Source: Deltaproteobacteria bacterium
GTDB lineage: Bacteria; Desulfobacterota; Desulfomonilia; UBA1062
Assembly (NCBI GenBank): GCA_018436855.1
Contig: JAHDKO010000016.1
Span: 7,286-71,285, forward strand
Length of the DNA: 64,000 bases
Direction of reading: 5' to 3'
Numbering within the stretch: the stretch's first letter is position 1; every line of letters starts with the position of its first letter. Made by a program: the position numbers and the translations under genes. Positions 1 to 64,000 of the stretch are shown here, in pieces. Below the pieces are notes generated by a model that saw nothing but the letters and a program-made list of their open reading frames with translations, had not been told where the DNA came from and made no database searches.

Positions 1-2281
1 CGCTTTTCCAATTAATGCACCCGAACCCCTTGCCGTTTTCGACAACCTCCCCTCCGCAGCCAGGGCAATATCCAACAACTTCCCCCTGATCTTTAGATCC
101 GCGATCACCACGATTTTCGTCAGAATTATCATTGAAAACAAATATCACTTTCCCGTCATTTTTCGGGTCTACCTTCAACCTTGCAGAAAATGGTTTTCCC
201 TTCACAGACATGAAATTCATCAGGTCGGATTCCTCGCCCTTGAGCAGTTTTTTTACAACAGCAATAGGTATTTTCGTCCCTGCAATGCTTTTCCAGACAA
301 CCATCCCACAGCCCTCTTTCCACCTGGAACAGCCATACCCTTTTTTCCCCTCAAAGATATCGCTCCCGCACAATGGACATTTTCCGACCGATTTTCTGGC
401 CTGCTTCTGTTTATCATCTCTTGGCTGCTTATTGCCTCCCATCTTGTTTTCTCCAGAAAAACTTATAGATTTAGAAGAGGGCATACTTTTAAGCTCCTTG
501 GTAATATGTTCCACAAACCGCTCTATTCCTTCCAGAAACTTTTTTGTGATATTCTCACCCTTGGAAATACGATCCAGGATCATTTCCCAACGAGCAGTCT
601 CAGTGGGGGAAGTCAATGTTGCGGCCACGGTTGATTTTCTCAGGGTATCTATGAGCTTGCATCCTTTGGGTGTGGCAATGATGGCCTTCTTGTCTCTTAT
701 CGCATATTCTCTTGCTAGAATAGTCTCAATAATTCCAGCTCTTGTAGCCTGCGTTCCCAACCCGCAAGCATTGCCCCTGAACACCTTCTTGTACTCATCC
801 TCGTCAACATATTTACCAGGATTCGCCATGTCTTTCAGAAGCAATGCCTCGGTATAATGTGGCGGTGGCGTTGTCATCTTCTTTATATTCTCGGCCTTGA
901 CTACCTGGGCGGGATCGTCCTTCGCCAAGGGAGGAAGAACAACATCCTGCTGGTCCTTTGCACCACCATAGACTGCTCTCCATCCAGGTATGAGAATAAT
1001 CCTTCCCCTGGTAATGAATTTTTCACCTTGGACTTCGGTCACAACCTCGGTCGATTCATACTTGCAGGCAGGATAAAAGGCGGCTGCAAACCGCTCCAAA
1101 ACAAGCTGAAATAGCTTCTCTTCGTCCTTGCTTGCGTTTGATGGAATCGGAGCCAGTGGTGTAAGTGCAGGATGATCGGTCAGCTTCGCATTATTAAAAA
1201 CTCGTTTATTTTTCAATGAAATCAGGCTATGATCAATTCCCCCGAAGAGCGAAGGATATATTGGCTGGAGGTCCTGAACGATCCTTTTCACCATGCCCAC
1301 GTTGCTTTCCCCCATGACCTGACTGTCTGTTCTCGGGTAGCTCAACACCTTGTGCGTATCATAAAGCTCCTGGGCAACATCAAGAGTATGCTGCGCTGAG
1401 AACCCGTATTTTACGTTAGCAGCTCTCTGTAGCTCTGTCAGGGAAAACAACAGAGGCGGGGCCTGCTCTCCCTTTTCCTTCTTGACAGACAGCACAACGC
1501 CCGTTTTGCCCTGGATTTTATTCAGAGCAGCAACAGCGTCGTTCTCCGAGATGAATTTTTCCTGATCATCACTGAACCAATGCCCTTCCCAGGTTCCCTT
1601 TGGATTCTCGAAAACCGCCTGCAAGATCCAGTATGGTTCGGCCTTGAAACCATCCCTTTCCCTGAGCCGATCAACCAGAAGAGCCACACATGCAGTTTGC
1701 ACTCTCCCCACGGAAAAAAACTCGCCCATTTTAAGCGTCATTGCTCTGGTTATATTCATGCCGATGAGCCAATCGGACACCTGTCTCGCACCTCCTGCGG
1801 CCCATAATCTATCATATTCGCTGGCTGGCTTGAGATTATTCATTCCGTCCTGGATGACTTTAGGAGTGAGGGCCTGCGAAGACCAAAAACGATAAACAGG
1901 TCCCTTATACTTGCCTTGTCCCAAAATTGTTCTAAAAATTACCTCCCCTTCCCTTCCCGCGTCCGTTGCCTCAATCACGGACGAAACATCCTTTCTTGCA
2001 AGAAGGGTTAAAATAACTTTGAGCTGATCCTTGACATTTTCAATTGGTTTCCTACGGTATTTTTCAGGGATCATAGGAAGAACATCGAGCTTCCAGGGTT
2101 TGCCCCATTGATCGTTATAGTCTCCCGGCTCATAAAGCTCGACAAGATGACCGACTGCCCAAGTAATAATATATGAACCATTCTCGATATATCCCTGGTT
2201 TTTCGTGGACGAGCTTGCTCCCAGGCCCTTGGCAAAATCAAAGGCCACCGATGGTTTCTCTGTGATTATCAATGCTTTCAT
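1..2281 (-). CDS. topB: DNA topoisomerase III (type IA), N-terminal ~760 aa; C-terminus continues beyond window start
   Basis: Manual reverse-strand translation from ATG at 2281-2279 gives MKALIITEKPSVAFDFAKGLG. This is the Toprim ITEKPSVA motif, followed by GREGE, the LSYPRTDS catalytic-Tyr motif and C-terminal Cys4 zinc ribbons (CPLCG...CSRW). The ORF track omits it only because it is unbounded at the window edge. Confidence 0.8.
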   Translation of the reverse strand, partial: MKALIITEKPSVAFDFAKGLGASSSTKNQGYIENGSYIITWAVGHLVELYEPGDYNDQWGKPWKLDVLPMIPEKYRRKPIENVKDQLKVILTLLARKDVSSVIEATDAGREGEVIFRTILGQGKYKGPVYRFWSSQALTPKVIQDGMNNLKPASEYDRLWAAGGARQVSDWLIGMNITRAMTLKMGEFFSVGRVQTACVALLVDRLRERDGFKAEPYWILQAVFENPKGTWEGHWFSDDQEKFISENDAVAALNKIQGKTGVVLSVKKEKGEQAPPLLFSLTELQRAANVKYGFSAQHTLDVAQELYDTHKVLSYPRTDSQVMGESNVGMVKRIVQDLQPIYPSLFGGIDHSLISLKNKRVFNNAKLTDHPALTPLAPIPSNASKDEEKLFQLVLERFAAAFYPACKYESTEVVTEVQGEKFITRGRIILIPGWRAVYGGAKDQQDVVLPPLAKDDPAQVVKAENIKKMTTPPPHYTEALLLKDMANPGKYVDEDEYKKVFRGNACGLGTQATRAGIIETILAREYAIRDKKAIIATPKGCKLIDTLRKSTVAATLTSPTETARWEMILDRISKGENITKKFLEGIERFVEHITKELKSMPSSKSISFSGENKMGGNKQPRDDKQKQARKSVGKCPLCGSDIFEGKKGYGCSRWKEGCGMVVWKSIAGTKIPIAVVKKLLKGEESDLMNFMSVKGKPFSARLKVDPKNDGKVIFVFNDNSDENRGDRGSKDQGEVVGYCPGCGGEVVENGKGFGCINWKS

Positions 2282-2293
2282 TGAATACCAAGT

Positions 2294-2875
2294 TTACACA
2301 GCCAGCCCTAAGCGACTCTGTGCCGCTACTGTGTCCTGGATGGATCGCGTTACCTCAAGTTTGGCCCAGGCAAGACGATTCTCTGCCCCAATCCTTGCAA
2401 CCGGCATGTCCCAATCTCGCAGAATGCCCCAGATCAGGCGATCAATCTCATACTGATACCACTTTCTCGGGGATCGAACGCCATCATCCTCGATGGGGAT
2501 TTCCCCCCACGGAAGAAACAGAATCAAGTCATATGTATCCTGAGCATGTTCCTTGGCTGTGCGAATAAAATCATCCAGCATGATATCTGAGAATTCTCTT
2601 GCACACCACCGGAGTACATAGGCCACATTATCTGCCACAGAACGATCCGCAACAAAGGAGCCCACACCGTTCTCCTGCTCGATCTTTTTATACAAAATGC
2701 ACCACTGCATTTTCATGTATTCCCCTGGTGACATTTCCCGCAAATTATCGATGCCGTGCTCTTTTATGTATGACCTCACCCCTTCCTCAACCCGAGGTAT
2801 TCCGAACTCCTGTTCCAAACCTCTCGACAAGATGCTTTTCCCGGTTCCTTCAGACCCACTAATGGCGATTCGCAT
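2294..2875 (-). CDS. P-loop NTPase, NadR/AAA_28-like (nucleoside kinase-like)
   Basis: Walker A is MRIAISGSEGTGKS, and a downstream FVADRSVADNVAY motif is present. The long ORF extends to 3028, but starting at the internal Met (2875) avoids a 170-nt out-of-frame overlap with the upstream Zn-ribbon gene. Confidence 0.5.
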   Translation of the reverse strand: MRIAISGSEGTGKSILSRGLEQEFGIPRVEEGVRSYIKEHGIDNLREMSPGEYMKMQWCILYKKIEQENGVGSFVADRSVADNVAYVLRWCAREFSDIMLDDFIRTAKEHAQDTYDLILFLPWGEIPIEDDGVRSPRKWYQYEIDRLIWGILRDWDMPVARIGAENRLAWAKLEVTRSIQDTVAAQSRLGLAV

Positions 2876-3074
2876 TCTTCTTCCTCCACTCTCTGAAAAT
2901 TTTTCTTTGAATATCTGCTGTCTGCTCGATGGTTGCAGACTCAAGTCCACAAGAGGGACACATAGAAATTTGCGACTGATACGACACCCTGACTCCCCGG
3001 AAAACCAATGAATCCTTTTTATTGACAAGCTGCATACTCGTTTTACATTCCGGGCATATTAACTGCTTGATCAT
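2859..3074 (-). CDS. YgiT-type zinc-ribbon protein
   Basis: CPECK...17aa...CPSCG arrangement in a 71-aa protein, consistent with the YgiT/MqsA-type zinc finger. Confidence 0.45.
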   Translation of the reverse strand: MIKQLICPECKTSMQLVNKKDSLVFRGVRVSYQSQISMCPSCGLESATIEQTADIQRKIFREWRKKNANRH

Positions 3075-3672
3075 AGCCTACCTCGTTTTTCCTGATCCAC
3101 TTCTTGATGAGTTTCTTCGACTGTCTTTTGTATACCTCGGCAATGGCATCCTCACGCGATTCAAAAAGGTTTTCTTGCCGATCCATCCCGTACATCTCAA
3201 GTAACCTGAGTTCAACCACTACAGTATCAGTAAGCCCCCCTTGAGCCTCTATATGAAGCATAGGAACACTTCTCCTGAGATATCTCCCGATCAGGATTGC
3301 CCGATGGCAATTCTGTGGTTCCTTCTCCGCGCACAAGAGACAACACCTATACATCTCCATTCCCTTTTTTACCCGGCCAATGCTTCCCCGGAATGCTTTT
3401 GATTGTGCGATAAGCTCCCAATCAGGTGTTCCATTTCTAAAAAAGTTTTCATTTGAAGGATGTACCCCCAGATCAGGCATTGGCACATAAAGAATTCCAG
3501 CGTCCTTGAGTTTTTTTCTTAAAACGTCCTGGTTATAATCAGGATACCGCGAAGAAAAGGGCTTGCTTCTCACATCAATTATGGAATTTATTTTGAAAAA
3601 CTTGAGAGGTTCCAAAAATTCCTCAAAGGAATCAAAAGCAGCATACCCTATGGTGTAAAGATTTCCGCTCAT
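3043..3672 (-). CDS. DUF488-family protein with C-terminal extension
   Basis: N-terminal LYTIGYAAF...DVR pattern typical of DUF488. Operonic with the neighbouring genes. Confidence 0.4.
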   Translation of the reverse strand: MSGNLYTIGYAAFDSFEEFLEPLKFFKINSIIDVRSKPFSSRYPDYNQDVLRKKLKDAGILYVPMPDLGVHPSNENFFRNGTPDWELIAQSKAFRGSIGRVKKGMEMYRCCLLCAEKEPQNCHRAILIGRYLRRSVPMLHIEAQGGLTDTVVVELRLLEMYGMDRQENLFESREDAIAEVYKRQSKKLIKKWIRKNEVGYDQAVNMPGM

Positions 3673-4190
3673 TTACCGCCCCCCTGTGACATCTCAGCTA
3701 TTTTAAGGGCAAGCGTCGCAACCTGGATTGATTCTTTGAATATATCCTCACGAGTGCCATTGCGATAAACAAACTCAGAAATAGCCTCGGCTACCTCTCC
3801 AACTTCCTCGGAAAGATATGTTTCCCACTCAAAAGGTGACCGCTCCTGAACACCCCATTTCTGGATCTGCCTTTCGTTTTCCCGAAATATATGATCAACA
3901 AGAAATGAAATCGATTTAAGTTTCTGATCTTTCCATATCGGCGGGATAAAACGAGACTGCCAAACATCAAAGGGAGCCGTACATCCACAGTCAAGACAAC
4001 GACACCAATACTCATTATCTCCACCATCCATGCATATCCGTGAACCATTCTCCTTTAGCGTTTTAGCAGTTGCCCGATAAATATCCCTCGCCAAATTTTT
4101 TGCTTCATCGACCGACATCCCATGCTCAACATTACCAAGAGATACAAATATATGATCTTCGCTATCAGCCCATGCTTTTTTCTTCTCCAT
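3669..4190 (-). CDS. Cys-rich N-terminal domain fused to a MazG-like nucleotide pyrophosphohydrolase domain
   Basis: The C-terminal QKWGVQERSPFEWETYLSEEVGEVAEAI resembles the MazG EExxE motif region. The N-terminal CMDGGDNEYWCRCLDCGC is a Cys cluster. RBS GGAGG precedes the ATG at 4190. Confidence 0.4.
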   Translation of the reverse strand: MEKKKAWADSEDHIFVSLGNVEHGMSVDEAKNLARDIYRATAKTLKENGSRICMDGGDNEYWCRCLDCGCTAPFDVWQSRFIPPIWKDQKLKSISFLVDHIFRENERQIQKWGVQERSPFEWETYLSEEVGEVAEAISEFVYRNGTREDIFKESIQVATLALKIAEMSQGGGK

Positions 4191-4212
4191 TACTCAACCT
4201 CCATTTATTCAT

Positions 4213-4256
4213 TATTATCTACATAACATAGATAGGCCATTTTGTCAAGTATTATT
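4213..4256 (-). promoter_or_regulatory. Sigma70-type promoter (family B): AATAATAC-TTGACA-N17-TATGTT
   Basis: On the minus strand: aggaaataatacTTGACAaaatggcctatctatgtTATGTA, about 25 nt upstream of the RBS/ATG of gene 3669..4190. Confidence 0.45.
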
Positions 4257-4300
4257 TCCTGTTGAATAAGTTTATGAGAAACTATCCAAGTATGCATACA

Positions 4301-4343
4301 GGTATTATTCTTTGAGCAGGAAATAAATTGAGCACAAAAAAAG
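4301..4343 (-). promoter_or_regulatory. Conserved element A, copy 1 (candidate activator-dependent promoter)
   Basis: +strand ggtattattctttgagcaggaaataaattgagcacaaaaaaag. Matches the consensus GTATTATTCTTTGAGnGGGAAATAAAACGnCnnCAAAAAAAA seen at 9 other loci. Confidence 0.5.
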
Positions 4344-4376
4344 AGCCAGTTCCCTTTTCAGGAAACCAGCTCTTTT
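4336..4376 (-). terminator. Candidate rho-independent terminator after gene 4390..4605
   Basis: Imperfect 13-bp stem (agagccagttccc / ggaaaccagctct) followed by a T-run on the minus strand. Confidence 0.35.
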
Positions 4377-4389
4377 GGTCTATAACTTT

Positions 4390-4605
4390 TTAATACATCA
4401 ACGGCATGAATAATCCATCTCCTCCTTTGAAAGTAAACCCTATCGGGCCAAGTCTTTCTCCAGGATAGAGTTTTAGATCACCAAAAACCGTCGCAAGGCG
4501 AAGTATAAGCGATGCATCAATATAGCCATCGTTCTTCCAGGGGTACTTGCACCGTTCGCTGTCTGGGTTACAGAATGGGGCCAATATTTCAGCCAATGTC
4601 TTCAT
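4390..4605 (-). CDS. hypothetical protein (71 aa)
   Basis: ORF with good coding-like composition in a same-strand array. No recognisable motif. Confidence 0.35.
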   Translation of the reverse strand: MKTLAEILAPFCNPDSERCKYPWKNDGYIDASLILRLATVFGDLKLYPGERLGPIGFTFKGGDGLFMPLMY

Positions 4606-4617
4606 AGTACACTCCTT

Positions 4618-5028
4618 TCATTCCCAATCGGTGCCTTTGGGCAGACCTTCGATATAGGGAGCATCACTATCGAACTTGATCCAGAAGCATCCCAGACAAT
4701 ATGCGAGTTTCATACAGTTGATAAAATTTTTGCTCAGTCTGATCTTGACAGCAACCCGGATACTTTCGTCATAATAATCTGGATCATCCGGTACATGAAT
4801 CCATGCTCCATGATCATGTAATATCCACATTAACAGACCCCATTCCCCATGATCAAAATGCGCTGAATTGCAAGTAAGCGAATTCGCCCTAAACGCATCT
4901 TTGTCAGTCAGATCGTTGAGGATATTGAAATCTTCCTTCATGGCATGACCTGTAGAAAGATCCAGATAGTTTCTCACGTTCTCTTTCTTCGCTGCCTTCG
5001 TTATTGTTTCCCATGAAATCTTTTCCAT
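4618..5028 (-). CDS. hypothetical protein
   Basis: Start chosen at Met (MEKISWETI) preceded by GGGAGA RBS. The long ORF extends to 5163. Confidence 0.4.
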   Translation of the reverse strand: MEKISWETITKAAKKENVRNYLDLSTGHAMKEDFNILNDLTDKDAFRANSLTCNSAHFDHGEWGLLMWILHDHGAWIHVPDDPDYYDESIRVAVKIRLSKNFINCMKLAYCLGCFWIKFDSDAPYIEGLPKGTDWE

Positions 5029-5165
5029 AATTTTCTCCCTGTTAAAAAACGGAGGGGGAGAAGGTGACCCCCCCGTCCTGGTGTTTGTGCAAAACAAGGT
5101 GACAACAACAGACGTTTGTGTAAAGTGATAAACCAATTTCTTTACACAAACGCTTGCCACCATAC

Positions 5166-7532
5166 TTACGCAGCCTTCAGCTCATAGAGAACAAACTGTT
5201 TTTTTCCCGGAACCTCGATCAGTCGGATTGGCTTTCCATTAAGCTCCCCATGTTTCTTGTCGTATGACCCCACCTTTTTCTTGCGATAGTAGATATCACC
5301 CTTAAAAAAGATGAACTCATGCTTTCCGTCAACATGGGCAACTCCGATAAACTCGCCACCAATGGTTCTCTGGGCATATACCATTCCTCTGACTACTTGC
5401 TGATATTGAACAGAAGCGGTATGATCGCCTTTTGTATAGGTGGTGGTTACTGTTTCAGTGGTTTCGGGATCATTAAGGTATGAGTCAGATTCAACTTCCT
5501 GCTTCTTATATCTGTTCCATACCTCCTGCAAAGAGGATTTGTTCTCATGCCGGTTACCCAACAATTCCCTGGCAAGAGCAAAGAGCATGCTGCTTTCGCT
5601 GTTTGCTATTGCCGCCAGTCCCTTATCGCTCAGATCGCCTTCAACAGCCATGGCCGTTTCGAGCTTGCTTGCAATGAGCGTAAGAGCCTTTTCCTGCACG
5701 GTTTCAGCGTATGACAGGTAATAAACTCTCACATCTTTATTCTGGCCTATTCTCCAGCTACGCCGGGATGTTTGACGCAGAGTATAGATGGAATACCCTG
5801 TCTGGAAAAACAAGATTGTGGGGAATTCGTAAAGATCGAGTCCTGTCTGAACCAAACGGGGATTTGTAATAAGCCCGTCATACTCACCAGTTGCGATCTT
5901 TTCTTTAACCCACGCTTCACGTTTTTCCGTGCTCACCGTGTTTGATCTGAGAACGAGTAACCTGATACCTTCTCTTTCGAATTTTTCCACGATTTCAGGT
6001 ATCAGATCCCTTGTACCTGTATGCTCCAAACACACCAGACATTTCCGGCCTTCAGCCAATTCCTGTTTTGCCAGCTCAATGATCTTTTCCTCTTTGGGCA
6101 AAACATCGATGTCTAATGCAGGAGCCTCGGCAATAACCTCATTCACACCATTGTCGTTCATGAGAGTGATCAACTCAGGTTTTCGGCATCCGTCAGGATA
6201 AGCCAGAAGGGAATTGATCATTTTGCCCAAAAGCCGCTTATCACCACGAGCCAAGGCTTCTTTAACCGCATTTGTCAGGGTTTCCTCGAAATCTTTGTAC
6301 TCAATCTTCTGGATCTCATCCATCGACACCGGAACGATAATTTCATCATAAGGTGGCAATGATTTTGAAACATCAGAAAGTCGTACAAACACACTGTTTT
6401 CGAGAAGCATGTCAGTTAATATCAGTGGGCTTATTCCGGGTTTCTCTCTGGAGCTTACCAGCTTCCGGTTTGTCCCACCAATACTTGCGACATTGTGTTT
6501 CCCGTCCTCGACATAAACATGTTCAAGAATTCCATACAGCTTTGCGAACTGCATGGTCTTCCCGTACTTCAAACCCTTGGCATTCATCTTTTGCGGATTG
6601 AGTCTCCACATGATGTAGTACAGGTTTGTGCTGTACCCTCCGAGCAAAGTACCGGTTAATGCAAGTGTACGTTTGCACGAAGAAGCAAGATCAGCGAAAG
6701 CCTGACCCTGGCCTGTACCGCCGCCTTTCAACTCATGAACTTCATCAGCCAGAAACAGATCAAACGCGCCTTTCAGATATCGTTTGATATATTCAGCTTT
6801 TGCGTAACGCCTGAATCGACCTCCAGGCTGATACAATGGCTCACCACACAGTACAGTGGTTCCGTCATCGTTGGTCCGAATTTCATTGATGCATTTTGTC
6901 TTTTTGTTCTTTCGAACACTCTCGATTAAATCAGGATCAATCTCTCTGCCACACCGAGGGCAATATCCGTTATGAGCAATATGTTTTTGCTCATAGAGAG
7001 CCTTGCTTTTACCCTGGCACGATATTACACCCTCGATCTGGTAATGCAGCTTTGCCCTCTCTTTCCCGATAACCCACACTTCCATGTTCTTGGGTTTGGT
7101 GCGGTTTTTTCGGAGATTTACAAGCTCTGCCATAGATTTTCCGTTAAGATTGATAACAGTGCATCCAGGTATGGTTTCCTCTGCTTCCCTGATCCATTTC
7201 TGAACCAGATGACCAGGACACATAACCAGGACGCGCTTGGCATCGAGCAAGTAGGCTACTGCTAAAGCCATGATAGTTTTGCCGGTTCCCATCTCGCCAC
7301 AAAGGGTTTCCCCTCTTGCAACCTGAAAACCTTTTGTCACAGCTAAAACGGCATCCTCCTGGGCGGGAAAGAGCTTGCGCTTGAGATTATCCAACCGACT
7401 AGCCCTTTTAATATCCAAAACATCTCGGTTCTTAGGATCGTACAAGGGCTTCAACTCACTCTTGACACGATCTTTTAATTCTTCCGAGAACTCGGATAGA
7501 AAATCCTTTAATGAAATAGTATCCGTTGACAT
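5166..7532 (-). CDS. SNF2-family helicase (DEAH-box) with zinc ribbon
   Basis: Walker A GEMGTGKT, DEAH box LFLADEVHELKG, CPRCG zinc ribbon and a C-terminal helicase domain. Start at ATG 7532 preceded by GGAGG. Confidence 0.8.
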   Translation of the reverse strand: MSTDTISLKDFLSEFSEELKDRVKSELKPLYDPKNRDVLDIKRASRLDNLKRKLFPAQEDAVLAVTKGFQVARGETLCGEMGTGKTIMALAVAYLLDAKRVLVMCPGHLVQKWIREAEETIPGCTVINLNGKSMAELVNLRKNRTKPKNMEVWVIGKERAKLHYQIEGVISCQGKSKALYEQKHIAHNGYCPRCGREIDPDLIESVRKNKKTKCINEIRTNDDGTTVLCGEPLYQPGGRFRRYAKAEYIKRYLKGAFDLFLADEVHELKGGGTGQGQAFADLASSCKRTLALTGTLLGGYSTNLYYIMWRLNPQKMNAKGLKYGKTMQFAKLYGILEHVYVEDGKHNVASIGGTNRKLVSSREKPGISPLILTDMLLENSVFVRLSDVSKSLPPYDEIIVPVSMDEIQKIEYKDFEETLTNAVKEALARGDKRLLGKMINSLLAYPDGCRKPELITLMNDNGVNEVIAEAPALDIDVLPKEEKIIELAKQELAEGRKCLVCLEHTGTRDLIPEIVEKFEREGIRLLVLRSNTVSTEKREAWVKEKIATGEYDGLITNPRLVQTGLDLYEFPTILFFQTGYSIYTLRQTSRRSWRIGQNKDVRVYYLSYAETVQEKALTLIASKLETAMAVEGDLSDKGLAAIANSESSMLFALARELLGNRHENKSSLQEVWNRYKKQEVESDSYLNDPETTETVTTTYTKGDHTASVQYQQVVRGMVYAQRTIGGEFIGVAHVDGKHEFIFFKGDIYYRKKKVGSYDKKHGELNGKPIRLIEVPGKKQFVLYELKAA

Positions 7533-7671
7533 GTTTCCTCCGAAGTTTGCCCACAAGACAACTATCCCCGCAGGGAAAAAGTTGTTCCCTGTAGGAATAA
7601 TGTTTGTTTGGAATAATTGAAAGGGAGTGTGCTACGAACTACATATTATGAAGAGTTGCCTTTTTATGACT

Positions 7672-8229
7672 TTATTTCCATAACTCTTCCTGAACGATCT
7701 GTGTAAGAATAAAGCCTTCCAACTGCGCTTCGTCAGGTGTTTGCATTACACAACCCTTCACGCCTTCGCCCAGGCCGATGCAACGAACCGTTTCTCCTTT
7801 TTCGGCCCATAGCCATCTGAAGATCATTTCTGACCATTCCTGTTTGAGTGGGGTGGATACGGTGGCATCCAGCCATTTATGAAACTGATCGAGAATATTT
7901 TCATCGGATGTACCGTACAAGATCCGGGATTCATTCGATTCCCCGAATAAATCCTTATTATACAAAATCCGGTGAAGTCCGTTCTCGATTCTCTTGCTGA
8001 TTACCCGGTAATTGCCGTAACTTGTTCTTGTCATAAAACAGGATGCTTCCTCGTGTTCCAGATCGATTTCCTGGTTCTGAAGAAACATTGCCGTCAAAGC
8101 AAGAACATCGCCCTCTCTACCGAATACGGACAGGAAATAGCACTCTGGCCTATATCCATGTTTTGATAGGATAACTTTATCGCAATAGCAGCGAATTCCA
8201 TTACCCATCACTGATATAACTCCATACAT
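7672..8229 (-). CDS. hypothetical protein (185 aa)
   Basis: ORF between the methyltransferase and the helicase. No recognisable motif. Confidence 0.4.
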   Translation of the reverse strand: MYGVISVMGNGIRCYCDKVILSKHGYRPECYFLSVFGREGDVLALTAMFLQNQEIDLEHEEASCFMTRTSYGNYRVISKRIENGLHRILYNKDLFGESNESRILYGTSDENILDQFHKWLDATVSTPLKQEWSEMIFRWLWAEKGETVRCIGLGEGVKGCVMQTPDEAQLEGFILTQIVQEELWK

Positions 8230-8239
8230 GGTAATTCTC

Positions 8240-9313
8240 CTATTTTATATCGATGAAGCTCTGGGTTTGGTAATCCAAAGCCCGGACAATGATTTCGAAC
8301 CGTTCAATGACGGTGATTTTTGTTTTTTCGTCACCATCATCAGCTTCGGTATCCTCATACCCGGTTTCTTCCTGGTATTTTCTGACCGATCCTTTGATGA
8401 GAAATTTTCGATCACCCTTACCGACCATTCCATTCATCATGCCGCTTGCCATCAACATAGCCATGTGACCGTTTCGCAAAGGGGTAAGCGGCTGAAGTGA
8501 TGACATGGTTTGAATCTTGGTTTCCAGTAGGAATGAGTCCGTAAGCCCATCATTCTGAACCTGAACATAAGCCTTATCAGGATCAAAACGGGTGCTTCTG
8601 AACATGAAAGTTTTCTCGTTTCGGTCGATTACCGGCACCGGGTATGAACAGCGATAAAACTCTTCGCTATTCACTTGTGGAATATGAACCTGAACGTCTT
8701 CCACAGGAACCGATGTTACAGCGTCCCAGAAATCTTTGTTGCTTTTGTAAACCTTTTCCGGGAACGGCCCAGTTGGCCTTTGTCCCATGATCACTACCTG
8801 TTTGAACCGATCAAATTCTTCACCAGGAAAGGCGAAGATTGCAGGGTTTTCCAGGCGCATGATCAGGAACTTTTTCACCTTTTTCACTGTGCTCCAGGGA
8901 ATGATATAGATGAGAACTCCTTTTGGCGCGAGGTACGTGAAATGTTGGTGTAAAAAACGGGCTTCTACTCGGATTTTGTTATCATCAACATCTCCTGTCT
9001 CATCGTCATAGGGAGGGTTCAGAAGCAGGGCTCCGAAAGCTGCACGAGAAATGTGTGTTTCGAAAATACTATCGCATTTCAGTACAGCATCGAGCCTCCC
9101 ATCTGCTACATCAGCCCGATTCTCATCAAGCTCAATCCCGTATGTGGAACACTCTTCGTAACCATCTGCGAGAAGGGACAATGGTTCACCATCCCCGCAG
9201 CATGTATCAAGATATCTGGTTTTCCCCTGAATCACTAGAATCTTCCTGAGTGCTTCAATCACGCACAAAGGAGTAGGGTAAAACCCCATTTTTGCTTGTC
9301 CTGCCAATCTCAT
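8240..9313 (-). CDS. N6-adenine (or N4-cytosine) DNA methyltransferase, orphan
   Basis: Motif I LDTCCGDGEPL and motif IV LLNPPYD. FYPTP near the N-terminus. Start ATG 9313 preceded by AAGGAG. No adjacent restriction endonuclease. Confidence 0.75.
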   Translation of the reverse strand: MRLAGQAKMGFYPTPLCVIEALRKILVIQGKTRYLDTCCGDGEPLSLLADGYEECSTYGIELDENRADVADGRLDAVLKCDSIFETHISRAAFGALLLNPPYDDETGDVDDNKIRVEARFLHQHFTYLAPKGVLIYIIPWSTVKKVKKFLIMRLENPAIFAFPGEEFDRFKQVVIMGQRPTGPFPEKVYKSNKDFWDAVTSVPVEDVQVHIPQVNSEEFYRCSYPVPVIDRNEKTFMFRSTRFDPDKAYVQVQNDGLTDSFLLETKIQTMSSLQPLTPLRNGHMAMLMASGMMNGMVGKGDRKFLIKGSVRKYQEETGYEDTEADDGDEKTKITVIERFEIIVRALDYQTQSFIDIK

Positions 9314-9356
9314 GTCAATCTCCTTTGGTTGGTTTATTTTTATCCTGGACCACGGC

Positions 9357-9674
9357 CTATGAGATCCTTTTGACAGCCGTGATATGTGAGAAGGAAATAC
9401 ATCTCGGACTTGTTGCCTCGAAACTGCCCGGTTTTTGGGTAATTTCAAAATCATCAGGCAGCAAGATATCGAGTATGATCAACTCATCTTCTTCAAGCTC
9501 ATCCAGCAACCAATTCATCAATGCGTCATGAACAGCTTCGGGAGAAGTGAACAGGTAAATTGCATCCTGTATTTCACCCGCTGCTCTACTCCGCTTTCCT
9601 TTTTGGGGAATAAGTCCTTGGTGCCGGATATTCTTGAGATATTTATCTGTGGTCACATGATAATATGTCTTCAT
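9357..9674 (-). CDS. hypothetical protein (105 aa)
   Basis: Start MKTYYHVTTDKYLKNIRHQGLIP preceded by GAGGAA RBS. Faint resemblance to ART-like or DarT-like N-termini, not confirmed. Confidence 0.35.
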   Translation of the reverse strand: MKTYYHVTTDKYLKNIRHQGLIPQKGKRSRAAGEIQDAIYLFTSPEAVHDALMNWLLDELEEDELIILDILLPDDFEITQKPGSFEATSPRCISFSHITAVKRIS

Positions 9675-9742
9675 GAGATTCCTCGAAAAAAAAGGGCCAC
9701 CCACGAATGGGTAGCCCTTTAGTCTTTTCAGGCATAGACTAA

Positions 9743-10069
9743 TCAGTGTTTGGGGACCGGAACAGTTTCTCCGTCTGCCTTCATCAACTGATTTTCAAGA
9801 TCCCGGATCATCTCCTTCAACAATCCTTTGCTGATCTTTCTGACTTCACCCAGATCACACTCAAGAGAAAAATCCACTCGCCAATCATTATTGGCTTTGT
9901 TCTTCTCCCGACAGGCTTTGAGGTGATTCACATGCCGCTCCAACGCCTCGATAAAAGCGTCATAGGAGATATCATCGTATCGATCCCACGGCCCTTTCAC
10001 CACGAAAGCTGCATTTACATAATAGGCACGGAGAACTGTCTCGCCTACTTTTCCAAGTAATTTTTTCAT
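9743..10069 (-). CDS. hypothetical protein (108 aa)
   Basis: ORF in a leftward array of small genes. Confidence 0.4.
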   Translation of the reverse strand: MKKLLGKVGETVLRAYYVNAAFVVKGPWDRYDDISYDAFIEALERHVNHLKACREKNKANNDWRVDFSLECDLGEVRKISKGLLKEMIRDLENQLMKADGETVPVPKH

Positions 10070-10079
10070 TTCTGCCTCC

Positions 10080-10436
10080 CTATATGGCTTTTTTCTTTTT
10101 CATTTCCCTGAAGTCGTGAATGGTTTCCATCTCGCACCACTCTTGCTGTGGTAGTGCAGGAATGACCCGAAAAATGGACGTTTCTCTCCGCAATTCGCCG
10201 ATTGTCACCTTGCTGTCAAGTATGTGATCATAGGCCAGCTTGATCCTTGCTGTATCCGGGACCGTGTGCATAAAGGGCAGATTGCCAAGAAGTTTTTCCA
10301 ACAGATCCACCTTGGCATTGATTTCATCCACGAGCGCACACATGATCTCGTTAATAACCCTTCTGTTCGAATTACAGCTCACATGCTCGACAATCATTTT
10401 TGTGAAGTCCTTTCCAGTTGGCCTTTCGATTTCCAT
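10080..10436 (-). CDS. hypothetical protein (118 aa)
   Basis: ORF in a leftward array of small genes. Confidence 0.4.
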   Translation of the reverse strand: MEIERPTGKDFTKMIVEHVSCNSNRRVINEIMCALVDEINAKVDLLEKLLGNLPFMHTVPDTARIKLAYDHILDSKVTIGELRRETSIFRVIPALPQQEWCEMETIHDFREMKKKKAI

Positions 10437-10467
10437 GCTCTTTCTCCTATATGGTTTTTATTATTCT

Positions 10468-10677
10468 TTACCTGGACACCATTGCCAATCCTACCGGGGT
10501 AAGGCGATAGCCATTCAATTTGCCTACCTGATCGAATTTCACCAACCCTTTCTGGATCAGCCTGTTCATATTTTTTCCCACCGAAGTTTCACGAGAAAAT
10601 GTTTTGCTCCTTAAACCTCTTTCTGTGTTAACGTAGATTGATATCATGATGTTTATCTGATCTTTTGACAGTCTCAT
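10468..10677 (-). CDS. small winged-helix DNA-binding protein (MarR-like fragment)
   Basis: MNRLIQKGLVKFDQVGKLNGYRLTPVGLAM resembles a wHTH recognition helix plus wing. Confidence 0.35.
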   Translation of the reverse strand: MRLSKDQINIMISIYVNTERGLRSKTFSRETSVGKNMNRLIQKGLVKFDQVGKLNGYRLTPVGLAMVSR

Positions 10678-10711
10678 TAAAACCTCCTGTTAAACATGTT
10701 TATCTGAAACT

Positions 10712-10960
10712 TCAGTAATCCACATGGAACAAAGTTCCGTCTGTTGCTTTGATGATATAATCATCAGCCACGTTCTTTATGCCGAGTTTGAATACCTGAG
10801 AAATCATACTCCTATGAAAATACGCAGTAATTTTTCTCGGTACTCTTTGCATGGGATTTGATCCGCAATCCGAAGGATCATACGAAGTTTTTGAAACACC
10901 AACAGGCATGTAACCGACATGTTTACCAGACTCTCTCCTTAAAATTTCCCTGATAGTCAT
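10712..10960 (-). CDS. hypothetical protein (82 aa)
   Basis: ORF. No recognisable motif. Confidence 0.35.
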   Translation of the reverse strand: MTIREILRRESGKHVGYMPVGVSKTSYDPSDCGSNPMQRVPRKITAYFHRSMISQVFKLGIKNVADDYIIKATDGTLFHVDY

Positions 10961-11064
10961 AAACTACCTCCTAATTAGTTGTTTTTATTATTTGTTGACC
11001 AAAAAAAGGACGCAAAAAGGGGAATATAACCCACATGTTATGCGCTTCTGGAGTGGTCGAAATT

Positions 11065-11176
11065 AATCTTTGATTGAATGTTTGTAGGAATTGCTTGAAC
11101 TACTTTTACCGTTCATCGACGGCTCAATGATCAAATAAATTGATCAAGGATATGTTATGAGTGAAGTATAAGCATA
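11065..11176. repeat. Left copy of ~110-bp imperfect inverted repeat (partner at 18925..19040)
   Basis: The core ggctcaatgatcaaataaattgatcaaggatatgttatgagtgaagtataagcata matches the reverse complement of 18925-18980 at 54/56 bp. Similarity extends about 55 bp further through ttgaatgtttg...gcttgaactacttttacc. It contains the palindrome TGATCAAataaaTTGATCA. Confidence 0.6.
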
Positions 11177-11208
11177 TTCAACACAAAAAGTCAAGCATAA
11201 AATGCTTA

Positions 11209-11243
11209 TTTTCCTTGACAAATTATTCCATCTATGTTATTTA
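11209..11243 (+). promoter_or_regulatory. Sigma70-type promoter (family B) for the nuclease gene: TTGACA-N17-TGtTATTTA
   Basis: ttattttccTTGACAaattattccatctatgtTATTTA with an extended -10 TGn. Shares the AATAATAC/ATTATTTT upstream box with the other family-B copies. Confidence 0.45.
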
Positions 11244-11295
11244 GATAACAAAATAGATCAGGAGGCACTTTCAAATAGCACATGGGGGGTGGGAA

Positions 11296-12063
11296 GTGAA
11301 TGTTAAGAGGGTAATATTTAGTGTTTGCTTGTTTCTGGCGTTTGGTTTTTCGGGCGTACATGCCGGTAATCCCGGCTTGCCGGTCTATGAGGATGTTCTA
11401 TTCAACAAGTTGGATCAGATCGTTCATCATACGGCCTACTCGCTTCAATACAAGGAAGACTGTGAACAAGCTGCCTGGGTTGCGTACAAGATCGAGTATG
11501 ATAAGCTGATTCATTCGATCAAACGCTCAGATAATTTTCGGGTAGACCCCAAGGTAATAACGAAGTCTGCCACACTAGCAGATTATCGGGGTTCCGGGTA
11601 TGATCGAGGTCATCTTGCCCCGGCTGCATCCATGAAATACTCGAAAATCACCATGAGCGAGTCGTTCTATATGTCGAACATGAGCCCACAGCATCCAGGC
11701 TTAAACCGGGGTATCTGGAAAAAACTTGAGGATAAGGTAAGGCGATGGTCAAACAAACATGGTGATCTGTATGTTGTGAGCGGTCCCGTATTAAGGGGCC
11801 AGCCGAACAAGGATACCAAGTTCATTGGACCGAACAATGTTTGTGTGCCGGAATACTATTACAAAGTGATCCTGGATTATAATGAACCCGAGATAAAGGC
11901 CATCGGCTTTTTCTTTCCCAATGTTCCCTGTGTTGACGATCTTGAACAATTCGCCCTATCTGTTGCTAGTATTGAGGTCATAACCGGCATTGATTTTTTC
12001 TCCGGGCTCCCGGATCATATCGAGGATGTAATTGAGAACGAGTGCAACTATCATGCTTGGTGA
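11296..12063 (+). CDS. Secreted DNA/RNA non-specific endonuclease (His-Me finger, NUC1/EndoG-like)
   Basis: N-terminal signal peptide and the SGYDRGHLAPAASM active-site motif (DRGH). GTG start after GGGTGGGAAG. Confidence 0.8.
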   Translation: MNVKRVIFSVCLFLAFGFSGVHAGNPGLPVYEDVLFNKLDQIVHHTAYSLQYKEDCEQAAWVAYKIEYDKLIHSIKRSDNFRVDPKVITKSATLADYRGSGYDRGHLAPAASMKYSKITMSESFYMSNMSPQHPGLNRGIWKKLEDKVRRWSNKHGDLYVVSGPVLRGQPNKDTKFIGPNNVCVPEYYYKVILDYNEPEIKAIGFFFPNVPCVDDLEQFALSVASIEVITGIDFFSGLPDHIEDVIENECNYHAW

Positions 12064-12075
12064 AAGGGTTAAACC

Positions 12076-12300
12076 ATGACGAACTTTTTGCTCAAAGACG
12101 TAGACGATTCCTTTTGGACCACGGTTAAGAAGAAGACGCAGCAAGAGGATATCCATTTGAAGCACTTGATCCTTGAGCTTCTTCGCCTTTGGCTCAAGGG
12201 GGATATCCGGGTTGACACAAAGAAGCTCAGGAAGATCCACGAAGAGGTTAAATCGAAGGGGTATGCACAGAGAACCAGAAGGGGGCAAGACGAACCTTGA
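12076..12300 (+). CDS. small protein, possible ribbon-helix-helix
   Basis: 74 aa with an N-terminal beta-strand-like segment followed by helices. Sits between the nuclease and VRR-NUC genes. Confidence 0.35.
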   Translation: MTNFLLKDVDDSFWTTVKKKTQQEDIHLKHLILELLRLWLKGDIRVDTKKLRKIHEEVKSKGYAQRTRRGQDEP

Positions 12301-12659
12301 TTATTCCCGAGGCAGATGTTCAAAAACAAATACTTGATTATCTTGCATGGAGACATGTCTTTGTTTGGCGGCAAAATTCCGGTGCTGTCGTATACGAGGA
12401 CGAAAACAGGAATAAGCGGTTCGTCCGGTTCGCTTCCGTCAACGGGATCTCCGACATTCTGGGAATACTGCCCGATGGAAGACTGCTGGCTATCGAGGTT
12501 AAAAAAAAAGGCAAAAAACCATCCGATGATCAAGAGAAATTTTTGGCTGCAATTAAAAGAAACAATGGTGTAGCAATTCTGGCATACTCGCTTGATGATG
12601 TAATCAAAGAACTAGACTGTGTTTCTTTTTCCCAAAAACATATTGCACGACCTTCTTGA
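12297..12659 (+). CDS. VRR-NUC domain protein (PD-(D/E)xK nuclease)
   Basis: QKQILDYL...RQNSG...GISDILGILPDGRLLAIEVKKKGKKPSDDQEKFLAAIKRNNGVAIL matches the VRR-NUC signature (D..E.K and Q..F). Confidence 0.75.
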   Translation: MIIPEADVQKQILDYLAWRHVFVWRQNSGAVVYEDENRNKRFVRFASVNGISDILGILPDGRLLAIEVKKKGKKPSDDQEKFLAAIKRNNGVAILAYSLDDVIKELDCVSFSQKHIARPS

Positions 12660-12913
12660 TAGGAGTTTCTTATATGAGTCAAAGAAATATTGCCCCTGTT
12701 CTGAATCAACTTTTGTCAGACGAACTTTCCGACAAACCTGAATGGCGCATAGATGCCGTTGACTTGGCAAAAAAGATTCCTGATATCGACTACAAATTTC
12801 CTTCGCACATCATTCCCTTGGTCAAGGCCGCAGTAAAGAAAGCCAACCGGGAATCGGGCATGAGAAAACAAAACTTGAGTCGCTATTTGATAAATTTGTG
12901 GACCAGGAAGTGA
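12656..12913 (+). CDS. hypothetical protein
   Basis: ORF overlapping the upstream stop by 4 nt. Confidence 0.3.
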   Translation: MIGVSYMSQRNIAPVLNQLLSDELSDKPEWRIDAVDLAKKIPDIDYKFPSHIIPLVKAAVKKANRESGMRKQNLSRYLINLWTRK

Positions 12914-13047
12914 TGGAGCCCACTTTTTATTAACAATAAACGTTCGTTTTTTGCTCATGGCAACAAGATACATAAACGGGTTGTTTATTTTAATCAAAAC
13001 CATTAAGAATAACTCGATTATGACGATTATATAAAGAGAGGATCAAG

Positions 13048-13662
13048 ATGAGCGTTTTATCCTATATCCGGGTGAGCACAAACACGCAGGACGTTAAGAA
13101 TCAGCGGTACGAAATCCTGGAGTATGCCCGAACGCATGATCTGCAGATTGATCGGTTCATCGAAATTGAGATATCATCTCGGAAGGACAGAAAGCAGAGA
13201 CGAATTGATGAGATCCTGCAGGAACTTTCTTCGGGAGATACCCTGATCGTATCCGAGTTGTCCCGTCTGGGCAGATCAACAGGCGAAGTGATCGAGCTTG
13301 TCAACGAGCTGGTCAAAAAGAAGATCCGATTCATCGCCATCAAGCAGAATCTCAGCATCAACAATGGTCACGATATGTCCAGTAAGATCATCGTGACGCT
13401 CTTCGGGCTCATGGCAGAGCTTGAGCGGGATCTGATCAGCATGAGAACCAAAGAGGCTCTTGCCGCGAAGAAGGCCCAGGGGAAGGTACTCGGCAGGCCG
13501 AAGGGCTCCCTGGGAAAGAGCAAGCTCGATGGAAAGGAGGGGGAGATTGCCCGATTGCTGGAATCGAAGGTGTCTAAAGCTGCCATTGCCAGGATCACCG
13601 GCGTGTCCTGGTTGACACTCGATAGGTTTATTAAGTCCCGTGGATTGAGCAAGCAATCTTGA
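13048..13662 (+). CDS. Serine recombinase (resolvase/invertase family) with C-terminal HTH
   Basis: Catalytic YIRVSTNTQD, GDTLIVSELSRLGRS and a C-terminal HTH (ARITGVSWLTLDRF). RBS GAGAGGA. Confidence 0.85.
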   Translation: MSVLSYIRVSTNTQDVKNQRYEILEYARTHDLQIDRFIEIEISSRKDRKQRRIDEILQELSSGDTLIVSELSRLGRSTGEVIELVNELVKKKIRFIAIKQNLSINNGHDMSSKIIVTLFGLMAELERDLISMRTKEALAAKKAQGKVLGRPKGSLGKSKLDGKEGEIARLLESKVSKAAIARITGVSWLTLDRFIKSRGLSKQS

Positions 13663-13803
13663 TTGATTTCTCGCTCGACGAATATTTATAGTTGACATAC
13701 ATGCATGACATGTATTACATGTGTTGCATGTATTATTCATACTGTTATTATCTTACTAGTGCATCAAGAATGAGGAAGAGAGACAGTAAGGAGGAATTGT
13801 CAA

Positions 13804-14013
13804 ATGTTATCAGTGAGGCTCCCAAAGGAGTTGGAGGATCGATTAACGGACCTAGCTGAAGTAACGAAAAGGAGTAAAACATTTTATATCCGTGAGGCTA
13901 TTGAAAAATATCTGGAAAACATGGAAGATATGTATATCGCCTTGTATCGGCTTGAGAATCCTGACGAACGGATATCAAACAAAGAAGTAGGAGAACGACT
14001 TGGATTAAAATGA
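13804..14013 (+). CDS. relB: RelB/DinJ-family antitoxin
   Basis: MLSVRLPKELEDRLTDLAEVTKRSKTFYIREAIEKYLE is a classic RelB RHH. An upstream promoter carries CATG-rich palindromes (13692-13750). Confidence 0.75.
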   Translation: MLSVRLPKELEDRLTDLAEVTKRSKTFYIREAIEKYLENMEDMYIALYRLENPDERISNKEVGERLGLK

Positions 14014-14030
14014 ATCTTGAAACTTATTGA

Positions 14031-14315
14031 CTGAACCTGGGGGAGGGGTATGGAAATCTTCAATGGGATAAAAGAGCATTCAGAGAATTTGAGAAAATCG
14101 ATAGGGTATGGCAAGAAAAGATCTACAGTTTCATTGTAGATCAGATCGAGACAGAAGATGATCCACGAAGGATCGGCAAACCCCTTCAAGGCAAGTTCAA
14201 GGGCTTTTGGAAATATCGCATAGGGGATTATCGTCTTGTTTGCCATATCCAGGACAAGATTCTCACCGTTCTGATTCTTAGAGCCAGACACCGAAGCAGC
14301 GTGTATAACCGTTAA
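14031..14315 (+). CDS. relE: RelE/ParE-family toxin, reading frame intact but no canonical in-frame start (possible -1 frameshift relative to ATG at 14050, or CTG start)
   Basis: Manual translation of the frame after stop 14028-30 gives ...GNLQWDKRAFREFEKIDRVWQEKIYSFIVDQIETEDDPRRIGKPLQGKFKGFWKYRIGDYRLVCHIQDKILTVLILRARHRSSVYNR, a clear RelE fold sequence. The only ATG (14050) is in the -1 frame. Confidence 0.55.
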   Translation: MNLGEGYGNLQWDKRAFREFEKIDRVWQEKIYSFIVDQIETEDDPRRIGKPLQGKFKGFWKYRIGDYRLVCHIQDKILTVLILRARHRSSVYNR

Positions 14316-14503
14316 TTGTTAATACATAAAAGCCCTGAACATCGGAGCTATTAGCCTGATCATGGAAGGATCTGAGGGTTTGCAATGTTGCGTAATCAAT
14401 TATTTTCTTTTTCTCATGCCTCATTTCTTAATTCCAATCATTCAGGATGCCCACCATTCCATGCTTGACGCACAGAACAGTGGGCATCACGCCAGCATCT
14501 TTC

Positions 14504-15049
14504 TTAACTTCCCGGTCCCGATCCCATTCCCCGATCCGGGCAAATCTCGTCATCCGAACCCTTATCTATCTCTTTGAATTTATCGATACCATCAAGGTCG
14601 AGTTCGCATTTTCTGCCGGCATACTCGCCTTTCATGATCGCATAGATATCTTCCCTTAGATCGTTGGGACTCAGAACACCCTTGAAAACCACTTCGATTC
14701 CGGCGCTTCCCGCTGATCCAAACTCGACATCTCCGGTTCCGAGCATGCGCTGAAGGATCGACTGCTTGACATTGACGCTTCTCAGATCGGCTATTCGAAT
14801 CGTGCTGGTGCTCTTGCTCAAAATTCCCTGGGTGCTTTGAATAAAATCATTCGTTACCAGATAGTGCCACATGCAACGCTGAAGAGCTATTGCCGCCCCA
14901 AGAATGACAAACAACCCGGCAACGTACTTGAATGCTACCGAGGTGTATATCAAAAGCAGAATGCAAACCACGATCAGCCCGATGATTCCCAATGACTGCT
15001 CTCTCCATGCCGGTCTGTCCTCAAAAACAACTTTATTTCCATCTCTCAT
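14504..15049 (-). CDS. Membrane protein with bacterial PH domain (bPH_2/YdbS-like)
   Basis: Two TM helices followed by a YLVTNDFIQSTQGIL...IRIADLRSVNVKQSILQRMLGTGDV pattern. Confidence 0.5.
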   Translation of the reverse strand: MRDGNKVVFEDRPAWREQSLGIIGLIVVCILLLIYTSVAFKYVAGLFVILGAAIALQRCMWHYLVTNDFIQSTQGILSKSTSTIRIADLRSVNVKQSILQRMLGTGDVEFGSAGSAGIEVVFKGVLSPNDLREDIYAIMKGEYAGRKCELDLDGIDKFKEIDKGSDDEICPDRGMGSGPGS

Positions 15050-15114
15050 ACTACACCCCCTGGTTTATCCTCTTAATCCCTGTTCTTGCTTGTCATATCA
15101 ACGTAGTGTTCTTC

Positions 15115-15846
15115 TTAGAAATTCCCGACTATCGTCTTGGAAATCTGCGCCTCAAGCACTGGCCGTGCTTCTTCGAAATCGAGATTCACCTTGTTTGCGG
15201 ACGCGAGAACCCTTAAATTGTATCTCATGAAGTCGCTCTTGGACGTTGCGGTCTGCTTGACCTGTGTCGATGTTCCCTGCTTGATGTCGCTCTCCACGGT
15301 CTGTTCTATAGCAACATCCGACCTCTCGGAAATTTGCAGATCAATCATCATGGAGTAGGTAACATTTTTCACAAGCGAGTCCGCGACAAATCCAGCTCCC
15401 GCACCTATTGCGCCCCCGATCCCTATGCCGGAAACACGCTGATTTATCAAACCGCCTATCGCCGCTCCAGCAACCAACCCCTCCATTGGAGCACCGTACC
15501 CGGCATTCACGACTTTCTGGAGCATTGCGGGATCGTCCTCTCCTATATAAAGAATTTTGACCTGGAGAACGTAATAGCTATCCCTTGGGGATGCCGTGAT
15601 CTCATACCCTTTGCTGATCAGCTCCTTTTCGATCAAGTCCTTGATCTGAAAATTGTGCTGCGTTGTATTTCGGACATCCACGAAAGCGGTTCTCTCGAAA
15701 TCGCCCATGATATTCAGAAAAATATTACCCTCCGTTTTTACATCAACATCGAGGTTCCTGTGCTCGATTGCCGTTCTGGTTGCCGAACATCCGCTCAGGA
15801 CAAATACCGCCAAAATAATTCCCAAAAACACGATCTTTCTATTCAT
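15115..15846 (-). CDS. traT: TraT-like outer-membrane lipoprotein (surface/entry exclusion, complement resistance)
   Basis: 243 aa with lipobox LSGC and a Gly-zipper segment. C-terminal ...ANKVNLDFEEARPVLEAQISK is highly similar to F-plasmid TraT as I recall it. Confidence 0.7.
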   Translation of the reverse strand: MNRKIVFLGIILAVFVLSGCSATRTAIEHRNLDVDVKTEGNIFLNIMGDFERTAFVDVRNTTQHNFQIKDLIEKELISKGYEITASPRDSYYVLQVKILYIGEDDPAMLQKVVNAGYGAPMEGLVAGAAIGGLINQRVSGIGIGGAIGAGAGFVADSLVKNVTYSMMIDLQISERSDVAIEQTVESDIKQGTSTQVKQTATSKSDFMRYNLRVLASANKVNLDFEEARPVLEAQISKTIVGNF

Positions 15847-15861
15847 ATTTCCTCCTTTTTT

Positions 15862-17019
15862 TTAACTCAGTCGTTTACCCAAAACTTCCTGGATAGCCCT
15901 TGACAGCTCTATCATCGCATACGGCTTTTGGAGCACCTTTTTCACGCCGAGCTTGTGTAATTTTCCCCTGGTAACCAGATTGCTGTAGCCGGTGCATAAG
16001 ATTATTGGGAAATCAGGTCTTTTTTGCAGAACCTTCACCGTGAGTTCTTCGCCGTCCATCTCGGGCATATTGATATCAGAGATCATGATGTCGAACCTGT
16101 CAGGCGTTTCCATGAAGAGGTTCAGGGCTTCCTTCCCGTTTGAGGCAACAGCTACTTCGTATCCATCCCGCTTCAGAACCTCCTTGGCGAGAAATGATAC
16201 ATTCTGCTCATCGTCCACAAAAAGAACCGTATGCCCGGTTGGTCTATGTTCCTGCACATTCTTGATTAACAAGTTTTTCTTTTGTTCTTGCTGTCTATCT
16301 CCCTCTTCACACATAGGGAGATAGACGGTGAACGTGGAGCCCTTTCCCTCATTGCTTTTACAGGTAATAAATCCCTTGTGAATCTTTACGATCTCGTCAA
16401 CGATCGCAAGCCCCAGGCCGTTTCCGTCTTCTTTTGTCGTAAAGTGCGGTTCAAAGATCCTGTCAACCAGCTTATCGGGAATGCCTATTCCTGTGTCGGA
16501 TATGGACATAATCATATAATTTTGCGGTGGCATGTTCCCTGTATCCAAGACCGTGTTCTTAACCTCGATCCCGATCTTTCCCCCTCCCGGCATGGCCTGG
16601 ATGGCATTAGTGCAGAGATTCATGAAAAGGCGATTCATCTGGCCTATACTGGTCATAATGTCGCCCGTTATATTGAGATTGCATTCAATGATAATATCTC
16701 TGGGTACGAATGCACGAACCATCTCAATGAATGTTCGCATGACAGGCTCAATAGTCACCCGCTCAAAGTTGGCATCCCCGTCTTCTTTCAGGGTAAATAT
16801 CTGCTGAATAAGGGTTCTCGCCTGTTCTGCAGCGTTTGCAGCATTACCAAGGCTGGCTTCCACCTCTCCAGGATTATCCAGGTGAGCCTTCGCCAGCTCG
16901 ATACAGTTTATCACTACGGTAAGAATATTATTAACATCATGCGCCACACCTCTCGTTCTGGTTCCGGGTTTCTGGTTTGTTCTCCCGTAAGAAAAACTTT
17001 CCTGTTGCTGAGTGATCAC
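15862..17019 (-). CDS. Hybrid histidine kinase (HisKA-HATPase-REC), no sensor domain
   Basis: H-box HDVNNILTVV, HATPase G-boxes (DTGIGIP, GLGL) and a C-terminal receiver VLFVDDEQNV...DINMPEMDG. Confidence 0.8.
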   Translation of the reverse strand: MITQQQESFSYGRTNQKPGTRTRGVAHDVNNILTVVINCIELAKAHLDNPGEVEASLGNAANAAEQARTLIQQIFTLKEDGDANFERVTIEPVMRTFIEMVRAFVPRDIIIECNLNITGDIMTSIGQMNRLFMNLCTNAIQAMPGGGKIGIEVKNTVLDTGNMPPQNYMIMSISDTGIGIPDKLVDRIFEPHFTTKEDGNGLGLAIVDEIVKIHKGFITCKSNEGKGSTFTVYLPMCEEGDRQQEQKKNLLIKNVQEHRPTGHTVLFVDDEQNVSFLAKEVLKRDGYEVAVASNGKEALNLFMETPDRFDIMISDINMPEMDGEELTVKVLQKRPDFPIILCTGYSNLVTRGKLHKLGVKKVLQKPYAMIELSRAIQEVLGKRLS

Positions 17020-17040
17020 ATTCCCTCCTGTTGTTTTAAA

Positions 17041-17634
17041 TTAACAAAGTTCTTTAAAGGCTTTACCGGAAGCCACCAGCTTGGTTCTTTCCCCTAAATG
17101 CCAGAGTATTTCGTCTACCTGATCCTCGATTTTTCGTGATCGGATCACATAGACCTTTTCCCTATATCTCTCAAGAATTTCGGATAACTCTCCGAAAGAG
17201 GCTATCTGCTCATTGCTCTCATTCCCATCCAGCAACATGAACGCGATCACATCATATATTTTCTCTGCATGGTGGAGCGCATACTTGGAAAATCGGGCTA
17301 CATCATTTTTAAGAGATGATTTTTGAGCGGGTTTTTTTGGGTTAATTTCGCAGGAGCATCTTGCTACAATTTCAATAGCACTCTCAATTGTGGTTCCATC
17401 TGCCACAAAATAAGGCAAGTTTGTTTCTTTCCAAATTTTATCGAAAAGAATATCCTCCTTCATCCGAAAAAACATATTTATCGGCATCTTGCCAGGGCAT
17501 ACATCCTTGAAAAAGTTTGATCGAATCCACTCATCTGCGCGATTTTCCAGAAACGGACACACCAGTTCCTCGCTCAACCTTCTTGCTAATTCCATTCTGG
17601 TTTTCAGCTCAACTCCACAAATAGCGATCCTCAC
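17041..17634 (-). CDS. Degenerate P-loop paralog of the 2294..2875 NTPase (Walker A lost)
   Basis: MRIAICGVELKTRM aligns with MRIAISGSEGTGKS. YFVADGTTIESAI aligns with FVADRSVADNVAY. GTG start with AGAGGGGGA RBS. Confidence 0.45.
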   Translation of the reverse strand: MRIAICGVELKTRMELARRLSEELVCPFLENRADEWIRSNFFKDVCPGKMPINMFFRMKEDILFDKIWKETNLPYFVADGTTIESAIEIVARCSCEINPKKPAQKSSLKNDVARFSKYALHHAEKIYDVIAFMLLDGNESNEQIASFGELSEILERYREKVYVIRSRKIEDQVDEILWHLGERTKLVASGKAFKELC

Positions 17635-17670
17635 GCGACAAATCCCCCTCTAAAATTTTGCGTTCATGTT

Positions 17671-17714
17671 GGTATTATTCTTTGAGGGGGAAATAAAACG
17701 CCGGGAAAAAAAAT
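17671..17714 (-). promoter_or_regulatory. Conserved element A, copy 2
   Basis: ggtattattctttgagggggaaataaaacgccgggaaaaaaaat, 36 nt upstream of the GTG of 17041..17634. Confidence 0.5.
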
Positions 17715-17780
17715 GGATATATTTCTTTGATACAGGATTACAAAAGCAGGTATGCTTTTGTGCAAAAAGGTGTATCTTAA

Positions 17781-18083
17781 TCAGGTTTTCTTGCGCGTCT
17801 GAATGAAATCCTTGATCTCTCCGATAAGATGATCAAGATCATCATCCCCGAGAATATACAAGTCCTTCTTGCTTGCCTCGATATTCTTAGCCCGATGTTC
17901 TCTAAGCATATACTGGACGATTCGCTCGATGGTAAGTGGAATCTTGAGATCGCCACGCAGATACCGGCTGGCAGTCGGTTGTCTCACGCCGATACGCTCA
18001 CCAAACTCCGTTACGCCCAACCCAAGCTCTTTCATGGCCTCGGCAAGATCGCCGGGTGTCATTGTGCCAACAATCACTTTCAT
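17781..18083 (-). CDS. HTH DNA-binding protein
   Basis: VTEFGERIGVRQPTASRYLRGD is a helix-turn-helix. Confidence 0.5.
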   Translation of the reverse strand: MKVIVGTMTPGDLAEAMKELGLGVTEFGERIGVRQPTASRYLRGDLKIPLTIERIVQYMLREHRAKNIEASKKDLYILGDDDLDHLIGEIKDFIQTRKKT

Positions 18084-18359
18084 AGTTTTTCGTGCTCAAA
18101 ATCGAATACTTCCAGACAGAAAGCACGTTCCTCCCTTATTATTTTCGCTTATTTATTTCTATTTACCAATCACCATCACCAATGGTTACATCTATCCCAC
18201 CAAGAGCTGTAAGTTCCTGTTGTTTACGCCCATCAACAGAATGAGAACAACCCAATAATAAGTGAAATCCTTTCCAATACTTCGGATTCAGTCATGCTCA
18301 TATCTTTTCCTTTTTTCAGTGAAAGATTATGCCCTCTGAACTAATGCCATCAGTTCAGA

Positions 18360-18800
18360 TTACTGGTTTCGTGTGTACTCGTCCCGCCCCACGATGAAGA
18401 ATGCCTCATATTCTGCACCAGGAGCGAAAAGAACCATCCCTTTACCCTTGCTCAGATCATGATTGATCAGTCTGTTCTCCAACTCGGTCACGTATTTTTT
18501 CTCATCCTGCTCTTCCCTGACAGCCCTCGCATATGCCTCTCCCTTGAAATGTGCATGAATGAGCATTACAATACTAGACCAGAGCATGACGGCTGCGATC
18601 CCTGCCATACCGACAAGGCCCCAATCTGTCTCGCACAACCCGCGAATCACGTTATGCACCATGATAAAAGACACGATCATCAGGACAAGGGCTCCGGGAA
18701 AAACCATCCTTGCCTCAAACACTCCATCAGCCCTGGCGTATTTCAGATACTCCCAAGCCGCCTTAATTACCATCCTTGCTTTCTCTGTTTTGTTACCCAT
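18360..18800 (-). CDS. membrane protein, hypothetical
   Basis: Start MGNKTEK at 18800 with GGGAGG RBS. The longer ORF to 18830 would overlap its own promoter. Two or three predicted TM helices. Confidence 0.5.
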   Translation of the reverse strand: MGNKTEKARMVIKAAWEYLKYARADGVFEARMVFPGALVLMIVSFIMVHNVIRGLCETDWGLVGMAGIAAVMLWSSIVMLIHAHFKGEAYARAVREEQDEKKYVTELENRLINHDLSKGKGMVLFAPGAEYEAFFIVGRDEYTRNQ

Positions 18801-18814
18801 TTTACGCCTCCCAT

Positions 18815-18857
18815 GATACTTGTATAACATACTTAGCGTATAATGTCAAGTATTATT
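18815..18857 (-). promoter_or_regulatory. Sigma70-type promoter (family B): AATAATAC-TTGACA-N17-TATACA
   Basis: Minus strand aaataatacTTGACAttatacgctaagtatgtTATACA. Confidence 0.45.
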
Positions 18858-18924
18858 TTAGCTTTCTTTAAATTCTCTAAAATTTTGCTTTAATCTCACA
18901 ATTTCCTTGACATTTTAACCAAAG

Positions 18925-19040
18925 TATGCTTATACTTCATTTATAACATATCCTTGATCAATTTATTTGATCATTGAGCCACCGAAGAGTGGTAAAAGTA
19001 GTTCCCAAGCAGTTTTCAGGTAATTTCTCCAAACATTCAA
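18925..19040. repeat. Right copy of ~110-bp imperfect inverted repeat (partner at 11065..11176)
   Basis: See the left copy for the alignment. Confidence 0.6.
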
Positions 19041-19150
19041 GTCAAGGTACATCATCCTTACCGTAAGCCGCATACTCTCTACGTATGTGTTGGTATGGGT
19101 GATCCCAGATATAAAAAGGTATTAAAAAAAAACTATATAGGAGGATTATT

Positions 19151-19669
19151 ATGCAAAGAAAGGTGAGTAGAATTGAAAGGCATGATACTATGTGGGATAT
19201 TATTGGCCCCACCGTCCTGGTCGCTTTCTTTGGGTTTTGCACATGGAGAAATGGCAACTTGTTCAGCATTACAATGGTTGTGGTTTTTACCATAATCATG
19301 ACCTATGTGGTACTGATCCACTTGTTAGCTCTTCATAAGCAGGCGAGGCAAAATAGCAAAAAGGATCATGCTCTCAAAAAAGAATCGAAAAGAAAAAATC
19401 CACACCAGAACCAGAGACTCGGAAGAGATTTCATCAGAAAAACCATACTTATTGGTTTTGATGGAATCTCGGTTGCCCAGGCGTGTTTGGAATTCCTCAA
19501 AAAACAAGGAATCAACACCCCTGAGCCGTATGACCGGCTGTATGCCGCCCTGGAAGATCCGTTCTGGGGAAAGGAAACAGCAGAGCGAATATTCGATTTC
19601 ATGAATCGAATTGCTCCAGAGGGAAGCGAATTCCGGGAAATCGATGAAAATGCCTGGGGATTCGCATAA
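19151..19669 (+). CDS. membrane protein, hypothetical
   Basis: AGGAGG RBS. Two TM segments followed by a soluble C-terminal domain. Confidence 0.5.
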   Translation: MQRKVSRIERHDTMWDIIGPTVLVAFFGFCTWRNGNLFSITMVVVFTIIMTYVVLIHLLALHKQARQNSKKDHALKKESKRKNPHQNQRLGRDFIRKTILIGFDGISVAQACLEFLKKQGINTPEPYDRLYAALEDPFWGKETAERIFDFMNRIAPEGSEFREIDENAWGFA

Positions 19670-19685
19670 AGTCTAACGAATTATA

Positions 19686-19727
19686 GGGAAAGTCCGAATA
19701 TGGTTTTAAAGCTGTATTCGGACTTTC
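19686..19727. terminator. Hairpin (13-bp stem) downstream of 19151..19669
   Basis: gaaagtccgaata-N14-tattcggactttc. No strong T-run. Confidence 0.35.
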
Positions 19728-19888
19728 TTAATCATGGAGGTAAGAGAGATGTCTAGGAGCTGCATGCAAACTGTAATTCATGCGAAAGCAGAGGAACCGG
19801 ACCTCCAGCTATTTCATGGATTGCCGCTTTAGCGGGAATTACTGCTCTCTTGATACGATTAGGTTTGCGTACAGCACCTAGAACAAAA

Positions 19889-19930
19889 AAACCCGGAAAC
19901 GGCTTTAAGGCTGTCTCCGGGTTTTTTATC
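19889..19930. terminator. Bidirectional rho-independent terminator
   Basis: aaaaaaacccggaaacggctttaaggctgtctccgggtttttt has a GC stem flanked by an A-run and a T-run. It sits between convergent genes. Confidence 0.5.
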
Positions 19931-20222
19931 AATCATCATGGGAACTATAATAAATATTCCCCGGTATATCCGAGTAGGCGGTATCATTCGTCCAATGTTC
20001 GGATTCACCATCAATCCAATCATCGGTGTCATGTCTTTTCCGCACTTCCCCACAGTAAAGCCTCTTCATGTCCCAACCAATAAGGAATATCACAATGGGA
20101 CAGATCAGGTACACAATCGGATATTCGCTACCGAGTGTGACTAGAATCACCGCAGCAATAAAAATGATGATAGTTGCAAAAATATAATTTACAATTCGCT
20201 TGATGCGATCAGCAACCTTCAT
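19929..20222 (-). CDS. small membrane protein, hypothetical
   Basis: 97 aa with two TM helices. ATGA overlap with the upstream gene. Confidence 0.4.
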   Translation of the reverse strand: MKVADRIKRIVNYIFATIIIFIAAVILVTLGSEYPIVYLICPIVIFLIGWDMKRLYCGEVRKRHDTDDWIDGESEHWTNDTAYSDIPGNIYYSSHDD

Positions 20223-20431
20223 TTGCTTGCCACCTCCTTTATCTGAGCCTCATCCGGGTAAAACTCTGCGATCAGATCACTTTTTCCAAGAACATGAAGC
20301 TCTGCAATGTGCTTCGCTTTCATATCGACCGGCTTGAAGTCATCCAGGGTGATACCATCCAGAGTAGCATGAGCCCAAGCCCACCCTCCAATTACCGCCA
20401 GAATGATGATCCACTCTTTAATCTTCTTCAT
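20219..20431 (-). CDS. small membrane-anchored protein, hypothetical
   Basis: Start MKKIKEW at 20431 with GAGGTAAGAG RBS. The longer ORF to 20479 would include its own promoter. Confidence 0.4.
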   Translation of the reverse strand: MKKIKEWIIILAVIGGWAWAHATLDGITLDDFKPVDMKAKHIAELHVLGKSDLIAEFYPDEAQIKEVASK

Positions 20432-20444
20432 TTCTCTTACCTCT

Positions 20445-20488
20445 ATATGACATATAGCATACTTGAAGTTATTTGTCAAGTATTATTT
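20445..20488 (-). promoter_or_regulatory. Sigma70-type promoter (family B): AATAATAC-TTGACA-N17-TATATG
   Basis: Minus strand gaaaataatacTTGACAaataacttcaagtatgcTATATG. Confidence 0.45.
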
Positions 20489-20494
20489 TCATTA

Positions 20495-23400
20495 TCAGTC
20501 ATCGGGGGTTATTTTTTTAAGATCTTCCCCTATTGCCAACTCATCCTTTTCCCGTGCTAGTTCTGCATGATCGAATGCAATTTTCTCTGCCATACTCTGA
20601 GATCTTGTGGCATCGATAACTTTATCCGCTGCCCTTCCAGCAACCAATGTCGAGTCCTCTCCAGGACGAGTAATGCCAGTACCCTCCCCTTCGCTTCGTT
20701 GCTGCTCAAGAATGCTGGCATGACTGTTTATAGATGCTTCAGCCAACTCTCCAGCTTTTCCTTCACTTCCCGCCTCATTTATCCAGTCCATCATAGTGTC
20801 GGATACCATCTTAATACCGTGAGCTTTTTCTGCGGAGGACAGATTGTCGTTTTCCATGATCGACATAGATGCCGTTTTATAAACGTCATGCCCTGTTCTT
20901 GCCTGATTTATTTTATCATCCGACCATTCTGTTCCAGCATGCCCTTCGGCTGCAAATAAGGAAAAAAACGATGCTTTCATACTTGCTTTTAAACCAGCAG
21001 TCTCTTGGAACTTTTCTGTATTCTTAGATGTTTGGTTGGCGTCTATAAGATGTTTAACATCATCTCCAAGAGCCCCCACATACTGCATCCTAAAAGCACT
21101 GTTATCCAGTTCATCCAAGATTTCTGTAGGAGCATCCCCCCTTCTCGCTGACGCAAAAGCAGAACCATTTGACTCAAATTTCATTCCAACAACTTCACCA
21201 CCAGTTTCATCCACAGTTACCATTCCACCGGCACTCCCATTTCCATTAACAAGTGTTCCTCGCGTAATGCGACGATTATCACCCTGTATTTCCTGATTTC
21301 CCACTATGGACCCTGTACCTATTTCAAATTCCTCGCCTCTATTCTTAACGGCAATCCCACGGGTTTGATCAACTCCACTATTGTCAGATACCATATCGGT
21401 TGTGTTCACGTTTGTCGCAAATACTCCAGATTTTTCATTGTATCCCAGACCCATAGATACATTTTTCCCTACCTCGATTCCTCTGGTATCTATACCTTGT
21501 GCTGCCAACCATCCCTTCATATTATCTCTTTCTTCGGGACTGCCAATAAAACTATTGATTTTGCCATTTCTAGCCCAGGCTTCCTGCCCTGGACCGCTAC
21601 TGTTGATTGCTCTGATCTCATTCATTGTTTCAGGTGAGATCGAACCCGTCTTTCTTATATCATTGTCGAGTCTCTGAGATCCTTGGACAGTCCGATCTAA
21701 ATTCTGAGTATATTCTTGCGATCTCTGGGTTGTCTCTCCACCCCTGCTATCCATGATAGCGGCTCTACCTATGTCTTTTTTCGCATTCTCTTCACCAAGA
21801 GGCTCATAGAGATTTCCAACGCTCCCCAATCCTTTGTCTTTTGCTCCATGTTGAGCTTCCCGTATATTTGCCTCACTCTGCCCCATCACCTTGCCGCCAA
21901 CATCTCCCCAATGGTTTCCAAAATTCAAATCACGTTTCTCGGCTTCAATATTATTTGCATCACTGCTAAAAGCCTGTTGCCGTCCTATGCCTCTCGATGC
22001 CTCAAAAACTCCGCTCCCCATAGCTCTTTCCATTCTGAACTCTTCATCTCTTGCACCGTACCGACCCAGGTTTTCTGCAGCGGTAAGACCTTTGGGCAGA
22101 TCCTTATTGAGCAATTCTCTTTGTGCCTCCAAGCCCTCTCGCGCTCCTGCGTTCTTAATCGGTCCCATTGCCCCACCAACAAAACTGCCAAGCATATAAC
22201 CGCCAAACTTAAAAAGAATTGCAGAAAAAGCCCCGGCAAGCATGACCGCGCTGGTTCTCATGTACCCAAACGCCGCCAATGTTTTCAACATAGAATGTGG
22301 GGCCATAAAGGCAACATTGTTCACCCCGAAGTTTTCACCATGCATTGCTTTACTGAACGTATGAATTCCGTATTCCATAAGATATGAGTTCACTACCGCA
22401 TCAGCCACACCCCACAAAGAAAGGAAGCAGAAACCACCACAAATCGCGCCCAACACCTTGCCAAACAGGGGAGTAGGGATCAACAACATCAAAACAGGAA
22501 GCATCCCCACAAAAATTGCAATGATTGCGGCTTTCATAATCGGGACATAATTATTCGCAGCAATTCCAACGCCCATGCCCCCTGCCGTCCAGGCTTGACT
22601 TACCTCTGCTGCTATCTTGGTTCCGGGTCGAGCATCGATATGATACTTCAATATTTCGTCCGATATTATCCTGGCAGAAAGAATATTGCCAAGCCCAGGC
22701 AACCCATCGCTCGATCCCATTTCACCGCCGCTACTCCCATGAACACTCCAAGACTGACCTGACGATAGAATGTTTATAGTGTTCAATAACCAGTTTCTGC
22801 ACATTATCATATGAGAACCATTTGTAATATCCCATCCCGCTCCACTGCAAACAGACCTCATCAGTAGAGATTCGTCATTGTTTGTAACTTCAAGATTTAC
22901 AAAATTATTTAATCTTCCATTCAGACCCAAATTATTGCTATCAGTGCCGTTCCATGCAGCATTACAGGTTACGGTTTCCCCCTGCGGCTCATTTTGCGAA
23001 TATAACGTAGTAAAAATTCCATCCCAATGAGATGCTTTCCCCAGGACGCATGCTAAATTATTTTCACAGTCTTCTTTTGGGTTCTCAAGATCATTTGGCA
23101 CTATCGTTGCCCCAGGTTGGTACATCTCCCAAATAACACAATTCTCATAATATTCTCGCAATGATATCCGATCATGCATGGTCCATTCTTCAAGGGGAAT
23201 TTCATCACCCATAAAAAGATTGAACAGGGCTCCTATGACAGCACCACCAGCCATATCTCTATATGTTATACCCGACATGGATGCAGTATCAAATAACTCG
23301 ATCATTCCGGTTTCTATCTTATTTGCCATCCCCGCAATGGTAATGATTCCATCCGGGACACCGCCAACGCTGGTAGTAGTATTCGTGGTTTCATCGTAAA

Positions 23401-23764
23401 TAAACATGGTGTCAGTCTGGTTTACGAACACAAGGTAAATGATCACACTGAAAATTATTGTCATGAACCATTTAATCCACTGCCCTGCGCCAATTTCCAG
23501 TTTATCCATCCCTCGGATGACAACACCAAACCCGCCGATCACAAAGCTCAAAACAATTATTCCAAAAAACAGCCCCTTGTATGCGTCCGAAGACACGATA
23601 AGGGCAACTTTCTGAAATGCGTCCGCGATAATATGCGCCGTCCCTCCATAGGTGTGGTATTCCTGGAAAATAGCCGCATTTCCGGCAATTACGGCATCAG
23701 GAGTAAGTAACACCAACAACCCTATTACACCGGCAAGTCCTATATGGATGTTTCTAACGCTCAT
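20495..23764 (-). CDS. traG: TraG (F-type), N-terminal pilus-assembly membrane domain plus C-terminal mating-pair-stabilisation domain
   Basis: 1089 aa with a multi-TM N-terminus typical of TraG_N and a long soluble C-terminal domain. Final gene of the tra operon. Confidence 0.8.
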   Translation of the reverse strand: MSVRNIHIGLAGVIGLLVLLTPDAVIAGNAAIFQEYHTYGGTAHIIADAFQKVALIVSSDAYKGLFFGIIVLSFVIGGFGVVIRGMDKLEIGAGQWIKWFMTIIFSVIIYLVFVNQTDTMFIYDETTNTTTSVGGVPDGIITIAGMANKIETGMIELFDTASMSGITYRDMAGGAVIGALFNLFMGDEIPLEEWTMHDRISLREYYENCVIWEMYQPGATIVPNDLENPKEDCENNLACVLGKASHWDGIFTTLYSQNEPQGETVTCNAAWNGTDSNNLGLNGRLNNFVNLEVTNNDESLLMRSVCSGAGWDITNGSHMIMCRNWLLNTINILSSGQSWSVHGSSGGEMGSSDGLPGLGNILSARIISDEILKYHIDARPGTKIAAEVSQAWTAGGMGVGIAANNYVPIMKAAIIAIFVGMLPVLMLLIPTPLFGKVLGAICGGFCFLSLWGVADAVVNSYLMEYGIHTFSKAMHGENFGVNNVAFMAPHSMLKTLAAFGYMRTSAVMLAGAFSAILFKFGGYMLGSFVGGAMGPIKNAGAREGLEAQRELLNKDLPKGLTAAENLGRYGARDEEFRMERAMGSGVFEASRGIGRQQAFSSDANNIEAEKRDLNFGNHWGDVGGKVMGQSEANIREAQHGAKDKGLGSVGNLYEPLGEENAKKDIGRAAIMDSRGGETTQRSQEYTQNLDRTVQGSQRLDNDIRKTGSISPETMNEIRAINSSGPGQEAWARNGKINSFIGSPEERDNMKGWLAAQGIDTRGIEVGKNVSMGLGYNEKSGVFATNVNTTDMVSDNSGVDQTRGIAVKNRGEEFEIGTGSIVGNQEIQGDNRRITRGTLVNGNGSAGGMVTVDETGGEVVGMKFESNGSAFASARRGDAPTEILDELDNSAFRMQYVGALGDDVKHLIDANQTSKNTEKFQETAGLKASMKASFFSLFAAEGHAGTEWSDDKINQARTGHDVYKTASMSIMENDNLSSAEKAHGIKMVSDTMMDWINEAGSEGKAGELAEASINSHASILEQQRSEGEGTGITRPGEDSTLVAGRAADKVIDATRSQSMAEKIAFDHAELAREKDELAIGEDLKKITPDD

Positions 23765-23780
23765 AATTTGTCTCCATCAA

Positions 23781-25235
23781 TTACATTGCTTTCAGCTTGT
23801 TTGGCATGAGTCTCTCCGACACCTTCTCAAGAACATCGCTATACATATCGAGTCGGTTCCTTGCGGCCTCGATTTCCCACTGCCTTTTCTCCAAATCCAA
23901 CCTGTGTGCAGCGTACATATAATTCCGGTATATTCTTATTTCATTGACTTTTTTATCAAGGGTAGCTTTGAGCTTTGAAGCCCACTGCGCGTTCTTTTCA
24001 TTTGCCTCGGCTTCCACCTGATTACCCTTCTCCCTGTATAATTTCTCAAGCAATCCAAGAACGTTGTCCAATATACCCATCGCGTATCGATTGGCTGCAA
24101 TCCATCTGATATCGTCCATAGTGGCGAACGCCATGTCGGCATCCTGAAAAATTATTGAATAAGTTTTTCCTGCCAAATAAATTGAATCATCAACATTGTT
24201 TATAAAATGTGTAACATCCGTATCAGGACTTCCCCCTCCCCCCGGAGTTACCATCGCTGTCAACATTGCCCGTGTATTTGTATCAACCCAATCCTTAATT
24301 GAGTCATAGGATATCCCGTTAATGCTGATCGAATTCATCGGAGAACATACGCCACTTTCATCCATCGCGTGTATCTCGCCATTAACAAACATTTCCAGCA
24401 ACCCTTCTCCCGCCACATTTTTCGCGCATCCAGGCTTATTTACTGGATCAATAAACCACTTCGATTCAGCATCAATATCCCCAAGAAGACCCTTCATGAG
24501 AGCCATGAGATCATCTTCATCAATCAGGTCGGATCTTTCACTAATCATTTCTTCTATCATTGATGGAGCATCGGTCCTGATCTGCTCTCCGTCTTTTGTT
24601 TTTCCCTCAATATCATCCTTAGCGTCGTTGAGCATTGCAGCCGCCCACGCAGTCGTATCGTCATAAGCCTTCTTCCCGGAATCCCATACATCATCAAGCC
24701 CGGTATCCGTCCTCCATTTCGTCAGAGTTTCCTTGGCTCCATCAGTATTGCCATGGAATGTTTCCGCACTCGCAGTCACCAGGGTTTTTGACGTAGAGCA
24801 ATCATCAAACTGAAGTTGGTTCAAGGCATCCAGCATGTGTTCCGTGTTTTCAATTGACGTTGCCAGGGGCTCGTTCAGCGTTTTCAATCCCACCTGGAGG
24901 GCAATCACCGCAGCACCCGAGGCAATGTTTTGCAGCTTGCTCACCAAATACTCGGGATCAACAAACGACATCGAACCCATGAACAGGTCAATTCCTCCGC
25001 ATCCGCTGCTGTTCATCCTGGGACCGGATATCGAGATAGGATAGTCCGTAGTTCCCTTCCACCTGACAGACATCCCGCCTCCCGTGGCATAGTTTCTCTG
25101 CTGCCCCTTGTATGCGCTCGGGTTCATGGTTGTGGACTGATCGAACCAATCGTCCATCCAGCCTGCTTGGGACGTTCCCGCAAATGCCAGGACAGAAAAG
25201 ACGGCGATAGTGATTGCTTTCAACGTATTATTCAT
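23781..25235 (-). CDS. traH: TraH (F-type pilus assembly)
   Basis: Signal peptide start MNNTLKAITIAVF with GGAGG RBS. GCGGIDLFMGSMSF region. Size and operon position match traH. Confidence 0.6.
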   Translation of the reverse strand: MNNTLKAITIAVFSVLAFAGTSQAGWMDDWFDQSTTMNPSAYKGQQRNYATGGGMSVRWKGTTDYPISISGPRMNSSGCGGIDLFMGSMSFVDPEYLVSKLQNIASGAAVIALQVGLKTLNEPLATSIENTEHMLDALNQLQFDDCSTSKTLVTASAETFHGNTDGAKETLTKWRTDTGLDDVWDSGKKAYDDTTAWAAAMLNDAKDDIEGKTKDGEQIRTDAPSMIEEMISERSDLIDEDDLMALMKGLLGDIDAESKWFIDPVNKPGCAKNVAGEGLLEMFVNGEIHAMDESGVCSPMNSISINGISYDSIKDWVDTNTRAMLTAMVTPGGGGSPDTDVTHFINNVDDSIYLAGKTYSIIFQDADMAFATMDDIRWIAANRYAMGILDNVLGLLEKLYREKGNQVEAEANEKNAQWASKLKATLDKKVNEIRIYRNYMYAAHRLDLEKRQWEIEAARNRLDMYSDVLEKVSERLMPNKLKAM

Positions 25236-26205
25236 GCTCCCTCCCAAAATTCCCGCCACCGGGAAATAAGTGTTTCTTCTCTCCCAATGACAGCGGATCG
25301 GCTCCGCTGCCGCTCTCGTAGTCGTACAAGAAATACTGTTCCGGTGCTCTCTCACCGTTCATGTAGTTGATAGTTCGGTAAAGCCGGTGAGACAGATCGG
25401 CCATTGAGACAACTCCTTGAGAAACCGGCATCGCTTCTCCGCTTTCCCGGTGAACAAGTAGAATAGAAGGCACCTGGGTAATGCCGTGCCTTGCAGCAAG
25501 ATTCGCGCTCTGTGTCCCGCCATCGATATCCGCGTATTTGACCGCCCAACCGTATTCTTTCTGGAAATACTCCAGGATCGATACCTGAGCATCACAGAAA
25601 CCACAGCCTTCTCCCGTGAACACGAACATTCCAAAATTATCCCGGTTATTAAACAAGGTCTGCTCAACGCTTTCTTTCTGCATAACGGTTCTGGCCTTCA
25701 ATCCCGGCCCGGTAATTGGGGAAACATCCCGGTTTCCCAGATACGGGTATTTCTGAGAAACAAGCATGTATGTTCCGGCAAACGCCGCCGCCTTCCGACG
25801 AGCAATATCCTGTAGAAAAGCGTACTCAAGAACATTTTTTTCGCTCGGTTCCCGAACCGCCTTTTTGCGAATATCATCAGACAGCTTATGGAAATCGTCC
25901 GTGTTCATGCTCCAGATTTCGTCATAAGTATAATCATCAAGAGATGCCTCCTTATCGGGTTCCGAGGCATTCACCTGTTCGCTCTCATCTTCTTCAACAG
26001 GAGGATCTTCGAACCAGTACCATCCCCTGTACTTGTCATTATAGAACTCGTTGGTCAGTCCCGGTGTTTGTCTTTCCGGTTCGACGGCGATCACCGTTGC
26101 CGGGAAAGCATACGTCATAACCAGCAAGCTACAAAACAGGGTGAACAATGGCCTTGATTGTGCTTTTGTTAATGAATCCATAATACCGCCCATCATAACT
26201 GTCAT
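25228..26205 (-). CDS. traF: TraF/TrbB-like thioredoxin-fold protein with CxxC
   Basis: FVFTGEGCGFCDAQ thioredoxin motif. N-terminal signal/TM. GGGGGA RBS before ATG 26205. Positioned before traH as in F-like systems. Confidence 0.55.
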   Translation of the reverse strand: MTVMMGGIMDSLTKAQSRPLFTLFCSLLVMTYAFPATVIAVEPERQTPGLTNEFYNDKYRGWYWFEDPPVEEDESEQVNASEPDKEASLDDYTYDEIWSMNTDDFHKLSDDIRKKAVREPSEKNVLEYAFLQDIARRKAAAFAGTYMLVSQKYPYLGNRDVSPITGPGLKARTVMQKESVEQTLFNNRDNFGMFVFTGEGCGFCDAQVSILEYFQKEYGWAVKYADIDGGTQSANLAARHGITQVPSILLVHRESGEAMPVSQGVVSMADLSHRLYRTINYMNGERAPEQYFLYDYESGSGADPLSLGEKKHLFPGGGNFGREHE

Positions 26206-26611
26206 AATGATCCCCCATGCAAAACACATGGTTTGCCGGCACCTTGCCTTTATGTATGAACAACGTATGCTCTCGACCATCGAGAGTGTGCGTCTTTGCC
26301 GTCCCGAGATACTTTCCATCGCAATAGAAATCCCTTCCCTCGTTGCAAAGCTCCTGGCCCTCATTACAAGCTACCCTTTTGGCAACCTGTACCGCGTCAG
26401 GTATGAACTCGGTCTTGAGATCGAACACGATATAAGATCCTTCGCCAATCTCATCAGCCTCAAAAGTCCGGTCATAAATAAATATCCGGTGATTCAGTGA
26501 AGGGGTCAGTGTCACCATGATATATTCGGGGATCTTAAACCCCACCAGTGCAGCAATGATGAGAATTCCACAAACAAAGAGCTTTTTAGGGGTTGATCTG
26601 TTCAACACCAT
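26129..26611 (-). CDS. trhF: Signal peptidase I (S26) family, pilin-processing TraF/TrhF-type
   Basis: N-terminal TM. C-terminal GDHYDSYDGRYYGFI matches the S26 GDNRxxSxDSRyxG box. Confidence 0.7.
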   Translation of the reverse strand: MVLNRSTPKKLFVCGILIIAALVGFKIPEYIMVTLTPSLNHRIFIYDRTFEADEIGEGSYIVFDLKTEFIPDAVQVAKRVACNEGQELCNEGRDFYCDGKYLGTAKTHTLDGREHTLFIHKGKVPANHVFCMGDHYDSYDGRYYGFINKSTIKAIVHPVL

Positions 26612-26906
26612 TCCCCCTTACCGCTCCGGTGAACAGGATCACGCTACCCCTTTCCGCGCCATATCTCTCAAGCATGGCATCCACTTTATCCAGAGCCTCG
26701 TTTGCCTGCTCTATGGTGAGTTTGTTCATGGCAACATTTTCTGCCAAGGTCTGACTGTATTCCGCGAGGTCGAATGAATACACCCTGGTTGCGTAGTGTT
26801 TTTCGTACAGCAATAGCCCTGCGGTCATAAAAACAGTGCTCACTATCATTGAAATCACCAAAGCCATAAACACGCTGCAACCGTTTCTCTTTTTTTCAGT
26901 TTCCAT
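26586..26906 (-). CDS. small membrane protein, hypothetical
   Basis: 106 aa with one TM helix. Lies within the tra operon. Confidence 0.35.
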   Translation of the reverse strand: METEKKRNGCSVFMALVISMIVSTVFMTAGLLLYEKHYATRVYSFDLAEYSQTLAENVAMNKLTIEQANEALDKVDAMLERYGAERGSVILFTGAVRGNGVEQINP

Positions 26907-27711
26907 AAAATCCCCTTCTCATTTTTTGAAGAATTTCAAGAACCCGCGAATTCCCGGTTTTCTGATAAATACTCTCCACAGCGTAATCCAATGACGCATC
27001 GCCGCGAACAATATACGCATCCTTCACCTTGGCATTCTCGCTCCAGCCTTCGCTTTGTTCGATATCCACCAACTTCAGGCCATCCGCATAAATAATTGCC
27101 GGGACCGCCTCGATGCTGTACGCCCGGAAAATAAGAGGATCGATCTGAATATTCGTGAAATCCAAATCCGAGATGCCCCACTGTTCAACAATCATGTTCC
27201 TGAACCCGGCAAGATTCTGATTTTTCACGCCACCAGGAACACCCCTGAGAACCATGATCACATTCGGATCACCAATTTTATTTATATCTGCAAGATATCT
27301 CTTGATTGTTCCCTTGGGCATCGAAGTGGAAACAAGTACATAAAGCCTCTCATCTGCGTTCAGTAAGGCACCCGCAACATCTTCTGCAACATCGCCCTCC
27401 TTGGCCTGGGCAGCGGGAACATAACGCTCGATGGCTTCCAGGGTTTTTTTCTGATACTTTTCCACTTGTTTATTAAATTCAGGCGATTTTGTTATTTCGA
27501 CGGTTTTTTTTGCCTTTTCGAGCATGGCGGGATCGATCTCGTAATTCTCCCAATCCTTAGCCATTTTCCTACCTACTTCTTCGGTTTTGTTTACCGCATC
27601 GTTATTTTTTAGATCGTTAATAAAATCATGCACATCCTCGTTATCCGCATAAACTGGACATGCCAAGGACGCAAAAATGGCGATCAGTATTATTTTTTTC
27701 TTCGCGTTCAT
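26896..27711 (-). CDS. trbC: TrbC (F-type) periplasmic pilus assembly protein
   Basis: Signal peptide. RLYVLVSTSMPKGTIKRYL...VIMVLRGVPGG resembles the TrbC_Ftype core (fvSfSMP...lRG). Follows traU. Confidence 0.55.
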   Translation of the reverse strand: MNAKKKIILIAIFASLACPVYADNEDVHDFINDLKNNDAVNKTEEVGRKMAKDWENYEIDPAMLEKAKKTVEITKSPEFNKQVEKYQKKTLEAIERYVPAAQAKEGDVAEDVAGALLNADERLYVLVSTSMPKGTIKRYLADINKIGDPNVIMVLRGVPGGVKNQNLAGFRNMIVEQWGISDLDFTNIQIDPLIFRAYSIEAVPAIIYADGLKLVDIEQSEGWSENAKVKDAYIVRGDASLDYAVESIYQKTGNSRVLEILQKMRRGFYGN

Positions 27712-27713
27712 GA

Positions 27714-27759
27714 GGGTATTATTCTTTGAGCGGGAAATAAAACGCCCTCAAAAAAAATA
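27714..27759 (-). promoter_or_regulatory. Conserved element A, copy 3 (abuts the trbC start codon, leaderless geometry)
   Basis: gggtattattctttgagcgggaaataaaacgccctcaaaaaaaat. In gene orientation AATAAT-N6-ATG. Confidence 0.5.
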
Positions 27760-27786
27760 TCCCTCAAAAAAGACGATCAGGTCTGC

Positions 27787-28779
27787 CTAAAACATGCAAC
27801 ATGCTCTTTTTTCAAAAACATTATAGAGAAAATTATCAGCCCTGTTTGGGAGATTTTTTCCAATACCCCAGATCATGCTTGTTCTTCCGATAGGAACACA
27901 CTGAGCCCCAATCCCAGGCCGTGCAATTTGATAACGGTACAATCTCTTATTCCAGATTGGTTGCGTAGTGGCAGCGCACAAGTTTTTCTGGTGATCCTTC
28001 AACAAGGTGGTTTTCGCTGTCTTTGCCAATACTTTCCCGGTCACTCCCGCGCTGCCGTTTAACAATCCCGATTGGAATGTGTGTCCCGAATTCGGATAGA
28101 TCGGACCCCATGCGCCCTGGCACCAGAATAAATGCTGGAGAGGATAACCCACAAGAGATGAAACCGATTCTGCCGTGCAAGCAAGCTGCGCGATAGGATT
28201 TGCAAAAAGGAGTGTTTCTGGAGCCCACATCAATGTGTTGATTTTATCATCCTGCCAAAGAGGGTCCACTTCGCTCAAATACATAACATCGAAAGGTTCT
28301 CCCCCGCCACCAGCACAAGCAGCTCCCACTATGGCGTTAATCACGGCAGTAGCAGGATTAAACAGCATATGGGCATGGAAAAACTCCCCTGTTGACCATG
28401 TTTTACTCGCCTGATCGCCTTTCCCTCTTCCTGGGAATGGATTCGGTAATTTCAGCCCGAGAGCCACAAAGCACATTGGATCTTTCACCACTTCCATCGT
28501 GTATGTGGGAGCCCAATATTCCATTGGGATGCCTACTCGTATAAATATTGGAGGTGGCGCAGGACATTGACAAATAGGCGTTTTCTGCTGATTATAATCA
28601 GGTAAACCGCTGCTATTCGGTATTATTGGAACCGATGCTATTCTTAGCGGAAATAAACAATTCCAGCATACATCGGTTACAGGATTCAATATTGTGACTC
28701 TGCAAACCCCCCATGATAATGTGGGGATCGTCATGCACAAAATAGCCGCAAGAAATATCGTTCTTATTCCTGATCGCAT
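27787..28779 (-). CDS. traU: TraU (F-type)
   Basis: 330 aa with a signal peptide, then CRVTILNPVTDVCWNCLFP, which matches the TraU Cys signature (NPxTDxCWxCxFP). Confidence 0.85.
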   Translation of the reverse strand: MRSGIRTIFLAAILCMTIPTLSWGVCRVTILNPVTDVCWNCLFPLRIASVPIIPNSSGLPDYNQQKTPICQCPAPPPIFIRVGIPMEYWAPTYTMEVVKDPMCFVALGLKLPNPFPGRGKGDQASKTWSTGEFFHAHMLFNPATAVINAIVGAACAGGGGEPFDVMYLSEVDPLWQDDKINTLMWAPETLLFANPIAQLACTAESVSSLVGYPLQHLFWCQGAWGPIYPNSGHTFQSGLLNGSAGVTGKVLAKTAKTTLLKDHQKNLCAATTQPIWNKRLYRYQIARPGIGAQCVPIGRTSMIWGIGKNLPNRADNFLYNVFEKRACCMF

Positions 28780-29420
28780 ATCAAAATCTCCCTTACTTCC
28801 ATGACCGAACCCACCTGACGCACTACTGCGGGAACATGTTTCACGTTCAACTTGTTAATCAAGAACTCATCCGCATAGAATACGGCTGTTTTGAGATCCT
28901 GTTCGATATCATACCATCCCCCTTGAGTGAGAAGCAGCTTGGTTCGGTAATCTTCCCTATGTTCAAATGTTTTGAACCATTTCACCTGATCCTCGTCTTC
29001 CCCGTTGAGGATGACCAGAATCCCGTCCCACTGAATATAATCCAGAGGATTGAACGTGTACCCTGCAGGATACAAAACACCAATAATATTTCCTGTCTGA
29101 TCCACTTGTGGAATGTCATAGGGGAGTGTGTATGTTAAATCTGGATGAAACACCCTTTCCTCTGTTGCTCTAGGTAGGTTTTTCAAGCCCCTTGGCCGAT
29201 AATTCAACAGAGCTTCCCTGCGCTCTTCAAGGCTCGGCATCTTTATTTGTGCGGCCATTTCCTGCATTTCATCGAGCATATCAGGCTCGATCACCGGATA
29301 TGTTGCGCCAACCACACCAAGATCGATCACCTTCCCCCAGGAAGTGCCATGAATCATGCAAGGAATGAAAAGCATGATCAGGACAGTAATATTAATTAGA
29401 ATATTGCTGATAAAATTCAT
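28764..29420 (-). CDS. traW: TraW (F-type)
   Basis: 218 aa with a signal peptide. Size and position (immediately upstream of traU) match traW. Confidence 0.5.
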   Translation of the reverse strand: MNFISNILINITVLIMLFIPCMIHGTSWGKVIDLGVVGATYPVIEPDMLDEMQEMAAQIKMPSLEERREALLNYRPRGLKNLPRATEERVFHPDLTYTLPYDIPQVDQTGNIIGVLYPAGYTFNPLDYIQWDGILVILNGEDEDQVKWFKTFEHREDYRTKLLLTQGGWYDIEQDLKTAVFYADEFLINKLNVKHVPAVVRQVGSVMEVREILICDQE

Positions 29421-31752
29421 TAATTTTACTCTCCCCCTCCTGTCTCAGATTATTCGTGTCAGGATATACTACGTCATCGAACATGCCCGAAAAATCTATA
29501 CTGTCGAAATCGAGCATTTCGAACTCGCTCGGCTTGAACCCAACACAATTCGGAGCTTTTGGTGAACCCCAAGGCAAGGGGCTTTTCATTAAATCCCGTC
29601 CCTGAGTTTGTACGATGTATCCGAATTCGGAATTATAACAACAGAAAGTCTTAACCCTCTGGAGACATCCACCCCCCAATTTTGCCTTCTTTGAGCAATA
29701 GCTGCCGACTTGGTGGCACTGGTTGTTGGATCTCATATTTGCCAATGTTTGTTCACGATCATTGCAAATGTCATTAAGATTAGACGAAGTGGAACAGCAA
29801 TTATGCCACGTAGTTTTATATCCTGCTTCTCTACAACGGTAGTCATATCCATTAAATAAGTAAATATCTCCGACACAAGAGCCGTCTTCCTCAAACCCTA
29901 TGTCGGTTTTATCAGTGATACCCTCTTCGGTATCATCATCCTCAGTTCCCTCGATAAATACAAAACATTCATTCGGACTACACTGTTTGGTTCCGGTTAT
30001 AGGATTATACATGCATGCGAATTGATCACCGTGAGGACACACGCTCACAACACCCTCGGCAAAACAAACACCCTTACAGCCATCATGCGTTATGGCAGCA
30101 TCAAATTCCCATTCCGGTCCTACAATCGAACAATCAGGGGTTTTCCGGCAAACAGTGCCGGATCGGGTGTAACCGGAGGGGCAAGTTGGTGTGGCTGTAG
30201 TATAACACTCATCACCGTCCAGGGTGTATCCTGAAAAGAAAGAACACGTATAATGTCTTAAATAATGGTTAAGTACTGAACATTTAACTCCACCTACTAT
30301 CGCTACAGACTGACCAACTAAGTTACCAGGACAACTTGACATATCTACTATACCAACTCCAGAATTAATCCCCCATGTGGAATAATTCGAACATTCAGCT
30401 ATCGGATACTCATGTTTTTCCCTACAAAGATAAGCCAGTGCATCCCGATAACAGCGATACGATCCACCCACATTTCTCAGAGTTGTTCCTGATGGACAGG
30501 TATACGATACTGCCCGTTCACAAGCTGCTGACGTACAATTATATGTGTCTCCACTGGCACACTGAGGGGTTCTTACGCATATATTCCGTTCGGCATCATA
30601 GATAGATCCAGGAGGGCAAGACGGATAGGATTCACACAGTTTTGCAATATCGTTGTATGTTGTGCCACTCGGACAATCCACTGATGTTGGTATGGCACAC
30701 TGGTTTATTTCAAGATTGTAAGATCCTAAAGAGCATGCCGGATCTTTAACACATTTTCCTGAAACATAAGCAAACCCCGATGAACATGCAGTTGAATTTA
30801 CATAACAAGCCCCACCACCAGTACACTGAGAACTTGGAATATTGGCGTTGTAGGTATACCCGGAATCACAGGTAGCAGCCCTGTAACAAACAGACCCGGA
30901 TCGAGTGTAACCTGAAGGGCAAGTTGCTGTTGCGGCTATATAACACTCAGTACCGTTTATAGTATATCCACTAGGACATGTTGTGTTTCCATAAACAATC
31001 ATTGTCCAAATCTTACCCTGGAATTCATTGCCGCAGCCATGTCCTATTACTGTTGTTCCTGCTGGTGGTATAGGTGGTGTACCTGGACATATAGTAATAC
31101 CGCTTTGTTGATATCCCCAAGCTGAACAAGTAAAGTCTAACAATAATGTGGCACATTGAGGATTTACAGTTGCATCTCTATAACAACGATACGAACCACC
31201 CACATTTCTCAGAGTTGTTCCTGATGGACAGGTATACGATACTGCCCGTTCACATCTTTTTGTCGAACAGTTGTATGTACTTCCAGAAGCGCAAATAGGC
31301 GATTTTTTACAAATATTTGTCCCGTTCCAGTTATATAAAACAGTTCCACTCGGACAGCTAAATACAGGATTAATCTCGCATTTATCGGTTATGGGATTCA
31401 AGACACTGCCATCACTGCACACTGCATTTGTAGCACAAAGATTGTGTTCCTCAATATAATCAAAACCCGAAGTGCAAGATATTCCGGGATTACTAACGCA
31501 CTTGTTACTGCCTGTATCCAGTACAGCCCCTTCAGGACATCCTATTTCAACCCCGCTACCAAAAGTACAATCCAGAGCATCGACAGGACAAAGATCGCCA
31601 TCCTCGGCCTCGATACAGTACCCGACCTGATCACTGGTTATATCCCCGTCTTCGTTCGGAGCACCAACGCATATGATCGAATCATCCTGAAACGCATACG
31701 TCTGACCAGAAAACAAAAACACCAATAGAATAAATAAACATCTTTTTCTCAT
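29392..31752 (-). CDS. traN: TraN (F-type mating-pair stabilisation adhesin), Cys-rich, with internal duplications
   Basis: Signal peptide (MRKRCLFILLVFLF). More than 60 Cys. Conserved C-terminal CCS...QCHQVGSYCS...CLQRVKTFCCYNS block. A 27-aa stretch CERAVSYTCPSGTTLRNVGGSYRCYRD occurs twice. Confidence 0.7.
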   Translation of the reverse strand: MRKRCLFILLVFLFSGQTYAFQDDSIICVGAPNEDGDITSDQVGYCIEAEDGDLCPVDALDCTFGSGVEIGCPEGAVLDTGSNKCVSNPGISCTSGFDYIEEHNLCATNAVCSDGSVLNPITDKCEINPVFSCPSGTVLYNWNGTNICKKSPICASGSTYNCSTKRCERAVSYTCPSGTTLRNVGGSYRCYRDATVNPQCATLLLDFTCSAWGYQQSGITICPGTPPIPPAGTTVIGHGCGNEFQGKIWTMIVYGNTTCPSGYTINGTECYIAATATCPSGYTRSGSVCYRAATCDSGYTYNANIPSSQCTGGGACYVNSTACSSGFAYVSGKCVKDPACSLGSYNLEINQCAIPTSVDCPSGTTYNDIAKLCESYPSCPPGSIYDAERNICVRTPQCASGDTYNCTSAACERAVSYTCPSGTTLRNVGGSYRCYRDALAYLCREKHEYPIAECSNYSTWGINSGVGIVDMSSCPGNLVGQSVAIVGGVKCSVLNHYLRHYTCSFFSGYTLDGDECYTTATPTCPSGYTRSGTVCRKTPDCSIVGPEWEFDAAITHDGCKGVCFAEGVVSVCPHGDQFACMYNPITGTKQCSPNECFVFIEGTEDDDTEEGITDKTDIGFEEDGSCVGDIYLFNGYDYRCREAGYKTTWHNCCSTSSNLNDICNDREQTLANMRSNNQCHQVGSYCSKKAKLGGGCLQRVKTFCCYNSEFGYIVQTQGRDLMKSPLPWGSPKAPNCVGFKPSEFEMLDFDSIDFSGMFDDVVYPDTNNLRQEGESKINEFYQQYSN

Positions 31753-31763
31753 ACCTGACGCTC

Positions 31764-32195
31764 CTATTTTTTTACCGGAATCATCCCGGCAACCAACTGG
31801 TTTACAAACTCCCTGCATTCAGGTGCGACCTTGCCGTTTCTGACGCACCTGTCCATTATTTCTGCAAGAATCACAGTCTCCGGGGTCTGTGAATATCCCC
31901 AGGCATCATCCTTGCGCTCGGCCAAATACTCCCTGATTTCCTTGGGTAATTCAGAAACATCCATTTCATTGAAATATTCATCCTTCAAATTGCCTGATAA
32001 ATCCTTGTAGTGATCAGCATAATCTTTTATTTTCCCGCCATAACGGGAAAGATTATCAATATGATCACTCGTGGCCGTTCGCACTTTGTCTACACTCCAA
32101 CCGTTGTGTACCGCCCATAAATAGGCTCCAATGCACAGAACGAGAACAATCAGAATGGTGATCGGATCGAAGAAACCTCTATTGTTTGCGCTCAT
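31764..32195 (-). CDS. small membrane-anchored protein, hypothetical (TrbI-like position)
   Basis: 143 aa with an N-terminal TM helix. Confidence 0.35.
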   Translation of the reverse strand: MSANNRGFFDPITILIVLVLCIGAYLWAVHNGWSVDKVRTATSDHIDNLSRYGGKIKDYADHYKDLSGNLKDEYFNEMDVSELPKEIREYLAERKDDAWGYSQTPETVILAEIMDRCVRNGKVAPECREFVNQLVAGMIPVKK

Positions 32196-32199
32196 ACAT

Positions 32200-32243
32200 G
32201 TATTATTCTTTGGGCGGGAAATAAAACGGGAACAAAAAAAATG
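32200..32243 (-). promoter_or_regulatory. Conserved element A, copy 4 (5 nt from the start codon)
   Basis: tgtattattctttgggcgggaaataaaacgggaacaaaaaaaatg. Confidence 0.5.
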
Positions 32244-32321
32244 CCCCCTTTTGGGGAGGGGGCAAAAAGAGAAGATACGTGGTACGTGGTGAAACTATCT
32301 ATCATTTATTCTTGTTAAAAA

Positions 32322-34517
32322 CTAATCATCCGAACAAATCATGTCCTGACTTACTTCTTTTGCAAGGCTCAATCCGGTTACTGCCTCGGCAAAATTCGTT
32401 GTGCAAACACAGCCGCTTATCTGTGATTCCCCCTCTTCCAGGGGACAGGAATAAGAGCCATCCTGCATAAGCCTGCAAGGTTTGGAATATTTCGATACGG
32501 AAGATGTCTCAGCAAGATACTCCCCCTGCTGAGTAACCGCATTCGCGTTTGTTTTGAGGGTTTCAGCCTGAACCCGGCACTGATACTCGCAATCGCCGTA
32601 GCTTTTGCCTAAAATAACGTCTATTGAAGATCCTCCCATAACTGTATCGCTGAAGGTGGCATAAGCCATATTACCACTTGCGGAAAAAGTATCTTCGATC
32701 AATGCGTCCCTGGAAAGCATACCGGAATAATCATACTCGTTTCCGGTATTACAAGAATAGGTGCGCTTGACTTGCCATGCATCGACATTATTTGCGAGTA
32801 TTTCCGTGTTCCCGGTCTGTTGGTTCCTTGAAGTAATACTTCCTGTCTGATCCCAACACACATCGTATGTAGTCATCTCGCTTGATACGGTCTTGCACGT
32901 TTCGAGAGGGCTCAGGCCGGTACGATGCCCGTTGATCATTGTCTTAACACAGTTCCCTTGAACATCGCACAATTCCTCGTAAGTCAGAGTACACCCGTCC
33001 TTGTCCATTGATTTACAGGTGTCCACCGAGGACACATGACTATGGTCGGTGCCGATCTGCTCCGCGCCCTCGTGTGCCAAGTTGCAGTAATAATTATCGA
33101 CATAACCGGCCCAGAATTCCTTCCAGGTACAAACCAACGCGCCTGTGTTTTTTCCAATCATTGTAACAAAAGGATACTGGTCAACTCCCACTATTGACGT
33201 TCCGTTAGGTTTTAATCCTTCGGGACATTGAGAGCCAGTTCTGATCCCATAACTATCCCTCGCATAACATGTAGGAGGTTCCAAGGAATATCCATATGTT
33301 CCAGCTAATGACCAAGTACCACTACAACTTTGCTGTGTTGCTCCATTTGGATTACATGCCGGTGGAAAATTATCTCTTCCACCACCATACCACTCTCCAT
33401 ATACTCCTGTGCTGCATTGGTCATAAGCCCTAGCGCACAAATAGCTCACTCTCGATGATGTTAATTTTGTTTCCTCATGATAGGTATAACAGGTAATATG
33501 ACAAGACCACATTGTCGAATAATTAACATCATACCTTACAGTGCATGTTTTCTGCTCACTCCCGGTATCAGCCTGTTGCGTCAATGCCCACAATGAGCTA
33601 GAATCCCCTGACTGCCCGGTAAGCTCGTTGTCTCCCGCTACCACAAGAAGATCCGGGGAGGAATAATACTGTTCCGGGTTATCAATGCCTGAGCGGAAAT
33701 CATAGTTCAATTCCGATGTATCAATGTTTTTCGCGCCTGCACCGTCCGTTTTAATGCCGTAATAGGTAATCCTCATATTAGCCGCATCAGTGTTTGCGCG
33801 TTTTATTACAAGTTGAGCATCCGCTTTCTGAATGGCGAGAGCTATACCATCCCCGATGGCCTTGAGGATGGCATCGGTATTATTCCAGACAAGCATGGTG
33901 CCACAGCTATTGTTGATGCAGTAGCATCCTCCGACCTGGGTAGACGCAACCGAGTTTGCAGACACATTCAAATTATTATCAGCCGACCAAGAATAATATA
34001 AACAATTATTCCAGGTTCCGGCATCACAGGAAATAAACCCGTCAGAGCAAATCCCGGATACGTTTGTGGAAAACTGCTTGTTTTTGTCAAAGGTTCCGTC
34101 GAGATCACTGTCTAACCTGACAAACAGGGGATAAATATCACCCCCACCAGAAGGAGCAATGGTTATCTCAAGAAATGCCTCGCCCTGGTTGCTACTATTG
34201 AATACTCCTGAAACACTAAAACCCTTGACACAGATTTCAGGGCAAACCTGATTACAGGTGTTGGGGTCTTTGAAGGATTTCCCGGTAGAAGGACATTGGT
34301 ATGTTGACTTGGCATCATCCAACGGCATCAGCATGGTTCCATTCATGATAGGGTCGGTGAGATTCATGGTAATCCCCCCCGGTGATCCCCACTTGTTCAC
34401 AGCCTTAAAACCAAGCTCGTTCGCAGCCTGTTCCCCGGCAGCGATTTTATCACTCGCGTAGCAAAACATGGGTAATGCCATACAAACCAGGACTATGATC
34501 AATGCTCTCACACGCAT
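32322..34517 (-). CDS. Large Cys-rich secreted protein (731 aa), possible second adhesin or TraN-like protein
   Basis: Signal peptide MRVRALIIVLVCMALPMFCYA. More than 40 Cys. Sits between traC and traN. Confidence 0.45.
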   Translation of the reverse strand: MRVRALIIVLVCMALPMFCYASDKIAAGEQAANELGFKAVNKWGSPGGITMNLTDPIMNGTMLMPLDDAKSTYQCPSTGKSFKDPNTCNQVCPEICVKGFSVSGVFNSSNQGEAFLEITIAPSGGGDIYPLFVRLDSDLDGTFDKNKQFSTNVSGICSDGFISCDAGTWNNCLYYSWSADNNLNVSANSVASTQVGGCYCINNSCGTMLVWNNTDAILKAIGDGIALAIQKADAQLVIKRANTDAANMRITYYGIKTDGAGAKNIDTSELNYDFRSGIDNPEQYYSSPDLLVVAGDNELTGQSGDSSSLWALTQQADTGSEQKTCTVRYDVNYSTMWSCHITCYTYHEETKLTSSRVSYLCARAYDQCSTGVYGEWYGGGRDNFPPACNPNGATQQSCSGTWSLAGTYGYSLEPPTCYARDSYGIRTGSQCPEGLKPNGTSIVGVDQYPFVTMIGKNTGALVCTWKEFWAGYVDNYYCNLAHEGAEQIGTDHSHVSSVDTCKSMDKDGCTLTYEELCDVQGNCVKTMINGHRTGLSPLETCKTVSSEMTTYDVCWDQTGSITSRNQQTGNTEILANNVDAWQVKRTYSCNTGNEYDYSGMLSRDALIEDTFSASGNMAYATFSDTVMGGSSIDVILGKSYGDCEYQCRVQAETLKTNANAVTQQGEYLAETSSVSKYSKPCRLMQDGSYSCPLEEGESQISGCVCTTNFAEAVTGLSLAKEVSQDMICSDD

Positions 34518-34540
34518 GAACTACCTCCATTAATGTGGTT

Positions 34541-37015
34541 CTAGGCTTTATGGGCCATTGCATCTTTGCGTTTCTTCGCAAGTATCCCTATTGCCTCGTC
34601 ATATGAATGGCCTTCATCAACAAGTTTATTCAATTTAGCGATATCGTTCGGATCGGACGTATAAAGGTAGTAACTATACGGGTCAACCACCAGCCTCGCC
34701 ACTCCGCTTCCTCCTGGAGTTTCCATAAAAATTTCCGAGTAATTGCCTTTCCGGGATCGAACGCTTTCCAGAATTTTTGTGACAAACTGGTTATATGCGA
34801 GAATCTTGTTTTCTACCGCCCATCCATAATCATGTGAAGCCAGAAGGAACTTGAATGCTGAGTTGCCAAGAATCGCATCCCCGACTCTTCCGAACCCCTG
34901 GAAGTCTTTGATTGACTGCGTAATCGTCACCACCGATCCGTTATATTTTCTAGCCCTGCGGTATGCTTCCTCAATAACTTTTCGCAACATTGCTCCCTGG
35001 GCTGTCTCGTCACCGTTCAAAAACTGCCAGGACTCATCGAAAACAACAACTTTTTTTATAGCGCGATCCGACAGATAGAGGTCCTGGGTCATATAGTTCA
35101 TGAGCTGCAAGATCACGACATTGAACAGTTCCTTGATAGGCTTCAGTTCTTCCAGTTCCAGAACAACAAGTTTATCCTGAGCGATATTGAGCGTTGCGGG
35201 ACCGGAGAACCAGCGGCCATAAACACCGTTCTTGGTAAAATCCTGCATATTGAACGCAAGCTGACGAGCCAGGACAATGGTTTCGTCATTCAGATTCTCG
35301 GTTATACTGGCAAGATACTGAAAAACATCGTCTATTTCAGCGTTCTGCCCGTTCTTATCCCATGCCGCACGACACGCGCTCTTGATCAGTGTCATTTCAG
35401 TTTCCGAGGGCTCAGTGTCCGTGGATGAGAAAATCATCTCCGAAACAATGGTGGACAGAACAGGAAGCTCGGAATCGATGTCTTCAATATGCGTAAACGG
35501 ATTCAGACAAATCCCGGAATCCTGCTTGAACGATATGTATCGCCCTCCAACCACTTTGCACAGTTTCTCATATGATCCACCAACGTCGATGATTCTGATC
35601 GCCGCGCCCGATGCCAGATAGTTCGTTACCAAGTAATTCATCAGAAACGATTTTCCCGATCCCGATTCAGCCGCAATCACGAGGTTCTGATTATTTGCGC
35701 TCTTGTCAAAAAGATCAACACCGACAATCTGCCCTTTTCTTCCCAAGAACATCAGCACCGGACTTGATGTACCCCTGAAATCACCCTGAACAGGCAGGAA
35801 CTTCACCGCTGAACTTGCGTCACAGATCATGTCCCGACCAATCATTTCGACATTATCGCCCACGTTATATAGTCCGAAGGGAAGACTAGCGAGAAACATA
35901 ACATCAAGAAGCCCTTTCTCTTCCTGCATCACGGCTCCCTTGGACTCCCAAAGTCTTCGCGTCCGCGCAAATGCCTGTCCTGCCTCGTCATCATCCTTCG
36001 ATATGATCCACATCGTAGGAATCACGCGCACAAAAGCTGTTCCCTTCTCGATCTCATCAACTGCCCACAGGTACTCGCTCTGTTTCCGCGCCAGTGTCGG
36101 AGCAAGAGATCCCGCAAACTCCTGCTGTAGCAAGAAGTTGCATTTTGCATGAAGTTTCGGCTTGATCTTTTTATCGATCACAATATTCACGCACAACAGA
36201 AATGGAACCTGAATCTGATTGGTGTCAGAGCGCATACCCCAGATATCTCCACAAACATAATTCATGAACAAAACATTCAATTCTGTGGGCATTTTTTTGG
36301 GAGACAGGCATTTTAATGTTTTTTCGCCAACCTTCAGGTTACTCCAATTGTTTGTTATGGGCGTATCTCCCAAAACGATCTGATCCTTGATCTCCCGAGA
36401 ATCATCATACATATCTGAAACCTCATGGAAATCACGGTCATTGATCAGCTCGGCCATTGTTCTGATAAGCTCTTCTGGCTCAACAAAAGACGGGAACAAC
36501 TGACATCCTTTTAAAATCTCGGCAACAGCATCCCGAAGATCCCTTGGATTGGTTTTGATGGCGTGTTTTCTGTCGAATTTCATTGTGACGAACAGCCGGA
36601 AATTGCGAACAGGTATTCCCTGACACTGAGGAAGACCATCATGAGCCTCCTGGTAAAACTCTGCAGTACCCTCGATAACACCTCTCAGTAACATGTTACG
36701 CCTTGTTGCTGCCTTATCCGTTTTATAAGCATCGAGCATGTGCTTATAGTGAGAATCCGCATAGAGGATAAACTGCAAACAAGTTCCCTCGGGAAGTCCC
36801 ATATTCAGCATCCCTTCAAGCATTTCAAAGGTATCGTTGCCGGCATAAATAAGGGGGGAACACTCCCACAAATACCCAACCGTATCGTCCTGGTTGAAAT
36901 ATAATTTGGTTTCAGGATCATATGCGACATACGGCAAAAACCGGCTGAACCGATGCCGTTTCACCATTGTCTTCATCCTGACCTTGGATAATCTGCTAAC
37001 GACATTGCCCAACAT
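34541..37015 (-). CDS. traC: TraC (VirB4-family ATPase)
   Basis: 824 aa. N-terminal SRFLPYVAYD is similar to F TraC. Walker A AAESGSGKSF and Walker B region VVVFDESW. Confidence 0.9.
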   Translation of the reverse strand: MLGNVVSRLSKVRMKTMVKRHRFSRFLPYVAYDPETKLYFNQDDTVGYLWECSPLIYAGNDTFEMLEGMLNMGLPEGTCLQFILYADSHYKHMLDAYKTDKAATRRNMLLRGVIEGTAEFYQEAHDGLPQCQGIPVRNFRLFVTMKFDRKHAIKTNPRDLRDAVAEILKGCQLFPSFVEPEELIRTMAELINDRDFHEVSDMYDDSREIKDQIVLGDTPITNNWSNLKVGEKTLKCLSPKKMPTELNVLFMNYVCGDIWGMRSDTNQIQVPFLLCVNIVIDKKIKPKLHAKCNFLLQQEFAGSLAPTLARKQSEYLWAVDEIEKGTAFVRVIPTMWIISKDDDEAGQAFARTRRLWESKGAVMQEEKGLLDVMFLASLPFGLYNVGDNVEMIGRDMICDASSAVKFLPVQGDFRGTSSPVLMFLGRKGQIVGVDLFDKSANNQNLVIAAESGSGKSFLMNYLVTNYLASGAAIRIIDVGGSYEKLCKVVGGRYISFKQDSGICLNPFTHIEDIDSELPVLSTIVSEMIFSSTDTEPSETEMTLIKSACRAAWDKNGQNAEIDDVFQYLASITENLNDETIVLARQLAFNMQDFTKNGVYGRWFSGPATLNIAQDKLVVLELEELKPIKELFNVVILQLMNYMTQDLYLSDRAIKKVVVFDESWQFLNGDETAQGAMLRKVIEEAYRRARKYNGSVVTITQSIKDFQGFGRVGDAILGNSAFKFLLASHDYGWAVENKILAYNQFVTKILESVRSRKGNYSEIFMETPGGSGVARLVVDPYSYYLYTSDPNDIAKLNKLVDEGHSYDEAIGILAKKRKDAMAHKA

Positions 37016-37510
37016 TTACATACCTCCAGGGTTTTTTCTACTTCTGTCAAAAGTCCCGTAAACCCACTTGGGCGATCCATCCATGAAATAAACATATCGC
37101 CAGCCATAAAACTGGTTATCCTCCCCGGTGTAACTCAGGAGTAATATTCTCACGACATTCGGAGGTGCAATTATCGGAGTTTCCGGCTCTTCGATCAGTG
37201 CGGTCAACTCCCTGAAAAGATTTTTCTGATACACGCTTTCCGGGGCTCCGCTCTGACCATTCATTCCCTCATGAACCTTGCCGTTCGCAGAGGACTTGTC
37301 CACCTTCTCACATTTGCCGTCCTTGCAAAGCTCCAGATTTGTTTCGTCCTCGCCCGACAGGCTCCGTTTGTACGCCTCGGTAGTGCTGACACACGCCCCC
37401 TTATTTGTCTCAGGGCAGCTAAACTCGCTGTTGTACGGATTGAAAATTGCCGCGCACCCGGAAATAGATACGCAAAAGCCAATAATTGCGATTAATTTAA
37501 TGTATTTCAT
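37016..37510 (-). CDS. traV: TraV-like outer-membrane lipoprotein
   Basis: Lipobox ISGCAA. 164 aa. Position between traB and traC. Confidence 0.55.
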   Translation of the reverse strand: MKYIKLIAIIGFCVSISGCAAIFNPYNSEFSCPETNKGACVSTTEAYKRSLSGEDETNLELCKDGKCEKVDKSSANGKVHEGMNGQSGAPESVYQKNLFRELTALIEEPETPIIAPPNVVRILLLSYTGEDNQFYGWRYVYFMDGSPKWVYGTFDRSRKNPGGM

Positions 37511-37521
37511 TTCTCCCCCTC

Positions 37522-38760
37522 CTAAATCTCACCGATTGTGTTGTCGAGATCCTTGATCGAAAGCTCCACTCCCTTGGAAATGATCATCTCAACCTTCTTA
37601 GCTGATCCAATCTCGATTCCCGGCACCGCCTGGGATGCCAACTCAAGATAAAATTTCCGAAGATCATCGGCCATCGTGGAGACACCCCCTCCGACACCAG
37701 CACGAATAAGATTGTTCGTATCAGTATCGGTCCATAACTCGGTCGTGCCATAAGCACCGCTGGAAACAGTTGTGGATGCTTCCTGAAATGCATCTCCAAC
37801 ACCGCCAAAGAATCCAGCCAAGGCCGATCTTGCCAGCGTAGAAGCCAAGTTGGGAGCGACAACATTACCCTTCAGCCCGACCTTGCCGTCCTCGTCCTGT
37901 AAGAATCCATTGATCGGCTGATCAATCACGGCTGTTCCGTTCGACGCTATGCAGGACAGTGTAGTCAGTCGTACATGAACCCGCTCATCCCCCAGATTCC
38001 CATGCCCTTCCGCAATAACGAAGCAGCCTTTGAGATTTGCCTTCACACTGTTTGGTAGAACAGCAAGGTCTTTGATTCTCAGAAGAAGAGGTACAGGATT
38101 ATTGGCACCCGAAGATGTCGTTGGAGCTATAGCCCCGGTCAAAAGAGTTGCCTTCATAAAAGAAGGGGGCAAATACACGCTCGGCTTTTTTTTTGAGGCA
38201 TCATCCTTGGGTTCATTGCTTACCGCAACGCTTACGATTCCAATTCCACCAACAACTTTCTTCTGTACCACCTCGGGAACAAAAGTCTTTTCACCCTGCA
38301 CACTGGAAAATCTCGGAGGATTCTTACCCTGCGCGTTCGCTTCTGCCAGCGGAATAGGAGGGGGAGGAAATGGCAAAGAAACAGTATCATCCTTTTTCTT
38401 TCCATCAGAACCATTCCCCTTGTCCTGATCCTTCGCCTGTGCCTTGGCCTGCGTTTCCTGGGCCTTAACGACCTTATTAAGCTCTGCCCGGAGTGCCGCA
38501 AGCTCGTCGTTCTGTTTTCCAATCTGCTCTCTGGTTTGCGCGAATAAGGTTTTCTCCGTATTCTTCGCGTCAAGGCTGATTTTGGAATATGTCTTTTCCC
38601 CATTCTTTTTGGAAGGAGTATTGCCATCGTGAGTAACTTTGTATCCCCACAATCCCAGAATGATTACCAGTGAGATCACACCTACCACAGCAATCTTGCG
38701 CTGGTTATCGGGGTCCATCTTGCTCCAGAATGTTTTTATCTTGTCCCAAAACGTACCCAT
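37522..38760 (-). CDS. traB: TraB (VirB10 homologue)
   Basis: N-terminal TM helix, Pro-rich linker (PFPPPPIPL) and a C-terminal beta-rich domain. 412 aa. Confidence 0.65.
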   Translation of the reverse strand: MGTFWDKIKTFWSKMDPDNQRKIAVVGVISLVIILGLWGYKVTHDGNTPSKKNGEKTYSKISLDAKNTEKTLFAQTREQIGKQNDELAALRAELNKVVKAQETQAKAQAKDQDKGNGSDGKKKDDTVSLPFPPPPIPLAEANAQGKNPPRFSSVQGEKTFVPEVVQKKVVGGIGIVSVAVSNEPKDDASKKKPSVYLPPSFMKATLLTGAIAPTTSSGANNPVPLLLRIKDLAVLPNSVKANLKGCFVIAEGHGNLGDERVHVRLTTLSCIASNGTAVIDQPINGFLQDEDGKVGLKGNVVAPNLASTLARSALAGFFGGVGDAFQEASTTVSSGAYGTTELWTDTDTNNLIRAGVGGGVSTMADDLRKFYLELASQAVPGIEIGSAKKVEMIISKGVELSIKDLDNTIGEI

Positions 38761-38761
38761 C

Positions 38762-39556
38762 TTAATTTTCCTCCCCTGCCACTTTTACAATGAATAACCG
38801 GGCAATCTGATTCTTGGTTATCATGTGTCTATCAAGTGAAATCGCAACAGGCTTGTTCACCAGAGATGTGATAAGAAAATCCTTCTCGGATAGCTCACGC
38901 TTACCATTGCCAACCAGGGTCACATGATATTCCATGAGCGTGATACCTTCTCCTGGAATGTAAATATCCCTGGTTGCAGTTACCCGATAAACACCATCGA
39001 TCTCATGAACCTTGCTGTCCTTGTGCTTCTTGACCTCATAACGATACGGTATATTATTCTGGTAAACGCTCTTGATCAGCGATGTCACCTTTTTTTCGAA
39101 CGGAACCCCGCTGAATATTTCCAGGTTTTCCTTGATCCGGTCCTTCTTTGATTCCAAATAAATTGTTTGTGCCGGAACCTTCAAAGGTACGGCGATTATC
39201 GTATAGACGGAATTATCAGCGCAGATAATATAAAACTCTGTCGGTATATTGGCATATTCCCGCTCCTGAGTAGTTGGGTCTTCCGCTGAATAAAACTTGA
39301 TAAATGCATTCTTTCCGTCAACCTTGACCATGACACCCTTTTCCTCGGAGTACACCACGTCCTTGATCTGCCCACCCGTGGATACAACACGATTCGTGTC
39401 CATGCTCGACATGGTGACTCTCGTCACTATTTCGGGTTTTACGGTCGTTGTATGATTGCCCTCAATCTCCTTTGCCCATACACCGTGATGGCAGGAGATC
39501 ATAAAGACAATGATGAACATTATAAGAGAAACAACCTTTACGATCCTATTCAACAT
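38762..39556 (-). CDS. traK: TraK (VirB9-like)
   Basis: Signal peptide. 264 aa. Position between traE and traB. Confidence 0.55.
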   Translation of the reverse strand: MLNRIVKVVSLIMFIIVFMISCHHGVWAKEIEGNHTTTVKPEIVTRVTMSSMDTNRVVSTGGQIKDVVYSEEKGVMVKVDGKNAFIKFYSAEDPTTQEREYANIPTEFYIICADNSVYTIIAVPLKVPAQTIYLESKKDRIKENLEIFSGVPFEKKVTSLIKSVYQNNIPYRYEVKKHKDSKVHEIDGVYRVTATRDIYIPGEGITLMEYHVTLVGNGKRELSEKDFLITSLVNKPVAISLDRHMITKNQIARLFIVKVAGEEN

Positions 39557-40100
39557 ATCCCACCCCCGTTACAAAAAACTTACCATTGATAATCCGATAC
39601 CCGATAACATATGACATGGCACCATCTTCTACCGTGGTATTGGATGCTGTTTTCTTCCCTATGCCTCTGACAAGTATTTCCTTTTTATCCCGCCGCACCT
39701 CAAACTCTCGGGGATAGAAAACACTCGTCATCTCCAGCCGAATGATTTCAGCCTTGATCTTCTCCAGATCACTACTCAATTCAGCATAGTATTCCGGTGC
39801 AGCCAGTTCCTTGATTGCCTCAAACTGTCCGTTCACCGTTCCTGGAGTATATGTGGTGAACAACGAGCATGCATACCGTGTGAAAAGTTTCAGATATCCA
39901 TCGTTCGCATCATTGTTCGTAATCTCGATACGTTCATCAACAACAGGGGGTAATATAACAACCCGCTGCGATGTCGTAGCCTTGTATGCACAAAACGATG
40001 AAATGCATACGGCTATGGACAATGCTATCACGGCTGTTTTCATGATAGTGTTTGCCATTCCCATGTTTGCCTTTTCCTCCATATACATATCGATTTTCAT
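39546..40100 (-). CDS. traE: TraE (VirB8-like)
   Basis: 184 aa with a single N-terminal TM helix. Position after traL. Confidence 0.55.
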   Translation of the reverse strand: MKIDMYMEEKANMGMANTIMKTAVIALSIAVCISSFCAYKATTSQRVVILPPVVDERIEITNNDANDGYLKLFTRYACSLFTTYTPGTVNGQFEAIKELAAPEYYAELSSDLEKIKAEIIRLEMTSVFYPREFEVRRDKKEILVRGIGKKTASNTTVEDGAMSYVIGYRIINGKFFVTGVGYVE

Positions 40101-40104
40101 ATCC

Positions 40105-40377
40105 CTATTCCTCGTACCTGTCTTGAAAAGCCCCTGGATAATTAGGGAGTTCCTTTAATCCGAGTAAATAAATAAGGTTATTTGCAAAACCTTTCGGATT
40201 CTTGCTCTTGAACACCCGGTATCCCCACGGCACAGCGATCACAGCAATCCACCAGAACCATCCACCAAAAATCAGGGCAAGGGAAAGGCAAGCAAATATA
40301 ATTCCTACTTCGTCAAGCTCAAACCACAGAACCTGCACAGGAGACGATAAATACTGCGGAAATCTGTTATTTGCCAT
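40105..40377 (-). CDS. traL: TraL (F-type)
   Basis: 90 aa with one central TM helix. Typical size and position between the pilin gene and traE. Confidence 0.5.
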   Translation of the reverse strand: MANNRFPQYLSSPVQVLWFELDEVGIIFACLSLALIFGGWFWWIAVIAVPWGYRVFKSKNPKGFANNLIYLLGLKELPNYPGAFQDRYEE

Positions 40378-40416
40378 GCCTTCCCCCCTCCTTTCTCTGA
40401 TTTAAAACAGCACGAT

Positions 40417-40809
40417 TTAAAACAGCATCCCAAGGGACTCAGTGATCGAGCTACTTTTGATAACAGCCGCGCCACCTAACACTGCCCCCACCGCCGGAAG
40501 AAACTGGTTCTTGACCGCCATCACGCCGCCCATGACCACTGCCGCAGTTCCACCGACAAAACCAATAGGCCCGTCCAGGATATCATTAACGGCAAGGTCG
40601 TAGATGTCATACCCGAATGTTCCATCGGCGGGGGGAGTTACAGCGAACACATTGCCGGCCATGAGAAGCAGGAAACCGACCGAGAGCAGAATTCCCGCAG
40701 GAATCGCCCTCACGGCCTTGCCCCTGTTCTCGTCACTCGCTCCATTGACCACCGCTGCCGCCATTGCCTTGTGCTGAAACTCCATGAACTTCTCCGAAAT
40801 CTTTTTCAT
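40417..40809 (-). CDS. traA: Conjugative pilin (TraA/TrhA-like propilin)
   Basis: 130 aa. Long leader followed by two hydrophobic helices (GILLSVGFLLLMAGNVFA...FVGGTAAVVMGGVMAV). Confidence 0.5.
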   Translation of the reverse strand: MKKISEKFMEFQHKAMAAAVVNGASDENRGKAVRAIPAGILLSVGFLLLMAGNVFAVTPPADGTFGYDIYDLAVNDILDGPIGFVGGTAAVVMGGVMAVKNQFLPAVGAVLGGAAVIKSSSITESLGMLF

Positions 40810-41373
40810 TTATCGCTCCTTCTTTGTTTGGTATATTTCCACACGGCGATTTGCCGCAGGATTAATGCGATCAATGATCACACTCTCTCCATAACCCCTA
40901 ACCGACACCACCTTTACCCCACCTTTTTCCAGGTATTTTGCTACGGTTCCCCCCCTGATATCCGATAAGGTCTTGTTATAGTCGTTATCCCCAATCCAGC
41001 ATGCATGCCCCTCCACAATAATATCTTCATTCTTGATCCCATCGATCAGGGAAAGAATCTTCTCAGACTCCTTAGCCTCCAGATCGCTCTTGGCCTTGCC
41101 GAAATAAACAACCCCGACAAGATCCCCTTTTTCGATTCCCTCACTGGTGTCGTTTTTCAAAACAAACGCATCATTGCCCCCCTTTTTGTTTCCTTGGGAA
41201 ACAGTCGTAACGAACGTCCATCCCGGCAACCATAACCCGCAACCATTCGCGTCTTTCATGGCCCGATGTTCCTGTCTGAACTCAAGTTCCGCAGCACACA
41301 CCATCGATGGCGTTGCAAACGCTGCAATGATTGCTAAAAAGATTTTTGCTTTTATTTTCATTTTTATCCCCAT
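40810..41373 (-). CDS. OmpA-family peptidoglycan-binding protein
   Basis: Signal peptide. C-terminal ...GHACWIGDNDYNKTLSDIRGGTVAKYL...NRRVEI is an OmpA_C motif. Confidence 0.75.
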   Translation of the reverse strand: MGIKMKIKAKIFLAIIAAFATPSMVCAAELEFRQEHRAMKDANGCGLWLPGWTFVTTVSQGNKKGGNDAFVLKNDTSEGIEKGDLVGVVYFGKAKSDLEAKESEKILSLIDGIKNEDIIVEGHACWIGDNDYNKTLSDIRGGTVAKYLEKGGVKVVSVRGYGESVIIDRINPAANRRVEIYQTKKER

Positions 41374-41377
41374 GCTG

Positions 41378-41420
41378 GTATTATTCTTTGTGCGGGAAAT
41401 AAAACGGCTTCAAAAAAAAT
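41378..41420 (-). promoter_or_regulatory. Conserved element A, copy 5 (fills the gap between dsbC-like and ompA-like genes, AATAAT-N6-ATG)
   Basis: ggtattattctttgtgcgggaaataaaacggcttcaaaaaaaatg. Confidence 0.5.
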
Positions 41421-41421
41421 G

Positions 41422-42201
41422 TTACTGAAGAATCGAGTAAATTTTCTCGATATCAGCTCCCACGATCTCATCCCCGTTGCCGGTAAACATGGTGGGCGTA
41501 CCCCTTACACCGAGACTGTTCCCTATCTCCAGGGCCTTTTTGATTTTTCCGAGCTGTTTACTGTTACCAGAAACCACTTCGTATTTTTCCCAGACATGAG
41601 AAACGTACTCGTCAAACGTAACCCCATTGCTCAGGATTTTTTTTGCGTTGTCATCTCCATGAATAGGGTACAGGATCATGTTGACCCGTGTGCCGGTATC
41701 ATCAGCGATCTTCTTCAGATTGGCTTCCAGCCTTTTGCAGTACCCACACTTGGTAGAGGTGAATACATAAAGATCATTCTTGATATTCTTACCCGCAGGC
41801 TCGTACTGTGTGAAAACAATCGCATCGAGATTTTCTTTCACGGCACCGAATGTTTTCTTTTTAATGTCCTGCAGCAGATCCATGCCCATCTGCGTCTTAT
41901 AGGAAAACATCGATCCTATAAAAACAAACTCATCCGATACCCACGCAGGCTGCATTCCCGCATACCCGTGCTCAGTTTTATTGAATCCAAGAATGATCTC
42001 GCAAAGACCGCTGGCTGGCCTTGATGCAATGATTTCGCAATTATCCGGCAATGCAACGTGAGTTTTGATATGGTCGATATCCACACCGTCGCATTCATTT
42101 GCATAACAATTTCCAAATGTCACCACGCCCACGATAAAAATAAACCCGATCAAAAAACCTGTTTTTTTCATGCTCTTTCTCCTTTTATTATTAATCATCA
42201 A
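41422..42201 (-). CDS. dsbC: DsbC/TrbB-like periplasmic disulfide isomerase
   Basis: Signal peptide. Thioredoxin fold with TKCGYCKRLE (CxxC). Confidence 0.7.
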   Translation of the reverse strand: MMINNKRRKSMKKTGFLIGFIFIVGVVTFGNCYANECDGVDIDHIKTHVALPDNCEIIASRPASGLCEIILGFNKTEHGYAGMQPAWVSDEFVFIGSMFSYKTQMGMDLLQDIKKKTFGAVKENLDAIVFTQYEPAGKNIKNDLYVFTSTKCGYCKRLEANLKKIADDTGTRVNMILYPIHGDDNAKKILSNGVTFDEYVSHVWEKYEVVSGNSKQLGKIKKALEIGNSLGVRGTPTMFTGNGDEIVGADIEKIYSILQ

Positions 42202-42463
42202 TATCTCCGACCATCTGACTGATTAATTCGCCCTGGTCGTTATTCCCTTCTTTATCAATGTCCTGATCAACTTCCCCGACTTCTCGCGCAGGGCCTAAAT
42301 CACTGTTCACCCCCTTGCAGCTCAGGTACGCTCTCCCTGCGTCACTCCTGAAAAATACCAACAAGGCAAGCTCCGCAACTTCCTTCCTTAATCCCCTGGG
42401 AAGGCTGTTCAGAATCCTTACAACCTCGTTCTGGGTAAAAACGACGTTCAGCCTGACTCTCAT
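42191..42463 (-). CDS. parR: ParR-like centromere-binding protein (partner of ParM)
   Basis: 90 aa immediately downstream of parM with an acidic C-terminal tail. Call rests on gene order and size. Confidence 0.4.
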   Translation of the reverse strand: MRVRLNVVFTQNEVVRILNSLPRGLRKEVAELALLVFFRSDAGRAYLSCKGVNSDLGPAREVGEVDQDIDKEGNNDQGELISQMVGDIDD

Positions 42464-43446
42464 CTCAGCATTCCCATGTTGAACTTGAGGAAACCCCGTG
42501 CGTTTGAGTATTCCGGTGCAGCCGGGACTACAACAAACCCGTCACGATAATTTGCCTTGAAGGCATCCGCTACAAAGTACGCACCGCCACCGGCAATAAT
42601 GAGATGGTCCGATTTTCCCAAGAATTTATTCCACCTGGAGGACCGGATAAACTGAACGAACCTTTCAGTATAAACCCGCGTCAACTCCTTGATTATTTTT
42701 GAAAGGTCATGAGTTTCACCGAAATGCCTGATCTGCCCGTCTTCAAGAATACGGCATATGACCTGATCAGATTCTTCTCTGTCGAATTCCTTCTTGATAT
42801 GAGTTTTAAGATCCTCGGCAATCCTCGATACCCCTTCCTTTGTGAACATGTCGGACCATTCCATAGTAGGCCGACCATTCACCAGACCGAGCACGTCAAC
42901 GGTGTTGAACCCGATATCAAGGATGAGTGCATTGATGTTCATCTTAGAGCGATCAGCTATTCCACTGTTCTCGAAGATATAGTCAAAATATACGCCCTGC
43001 CCCTGAGCCCTGACATCAACCGTTTTGGGAGTGATATTTTGATTGCAGACAGAAATGTTTCCCAGAACACGGGCTATGTTTTTTCGATGATCCCTGTAAT
43101 AACCAAGAGGAATCCCAACGCACAAAACTAAATCGTTGTGCCGATCCTGCGGACGAATATTCTCCAATGCTTTATAGGTAAGCAGCGGAGAAAACCTTTC
43201 CAGAAACTCTCTGTCCCGAGTATCGAAAATGTCCTGGCAAAAAAGAGCATCAGTCCCAAGATGATAGGTATCTTTGCCGACAATGTATGTCTTGCGTCCG
43301 CTTGATTCAAGATCGACAATACCGTGTTTCGCACGACCGATTGCCGTAGGAAACTTCAGTGTCCGAATTGATATTCTATCTCCACGGCGATAAGGTATTG
43401 CTACCTTCACATCACCAAATCCAATATCAAGTCCGATTTTTCCCAC
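42460..43446 (-). CDS. parM: ParM/StbA-family actin-like segregation ATPase
   Basis: Phosphate-1 IGLDIGFGDVKVA and phosphate-2 LILDIGFNTVDV motifs of the actin fold. AAGGAG RBS. Confidence 0.75.
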   Translation of the reverse strand: MGKIGLDIGFGDVKVAIPYRRGDRISIRTLKFPTAIGRAKHGIVDLESSGRKTYIVGKDTYHLGTDALFCQDIFDTRDREFLERFSPLLTYKALENIRPQDRHNDLVLCVGIPLGYYRDHRKNIARVLGNISVCNQNITPKTVDVRAQGQGVYFDYIFENSGIADRSKMNINALILDIGFNTVDVLGLVNGRPTMEWSDMFTKEGVSRIAEDLKTHIKKEFDREESDQVICRILEDGQIRHFGETHDLSKIIKELTRVYTERFVQFIRSSRWNKFLGKSDHLIIAGGGAYFVADAFKANYRDGFVVVPAAPEYSNARGFLKFNMGMLR

Positions 43447-43477
43447 GATTGCCTCCTTATTTTTTTTGATCTCCTTG

Positions 43478-43521
43478 TGCTTATTCTTTGAGAGGGAAAT
43501 AAAACGGCTTCAAAAAAAATG
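43478..43521 (-). promoter_or_regulatory. Conserved element A, copy 6 (upstream of parM)
   Basis: tgcttattctttgagagggaaataaaacggcttcaaaaaaaatg. Confidence 0.5.
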
Positions 43522-43676
43522 AAGGGGATTGACAACCATTAATAAAATAGGTATAAGCGAAAGTCCTATATGGTTTTTGCCCCCACTTGGATAACTGCCA
43601 TGCGGTTACCGGGTGGGGGCTACTCATTTATTCCCCGATTAAAACCGTTCTTATAATACAGTGTAATCGAGAAAGT

Positions 43677-43856
43677 CGTTACACCCCCTGAACGATCATA
43701 AAACGCCACCTTGGAGGGGGTTAAGTGCATGTTTGGGGCATTTTCTACACCCCCCACTTAAAAATCGCACTGAAATATTGTTACACCCCCTGAATGATCA
43801 TAAAAGGGCGACTTAGAGGGGGTAAAGTGCATGTTTGACGCATTTTGAACATGAAA
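43677..43856. repeat. Two 68-bp direct repeats (period 112 bp), each with an internal inverted repeat (ACCCCCT/AGGGGGT)
   Basis: gttacaccccctgaacgatcataaaacgccaccttggagggggttaagtgcatgtttggggcatttt versus gttacaccccctgaatgatcataaaagggcgacttagagggggtaaagtgcatgtttgacgcatttt. Confidence 0.6.
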
Positions 43857-44460
43857 ACTACACTATAATAACAACATAATAACAACATCAATCCCACGGC
43901 GATAGACCTAACCGCGAAAACTACCCTTGATTGCTCATATCGTTTAGCTAATATTCCCTATAGGTATGTTAGAAATAGCATATCAACGGCCATAATATTA
44001 AGAGATCACGCCCTAAAAACCTCCACAATTCATTAGTTGGATGAGAATATGATGCAACATTTAAATAAAATCATATAATCTTCTGTATATATTAAAGTTT
44101 TAAGCAATTTAACCGATAAGATCTTCAGTATGAAAATAGCAGAATATTCGAACCCATCTTTTAGTCCCTCGGAAAATAAAAACCGGACCCCTCTTTCTTA
44201 GAAACTTCGTTTCTAATCACATAGGTAAAAACCTGTAGCGAAATATCACCTTCTTTCACAATTCACCCGCCTTGCCTGTATTGCCAAAATGTGAATAATA
44301 ACAGTCACTTATAAAATTGTGCGTATTTTGGAACAAATCGAGTAATAATACCGTGTATTTCCTGGGCCGCATCTCCTGATGAAGCTGAAATATTTTCCAA
44401 GTGTGATCGCCATACTTACGGACCAAATATTTTCAAATTATTTCAAGTATAATTCAATTC

Positions 44461-44950
44461 AGAGAGATATCGTGGCGTTTATTGTTATGACATTTTTCAT
44501 CGCATGTTTATCGGATCAAGTGTTTCGGATTCATTTTTGAAATAGCATTGGAACATGAGAGTTGACTTGCGATTTGACTTCTTTTGAATCCCCCATGTTT
44601 TCCTCCTGTTTTATTATTGTCGATCAAGCTGATCCCTATGTGATCGCCATTCTTTCGGAATCTAATTTTATCCAAGCATATCCCTCATGTTTTCCGAGTA
44701 AGAGAGCAGTTATGGCAAAGAAAATATTTTCCAATAATCTTGCCATGTTTATCGGAACGAATGTTTCCTTTATAATTTCTTCATGATTTTCTTTTAAGAG
44801 AGCAGTTATGGCGTTTACGTGTTCCCAACATTTTGCCATGGATTATCGGACCCTGTTCTTTCGTGATATTTTTCTTTTAAGATCCCTATAAGAGAGCTGT
44901 TATGGCGTTTAAAATGATCGTATCGGAAATCGCCTGGACTGCGGAACGGG
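44461..44950. repeat. Iteron-like degenerate tandem repeats (~92-98 bp units, 4-5 copies), core AGAGAGCAGTTATGGCG plus TTTATCGGAAC
   Basis: Cores at about 44461, 44700, 44798 and 44890, plus an inverted partial copy at about 44641. An AT-rich stretch precedes them (43860-44460). Confidence 0.55.
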
Positions 44951-45459
44951 GGTTTGGCGATCTTTGGAATTGTTTTTTGGTGGCTTTTTGTTTTGTGCAT
45001 TATTTTGTTTTTTTTATTCGCCGTGTTTTTCGGGGTGGTTTTAGTTTTTCGGTGCATTTTGGTCTGATTTTTCGTCCAAAAATTTTCGCTGTGGAGCCGC
45101 TTCAATCCAACATTCGCCAGCCACGGACGGGCGAAGCCCGTCAAAATATTTTTAGACATTTGTAGATATTTTTCGAGATAAACCCTTAATATATGGTTTT
45201 TTCTTATCCGCGTCTGATCTCTCATCTCTCGCCCATCTTCCTTCGCCTTCTTGATACCCTCTTTATCTTCAGAGGTATTCATCTGATAGTCATAATGTTT
45301 CGGTATATTCTAAAAGCCTTCCTGGTCGTATTAGAGCAACAATTTTAATTTAGCTTGTTATTTTGGTATGTTACGTATTCACTTTTTATTTCGTTCTTTA
45401 TTGGATCGCAATATATCCAATAATTATGGTATGTTATCGTTTTTTTTGCCCTTATTTTC

Positions 45460-45495
45460 TTTTTTGTCGTTTTATTTCCCCTCCAAAGAATAGTG
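45460..45495 (+). promoter_or_regulatory. Conserved element A, copy 7 (plus orientation)
   Basis: ttttttgtcgttttatttcccctccaaagaatagtg, 20 nt upstream of GGAAGGAG and ATG 45515. Confidence 0.5.
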
Positions 45496-45514
45496 AACTT
45501 GGAAGGAGTTATCT

Positions 45515-46063
45515 ATGGACAATACTAAGTCGATCAAATCGAGTAATCCCACGTCACGCAAGAGAGAGGCATCGTCGCTGGACAAATGGATTGAGGCGCG
45601 TATTTGGAGCCATCTCAAGAGGAATTACTTAAACGGAACGCATTATCATATCTCTATTAAGCGTTTACTGACAGAGCTTCGAACCCTCTATGATATTTCT
45701 CCAACCGACAAGTGGATTATTTATAAGATTAAGGCGATCCGTAAGCGTGTATTGCGTAAATGGTATCACGAGAAAACCAAGGTTTTGGATTGGTCAATAG
45801 AGCTTGGTCTGCCTTTTGATTTTCTTTTTCCTCATTATCTCCGTGGACACTTAACCTCGCTGATTACCGCAAGGCTTTTTGCGAGTCTTTATATCGAGAT
45901 GTCGGGGCTTTCCCAGGGTCTTCCTGCCCACATTTTCATAGAGATGACAAGGAAGCGGGAGTTGGAGCGTCGGGAGAAGAACAGGGCTATAGCTCGGCTG
46001 GATGCTCGGGAGCGCAATGCGAAAAAGCAGGTCCATGATCAGGACCCTGACGCGAGTTCTTGA
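45515..46063 (+). CDS. basic hypothetical protein (candidate replication or relaxosome accessory protein)
   Basis: 182 aa, Lys/Arg-rich, directly downstream of the iteron region. No recognisable motif. Confidence 0.4.
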   Translation: MDNTKSIKSSNPTSRKREASSLDKWIEARIWSHLKRNYLNGTHYHISIKRLLTELRTLYDISPTDKWIIYKIKAIRKRVLRKWYHEKTKVLDWSIELGLPFDFLFPHYLRGHLTSLITARLFASLYIEMSGLSQGLPAHIFIEMTRKRELERREKNRAIARLDARERNAKKQVHDQDPDASS

Positions 46064-46086
46064 TCCATATGTTATTTCAGAACCAT

Positions 46087-46130
46087 TATTTTTTTTTCAG
46101 GCCGTTTTATTTCCCTCTCAAAGAATAAGT
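46087..46130 (+). promoter_or_regulatory. Conserved element A, copy 8
   Basis: tttttttttcaggccgttttatttccctctcaaagaataagtc. Confidence 0.5.
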
Positions 46131-46152
46131 CGGTAACAGGGGTAATTTTTTT

Positions 46153-46338
46153 ATGAACAAAAAGAAATATCTCATGGATCAATTTTTTGCGGCCTGTACG
46201 GGCAATGACCGTATCGACACGGGATACCGCCTTTCGGGCAATAGGATGCACAAGTTGAAAGTGCGAATTGTCGCGCAAGGTATTTCTCGCGCCCTGGCCG
46301 CGAAGGATGGCGATCAAGGGGGTGTTGGTCATGACTAA
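46153..46338 (+). CDS. small hypothetical protein (61 aa)
   Basis: ORF after element A with ATGA overlap to the next gene. Confidence 0.3.
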   Translation: MNKKKYLMDQFFAACTGNDRIDTGYRLSGNRMHKLKVRIVAQGISRALAAKDGDQGGVGHD

Positions 46339-46594
46339 CGATAAATCGCAGAAACCACGTTCGCGCAAGAAAGCCAAGGAGGCTGATTTCATCACGCTTC
46401 CTTCCTTTGACGTACACCCGTTTAAGGTTGAGTTGAAGAAGCTCGGTGTACGCAACTGGCAGATAGCGAAGATATGCGGGATATCGTATGGCTACATGAG
46501 TCATATCTTAAACGGTGTTGTTCCCATGCCTGATCGTGTAGCCGAGAAAATCAGCGTATTTCTCACTCAGCGGGGTGTTGACATCGATGCGTGA
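46331..46594 (+). CDS. HTH (XRE-like) transcriptional regulator
   Basis: LGVRNWQIAKICGISYGYMSHILNG is a helix-turn-helix. Confidence 0.55.
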   Translation: MTNDKSQKPRSRKKAKEADFITLPSFDVHPFKVELKKLGVRNWQIAKICGISYGYMSHILNGVVPMPDRVAEKISVFLTQRGVDIDA

Positions 46595-46921
46595 CAATTC
46601 CACCGCGATCAATTCCGGGAAGTCTGACGGCATAATTGTCGTATGGCTTCCGGTGGTGTTTTACCGCCACCTGATTGCTCGTGGATTTTCTTGTCGTGTT
46701 CGTCACATGCTCAAGACCATTGTCTTTATTGAGGTAAGCTGGTCTGATCTTGGAAAGCTCTATCAAGAAGCGGTTCGATGCATAGTTTCTTTTCCGTTGT
46801 TCAGCCCCTTGTCTTGCGAGGATATCGATCTTTCCAAGGCTGCGATACGGTCGGAATGGATTCTGGATCACTATATATTATCGCGTTATTACGATAGTTT
46901 ATCGTTTACCGGGAGAAAATC

Positions 46922-47425
46922 ATGATCAATCAATCAATATTACTCATGTCGAGAGATACCGGGACAGAGATATGTAATACTGATCCCGTTAAGGCAAGGT
47001 TTCACTATTACTCTCTCCTTGAGTACGGAGAGCCCGGTGAGAGCATCTGGGTAGACAACGGCAGGGTTGGGTACAATTTTGAGTACGCTGATATCCATGA
47101 GTTATATTATCGCTCTCACCCTCATGATGACCGTCCATCCCGGTATTTGGGCAAAAAGTTATATTATGAGCCCACCGCATCCGGGTTAAAGATCCTGATA
47201 GTATCCAAAAAGCATCGAACTGCTGTTCACGCTCATATCGATTTCGCAAGTAAGCAGATAAACTTCGCAAGCATATTTCGTTCGGACAACGACTTTGATT
47301 ACAGTCTGACATTTGCCGAAATCGGCATACTTCATCGTCTTATACTTGACGGGGAAACATTCGCGCAAGCTCCTGATTCACAAGTTTATATAGAACACCA
47401 GGATAAGATCAGGATGATCGGATAA
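46922..47425 (+). CDS. hypothetical protein (167 aa)
   Basis: ORF at the head of a six-gene plus-strand array. Confidence 0.4.
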   Translation: MINQSILLMSRDTGTEICNTDPVKARFHYYSLLEYGEPGESIWVDNGRVGYNFEYADIHELYYRSHPHDDRPSRYLGKKLYYEPTASGLKILIVSKKHRTAVHAHIDFASKQINFASIFRSDNDFDYSLTFAEIGILHRLILDGETFAQAPDSQVYIEHQDKIRMIG

Positions 47426-47442
47426 ATCAGGCAGGAGGTAAC

Positions 47443-47670
47443 ATGGGGTATAGCAGCAGATACGGTTGGGTTCGAATCGGCGTGTATATTTGGCCCTTTG
47501 CGGAATACCGGCAGATCACGAAGGGTCGCTACAAGGGCCTTTACGAGATACTTGTAAACAACAACAAGTACATTGTCACTGCTGACCGGATCAAGTCGTT
47601 CCCTTCTTTTGCGAAAATTGATCTCTCGGGAAATAATCATGTCTCAAGAGATTGCCACCATGATGCATAA
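47443..47670 (+). CDS. small protein, paralog A of a duplicated pair
   Basis: FAEYRQITKGRYKGLYEILVNNNKYIVTADRIKSFP is similar to FVEYREITKGRQKGYYEITALGRKYIVHPKHIVRFP in 48127..48363. Confidence 0.45.
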   Translation: MGYSSRYGWVRIGVYIWPFAEYRQITKGRYKGLYEILVNNNKYIVTADRIKSFPSFAKIDLSGNNHVSRDCHHDA

Positions 47671-48130
47671 CAAGGGGGTATGTATGAACGTCCGCATGAA
47701 CACATTGAGAAATTTTCGGGCGCACACTGTTCAGATCGCAAATATGTTTTGGCTTGCGGCGATAGATCCCGAGAACCCGCCACAGTCGTTCGTTGATTTT
47801 TTTGAAGGTCAGTCAACGGCTGATATGCAGCTCATTTTCGAGGATCTTGAATTACCGGACCTCGATAATTACGAGGATGATGAGTTTGCGCGAGTAGTGC
47901 TTGAGCACCTTGACCTTGCTGAGAAGAATGGCTTTATCGCTGTTCTCAATATCCCGTTAAAGACAGGCTTCACCGAACACGGATGCATGGCCCATCGGGC
48001 AATCACTCATTGCCCCATAATCTATGCGGACACCCTGGATGATCTCATGATCAAGGCTGTTGAGTTGGCCGAAAAGCTGAAAGAGTCAGATCGCCAGGAA
48101 TATGAAGCCGCGATGAGGGATCAGCTATGA
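47639..48130 (+). CDS. acidic hypothetical protein (start uncertain: 47639 or 47660)
   Basis: Asp/Glu-rich (FEDLELPDLDNYEDDEF). Could be a DNA-mimic-like protein, unconfirmed. Confidence 0.4.
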   Translation: MSQEIATMMHNKGVCMNVRMNTLRNFRAHTVQIANMFWLAAIDPENPPQSFVDFFEGQSTADMQLIFEDLELPDLDNYEDDEFARVVLEHLDLAEKNGFIAVLNIPLKTGFTEHGCMAHRAITHCPIIYADTLDDLMIKAVELAEKLKESDRQEYEAAMRDQL

Positions 48131-48363
48131 GTAGTGCGCCTGCCACGTTTGAATACGGTTTAGCTCATGTTCAGAGAGGCTTCCGTACTCAAGTTAAGCC
48201 ATTTGTCGAGTACCGCGAGATCACGAAAGGTCGGCAAAAAGGCTACTACGAGATTACAGCCCTGGGCCGGAAATACATTGTTCATCCAAAGCACATAGTC
48301 AGGTTTCCCGGTGAACTGGATAAACAAGTTAAAAAGAAAGTCAAAAAGGAGTGTTTGTCATGA
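48127..48363 (+). CDS. small protein, paralog B of a duplicated pair
   Basis: See 47443..47670. Confidence 0.45.
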   Translation: MSSAPATFEYGLAHVQRGFRTQVKPFVEYREITKGRQKGYYEITALGRKYIVHPKHIVRFPGELDKQVKKKVKKECLS

Positions 48364-48746
48364 TCGGCACTATACCGCTTATTTTCAGAGTTGCTTACCG
48401 CAACCGGGCTACTGCTGAGATCACATACAGGGTTATCGGCGTTGGGCAGTCGTTTCCAGACATCGGCCCAAAATGGGTTATCATCGGAATTGATCAGTAT
48501 GTCGGTCTCATTGATAAAGGTCGCAAAGTTTTCACAGGTGACATCTATACATTCCTGCACATGACGCATCCAATCACCGTATCATCGAAGCATGGACTGC
48601 GATTCATGCACGGTGATTTTCAACTCAGCGATCACGCTGTCGAATTCGGTCAATTTAAGGGAACCATTTATGAAGAAGATAATGAAGAAGGAGGTCGATA
48701 TGGCTACTCTGTCAACACCATCCCCGGAAAACACAAAGCTGTCTGA
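48360..48746 (+). CDS. hypothetical protein
   Basis: ATG 48360 preceded by AAGGAG. Confidence 0.4.
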   Translation: MIGTIPLIFRVAYRNRATAEITYRVIGVGQSFPDIGPKWVIIGIDQYVGLIDKGRKVFTGDIYTFLHMTHPITVSSKHGLRFMHGDFQLSDHAVEFGQFKGTIYEEDNEEGGRYGYSVNTIPGKHKAV

Positions 48747-49572
48747 TATAATTAAATATTGCAAACCCCTGTCTGATTTTCGTAAAAAGACGGGCTACGG
48801 TACTTTTCCTGATCCGGGATTCTTTGAAAAAAGTGATTCCCCGGCGAACCAATTATTCCGGTTTTGCATGTACCTTGAACTGGTTATGTACGAAGTGGAA
48901 GACGGTGTTATCACTCTTGATACCGCTCGTAAAAAGCTAGATGCAATCAACAACATACTGCGATTTTCAGCTCAGTCTCAATTTTTGATTGATCCTATTG
49001 CTTACTGCTTATCAGACACTAAATGCGATCAGAGCAACACCGCTGCAGCTTCCGAAGCGTTTGCAGAATGGCTCATAGAATCGGATCTTCCCGATTATGA
49101 ATGCGCCAATATGGGTAAACTTCTTTATTTACAAACTTGTTATGGCTTGCGGACGATAGATTGCTGCTCAATGGAATTTTCGGAAGACGATCTGGAAGCT
49201 GACACCCTTTCTCTTGTTAATCGTAAAATTTTGCCGCGAAAGCAAATACTGGCAAACCTGAACGCGATGTATGCAATATTATTCACGTTTATTCTCGATG
49301 AAGAGTTGCCATTTGTTTTTCACGGTGAGCGTCATTTTTACGCGCACAATCTGTATTACGAAATGTGGCGCAAGGAGTCGGGTGTTGGCCTTGATTGTCC
49401 TGTTGTTCTCGATCTCACTCCGAAAGATTGGCTGTCATACGCGAGTGAAACTGCTGTCATGGAGACAGACGAAGTGCTCAAGATAGATAAAAGAATACGC
49501 CACGACCTTCAGCTCTCTCTTCACATAAAGAATGCCTCGTGCGTTGCAAATTATCTTGGAAATTCGGCATAA
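48700..49572 (+). CDS. hypothetical protein (290 aa)
   Basis: ATG 48700 preceded by GAAGGAGG. Confidence 0.45.
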   Translation: MATLSTPSPENTKLSDIIKYCKPLSDFRKKTGYGTFPDPGFFEKSDSPANQLFRFCMYLELVMYEVEDGVITLDTARKKLDAINNILRFSAQSQFLIDPIAYCLSDTKCDQSNTAAASEAFAEWLIESDLPDYECANMGKLLYLQTCYGLRTIDCCSMEFSEDDLEADTLSLVNRKILPRKQILANLNAMYAILFTFILDEELPFVFHGERHFYAHNLYYEMWRKESGVGLDCPVVLDLTPKDWLSYASETAVMETDEVLKIDKRIRHDLQLSLHIKNASCVANYLGNSA

Positions 49573-49758
49573 ACAGATGATATTTATGGTGTTTTACTTA
49601 ACAAATCCATCCATCTATGATATAGTGATAACATAGATAGGGAGTTGATCGTGATAACTTTAGAAGAGGCGATTTTACTTGCTCTCAAGGCGCATGATGG
49701 GCAGATCGACGAAGCGAGAAATCTCTTTGTGAAAATCTATCAAGTCCTGTTGGATACA

Positions 49759-50130
49759 TCACACAACCCCTTCCATCTCTTCGGCGGCAATCCATTTCCC
49801 GTTCTCGTCCCGCACCTCGACCTTGATATTTTCGGGATTCATGCTCTCATCCACGAGCTGTTGAATACTCTTTCCCTTTCGCAACTCGTGGACTTTACGA
49901 GCATGCCAAACCTTGAACTTGGCCGACTGAACCAGCCGCTGCAGGGCGAGTTTCCTGTTCGCATGTTGACTCCGTTCCGACCGGGATTCTCCCACGGCCC
50001 CGGATTCCCGATGCACGATCCTCACCCCGGACTCGGTTTTGTTCTGATGTTGACCGCCAGGACCACCAGATCGAAACACCTGGATATCGAGATCCTTCCT
50101 GGTAATACTGAATAAAAACTCCTTACCCAT
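49759..50130 (-). CDS. GGQ-motif peptidyl-tRNA hydrolase / release-factor (RF-1) domain protein (ArfB or RF-H-like)
   Basis: [66 protein letters not shown] is the class-I RF catalytic domain with the universal GGQ. The antisense ORF 49645..50115 was rejected. Confidence 0.65.
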
Positions 50131-50191
50131 AATAGTCACCCTTCTTGAAAAACTTATCAGAATTAAGACCACATTCCATGAGAGTATCGTG

Positions 50192-50650
50192 TCAACACTC
50201 AGTCTTTCCGTAATATTTTTCATATTTATTATGTAATTCAACATCAAGTTTTTTATTTTGCACTGTTTCAGCCTTGTTGTACAACATATTGATTGCTCGT
50301 TTATAAGAATATTCATCACCCCATGATTTTATCAGTTTATCATGAGATCTCAGCACCATAATTTTAAGAAATGCACTATTCGAATAATGATCCCGGACAA
50401 ACTCTCCGAAATTTGCGAGATACCGAGTTTTCTCTAGTCTGTTTATCTTTACTTTCCGGGTCAGCGAAATCATTAAACAGACTCCAGCCATGATTACTGC
50501 CGCTACAATAGCGTATCCTGAAAATTCTAATATACACACAAATAAGGCAATAAAAACACAGATCAAACTTAAAAAAAATAACGAATCCAACATCTCGAAA
50601 AAATCCCGTGTTTTTTTCAATTCTATCATCTGATCATTACTTAGTTTCAT
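50192..50650 (-). CDS. membrane protein, hypothetical
   Basis: 152 aa with two TM helices near the N-terminus. Confidence 0.45.
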
Positions 50651-50688
50651 TATTATTACCTCCTGATAAATTTTGAGAAAACCATAGA

Positions 50689-50955
50689 TTATACCCTGTA
50701 TGTTTTCTGAGCCATTTTTCCCTCATCCAGTTCTTTGCATATCTCTCTTGCTTTTGCGAAAACATCCTCTGGCTTATTTGTGTATCCCTTTATTCGGCAC
50801 TTGACTTCGGATTTCCTGATTCCCTGTCCATTTAGTTTTGGAAGCCATTGAAACACCCCGACTGAGAACGTGGCACTTCTGAGTGAGTGAGGATTCCCAG
50901 GAGCCCATTCGCCGTAAAAATCGTGTTTCCATACTACTTTGTTTTCTAACATCAT
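50689..50955 (-). CDS. hypothetical protein (~88 aa)
   Basis: Start MMLENK. The long ORF would overlap the upstream gene end. Confidence 0.35.
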   Translation of the reverse strand: MMLENKVVWKHDFYGEWAPGNPHSLRSATFSVGVFQWLPKLNGQGIRKSEVKCRIKGYTNKPEDVFAKAREICKELDEGKMAQKTYRV

Positions 50956-50966
50956 AAACCCCCTTA

Positions 50967-51899
50967 TCACTTCCCGATCAACAAAGTTCCCAGAAAAGCC
51001 AGCCATCCAAGAACAGTAATCCAGATCAGTTTCCAGGATGTCTTCGTGATCCTCACGATCTCGACGTTACCCGTGTCCAGGTCCTCGACCTTCTGAGCGA
51101 GAAAATGCCCCAAAGCCGTTGGAGTAGTAAAACTCTTGTCGGACAACATCTGCGCCAGGGTTACATCGCTGGCATGTCCGAGAGCAGTTATTACCGGAGT
51201 TTTCATCGCCAACATCTGACGGGCAATTGCCGGATCATCGAATACTTCCAGATTGCTTCCCCCTCCCCTGACCAGGGCAATCAGATCGCATTTGCCGTCA
51301 GCCCGTGAGAGTACAGACACCACAGCGCGAGGATCAGAGAAATCCGTCCTGGTTTCCGTAATCGCGTATCGCTCAACAGCGTTACCAAGTGCGCTCATTA
51401 CGTCCTTATCCACGATCCCGCTTTTTCCGTAGATCATGTTGATCCTGGGCTTTTTCCCTTCTGCGATCATACCGATCAATACACCGCCAGCGTCCTTTTT
51501 CCCGATCCTGACTTTTCGCTCCAAAAGCTCGGCCCTCTCGATGATCCGAGTATCCACCTGACTGCCAGCGGCATCAACCTGGGTAGGAACGAAACTCACC
51601 TGAATGCCGGCAGCTCCCGAAGCCCTCACCATCTCCAGAACTCCCCGAAAGCTGTATGCATATCCCGGCTGCAGTTTCACCCGAATCAGTGCAGGCATCT
51701 TGAGCTTGAGCATTTCCCTGGTTTCCTGATCTACAAGTGAATCATAAAAGAAACCTCGGTAGGATTTGCCGTTACCGTGCTCGTACACTCCCCGAACGAA
51801 CCAGACAGTACCCGTGACAACCCTGGTTGCTTCACTCAGGATTATACGGCTCAATTCTCCCGGCGTGATGATCTTCGGTTCGTTCTTTTTCGCAGCCAT
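50967..51899 (-). CDS. Exonuclease VII large subunit (XseA)-like protein, truncated, with C-terminal TM anchor
   Basis: N-terminal OB-fold region (ITPGELSRIILSEATRVVTGTVWFVRGVYEHGNGKSYRGFFYDSLVDQE) and a core IALVRGGGSNLEVFDDPAIARQMLAMKTPVITALGHASDVTLAQ that matches the XseA RGGGS...GHExD region. C-terminal WKLIWITVLGWLAFLGTLLIG is hydrophobic. Confidence 0.6.
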   Translation of the reverse strand: MAAKKNEPKIITPGELSRIILSEATRVVTGTVWFVRGVYEHGNGKSYRGFFYDSLVDQETREMLKLKMPALIRVKLQPGYAYSFRGVLEMVRASGAAGIQVSFVPTQVDAAGSQVDTRIIERAELLERKVRIGKKDAGGVLIGMIAEGKKPRINMIYGKSGIVDKDVMSALGNAVERYAITETRTDFSDPRAVVSVLSRADGKCDLIALVRGGGSNLEVFDDPAIARQMLAMKTPVITALGHASDVTLAQMLSDKSFTTPTALGHFLAQKVEDLDTGNVEIVRITKTSWKLIWITVLGWLAFLGTLLIGK

Positions 51900-51925
51900 G
51901 CGCCCTCCTTTTTTTTCAACTCGCG

Positions 51926-52261
51926 TTATTCGATAACCACGAGTGCTCCCTGCTCTTCCAGCTTTTTCTTGGCGAGAAAAGCATTCTCGGAATCGACCAA
52001 TTCCAGAATCTTTGACGGTGTATTTTCGGAAAGATCCTTTGCCTCCTTGAGCCCGAGATTCGTTACCTCGCGAATCATCTTGATAACACAGATCTTAGCC
52101 TTTCCGGCATCCATCAACACAACATTCACCAGTTTTTTCCCGAACAGACGCACGATGACTCCAGGCTTTTCCGCTGCCAGCTTGTAAAACATTTCCTTGA
52201 ATTCCCCATCCTTAATGTTGCCCAGAATCTCGATTGCCTCTGCGTAATAGTTTCTGCCCAT
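51926..52261 (-). CDS. Ribosomal protein bL12 (L7/L12)-like protein
   Basis: C-terminal [59 protein letters not shown] matches the L7/L12 CTD ([27 protein letters not shown]...AEALKKALEEAGAEVEVK). AAGGAG RBS. Confidence 0.7.
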   Translation of the reverse strand: [111 protein letters not shown]

Positions 52262-52279
52262 GATTTCAATCTCCTTTCT

Positions 52280-52525
52280 TTAGCCTATCCAAATTCCGCG
52301 TTTTCTTGCGAAATCGTACAACTCATCGATAAAAGAGTTTGTAACGGCAACAGGATCACAGTCTCTATTTGCCATGATCTTGTATTTTCGAGTGTTAAAG
52401 TCCAGAAAATGAACATTAGCATCGAGTATGTCGGCAATTTGATGCATAAGTGATTGAATATTATTCAAATTCTCCTGTTTGGTCAGTAAATGATACACCT
52501 TAACTCTATGTTTCCAGCTCTTCAT
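52280..52525 (-). CDS. hypothetical protein (81 aa), first gene of the operon
   Basis: AGGAG RBS. Preceded by a family-B promoter. Confidence 0.4.
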   Translation of the reverse strand: MKSWKHRVKVYHLLTKQENLNNIQSLMHQIADILDANVHFLDFNTRKYKIMANRDCDPVAVTNSFIDELYDFARKRGIWIG

Positions 52526-52539
52526 TGTTTAACTCCTTC

Positions 52540-52580
52540 TATCTCTATAACATACATTAAGTATAATGTCAAGCATAAAT
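52540..52580 (-). promoter_or_regulatory. Sigma70-type promoter (family B): TTGACA-N17-TATAGA
   Basis: Minus strand tattatttatgcTTGACAttatacttaatgtatgtTATAGA. Confidence 0.45.
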
Positions 52581-52677
52581 AATACTATTTGTGATATTTT
52601 ATAATATCAAACTGGTTTGTTATTGTATTAGTAAAATTATAATTGACTTTTTTTATTTATTGTGATATGAGTCGCCC

Positions 52678-53694
52678 ATGATGATAAAAATGGCAAATGT
52701 CAACGACCTGATATTCGACCCCAATACGTACCTGAAAAAATATAACCAAACCGTGTTGGACAAGGCCATGTCATGCATCAGCTCGGGTATCCCCTGCCCT
52801 CCTGTTGATATAGATGCAAATATGCGTATCATAGGCGGTCACAAACAGTGGATTGCGTCAGTAAGAGCCCGGAAGAAAACTGTTCCGGTGCGTGTGCATA
52901 ATCTTATCAGGTCCGACACAGACGCACTCATGTTTGCCTGTAAGCAGTTATCGGACACGCTTACTAGCGACGAGCGCAATACTGCAATCGCGCTTACGCT
53001 CAATTCAATCGATGATCCGGCTCAACAGCCGATCATAAAAAACACCTTATCTGAAATCCTTAGAGTGTCGCTGCTCGATATAAACAAGGCAAAAATTGAA
53101 TACAACATGGACAGCAATGAAAATGAGAATTCCGCTATCGTGTCTCTGTACTTGAACAGTCACACAGTAGCTCAGATATCACGAAAGCTGTCTATATCCA
53201 AATACTTCGTTATCAAAACATTGACCGAAGAAGGGTTATATACATCTCAATACAAAATGCCCGATCTTGAACAGGCCGATATTGACGATTTCATAGGCAA
53301 CTCCCTTGATGATGCCATTTCCCGCAAAGACGATGAAATGGACATGCTGCTCGAAATGATGGAGGGAACCTGCGCGTCTTTGACGGAAGAGTTTAATCGT
53401 TACGGTATGACTCTCGACAATTTTAAGGAAAACGTCCGATCAACACGATCCCAGGCTGACAAGGCAACAAATTCGCTCGTTACGCTGCTTGAACGTTTGC
53501 GCTCAACGATCCCTGTCCTGAAAGATCCCAAAATGATAGATGAGTTACTGCTGGAGCTTCAGCCCCTTGTTGCTGTTTCCAAGGAATTTATCAAAATTGT
53601 AGAACAATACAAGGGAGATTTCGGCCAGCCTGATACACCGCTGTCCTTGATGAAGAAACATTACCTGAAGCTGATCGAGGCTGCAGAAAACTAA
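52678..53694 (+). CDS. ParB/Srx-fold N-terminal domain protein
   Basis: VNDLIFDPN...PPVDID...RIIGGHKQWIASVRARKKTVPVRV resembles the ParB N-terminal nuclease-like domain (GERRWRAA box). Confidence 0.5.
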   Translation: MMIKMANVNDLIFDPNTYLKKYNQTVLDKAMSCISSGIPCPPVDIDANMRIIGGHKQWIASVRARKKTVPVRVHNLIRSDTDALMFACKQLSDTLTSDERNTAIALTLNSIDDPAQQPIIKNTLSEILRVSLLDINKAKIEYNMDSNENENSAIVSLYLNSHTVAQISRKLSISKYFVIKTLTEEGLYTSQYKMPDLEQADIDDFIGNSLDDAISRKDDEMDMLLEMMEGTCASLTEEFNRYGMTLDNFKENVRSTRSQADKATNSLVTLLERLRSTIPVLKDPKMIDELLLELQPLVAVSKEFIKIVEQYKGDFGQPDTPLSLMKKHYLKLIEAAEN

Positions 53695-54950
53695 GCATCG
53701 ATGGGTCTGATCACTCCCCCGAACCCCTGGTAATCCCCTCCCCTTATATTCAGGGCAATCCCTATGTTCACATCGATCAGCTTTTCGTCCCAGGTTTTTA
53801 ATTTTCCTGTTATTTCCTCAGTCCACATTTTCTGGGGATTTTCCCGGTACGACAAGGCCCCGCGAACTAATGCATCCGCAAATAATTCCAGAGTATAAAT
53901 GTCAAACATTGATACACGGGCATCGTGAATTAATTGCTCGACACTCCATCCTAATAATTTTGTTGCATATGAAGAGATGTAAGTGAATTCCAGCTTGTCG
54001 TTCACCATCCACACAATACCCTCGATCTGTTCCGTAAAATACTCAATGAATTTAGGATTATAAAGAATACTATTCCCTATGACGGACTTCTCGGCATCAT
54101 TCCAGATCGGTGGATCAATTTTTAAAATTACGTTCCCGCTGCCATCGGAGATAACTCGTGTAGAACACATGCACACCCCTTTTGTCCGGGTAACGTACCG
54201 AATATTTTCAGTGATGATTTTCATCCCCCCGCTGCTTTTGCCGCTCATGTGTTTTTTCAAAAAAGCCACATCATCGGGATGCACGAATTTGGCTATATTA
54301 CGCGCCAACATTTCCCCGTATGCTCGGTAGCCAAAAATATCCTCGATACTGTAGGGCGCATAAAGAATAGTTCCATTCCCGTCAGTGAAGATGTTGTATG
54401 ACGATGTTTGGGTTATGGTTGCCGGGATGGAATTGATTTCCTCATCATGAATGATTTTTAAAAGATCATTGCATATGATTCCAAGCGATATTTTTTCACT
54501 GACCTTAATAATTTCAATTAAATCATTCTGTTTCCACCTTAAATCTTCATCCGACTCAACAACCAGGACACCCAAAAAATCATCAGACCCCAGGTGCGCC
54601 CGTGTGATGAAAACCGATTTGACAAGCAACGAGCGTATTTCCTGATCCACAAGTTTATCCTGATCACCGGAAGAGAACATGTCCAGTGTTCCGGGGAGTA
54701 GTATATCCATCTTGATTGCGCCAATAAATGTTTCCGGGTATTTCGCCGTCCAATCGAATTGAGCATTATCATTATTATCGTACCATATCTCCCCGGATTG
54801 TTTATCCGAATGCATCTGCACAATCGGCCTCATGGTCATTTTATTCAGATCAACAATCTCATAAAAGATCAGCCGCTTCCCAGGAGAATACTTGGACAGA
54901 GCTGTAACGAGAATTAGCCGCGAAACATCTGTAATACTCGACATTTGCAC
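53691..54950 (-). CDS. PAS/GAF-domain sensor protein without recognisable output domain
   Basis: Two PAS-like segments (NIFTDGNGTILYAPYSIEDIFGYRAYGEMLARNIAKFVHPDD and EGIVWMVNDKLEFTYISSYATKLLGWSVEQL). Confidence 0.55.
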   Translation of the reverse strand: MQMSSITDVSRLILVTALSKYSPGKRLIFYEIVDLNKMTMRPIVQMHSDKQSGEIWYDNNDNAQFDWTAKYPETFIGAIKMDILLPGTLDMFSSGDQDKLVDQEIRSLLVKSVFITRAHLGSDDFLGVLVVESDEDLRWKQNDLIEIIKVSEKISLGIICNDLLKIIHDEEINSIPATITQTSSYNIFTDGNGTILYAPYSIEDIFGYRAYGEMLARNIAKFVHPDDVAFLKKHMSGKSSGGMKIITENIRYVTRTKGVCMCSTRVISDGSGNVILKIDPPIWNDAEKSVIGNSILYNPKFIEYFTEQIEGIVWMVNDKLEFTYISSYATKLLGWSVEQLIHDARVSMFDIYTLELFADALVRGALSYRENPQKMWTEEITGKLKTWDEKLIDVNIGIALNIRGGDYQGFGGVIRPIDA

Positions 54951-55048
54951 CCCCTTTTGAAACTAGAAACCATATATTTTTTGTATATGTATAATTTCAC
55001 CAAAAGTCAAATATTATTTTTATAAACAGCCATCATTGTAATTAATAG

Positions 55049-55083
55049 TTGACAATTAGTGTAATTTCTGGTATAGAGACAGC
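55049..55083 (+). promoter_or_regulatory. Sigma70 promoter TTGACA-N17-TATAGA positioned for a leaderless transcript of the XRE gene
   Basis: TTGACA at 55049-54, TATAGA at 55072-77 and ATG at 55084, so the -10 ends 6 nt before the ATG. Confidence 0.45.
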
Positions 55084-55395
55084 ATGAAGCCAAAAGAGTA
55101 TATCAGAAAATACAAAATAAAGCAGAAACAAATGGCGAAAGACCTGGATATAACGCCGGGTTATCTGTCCGGGATCATCAATGGGACGCGAACGCCTTCT
55201 CTCGACCTCGCTTGTCAGATCGAGAAATACTTCAATTATGAGGTATCGCGCCTGGAGTTGTTGTATCCAAATGAAGATTGGAACATTCTCAAGAACCCGA
55301 TTCCTCTTCCTTCACCGTCATCCGCTCCCGCGACAATCATCTCCAGTGACACAAAGAAAAAAGTGCTGGACATCATCAGGGGATCTAAGGATTGA
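55084..55395 (+). CDS. XRE-family HTH transcriptional regulator
   Basis: QKQMAKDLDITPGYLSGIINGTRTPSLDLACQIEKYF is a canonical XRE HTH. Confidence 0.6.
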   Translation: MKPKEYIRKYKIKQKQMAKDLDITPGYLSGIINGTRTPSLDLACQIEKYFNYEVSRLELLYPNEDWNILKNPIPLPSPSSAPATIISSDTKKKVLDIIRGSKD

Positions 55396-55862
55396 AGCCC
55401 CTGCCCCTTCTCCCCATGTTCGCGTTTTGGCTTATATCCTCGGGGTTTTGCTTCGAGCAGGCAGGCAGCTATTATAATATTTCGCCCATCCTGCTCAGTG
55501 CAATATCCTGGGTGGAGAGCAACCATACGCCAGGGGCGATAAACCACAACCGCAACGGGTCCGTTGATTGTGGACACATGCAAGTCAACTCTTTCTGGGC
55601 AGATAAAATCGGCCCGGATTATCAGTATCTAAAAGGCAAAGAACCCGAGCACTCCTGTTATCAAACATATGTCGGGGCATGGATACTGCGTCAATGCATT
55701 GATCGATACGATCAGACATGGGATGCAGTAGCCTGCTATCATGCAGGGCATGGTCTGAACAGACTCAAGGGTGCATCAAAAATACGCGCAGAAAAATATA
55801 TCGGCAAGGTCAAGGAGGCTATCAGAAAAAACAAAATTATCACAACGCTCGTGAAGGAGTAG
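55392..55862 (+). CDS. Lytic transglycosylase (VirB1/P19/F-orf169-like)
   Basis: Signal peptide and an SLT catalytic region LLSAISWVESNHTPGAINHNRNGSVDCGHMQVN. Confidence 0.7.
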   Translation: MKPLPLLPMFAFWLISSGFCFEQAGSYYNISPILLSAISWVESNHTPGAINHNRNGSVDCGHMQVNSFWADKIGPDYQYLKGKEPEHSCYQTYVGAWILRQCIDRYDQTWDAVACYHAGHGLNRLKGASKIRAEKYIGKVKEAIRKNKIITTLVKE

Positions 55863-55865
55863 CAC

Positions 55866-56705
55866 ATGGCTGAAATTGACGGAATTGACAGCGAAGTTCG
55901 GTCATCAACTAGAAGATTATCACTACGGGCTCTCTCAAACATTATGCCCGAAGGCAATGTGAGGGTTGAGTCCGCACAGATTGCCGACCTCGCAATTCTT
56001 GAAGCCGCTGATATTTGTCGCCAGAACCCTGAGAAGAATATTAAGCGGGTAGCCCACCGCCTTGTGCAGCGTTATATCACACAGTTACACTCCGATCCTT
56101 ACCGTTTTCTGTCCCGCGCCACCATAGATTCGGCAGCGTGTATCGAAGACATACTCAAGATTATCGGTCACAAGCCTACACGGAATTTTACCAGCATCAA
56201 TATCACTTTGTATCAGCGAAAGGATCTCAACAGTACACTACGGCACTATCGATACAATGTATCGATTCTTGGCCGGAATATTAAAATCAAATCCTCTCCT
56301 TCGGGCCTTGACATCATGGGTAATTTGCGCTGCTATATCAGACCTGTCGATTTTCCCGGCAACTCAGCGGACGATTACTCGATTAATAATCTCATAGACC
56401 AGCACTCATACAATGAGTGGAGAGACAATCAGAGCGGAAACGAGGCTTCTGAATCTCCTAAAGTCGATCCCGATCTTTTGCTCCATCTTTCGCAATGCAT
56501 CATGTTCCTGAATTCCAACCGCCGTCACTTCCTTATTGAGTCGTTTGGATTATGGGGTTGCGAACAATCTTCCACCTTTGATCTGGCAAAAAAATACGGA
56601 CTGACACCCCGTAATATCAGATACGAAATCGATAAAGCCCTTGCTGAATTGAAAGAGATAATGTCTCGCAACGACGATAAGGCAACCAGTAAGCATAGTC
56701 TGTAA
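55866..56705 (+). CDS. Sigma-70 region-4-like HTH protein (candidate element-specific transcription factor)
   Basis: C-terminal LSQCIMFLNSNRRHFLIESFGLWGCEQSSTFDLAKKYGLTPRNIRYEIDKALAELKE matches the sigma70_r4 pattern (ReR.vl.lrfGL.g.e.tl.Eig..fgvTreRIRQIE.kAL.KL). Confidence 0.5.
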   Translation: MAEIDGIDSEVRSSTRRLSLRALSNIMPEGNVRVESAQIADLAILEAADICRQNPEKNIKRVAHRLVQRYITQLHSDPYRFLSRATIDSAACIEDILKIIGHKPTRNFTSINITLYQRKDLNSTLRHYRYNVSILGRNIKIKSSPSGLDIMGNLRCYIRPVDFPGNSADDYSINNLIDQHSYNEWRDNQSGNEASESPKVDPDLLLHLSQCIMFLNSNRRHFLIESFGLWGCEQSSTFDLAKKYGLTPRNIRYEIDKALAELKEIMSRNDDKATSKHSL

Positions 56706-56747
56706 TTAATTTGATCGCATTGTCGTACAAAGCAAGTGGAGGGTATC

Positions 56748-57035
56748 ATGCATAGCAAATCCGAGAGTGTGGTGGCATTCATCAAGGAGTTGACAGAAAA
56801 GCATCAGATGGAAAAAATTGTCCTTATGTCCCGTATTCAGGAATTAGAAAAAGAAAACCAGCAGCTCCGGGAACAATCCGAACCATCGCTGCTTTTAAAC
56901 AAGGGGGTTATTCCCTTTATCCAGTTCTCGTTCAAATTTATCGAGGATATCATGAATACTCTCGATGATGAATCCCGCGCCAAAATACAGGAGATATTAA
57001 ACAAAGAGGACGAACCGGATCATTCCTCTGTCTGA
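56748..57035 (+). CDS. coiled-coil hypothetical protein
   Basis: GGAGGGTATC RBS. Heptad-like QELEKENQQLREQ. Confidence 0.4.
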   Translation: MHSKSESVVAFIKELTEKHQMEKIVLMSRIQELEKENQQLREQSEPSLLLNKGVIPFIQFSFKFIEDIMNTLDDESRAKIQEILNKEDEPDHSSV

Positions 57036-57721
57036 TTATTTTTTTTGTTTTTTTTGAGAATTAATATTTCGCCCATTTCACGTGCTATTTCCCTGATATG
57101 TTCTTTTTTAACAAATGTATTTGTTTCAACGATACTTTTCACTCCGACAATTCTTTTAATGCATTTGAAATCGCCCCATGGATAATAATATCTCAATAAA
57201 GCGGGAGCCATACTGATTGTGTTCCTGCTGACAAATACCGAGCACGGCCTGAGCACTTTATCGACATAAAACATCATGGAGCTTCCGCAACTATATCCAT
57301 CCCGCGAGTTCCATCGATGTCTCATCATGATTGCTACCCATCCGTTCAAATCCACGTGTATTTCCTGGGCGGTAATGCGTACAACGGTTCCCCGCACGGC
57401 TTCATGGACCTTCTCCCTCCACCGCCTATAATTATAATCGTCCTCGATATACGTCAAACAATCCGGTAATCGCTGTCGCACCGCCTTTGTTACCTCCGCT
57501 GGCAACCTATCAAACTCTATGGGTATATAAGAGTGATTCCTATAAAACCATGCCTTGACAGTACCATTGTTAATTTCCGCATACGCCTCACCCTGGAAAT
57601 GTTCGGAAAGCACTGTTGCCAAAGTAAGTTCCAGACCGTCCTTGACAATTTGAGGGTTGGTGTTTCTCCATTTGCACACATCCGTTATGAATGATTCAAA
57701 TGTAGGTCCTGCGGCTTCCAT
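57020..57721 (-). CDS. hypothetical protein (233 aa)
   Basis: ORF divergent from 57792 with shared element A copies between them. Confidence 0.4.
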   Translation of the reverse strand: MEAAGPTFESFITDVCKWRNTNPQIVKDGLELTLATVLSEHFQGEAYAEINNGTVKAWFYRNHSYIPIEFDRLPAEVTKAVRQRLPDCLTYIEDDYNYRRWREKVHEAVRGTVVRITAQEIHVDLNGWVAIMMRHRWNSRDGYSCGSSMMFYVDKVLRPCSVFVSRNTISMAPALLRYYYPWGDFKCIKRIVGVKSIVETNTFVKKEHIREIAREMGEILILKKNKKNNQTEE

Positions 57722-57733
57722 CGTATTATTTCC

Positions 57734-57790
57734 TTTTTTGTCGTTTTATTTCCCGCACAAAGAATATGTTCTTTGAGGGGGAAATAAATT
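57734..57790. promoter_or_regulatory. Conserved element A, divergent pair (copy 9: one minus-oriented and one partial plus-oriented copy, back to back)
   Basis: ttttttgtcgttttatttcccgcacaaagaatatg followed by ttctttgagggggaaataaattg. Serves divergent genes 57020..57721 and 57792..58067. Confidence 0.5.
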
Positions 57791-57791
57791 G

Positions 57792-58067
57792 ATGAAAAAA
57801 CAAATCCTCGCAGTGTTGACACTATTGTTTCTCGTATCGATTATCGCAGCCATTGGGTGTGAGAACAGTATTCGTGAGTATTTTCCGAGGTTTGATGGTA
57901 ATCTTTATGCTTCGGGGAGTATTTTTCTTTTTGGGTTCACATATGCCATGGTCGTTCGGAACTTTATTATTTTTTTTATTTCAATGGCAGCGGCCATTGC
58001 TACACCGTGGGTTGCCGAGTGGTTTCACTCTCACTGGCCGTACATAATCCACATAATGACAAATTAG
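57792..58067 (+). CDS. small membrane protein
   Basis: Three hydrophobic helices. ATG 57792. Confidence 0.45.
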   Translation: MKKQILAVLTLLFLVSIIAAIGCENSIREYFPRFDGNLYASGSIFLFGFTYAMVVRNFIIFFISMAAAIATPWVAEWFHSHWPYIIHIMTN

Positions 58068-58077
58068 GAGGATTGAC

Positions 58078-58821
58078 ATGGGTAAGGGCTCTCTTTCATC
58101 GGCGGCAGTAATACCCATTGGTGACTCGAAAAAAACTACTCGACGGCTCCCGCATCTGATTGACGCGATGAGCGATATTCAACAGTATTATATTTTCGAA
58201 TCAACGGGTCAGGAAATACCTCATGAATTTCTCACCATAAGAGATTCTCTCGGATTTTTTAACACAGGTTTTGGAGCCGGTTTTTTTGAGGGGTTAATGT
58301 TTTCCATCCTGCTCACGATATGTATGCCACTCGTAATCGACACACATGCTATGAACGTCCTGACTACGGCGATCCCGTTTTTGGGCTCTCCCTGGTTTCT
58401 CATTTTCTTTTCCATAACCCCGGTTCTCTTCGCATGTGCGCTGTGCTGCTGGATGGGTAAATACTATGTTGGCAGCATAACCAAACGGGCAATCGATAAT
58501 TTATTGCTTGGCCGCGCCACTTCCCTGTTTCTCACAGGTTTTTTGCTGTTCACCATCCTTACAACAGTGGGTGCGTTGTTAACTCCTGCCAGGGCATACA
58601 GTGCCGGCATGTATCTGGCGGGAGTGTTTCCTGCTGGATCTATGATTCCGCAGACTGTGTATGATATTTTGCTGAACCTTCCTCCGATCATGGTGCGCCG
58701 GGCTATTCATCAGGGGATCATATTAATAACAGGTGTTGCGCTTCCCTACCTCACAATATGGGGAGTCGTTTATTTTCGAGATCGTTATATTTCGTACCAA
58801 AATTCCAAAATAGGTCACTAG
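58078..58821 (+). CDS. polytopic membrane protein (possible TM domain of a split type IV coupling protein)
   Basis: 247 aa with 5-6 predicted TM helices, immediately upstream of the ATPase. AGGAGG RBS. Confidence 0.45.
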   Translation: MGKGSLSSAAVIPIGDSKKTTRRLPHLIDAMSDIQQYYIFESTGQEIPHEFLTIRDSLGFFNTGFGAGFFEGLMFSILLTICMPLVIDTHAMNVLTTAIPFLGSPWFLIFFSITPVLFACALCCWMGKYYVGSITKRAIDNLLLGRATSLFLTGFLLFTILTTVGALLTPARAYSAGMYLAGVFPAGSMIPQTVYDILLNLPPIMVRRAIHQGIILITGVALPYLTIWGVVYFRDRYISYQNSKIGH

Positions 58822-58830
58822 GAGAATAAC

Positions 58831-60171
58831 ATGTTTAAAAGAAAATCTGATCGCATTCTTGTCGGGACCGGGAAGATGCTCAATAAATTTGGGAAAGAGC
58901 TTCCCAGGATTATGTCGTTGGGAATTCCTAATGCATATCGCAAATCGCACATGTTCTGCTTCGGAACCACCAGGGTAGGAAAGACAAAGCTGATTGAAAC
59001 CCTCATTGAACAAGATATACGCGCAGGCAGATCGGTACTGCTTCTCGACCCAAAGGGTGACATTGAAATATTCAGCAAGATCGTCCAGGTTGCATCAGAG
59101 GTTGGTCGTGAAAACGAGATCACGCTGGTCACTCCTATATTTCCGAATTATTCCGGGAAACTCTCGCCATTGACGTATTACTACATGCCCGAGGAAATTG
59201 TAGGTCATATCACGAGTGGTATTCAGGCCAAGGAAGAGTTTTTTGTCAATATTGCATACGAGACAACGCTTGTGATCGTGCTCTCGCTGTTGCTGTTTGC
59301 CGAGCACGAAGGTAAGCCCTACCGGATCAGCATACAGGAGATTAAGGATCGCGCATCATACCAGGGGTTGTGTGAGTTGCAGGACCGCTTAAACAATCTC
59401 CCCTACTCCGACAAGAAAGCGGACATTCTCTCTACTCTCGATCAGGTATTATCCTCTCCGCAGGACTATTTTTCCAAAGTATCATCTTCTCTGCGTACCA
59501 TGCTCACCACATTATCGACCGGCAGCATGAGGCAGATCATTGGTGGTACAACCCAGAACGAGTTTATTCATGCGCTTGAAGTCGGAAAAAGCGTGATCAT
59601 GGTTGTTCAGTCCGGTGCTCTTCTTACCGGGAAAACATCGCACACAGTATCCAGAATGCTCGTATCGATGATCCAAACATTTGCCGGCAGGCGGTTTGCC
59701 TCTGGCCGCACTGTCACCCCCCCATTGTGCGTGTACATGGATGAGGCCGCAAACCTCATGTATCATGGTGTCGAGGATTTGTTCTCTAAAGCAGGAGGCG
59801 CAGGGGTTTGGCTGCATGCGTTTTCACAGTCTCTTGCCGATCTTGATGATGCCATTGGCCCCGCTGCTGCCCGGAGAATTCTCGATAATACCAACACCAA
59901 AATTTTTATGCGTGTCAATGATCCCAATACCAGTAAGTACATCTCGGAGTACGCTGGAGACATCAATCGCTTTTCTCCAGTGCTTTCACTCGGCGGCGGG
60001 ATGAACATCAGAGAAGTTGATGAGCCCTTGATTCGCCCGGAAGAGGTCCAGAACCTAAAAGAAAGGGAGTTTTATCTTTTCTCGTTCGACGGCGCGTTCA
60101 AGGGGACAGTACGCACAGTCAAATCTCCCAAGCAAATAATCGAATTTCCACAGGTGGAGGTGAACCAATGA
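58831..60171 (+). CDS. traD: FtsK/HerA-superfamily ATPase, probable type IV coupling protein (TraD/VirD4-like) soluble domain
   Basis: Walker A FGTTRVGKTKL near the N-terminus and Walker B VYMDEAANL about 255 aa downstream. That spacing is typical of T4CPs. No N-terminal TM region. Confidence 0.5.
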   Translation: MFKRKSDRILVGTGKMLNKFGKELPRIMSLGIPNAYRKSHMFCFGTTRVGKTKLIETLIEQDIRAGRSVLLLDPKGDIEIFSKIVQVASEVGRENEITLVTPIFPNYSGKLSPLTYYYMPEEIVGHITSGIQAKEEFFVNIAYETTLVIVLSLLLFAEHEGKPYRISIQEIKDRASYQGLCELQDRLNNLPYSDKKADILSTLDQVLSSPQDYFSKVSSSLRTMLTTLSTGSMRQIIGGTTQNEFIHALEVGKSVIMVVQSGALLTGKTSHTVSRMLVSMIQTFAGRRFASGRTVTPPLCVYMDEAANLMYHGVEDLFSKAGGAGVWLHAFSQSLADLDDAIGPAAARRILDNTNTKIFMRVNDPNTSKYISEYAGDINRFSPVLSLGGGMNIREVDEPLIRPEEVQNLKEREFYLFSFDGAFKGTVRTVKSPKQIIEFPQVEVNQ

Positions 60172-61634
60172 TATTTTATATCCTTATGATTCCACTTATT
60201 ATATTGTTAATTTACCTCATCTTCTGGGGTGATAAATTATTCCCTGATAAGCGGGTACAGCAAGCCGAAACCGGGGCAGTGACACTTGAAGAATTGGCAA
60301 ACAAGCTCTGGCTGAAACGAGAACGGGAGCTTGAGGATGAGTTGGCATCAAAAACCAAAGAGTCTATAATCACGCTCGATCCTGTCGTTCCTGTCGAGGC
60401 TGTTCCTGAGCCCGAGCAGCCTACTCCCAAGGAATCACCTACCCCCGCAAAACCGAAACCGGATGTTCCTGCTCAACAAGTGGATCAGGAAGTGAGTTCT
60501 CTGGTTCCCGAGATTCCTCATGCAGAAAACAATAAATGGAATCATCAGGAGCTGATCGACTTTGAAAATAACTTCGTCAGTCAATACAGGAATATCATTG
60601 CACAGTCTCAGCACATCATTCCGCTGCAAAAAGTGATGGAGATTCTTGATACTTATGGAGATCAGCCTTCCATTGTCTCTATGAATGATGATGATGAGTA
60701 TAAAATTCTTGGAAGTCATTACGCCACTTTCACCCAGATAACATTACTGCAACACTCTCTCAATGTTGTCTATGAGCTTGGAAAAATAATCGAAGAATCC
60801 GGCTCTCGTGATGCGAAATATTCCATGGGAAAATATATTCTTATGTGTCTTGGACACGACATCGGCAAGATCACCGAATTTCTGTCCAGTGATTATATTA
60901 CTGGAAATCATCCCATTATTTCTGCGGGTAAAATGATGGGCATACTTCCCCCAGGCACTCCGGGCAGGGATGATATTATAAACGCGATCAGGAATCATCA
61001 TGTAAGGAGTGCCAAAAATAAATCCACAATTTTACTCAGACAGGCCGATTCCAGGGCAAGAGAATACGAAGCTGAGTCCGTATCCGTTGAAAAGGCCGTC
61101 CTGGTGCGAGATCTCCTGACAGACGACCCAAACCCTGAAGCAACGAAAATTAAAAAGAAGCCCAAAATCACTGAGGCCGTTGATTTGTCTTGGGTTGATT
61201 GGGACGATGTTATTTCAAAAATTGATGAAAATATAAATGTTCCTAATGAAAACAAGTGGGTAAACGCAATTTCGGTTAGCGACGGGTACATTTACATAAA
61301 GCCTGTTCTCATCAATAAAATTATATGGCAGCAGGCAAAAGAAAAAGAAATTACCGAGTTCACGGTTTATTCCATAAAGGACAGGGAGCGGTCGGACGCT
61401 GTATCAAATTCTGTCGCAAATTATTTTCGGGATCAGTACGCTATATCCGAAACCATAAATAGACCTTATTTCACCCGTAAATTCAAACTGGTAGACAAGG
61501 ATAATAATGTTGTAAGGTCAGGTTTTTATACAGCGATCAAGGCTGAAATGTTTAAAACCCCCCTCGATGAACTAGAAGAAAGAAAACTCAATCTCGAATG
61601 GCTCATGAAAATAAAAAACGTTATTCCTGGCTGA
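60168..61634 (+). CDS. HD-domain protein with N-terminal TM helix, candidate MOB_H-type relaxase
   Basis: HD motif LLQHSL...CLGHDIGK (H...HD.GK). An NHHV triad. N-terminal MIFYILMIPLIILLIYLIF is a TM helix. Pro-rich linker. Adjacent to the T4CP as traI-traD are in SXT-like elements. Confidence 0.45.
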   Translation: MIFYILMIPLIILLIYLIFWGDKLFPDKRVQQAETGAVTLEELANKLWLKRERELEDELASKTKESIITLDPVVPVEAVPEPEQPTPKESPTPAKPKPDVPAQQVDQEVSSLVPEIPHAENNKWNHQELIDFENNFVSQYRNIIAQSQHIIPLQKVMEILDTYGDQPSIVSMNDDDEYKILGSHYATFTQITLLQHSLNVVYELGKIIEESGSRDAKYSMGKYILMCLGHDIGKITEFLSSDYITGNHPIISAGKMMGILPPGTPGRDDIINAIRNHHVRSAKNKSTILLRQADSRAREYEAESVSVEKAVLVRDLLTDDPNPEATKIKKKPKITEAVDLSWVDWDDVISKIDENINVPNENKWVNAISVSDGYIYIKPVLINKIIWQQAKEKEITEFTVYSIKDRERSDAVSNSVANYFRDQYAISETINRPYFTRKFKLVDKDNNVVRSGFYTAIKAEMFKTPLDELEERKLNLEWLMKIKNVIPG

Positions 61635-61676
61635 TTTTTTTTGAGGGCGTTTTATTTCCCCCTCAAAGAATAAGTC
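61635..61676 (+). promoter_or_regulatory. Conserved element A, copy 10
   Basis: ttttttttgagggcgttttatttccccctcaaagaataagtc, directly after the stop of the HD-domain gene. Confidence 0.5.
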
Positions 61677-61746
61677 AATTACAGAGTGTTTTAAAAGGTG
61701 TGTTTTTAAAAAGGTGCTTCATAAAAAAAATTGGAAGGAGATTATC

Positions 61747-62244
61747 ATGGCAGAATACATTCAGTTGGTAGGGGTTCCAAAAAGCATTCCCAATGAGGTG
61801 GTGATTCCCATCCCGTCGAATGTCCCCCCTATTGTGCGGCGTATCGTTTACGGCAAATTGCAGTCGGCACTCAAGCGAAACACCAGGGTTGTGTATCAGG
61901 ACATGAACGAAACCAAGATCGCCCTGGACCTTGCCATTCAGATGGAGAAGGCTACTTCGCTGCTTTTGGGCCGTGTCGGCATGAACCCGGAGGCTGTGGT
62001 CCCATTCATTCGCCAGTATTTCACAACGCTCGAAAGCATGGGCGAAATGACCAAAGCCGCATGCAAAAAGGCTGGCATTGATTACAAGGAGCCCAAGGGC
62101 CTTGCAATTGCCAGAAAAATAAATACCGAGGGGCAGGCTCCCGCAGATGATACGGAATCTGTCGAGACAGAATCTGCCGAGAAATCTCAGCCTGCCGAAA
62201 CGGAGTCCAAAGTTAAGGAGAAGCAGACAAAGGCAGCGGGGTAG
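61747..62244 (+). CDS. hypothetical protein (165 aa), acidic C-terminus
   Basis: GGAAGGAG RBS and ATG 61747. Confidence 0.45.
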   Translation: MAEYIQLVGVPKSIPNEVVIPIPSNVPPIVRRIVYGKLQSALKRNTRVVYQDMNETKIALDLAIQMEKATSLLLGRVGMNPEAVVPFIRQYFTTLESMGEMTKAACKKAGIDYKEPKGLAIARKINTEGQAPADDTESVETESAEKSQPAETESKVKEKQTKAAG

Positions 62245-62248
62245 TACC

Positions 62249-63193
62249 ATGAGCCGTATCCTGCAACCAAGATCAAAACGCATGCGGCTCCATGTGAGTT
62301 TTGATAATGTGTGGGCCGCATGCCTTATTTTGACTCCCTTTATTGGCTTGATATTGTCCGTAGGTGCTTTTGCATCCCAGATGATTACAGATCAGCCTTG
62401 TCCTGCGGAAGGATGCAAGGTGGTCGGCTCGTTCGCAACCTATGGTGAGATCCCTATTCTCCTGGCAGGGATTGTCCTGTTCGCCCTGCTCGTTGTGAAC
62501 GGGATCTGGTGTTGTTTTCATGGCGAACGGATCGACCGTATAAACAAGTTTTTGAGTTGCTTCGACATCACTCCGCACCGGGTTGTTATTATCCTTCTCG
62601 CGTCATCGTTCGCGCTTGAGGGATATTTAGTTGCTGTTCAATACTTTGCAGCTCGTGCGTTTTGTCCTTTCTGCATGTCCGTGTTTGCCGTAATTGTTCT
62701 GACGGCAATATTCTACGAATTTTATACCCGGTCCATGGTCATTCCTCTTGTATCGGCAGTATTTATAGCAACTTTTTTAGGGAGTGTTTTTGTATCACCA
62801 ACAAGATCAGACATAATTTCTCTGCCTGATCTTGTTGAATCGCAGATTCGCAAAGGTTCTCCTTCGGGAACATTCTATCTCATTTATGGACAGGACTGTT
62901 CTCATTGCGAAGATATTATTGGTTACTGTAAAGAATTCAATGGAGACATTGATGTACGCTTATGCCCTGTTGAAAAATCAAAACCGCTGCTTGACGCTCT
63001 TGATATAGACAGTGTTCCGACAATGGTTATCAATACTCCTGATCATGTGGAGATAATTGTTGGAAGTAGCAAGATTATGGAGCGCATCAATTCATCGATA
63101 AATCGGTCTGTGTTGGATTACACACTTCATAATCAATCATTTCTTACGGAAGGTGACGGCATATGCAGCAAGACTTCTCCATGCATAAATTAG
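62249..63193 (+). CDS. VKOR (vitamin K epoxide reductase)-like membrane domain fused to a thioredoxin-like domain
   Basis: TM-embedded CPFC and a C-terminal CSHC motif in a Trx-like region. About five TM helices. Confidence 0.6.
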   Translation: MSRILQPRSKRMRLHVSFDNVWAACLILTPFIGLILSVGAFASQMITDQPCPAEGCKVVGSFATYGEIPILLAGIVLFALLVVNGIWCCFHGERIDRINKFLSCFDITPHRVVIILLASSFALEGYLVAVQYFAARAFCPFCMSVFAVIVLTAIFYEFYTRSMVIPLVSAVFIATFLGSVFVSPTRSDIISLPDLVESQIRKGSPSGTFYLIYGQDCSHCEDIIGYCKEFNGDIDVRLCPVEKSKPLLDALDIDSVPTMVINTPDHVEIIVGSSKIMERINSSINRSVLDYTLHNQSFLTEGDGICSKTSPCIN

Positions 63194-63780
63194 ACAACAA
63201 TCCTGTTGCTCATTGCAGCGGGTGTCCTCTCCAGGGCGAAACTATTGTTCCGTATCTACATTCCAGGGCATCAGGGGGGATTATGATCGTAGGCGAATCT
63301 CCAGGGCATACGGAAATAGAAATCGGTCAACCGTTTGTTGGACGAGCTGGTAAATTGCTTAGGGACAACATTCAGGCTGCTGGTATTCCGTTGGGCCATG
63401 TGTTTATTGCCAATTCAGCCCGGTGTATGATTGATAAAAATCGTCTTACGGCTCGTGATATCAAGGATGTTCTAAGGCATTGCCGCCCTGCCCTTGTCTC
63501 TGCCATTCATGAGTACAAGCCGTTCCTGGTTCTCGCCTTGGGCGATATTGCGATGTATCAAATATTGGGAATAAAAGGAATCACTCAACAACGAGGCAAG
63601 GTATTTTACTCCGAGGAATTCGACTGTGGGTGTATGCCTCTTTTTCATCCCGCTTATGTTCTTCGGGGCAAACCGTCAAGGGAACCGGTATTTCTCCGGG
63701 ATCTCAAATGGGCCAAAATGCATGTCTATGTGAAACCACTGACAATGCATCAAGTCATCCAGGAAAGGAATCTTTCATGA
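63163..63780 (+). CDS. Uracil-DNA glycosylase, family 4 (Fe-S)
   Basis: GESPGHTEIEIGQPFVGRAGKLL matches the family-4 GE(A/S)PG...PFVG.AG motif. FHPAYVL matches the HPS/A motif. N-terminal CSGCP contributes cluster Cys. Confidence 0.75.
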   Translation: MQQDFSMHKLDNNPVAHCSGCPLQGETIVPYLHSRASGGIMIVGESPGHTEIEIGQPFVGRAGKLLRDNIQAAGIPLGHVFIANSARCMIDKNRLTARDIKDVLRHCRPALVSAIHEYKPFLVLALGDIAMYQILGIKGITQQRGKVFYSEEFDCGCMPLFHPAYVLRGKPSREPVFLRDLKWAKMHVYVKPLTMHQVIQERNLS

Positions 63781-63980
63781 GCCGCAAAATCGTCAACATT
63801 GAAAAATTGGTTGAGTTGTTTAGCGATGCAGGCTGGACCAAATACAAGGTTTACCACTGGACAAAGCGTGAAGAGAACCCCTTGCCACATCGGAAGAACG
63901 GCAAATGCCTGGAATTTGATCTGGAACAGGTCTACAACTGGTGGGACGGTCTTCCATCCTCCAACTTTGATTGTTCTTGA
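63777..63980 (+). CDS. small hypothetical protein (67 aa)
   Basis: ATGA overlap with the UDG stop. Confidence 0.3.
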   Translation: MSRKIVNIEKLVELFSDAGWTKYKVYHWTKREENPLPHRKNGKCLEFDLEQVYNWWDGLPSSNFDCS

Positions 63981-64000
63981 TACTTTCTCATAAACAAGTT

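What the first reader, a model, noticed from the sequence alone, without database searches (positions are those of the whole stretch)
57792..61634. Coupling protein appears split (membrane protein plus soluble ATPase), followed by an HD-domain protein with a TM anchor as candidate relaxase
58831..60171 has T4CP-like Walker A/B spacing but no TM segment, whereas the gene just upstream (58078..58821) encodes only TM helices. 60168..61634 has a canonical HD motif (H…HD.GK), an HHV triad and an N-terminal TM helix. MOB_H relaxases are the only relaxase family built on an HD-like metal site, and traI-traD adjacency is typical there. At 488 aa with a membrane anchor it would be an unusually short relaxase. 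No other relaxase candidate is in the window.
Basis: inference. Interest (0 to 1): 0.6.

Follow-up and report, generated by a model that had tools for sequence, protein, structure and literature searches.

The report
Split coupling protein with tethered HD nuclease
An F-type conjugative plasmid with no recognisable relaxase carries a conserved three-gene unit (membrane protein, anchor-less DNA-pumping ATPase, membrane-tethered Cas3/Cas10-like HD nuclease) that may be how such "relaxase-less" plasmids cut their DNA for transfer.

Summary
58078-58821 encodes a polytopic membrane protein. 58831-60171 encodes a TraD/VirD4-type coupling ATPase with no N-terminal membrane domain. 60168-61634 encodes a protein with a TM helix, a linker, an HD domain and an unknown C-terminal domain.

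The split is real and conserved. One relative (P0101) fuses all three into a single 1327-aa protein. An HD-family gene lies directly downstream of this coupling-protein clade in 14 contexts, four genes away in one, and fused in one.

Seven complete plasmids with the HD module carry no MOB-suite relaxase; an eighth has only MOBV. Two I read in full have none annotated, and neither does the window.

The HD protein is not a MOBH/TraI_2 member. It gives no TraI_2 or TIGR03760 match, lacks the alternative-3H motif, and its C-terminal domain is unmatched. Its HD domain most resembles the Cas3''/Cas10 ssDNA nucleases (54 and 38 of 66 members).

Best reading (about 0.5): a nicking enzyme tethered to the coupling protein that stands in for the relaxase. 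A true TM anchor argues against a classical transferred relaxase. Recurrent c-di-GMP genes nearby keep a signalling role alive.

This is a new variant of known kinds, and it is testable.

The parts
55392..55862 (+). Lytic transglycosylase (SLT), a conserved upstream member of the module
   Evidence: PF01464 9.3e-15. An SLT gene precedes the TM protein-T4CP-HD genes in BuS5, Pelobacter, Trichlorobacter, Geobacter and L002.
57020..57721 (-). 233-aa protein with a NusA-like nucleic-acid-binding region, transcribed divergently from the operon; a possible accessory or regulatory factor
   Evidence: TIGR01953 NusA 8.6e-10, far below cut-off. Conserved in L002, L012 and BuS5.
57745..57788 (.). Two divergent copies of the 20-nt operon-start element TTTATTTCCCnCnCAAAGAA. 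Together they form the inverted repeat in the 67-bp intergenic region.
   Evidence: There are 11 copies in the window against 0.18 expected, each oriented toward the gene that follows.
57792..58067 (+). First gene of the operon: a small protein of about 91 aa with two TM segments
   Evidence: Hydropathy. Conserved in L002, BuS5 and L011.
58078..58821 (+). TM247: polytopic inner-membrane protein, the separate membrane subunit of the coupling protein
   Evidence: At least 4 hydrophobic segments. 35% identical (E 2e-40) to residues 1-224 of the fusion protein P0101. Homologues lie upstream of the T4CP in L002, L011, L012, L022, Campylobacter, Nitrosophilus and Aliarcobacter. No similarity to the TraD N-terminus or to DUF4400/TIGR03747.
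58831..60171 (+). Soluble TraD/VirD4-type coupling ATPase (T4CP) with no transmembrane domain
   Evidence: Pfam TraG-D_C, TrwB_AAD_bind and T4SS-DNA_transf above cut-offs. SXT_TraD 1.5e-46 from profile position 168. Walker A and B present. Clade found on plasmids from at least nine genera.
60168..61634 (+). Membrane-tethered HD nuclease-like protein, overlapping the T4CP stop by 4 nt. Layout: TM 1-24, conserved helix 40-65, disordered Pro-rich linker 66-120, HD domain 124-318, unknown alpha/beta domain 340-488.
61651..61670 (+). Operon-start element that marks the end of the four-gene operon and the start of the next gene
61714..62244 (+). Conserved 176-aa protein of unknown function downstream of the HD gene
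   Evidence: Homologues in L002, Nitrosophilus and BuS5. In BuS5 it sits next to the NusA-like gene.
20495..40377 (-). F-type mating-pair formation genes that the module serves: TraG, TraH, TraF, a signal-peptidase homologue, TrbC, TraU, TraW, TraN, a Cys-rich 731-aa exported protein, TraC, TraB and TraK, plus homologues of the BuS5 TraV, TraE and TraL genes

Best explanation
The four-gene operon 57792-61634 encodes the substrate-processing and coupling unit of an F-type conjugative plasmid that has no canonical relaxase.

The coupling protein is built from separate polypeptides. TM247, a polytopic membrane subunit, is possibly joined by the small 2-TM protein. The soluble TraD-type hexameric ATPase docks on this membrane subunit.

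The third partner is held at the same membrane site by its own N-terminal TM helix and a long flexible linker. Its cytoplasmic part is a dinuclear HD nuclease of the Cas3''/Cas10 type, followed by a family-specific alpha/beta domain.

I propose that this enzyme makes the single-strand cut at the transfer origin, and perhaps the terminating cut as well. Because it is tethered to the ATPase, the free DNA end would be produced at the mouth of the translocase. No covalently attached, exported pilot protein would then be needed for recruitment.

Shown: gene structure, domain identities, family-wide invariance of the active site, the gene linkage, the natural fusion, and the absence of recognised relaxases.

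Inferred: the physical complex, DNA as the substrate, origin-specific nicking, hydrolytic chemistry, and that the protein is not transferred.
For: 1. T4CP identity and missing TMD.

2. Triple fusion P0101 = TM247 homologue + T4CP + 2 TM + HD family region.

3. Linkage. The HD-family gene lies immediately downstream of the TM-less T4CP in 14 independent contexts: window, L002, L022, BuS5, C. iguaniorum, Nitrosophilus, Pelobacter, Trichlorobacter, Geobacter, Aliarcobacter, L011, L012, L013 and L024. It is within four genes in L023.

4. The family is large (576 representatives at E<=1e-3). H196, H230, D231, K234, H248, H277, H278, S168, R298, E301 and N357 are invariant in 111/111, D294 in 110/111, and Y243 is Tyr in 100 and His in 3.

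5. The nearest HD families are ssDNA nucleases. cas3_HD matches 54/66 members (best 1.2e-10), Cas10/Csm1 38/66 and Cas3g 14/66. In PDB sequences, Cas10/Csm1 scores 1.7e-4 and 2e-3. No HD-GYP model appears.

6. No recognised relaxase. The window is clear. MOB-suite types seven HD-module plasmids plus Thermovibrio pTHEAM01 (same T4CP clade, no HD gene) as 'non-mobilizable', four of them with MPF_F recognised. Full PGAP annotation of pCIG1485E and the BuS5 plasmid shows none.

7. The only other conserved unknown of relaxase size, the 731-aa ORF, has a signal peptide and is Cys-rich, so it is exported.

8. The T4CP is closest to the TraD families that partner HD-based MOBH relaxases. MOBH TraI of the gonococcal island associates with the membrane and showed no covalent intermediate (PMC6736028).

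9. The K/R-rich sequence after the TM helix places the HD domain in the cytoplasm.
Against: - A true TM anchor means the protein cannot be exported with the DNA as classical relaxases are. This leaves recircularisation in the recipient unexplained.
- No relaxase-family signature of any kind was detected, no origin of transfer was identified, and no DNA-binding fold was recognised in the C-terminal domain.
- c-di-GMP genes recur around the module, which is compatible with a signalling role. These are an intact GGEEF domain inserted in the Campylobacterota HD proteins, degenerate HD-GYP-like proteins, EAL and PilZ neighbours.
- Thermovibrio has the T4CP clade without any HD-family gene.
- One family member (L014) has no T4CP in the 446 nt of contig available upstream.
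- The fusion is a single observation.
- The Cas3/Cas10 matches are below curated cut-offs for the window protein itself (13.6 bits against 43.45).
Confidence: 0.5

Rival explanations
1. The HD protein is a membrane-anchored nucleotide phosphohydrolase or second-messenger enzyme. It would gate the coupling ATPase in response to signals such as c-di-GMP, and would not act on DNA.
For: - In C. iguaniorum and Nitrosophilus the HD-family protein carries an inserted GGDEF domain (6e-34 and 2e-38) with an intact GGEEF motif; the C. iguaniorum protein also has an RxxD I-site.
- A small HD_5 protein with HHE..DGSGY lies upstream of the T4CP there.
- EAL proteins lie in or near the tra genes of C. iguaniorum, Trichlorobacter and Thermovibrio.
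- PilZ genes lie next to the HD gene in L014 and L023.
Against: - The HD domain has no HHE or GYP motif.
- No HD_5 match appears for the window protein or among the Pfam families listed for 66 members, and none of the 25 NCBIfam families shown for those members is HD-GYP.
- The HD domain's best matches are the Cas3''/Cas10 nucleases.
- The c-di-GMP enzymes occur as separate domains or genes, and in Thermovibrio they persist without the HD protein. This suggests they form a separate regulatory layer.
- The window's own HD protein has no GGDEF domain.
Confidence: 0.2
2. The HD protein is a highly diverged but genuine MOBH relaxase. It would descend from TraI_2 and work as TraI of SXT or the gonococcal island does.
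For: - hhalign of the family profile against an 81-sequence TraI_2 alignment gives probability 86% (E 5e-6) over 203 columns, and 90% for the HD part alone.
- The partner T4CP is of the SXT/TOL TraD type.
- mobH-traD adjacency exists in pGSUB1.
- A preprint proposes short MOBH-like HD nucleases plus a separate helicase in relaxase-less megaplasmids (PMC12934698). L002 encodes a RecD2-like helicase downstream.
Against: - No PF07514 or TIGR03760 match for the window protein, no PF07514 among the 11 Pfam families matched by 66 members, and no MobH model among the 25 of 68 NCBIfam families shown for them.
- The alternative-3H motif (SExHHH before the first His) is replaced by C-P-S plus an insertion.
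- The family keeps the HH ligands that the aligned MOBH sequences lack.
- The C-terminal domain alone gives probability 0.3%.
- There is no TraI_2_C domain, and the gene order is reversed.
Confidence: 0.1
3. The HD protein is an accessory nuclease or hydrolase with another task, such as clearing stalled DNA, exclusion or DNA release. The true origin-nicking enzyme would be something unrecognised elsewhere, for example the plasmid's type IA topoisomerase or a hypothetical protein. Alternatively, the system is a MOBless T4SS that does not conjugate.
For: - Type IA topoisomerase genes recur: the window's left end, next to the Trichlorobacter module, and directly downstream of the T4CP in Thermovibrio, which has no HD gene.
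- Many hypothetical proteins remain.
- MOBless T4SS are common and were argued to be mostly non-conjugative (PMC3158045).
Against: - The elements are plasmids with complete F-type sets, TraT, partition genes and leading-region-like genes (SSB, anti-restriction-like, primase), which is typical of self-transmissible plasmids.
- Translational coupling and fusion to the T4CP argue for a core role rather than an accessory one.
- Type IA topoisomerases are, from my own knowledge, known accessories of conjugative plasmids, not origin nickases.
Confidence: 0.2

Closest known systems
MOBH relaxases (TraI of the gonococcal genetic island, SXT/R391, IncA/C; TraI_2 domain, PF07514/TIGR03760)
   Same: Both have an HD-type metal centre with HD..K. 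Both are encoded next to a TraD-type coupling protein. GGI TraI associates with the membrane through an N-terminal amphipathic helix. Cleavage by GGI TraI showed no detectable covalent intermediate (PMC6736028), which is the chemistry a tethered nickase would need.
   Different: The window protein has no TraI_2 or TraI_2_C match, and the alternative-3H motif is absent. It keeps the extra HH ligands. It has a true TM helix rather than an amphipathic helix, and a different C-terminal domain. At about 490 aa it is shorter than the MobH proteins retrieved here, mostly 550-700 aa, and GGI TraI at 850 aa (PMC6736028). Gene order is T4CP then HD, not traI then traD.
Cas3''/Cas3 and Cas10 HD nuclease domains
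   Same: The motif set H...HD..K...H...HH...D is the same, and these are the best-scoring curated HD families across the family. Both pair an HD ssDNA nuclease with a DNA motor, either split or fused, as with Cas3''/Cas3'. The Campylobacterota versions have an HD domain followed by a GGDEF/palm domain, the same order as in Cas10.
   Different: There is no CRISPR context. The partner motor is a T4CP hexameric translocase, not an SF2 helicase. The protein is membrane-anchored and has a unique C-terminal domain. Scores fall below the curated cut-offs.
T4CPs without a transmembrane domain that pair with a separate membrane protein (TraJ/TraI of pIP501). From my own knowledge, TraG/TraJ of R27 is a related two-partner case.
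   Same: A soluble coupling ATPase with a separately encoded membrane partner. This is a recognised T4CP class (PMC7431656, PMC12857230).
   Different: This is a Gram-negative F-type system. The partner is a polytopic protein of about 250 aa, unrelated to the TraD N-terminus or to DUF4400/TIGR03747. A third tethered enzyme subunit is present. A natural fused form exists.
'Hodor' megaplasmid short MOBH-like HD nuclease plus separate helicase (preprint PMC12934698)
   Same: These are also conjugative elements without a canonical relaxase, in which a short HD nuclease is proposed, from computation only, as the relaxase.
   Different: The Hodor proteins hit TIGR03760 by HHsearch, and the elements are Bacillota megaplasmids with a VirB4/VirD4 system. 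No membrane anchor or T4CP coupling is mentioned in the passages I read. I could not compare sequences directly.
RNase Y (from my own knowledge)
   Same: Its architecture is an N-terminal TM helix, a coiled or disordered region, then an HD endonuclease acting on single-stranded nucleic acid. Two family members weakly match TIGR03319.
   Different: There is no KH domain, and the context and partner differ.

Membership tests
Type IV coupling protein (VirD4/TraD/TrwB) | Nucleotide-binding domain with Walker A and B; matches to T4SS-DNA_transf, TrwB_AAD_bind and TraG-D_C above the gathering cut-offs | tested here: met
   38.7/20.1, 45.3/20.5 and 63.2/22 bits (score/cut-off). GTTRVGKT at residue 45 and LCVYMDE at residue 299. 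HerA/DUF87 falls below its cut-off (17.2 against 23.2).
Type IV coupling protein (VirD4/TraD/TrwB) | N-terminal transmembrane domain, present in most T4CPs | tested here: not met
   There is no N-terminal hydrophobic segment, and the SXT_TraD match begins at profile position 168. This places the protein in the recognised class of 'T4CP without TMD' (PMC7431656).
SXT_TraD subfamily (TIGR03743) | Whole-protein score above the curated cut-off of 366 bits | tested here: not met
   159.1 bits. This is the nearest family, but the protein is not a member.
MOBH relaxase (TraI_2) | Match to PF07514 TraI_2 or TIGR03760 | tested here: not met
   No match at E<=0.1 for the window protein. PF07514 is not among the 11 Pfam families matched by 66 family members. 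No MobH model is among the 25 of 68 NCBIfam families shown for them. The positive control, Geoalkalibacter MobH, scores 7.9e-69.
MOBH relaxase (TraI_2) | Alternative 3H motif (S-E-x-H-H-H) just N-terminal of the first HD histidine | tested here: not met
   MOBH has ...PASESHHHRGAGGLLRH.... The family has G-D-C-P-S-V-V followed by about 25 residues before H196, with no His triad.
MOBH relaxase (TraI_2) | HD motif HXnHDXnHXnD with a Lys after the HD | tested here: met
   H196, H230-D231, K234, H248 and D294 are invariant or nearly so. This feature is shared with the whole HD superfamily, so it does not discriminate.
MOBH relaxase (TraI_2) | Homology extending beyond the HD core, plus a TraI_2_C domain | tested here: not met
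   hhalign of residues 320-488 alone against TraI_2 gives probability 0.3%. There is no TraI_2_C Pfam hit.
MOBH relaxase (TraI_2) | Site-specific, Mn2+/Co2+-dependent cleavage of oriT ssDNA | not testable with these tools
   This needs a biochemical assay.
HD superfamily phosphohydrolase | PF01966 above the gathering score, with metal ligands conserved | tested here: met
   26.7 bits against 22. 65 of 66 members match. The ligands are invariant.
HD-GYP c-di-GMP phosphodiesterase | HHExxDGxGYP signature, or a match to HD_5 | tested here: not met
   No HHE or GYP motif. No HD_5 hit for the window protein or among the Pfam families listed for 66 members.
Cas3''/Cas10 HD nuclease | Match to TIGR01596 or TIGR02578 above the curated cut-off | tested here: inconclusive
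   The window protein scores 13.6 bits against a cut-off of 43.45. Across the family, 54/66 and 38/66 members match, with best E 1.2e-10 and 4.4e-8. This is the nearest family by sequence, but the protein is not a curated member.
TraJ/DUF4400/TIGR03747 membrane partners of MOBH-type TraD | Sequence or profile similarity of TM247 to DUF4400 or TIGR03747 | tested here: not met
   hhalign probabilities are at most 0.6%. There is no Pfam or NCBIfam hit.

The most novel reading that the evidence does not exclude
A clade of F-type conjugative plasmids transfers DNA without any exported pilot relaxase. A Cas3/Cas10-like HD nickase, anchored in the donor membrane and physically coupled (sometimes fused) to the coupling ATPase, cuts the origin hydrolytically and hands the free end straight to the translocase. 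The strand is re-circularised in the recipient by other means, such as plasmid-encoded recombination or exonuclease functions, or host enzymes. This would define a new MOB class and a new logic for substrate recruitment, and would account for part of the 'MOBless T4SS' problem.
Probability: 0.3. Interest if true: 0.9.

Novelty: new variant of a known kind. Interest (0 to 1): 0.65.

Why it matters
Plasmid mobility is predicted by finding a relaxase. Eight of the nine complete plasmids examined here are typed 'non-mobilizable' although they carry a full F-type machine and a coupling protein. The ninth is typed only through a MOBV relaxase.

If the tethered HD nuclease is the DNA-processing enzyme, three things follow:
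- A whole group of plasmids in sulfate and metal reducers and in Campylobacterota is mis-scored.
- A new relaxase-like class with hundreds of members has to be added.
- The unresolved question raised by MOBH TraI becomes directly testable. That question is how transfer works without a covalent relaxase-DNA intermediate. The system offered here physically links the nuclease to the translocase.

Even if the HD protein turns out to be regulatory, a three-part coupling complex with a natural fused form is a useful handle on how coupling proteins are anchored and controlled.

Tried and rejected
- **Near-identical DNA in plasmids:** none found.
- **Genome-collection scans with the HD protein and with its alignment:** no relatives among species representatives.
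- **First structure model from 6 sequences:** too poor to use (pLDDT 49.5). It was replaced by a 111-sequence model (pLDDT 84.9).
- **Fold searches:**
  - Foldseek against the PDB and against viral models gave only generic HD folds, and nothing for the C-terminal domain.
- **PHROGs:** no hits for the module proteins.
- **The 731-aa unannotated ORF as an alternative relaxase:** rejected, because it has a signal peptide and is Cys-rich like TraN.
- **The inverted repeat upstream of the operon as an oriT:** rejected as specific evidence, because it consists of two divergent copies of an element that marks 11 operon starts.
- **hhalign extension of the MOBH alignment into the C-terminal domain:** rejected after the domain-only control gave probability 0.3%.
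- **Thermovibrio topoisomerase as a clean 'replacement' of the HD protein:** weakened, because type IA topoisomerases also co-occur with the HD protein in the window and in Trichlorobacter.
- **TM247 as a split-off TraD N-terminus or a TraJ/DUF4400 homologue:** no similarity found.
- **The split as a nonsense mutation:** in the window the TM247 and T4CP genes are in the same frame, separated by one stop codon and 9 nt. This reading is rejected because relatives have the two genes in different frames or overlapping.

Full report
**Observation.** The three ORFs are present as described. They form one tight operon with a small 2-TM gene in front: 57792-58067, 58078-58821, 58831-60171 and 60168-61634. 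The last two overlap by 4 nt.

The 446-aa product is a type IV coupling protein.
- TraG-D_C, TrwB_AAD_bind and T4SS-DNA_transf all pass their Pfam cut-offs, while DUF87/HerA does not.
- Its best curated match is SXT_TraD (1.5e-46), followed by conj_TOL_TraD. These matches start at profile position 168, so the membrane region of TraD is missing.
- Hydropathy finds no N-terminal TM segment.
- Walker A and B are intact.

The 247-aa product has a polar N-terminal tail of about 60 aa followed by at least four hydrophobic segments. It belongs to no Pfam or NCBIfam family.

The 488-aa product has a TM helix at its very N-terminus and passes the generic HD model only.

**Setting.** The window is part of a 72.6-kb contig. 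It carries a complete F-type transfer apparatus: TraG, TraH, TraF, TrbC, TraU, TraW, TraN, TraC, TraB and TraK. It also carries TraT, a ParM-type partition gene and a lytic transglycosylase. It has no close DNA relative among known plasmids and none among genome representatives.

**The coupling protein really is split.**
- tblastn finds a clade of coupling proteins of about 440-490 aa with no TM domain. They occur on plasmids of Desulfosarcina, Geobacter, Pelobacter, Trichlorobacter, Campylobacter, Aliarcobacter, Nitrosophilus and Thermovibrio.
- A TM247 homologue, or a positional equivalent of about 240-280 aa, lies immediately upstream in these plasmids and in metagenomic contigs.
- In the window the two genes share a reading frame and are separated by a single stop codon. 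In relatives they are in different frames or overlap, so this is not a recent nonsense mutation.
- Protein P0101 (1327 aa, one uninterrupted ORF in L007) is a fusion. Residues 1-224 are homologous to TM247 (35% identity, E 2e-40). They are followed by the coupling ATPase, two TM helices and the HD-family region.
- TM247 shows no similarity to the 2-TM N-terminus of canonical TraD, nor to DUF4400/TIGR03747, the membrane partners encoded next to MOBH-type traD.
- A coupling protein without its own TM domain that relies on a separate membrane protein is a recognised class, exemplified by TraJ/TraI of pIP501 (PMC7431656, PMC12857230). This part is therefore a new variant rather than a new kind.

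**Anatomy of the HD protein.** The word-indexed search found only six relatives. An exhaustive profile search found 576 cluster representatives at E<=1e-3 and 385 at E<=1e-10. Most are 400-600 aa and align over both the HD region and the C-terminal region.

Of 155 retrieved members, 113 have an N-terminal hydrophobic helix followed by K/R-rich sequence, which places the rest of the protein in the cytoplasm. Others use two TM helices or a YdjM multi-pass domain.

With 111 sequences the AlphaFold model is confident (mean pLDDT 84.9). It shows:
- TM helix at 2-24
- a conserved helix at 40-65
- a disordered proline-rich linker at 66-120
- an all-helical HD domain at 124-318
- an alpha/beta domain at 340-488

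Conservation in the 111-sequence alignment:

| Residues | Conservation |
|---|---|
| S168, H196, H230, D231, G233, K234, H248, H277, H278, R298, E301, N357 | 111 of 111 |
| D294 | 110 of 111 |
| Y243 | Tyr in 100, His in 3 |

This is an active dinuclear HD enzyme under strong constraint.

**Is it a MOBH relaxase?** The defining features come from Heilers et al. (PMC6736028). They are a TraI_2 domain with an alternative 3H motif just before the first HD histidine, the HXnHDXnHXnD motif, and usually a TraI_2_C domain.
- The window protein does not match TraI_2 or TIGR03760. PF07514 is not among the 11 Pfam families that 66 diverse relatives match, and no MobH model is among the 25 of 68 NCBIfam families shown for them. 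A genuine MobH control scores 7.9e-69.
- The 3H motif is absent.
- Profile-profile comparison with an 81-sequence TraI_2 alignment gives probability 86% over 203 columns.
- The control is decisive. The HD part alone gives 90%, while the C-terminal domain alone gives 0.3%. The similarity is the shared HD core and nothing more.
- The family also keeps the HH ligands that the aligned MOBH sequences lack.

The protein therefore fails the membership test for MOBH.

**What the HD domain resembles.**
- Across the 66 members, the most frequently matched curated models are Cas3'' HD (54 members, best 1.2e-10), Cas10/Csm1 (38 members, best 4.4e-8), generic HDIG (38 members) and Cas3g (14 members). No HD-GYP or cyclic-nucleotide phosphodiesterase model appears in the list.
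- Against PDB sequences, the family profile ranks a generic HD hydrolase first (2pq7, 7e-7), followed by two Cas10 proteins annotated as single-strand-specific DNases (1.7e-4 and 2e-3).
- From my own knowledge, the motif set H...HD..K...H...HH...D is that of the Cas3-type nucleases.
- Foldseek recovers only generic HD folds and nothing for the C-terminal domain.

**Gene linkage.**
- An HD-family gene lies directly downstream of the TM-less coupling gene in 14 independent contexts.
- It is four small genes away in L023 and fused in L007.
- Only L014 shows no coupling gene in the 446 nt available upstream. L025 is too short to judge.

**Absence of a recognised relaxase.**
- PLSDB/MOB-suite types the plasmids of BuS5, C. 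iguaniorum, C. upsaliensis, Nitrosophilus, Pelobacter, Trichlorobacter, Geobacter and Thermovibrio as 'non-mobilizable'. It does recognise MPF_F in four of them.
- Aliarcobacter pACIB (237 kb) is typed through a MOBV relaxase, whose position I did not locate.
- I read the complete PGAP annotation of pCIG1485E and of the BuS5 plasmid. Neither has any relaxase annotated.
- A core-gene comparison shows what the window shares with both complete plasmids: the MPF genes, SLT, TM247, the coupling protein, the HD protein and one 731-aa unknown.
- That unknown has a signal peptide and is cysteine-rich like TraN, so it is exported.
- The HD protein is therefore the only conserved cytoplasmic enzyme without an assigned role.

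**Complications.**

First, c-di-GMP genes cluster around the module.
- The Campylobacterota HD proteins contain an inserted GGDEF domain with an intact GGEEF motif.
- A small HD_5 protein with HHE..DGSGY, but with YYAN in place of the HD dyad, precedes the coupling gene there.
- EAL and PilZ genes are neighbours elsewhere.
- This keeps a signalling role possible. However, the c-di-GMP parts are separate domains or genes, and in Thermovibrio they persist without the HD protein. I therefore read them as a regulatory layer on the coupling complex.

Second, in Thermovibrio the slot after the coupling gene holds a bona fide type IA topoisomerase. Such topoisomerases also co-occur with the HD protein in the window (gene from about 2281 running off the left end) and in Trichlorobacter. 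This is therefore not a clean replacement.

Third, I found no origin of transfer. The inverted repeat in front of the operon is two divergent copies of a 20-nt element that marks 11 operon starts in the window.

**Mechanism.** My best reading (about 0.5) is a three-part coupling complex in which the tethered HD nuclease performs the DNA cut that a relaxase normally makes.
- The TM anchor makes export of the enzyme with the DNA implausible. The classical pilot-protein model therefore cannot apply.
- Tethering the nickase to the translocase would substitute for recruitment through a covalently bound relaxase.
- The lack of a covalent intermediate in MOBH TraI (PMC6736028) is a partial precedent. 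The proposal of short HD nucleases plus a separate helicase in relaxase-less megaplasmids (PMC12934698) is another.
- How the strand would be re-closed in the recipient is unknown. The plasmids encode exonuclease VII-like, Bet, Dna2/Cas4, RecD2-like and SSB functions, but linking these to re-circularisation is speculation.

**Verdict.** The 'split coupling protein' reading is supported, and the 'MOBH relaxase' reading is not. 'Relaxase-like DNA-processing enzyme' is the leading hypothesis but remains unproven. The finding bears on the long-standing 'MOBless T4SS' problem (PMC3158045) and offers a concrete gene to test.

Noticed in passing
window 4308-4327(-), 17678-17697(-), 27722-27741(-), 32206-32225(-), 41384-41403(-), 43484-43503(-), 45471-45490(+), 46106-46125(+), 57745-57764(+), 57769-57788(-), 61651-61670(+): A 20-nt element, TTTATTTCCCnCnCAAAGAA, occurs 11 times against 0.18 expected. 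Every copy is intergenic and oriented toward the gene that follows; where that gene is identified (eight copies) it lies 11-48 nt before the start codon. It is probably a plasmid-specific promoter, operator or 5'-leader signal. The element's own sigma-like protein (55866-56705) or NusA-like protein (57020-57721) may read it. It is absent from L002.
   Followed up: partly
window 32322-34517 (-): A 731-aa protein with a signal peptide and many cysteines matches no Pfam, NCBIfam, PHROG or PDB entry. It is conserved inside the MPF operons of BuS5, C. iguaniorum and L013. It is probably an uncharacterised TraN-like surface or periplasmic component of this F-type lineage.
   Followed up: partly
window about 2281 to <1 (-); L026:8407-10353; L010:1-738: A type IA topoisomerase gene runs off the left end of the window, which makes the +strand ORF 132-857 spurious. 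In Thermovibrio pTHEAM01 a type IA topoisomerase sits directly downstream of the TM-less coupling protein, where other plasmids have the HD gene. That plasmid has no HD-family gene and no typed relaxase.
   Followed up: partly
L004:8292-8873 and 10238-12640; L008:4719-5279 and 6638-8929; L026:5687-6960; L010:11450-13489; L014:2510-3778; L023:9442-9861: c-di-GMP components recur around this coupling-protein clade. These are an intact GGEEF domain inserted into the HD protein, a degenerate HD-GYP-like protein (YYAN...HHE.PDGSGY) upstream of the T4CP, GGDEF plus EAL genes upstream of the T4CP in Thermovibrio, and EAL and PilZ neighbours. This suggests c-di-GMP control of transfer.
   Followed up: partly
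window 58819-58833: TM247 and the coupling ATPase are in the same reading frame, separated only by a TAG stop and 9 nt (...GGTCAC TAG GAGAATAAC ATG...). Stop-codon read-through would yield a fused protein like P0101. Relatives use different frames, so this may be coincidence.
   Followed up: partly
window 62147-63193 and 63163-63780; L002:12123-13651; L003:11975-12886: A VKOR-family membrane protein (with a CxxC motif toward its C-terminal end) and a family-4 uracil-DNA glycosylase follow the module. Both are conserved in L002; the BuS5 plasmid has a VKOR-family gene at the corresponding position, though tblastn did not link it to the window's.
   Followed up: no
L002:15223-20907: Downstream of the module in the closest long relative lie a primase-like protein (BT4734-like_N + PriCT_2), an RCC1-repeat protein, a RecD2/YrrC-type helicase and a 266-aa unknown. 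The corresponding part of the source contig lies beyond the window's right end. A separate helicase next to an HD nuclease parallels the 'Hodor' proposal.
   Followed up: no
L018:1317-3019 versus L003:7853-10320 (BuS5 plasmid): The BuS5 plasmid carries a second, truncated copy of the CPBP protease, the TM protein pieces and the T4CP 5' end, next to Tn3-family transposase and recombinase copies. In this plasmid both TM247 and the HD protein appear split into two ORFs each, which may indicate decay.
   Followed up: no
window 50967-51899 (-) and 49759-50319 (-): An exonuclease VII large-subunit-like protein matches only the central part of XseA. An RF-1-domain protein lies beside it. Both are conserved in L002 and L022. 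BuS5 encodes both XseA-like and XseB proteins.
   Followed up: no
window 43450-46130: A low-GC region (38%) lies between the ParM gene and the rightward genes, with several inverted repeats and three copies of the operon-start element. It could hold the partition site, the replication origin or oriT. Nothing specific was identified.
   Followed up: partly
NZ_CP043858.1 (Aliarcobacter pACIB): This is the only plasmid of the group typed 'mobilizable' (MOBV). I did not locate the MOBV gene relative to the F-type genes.
   Followed up: no
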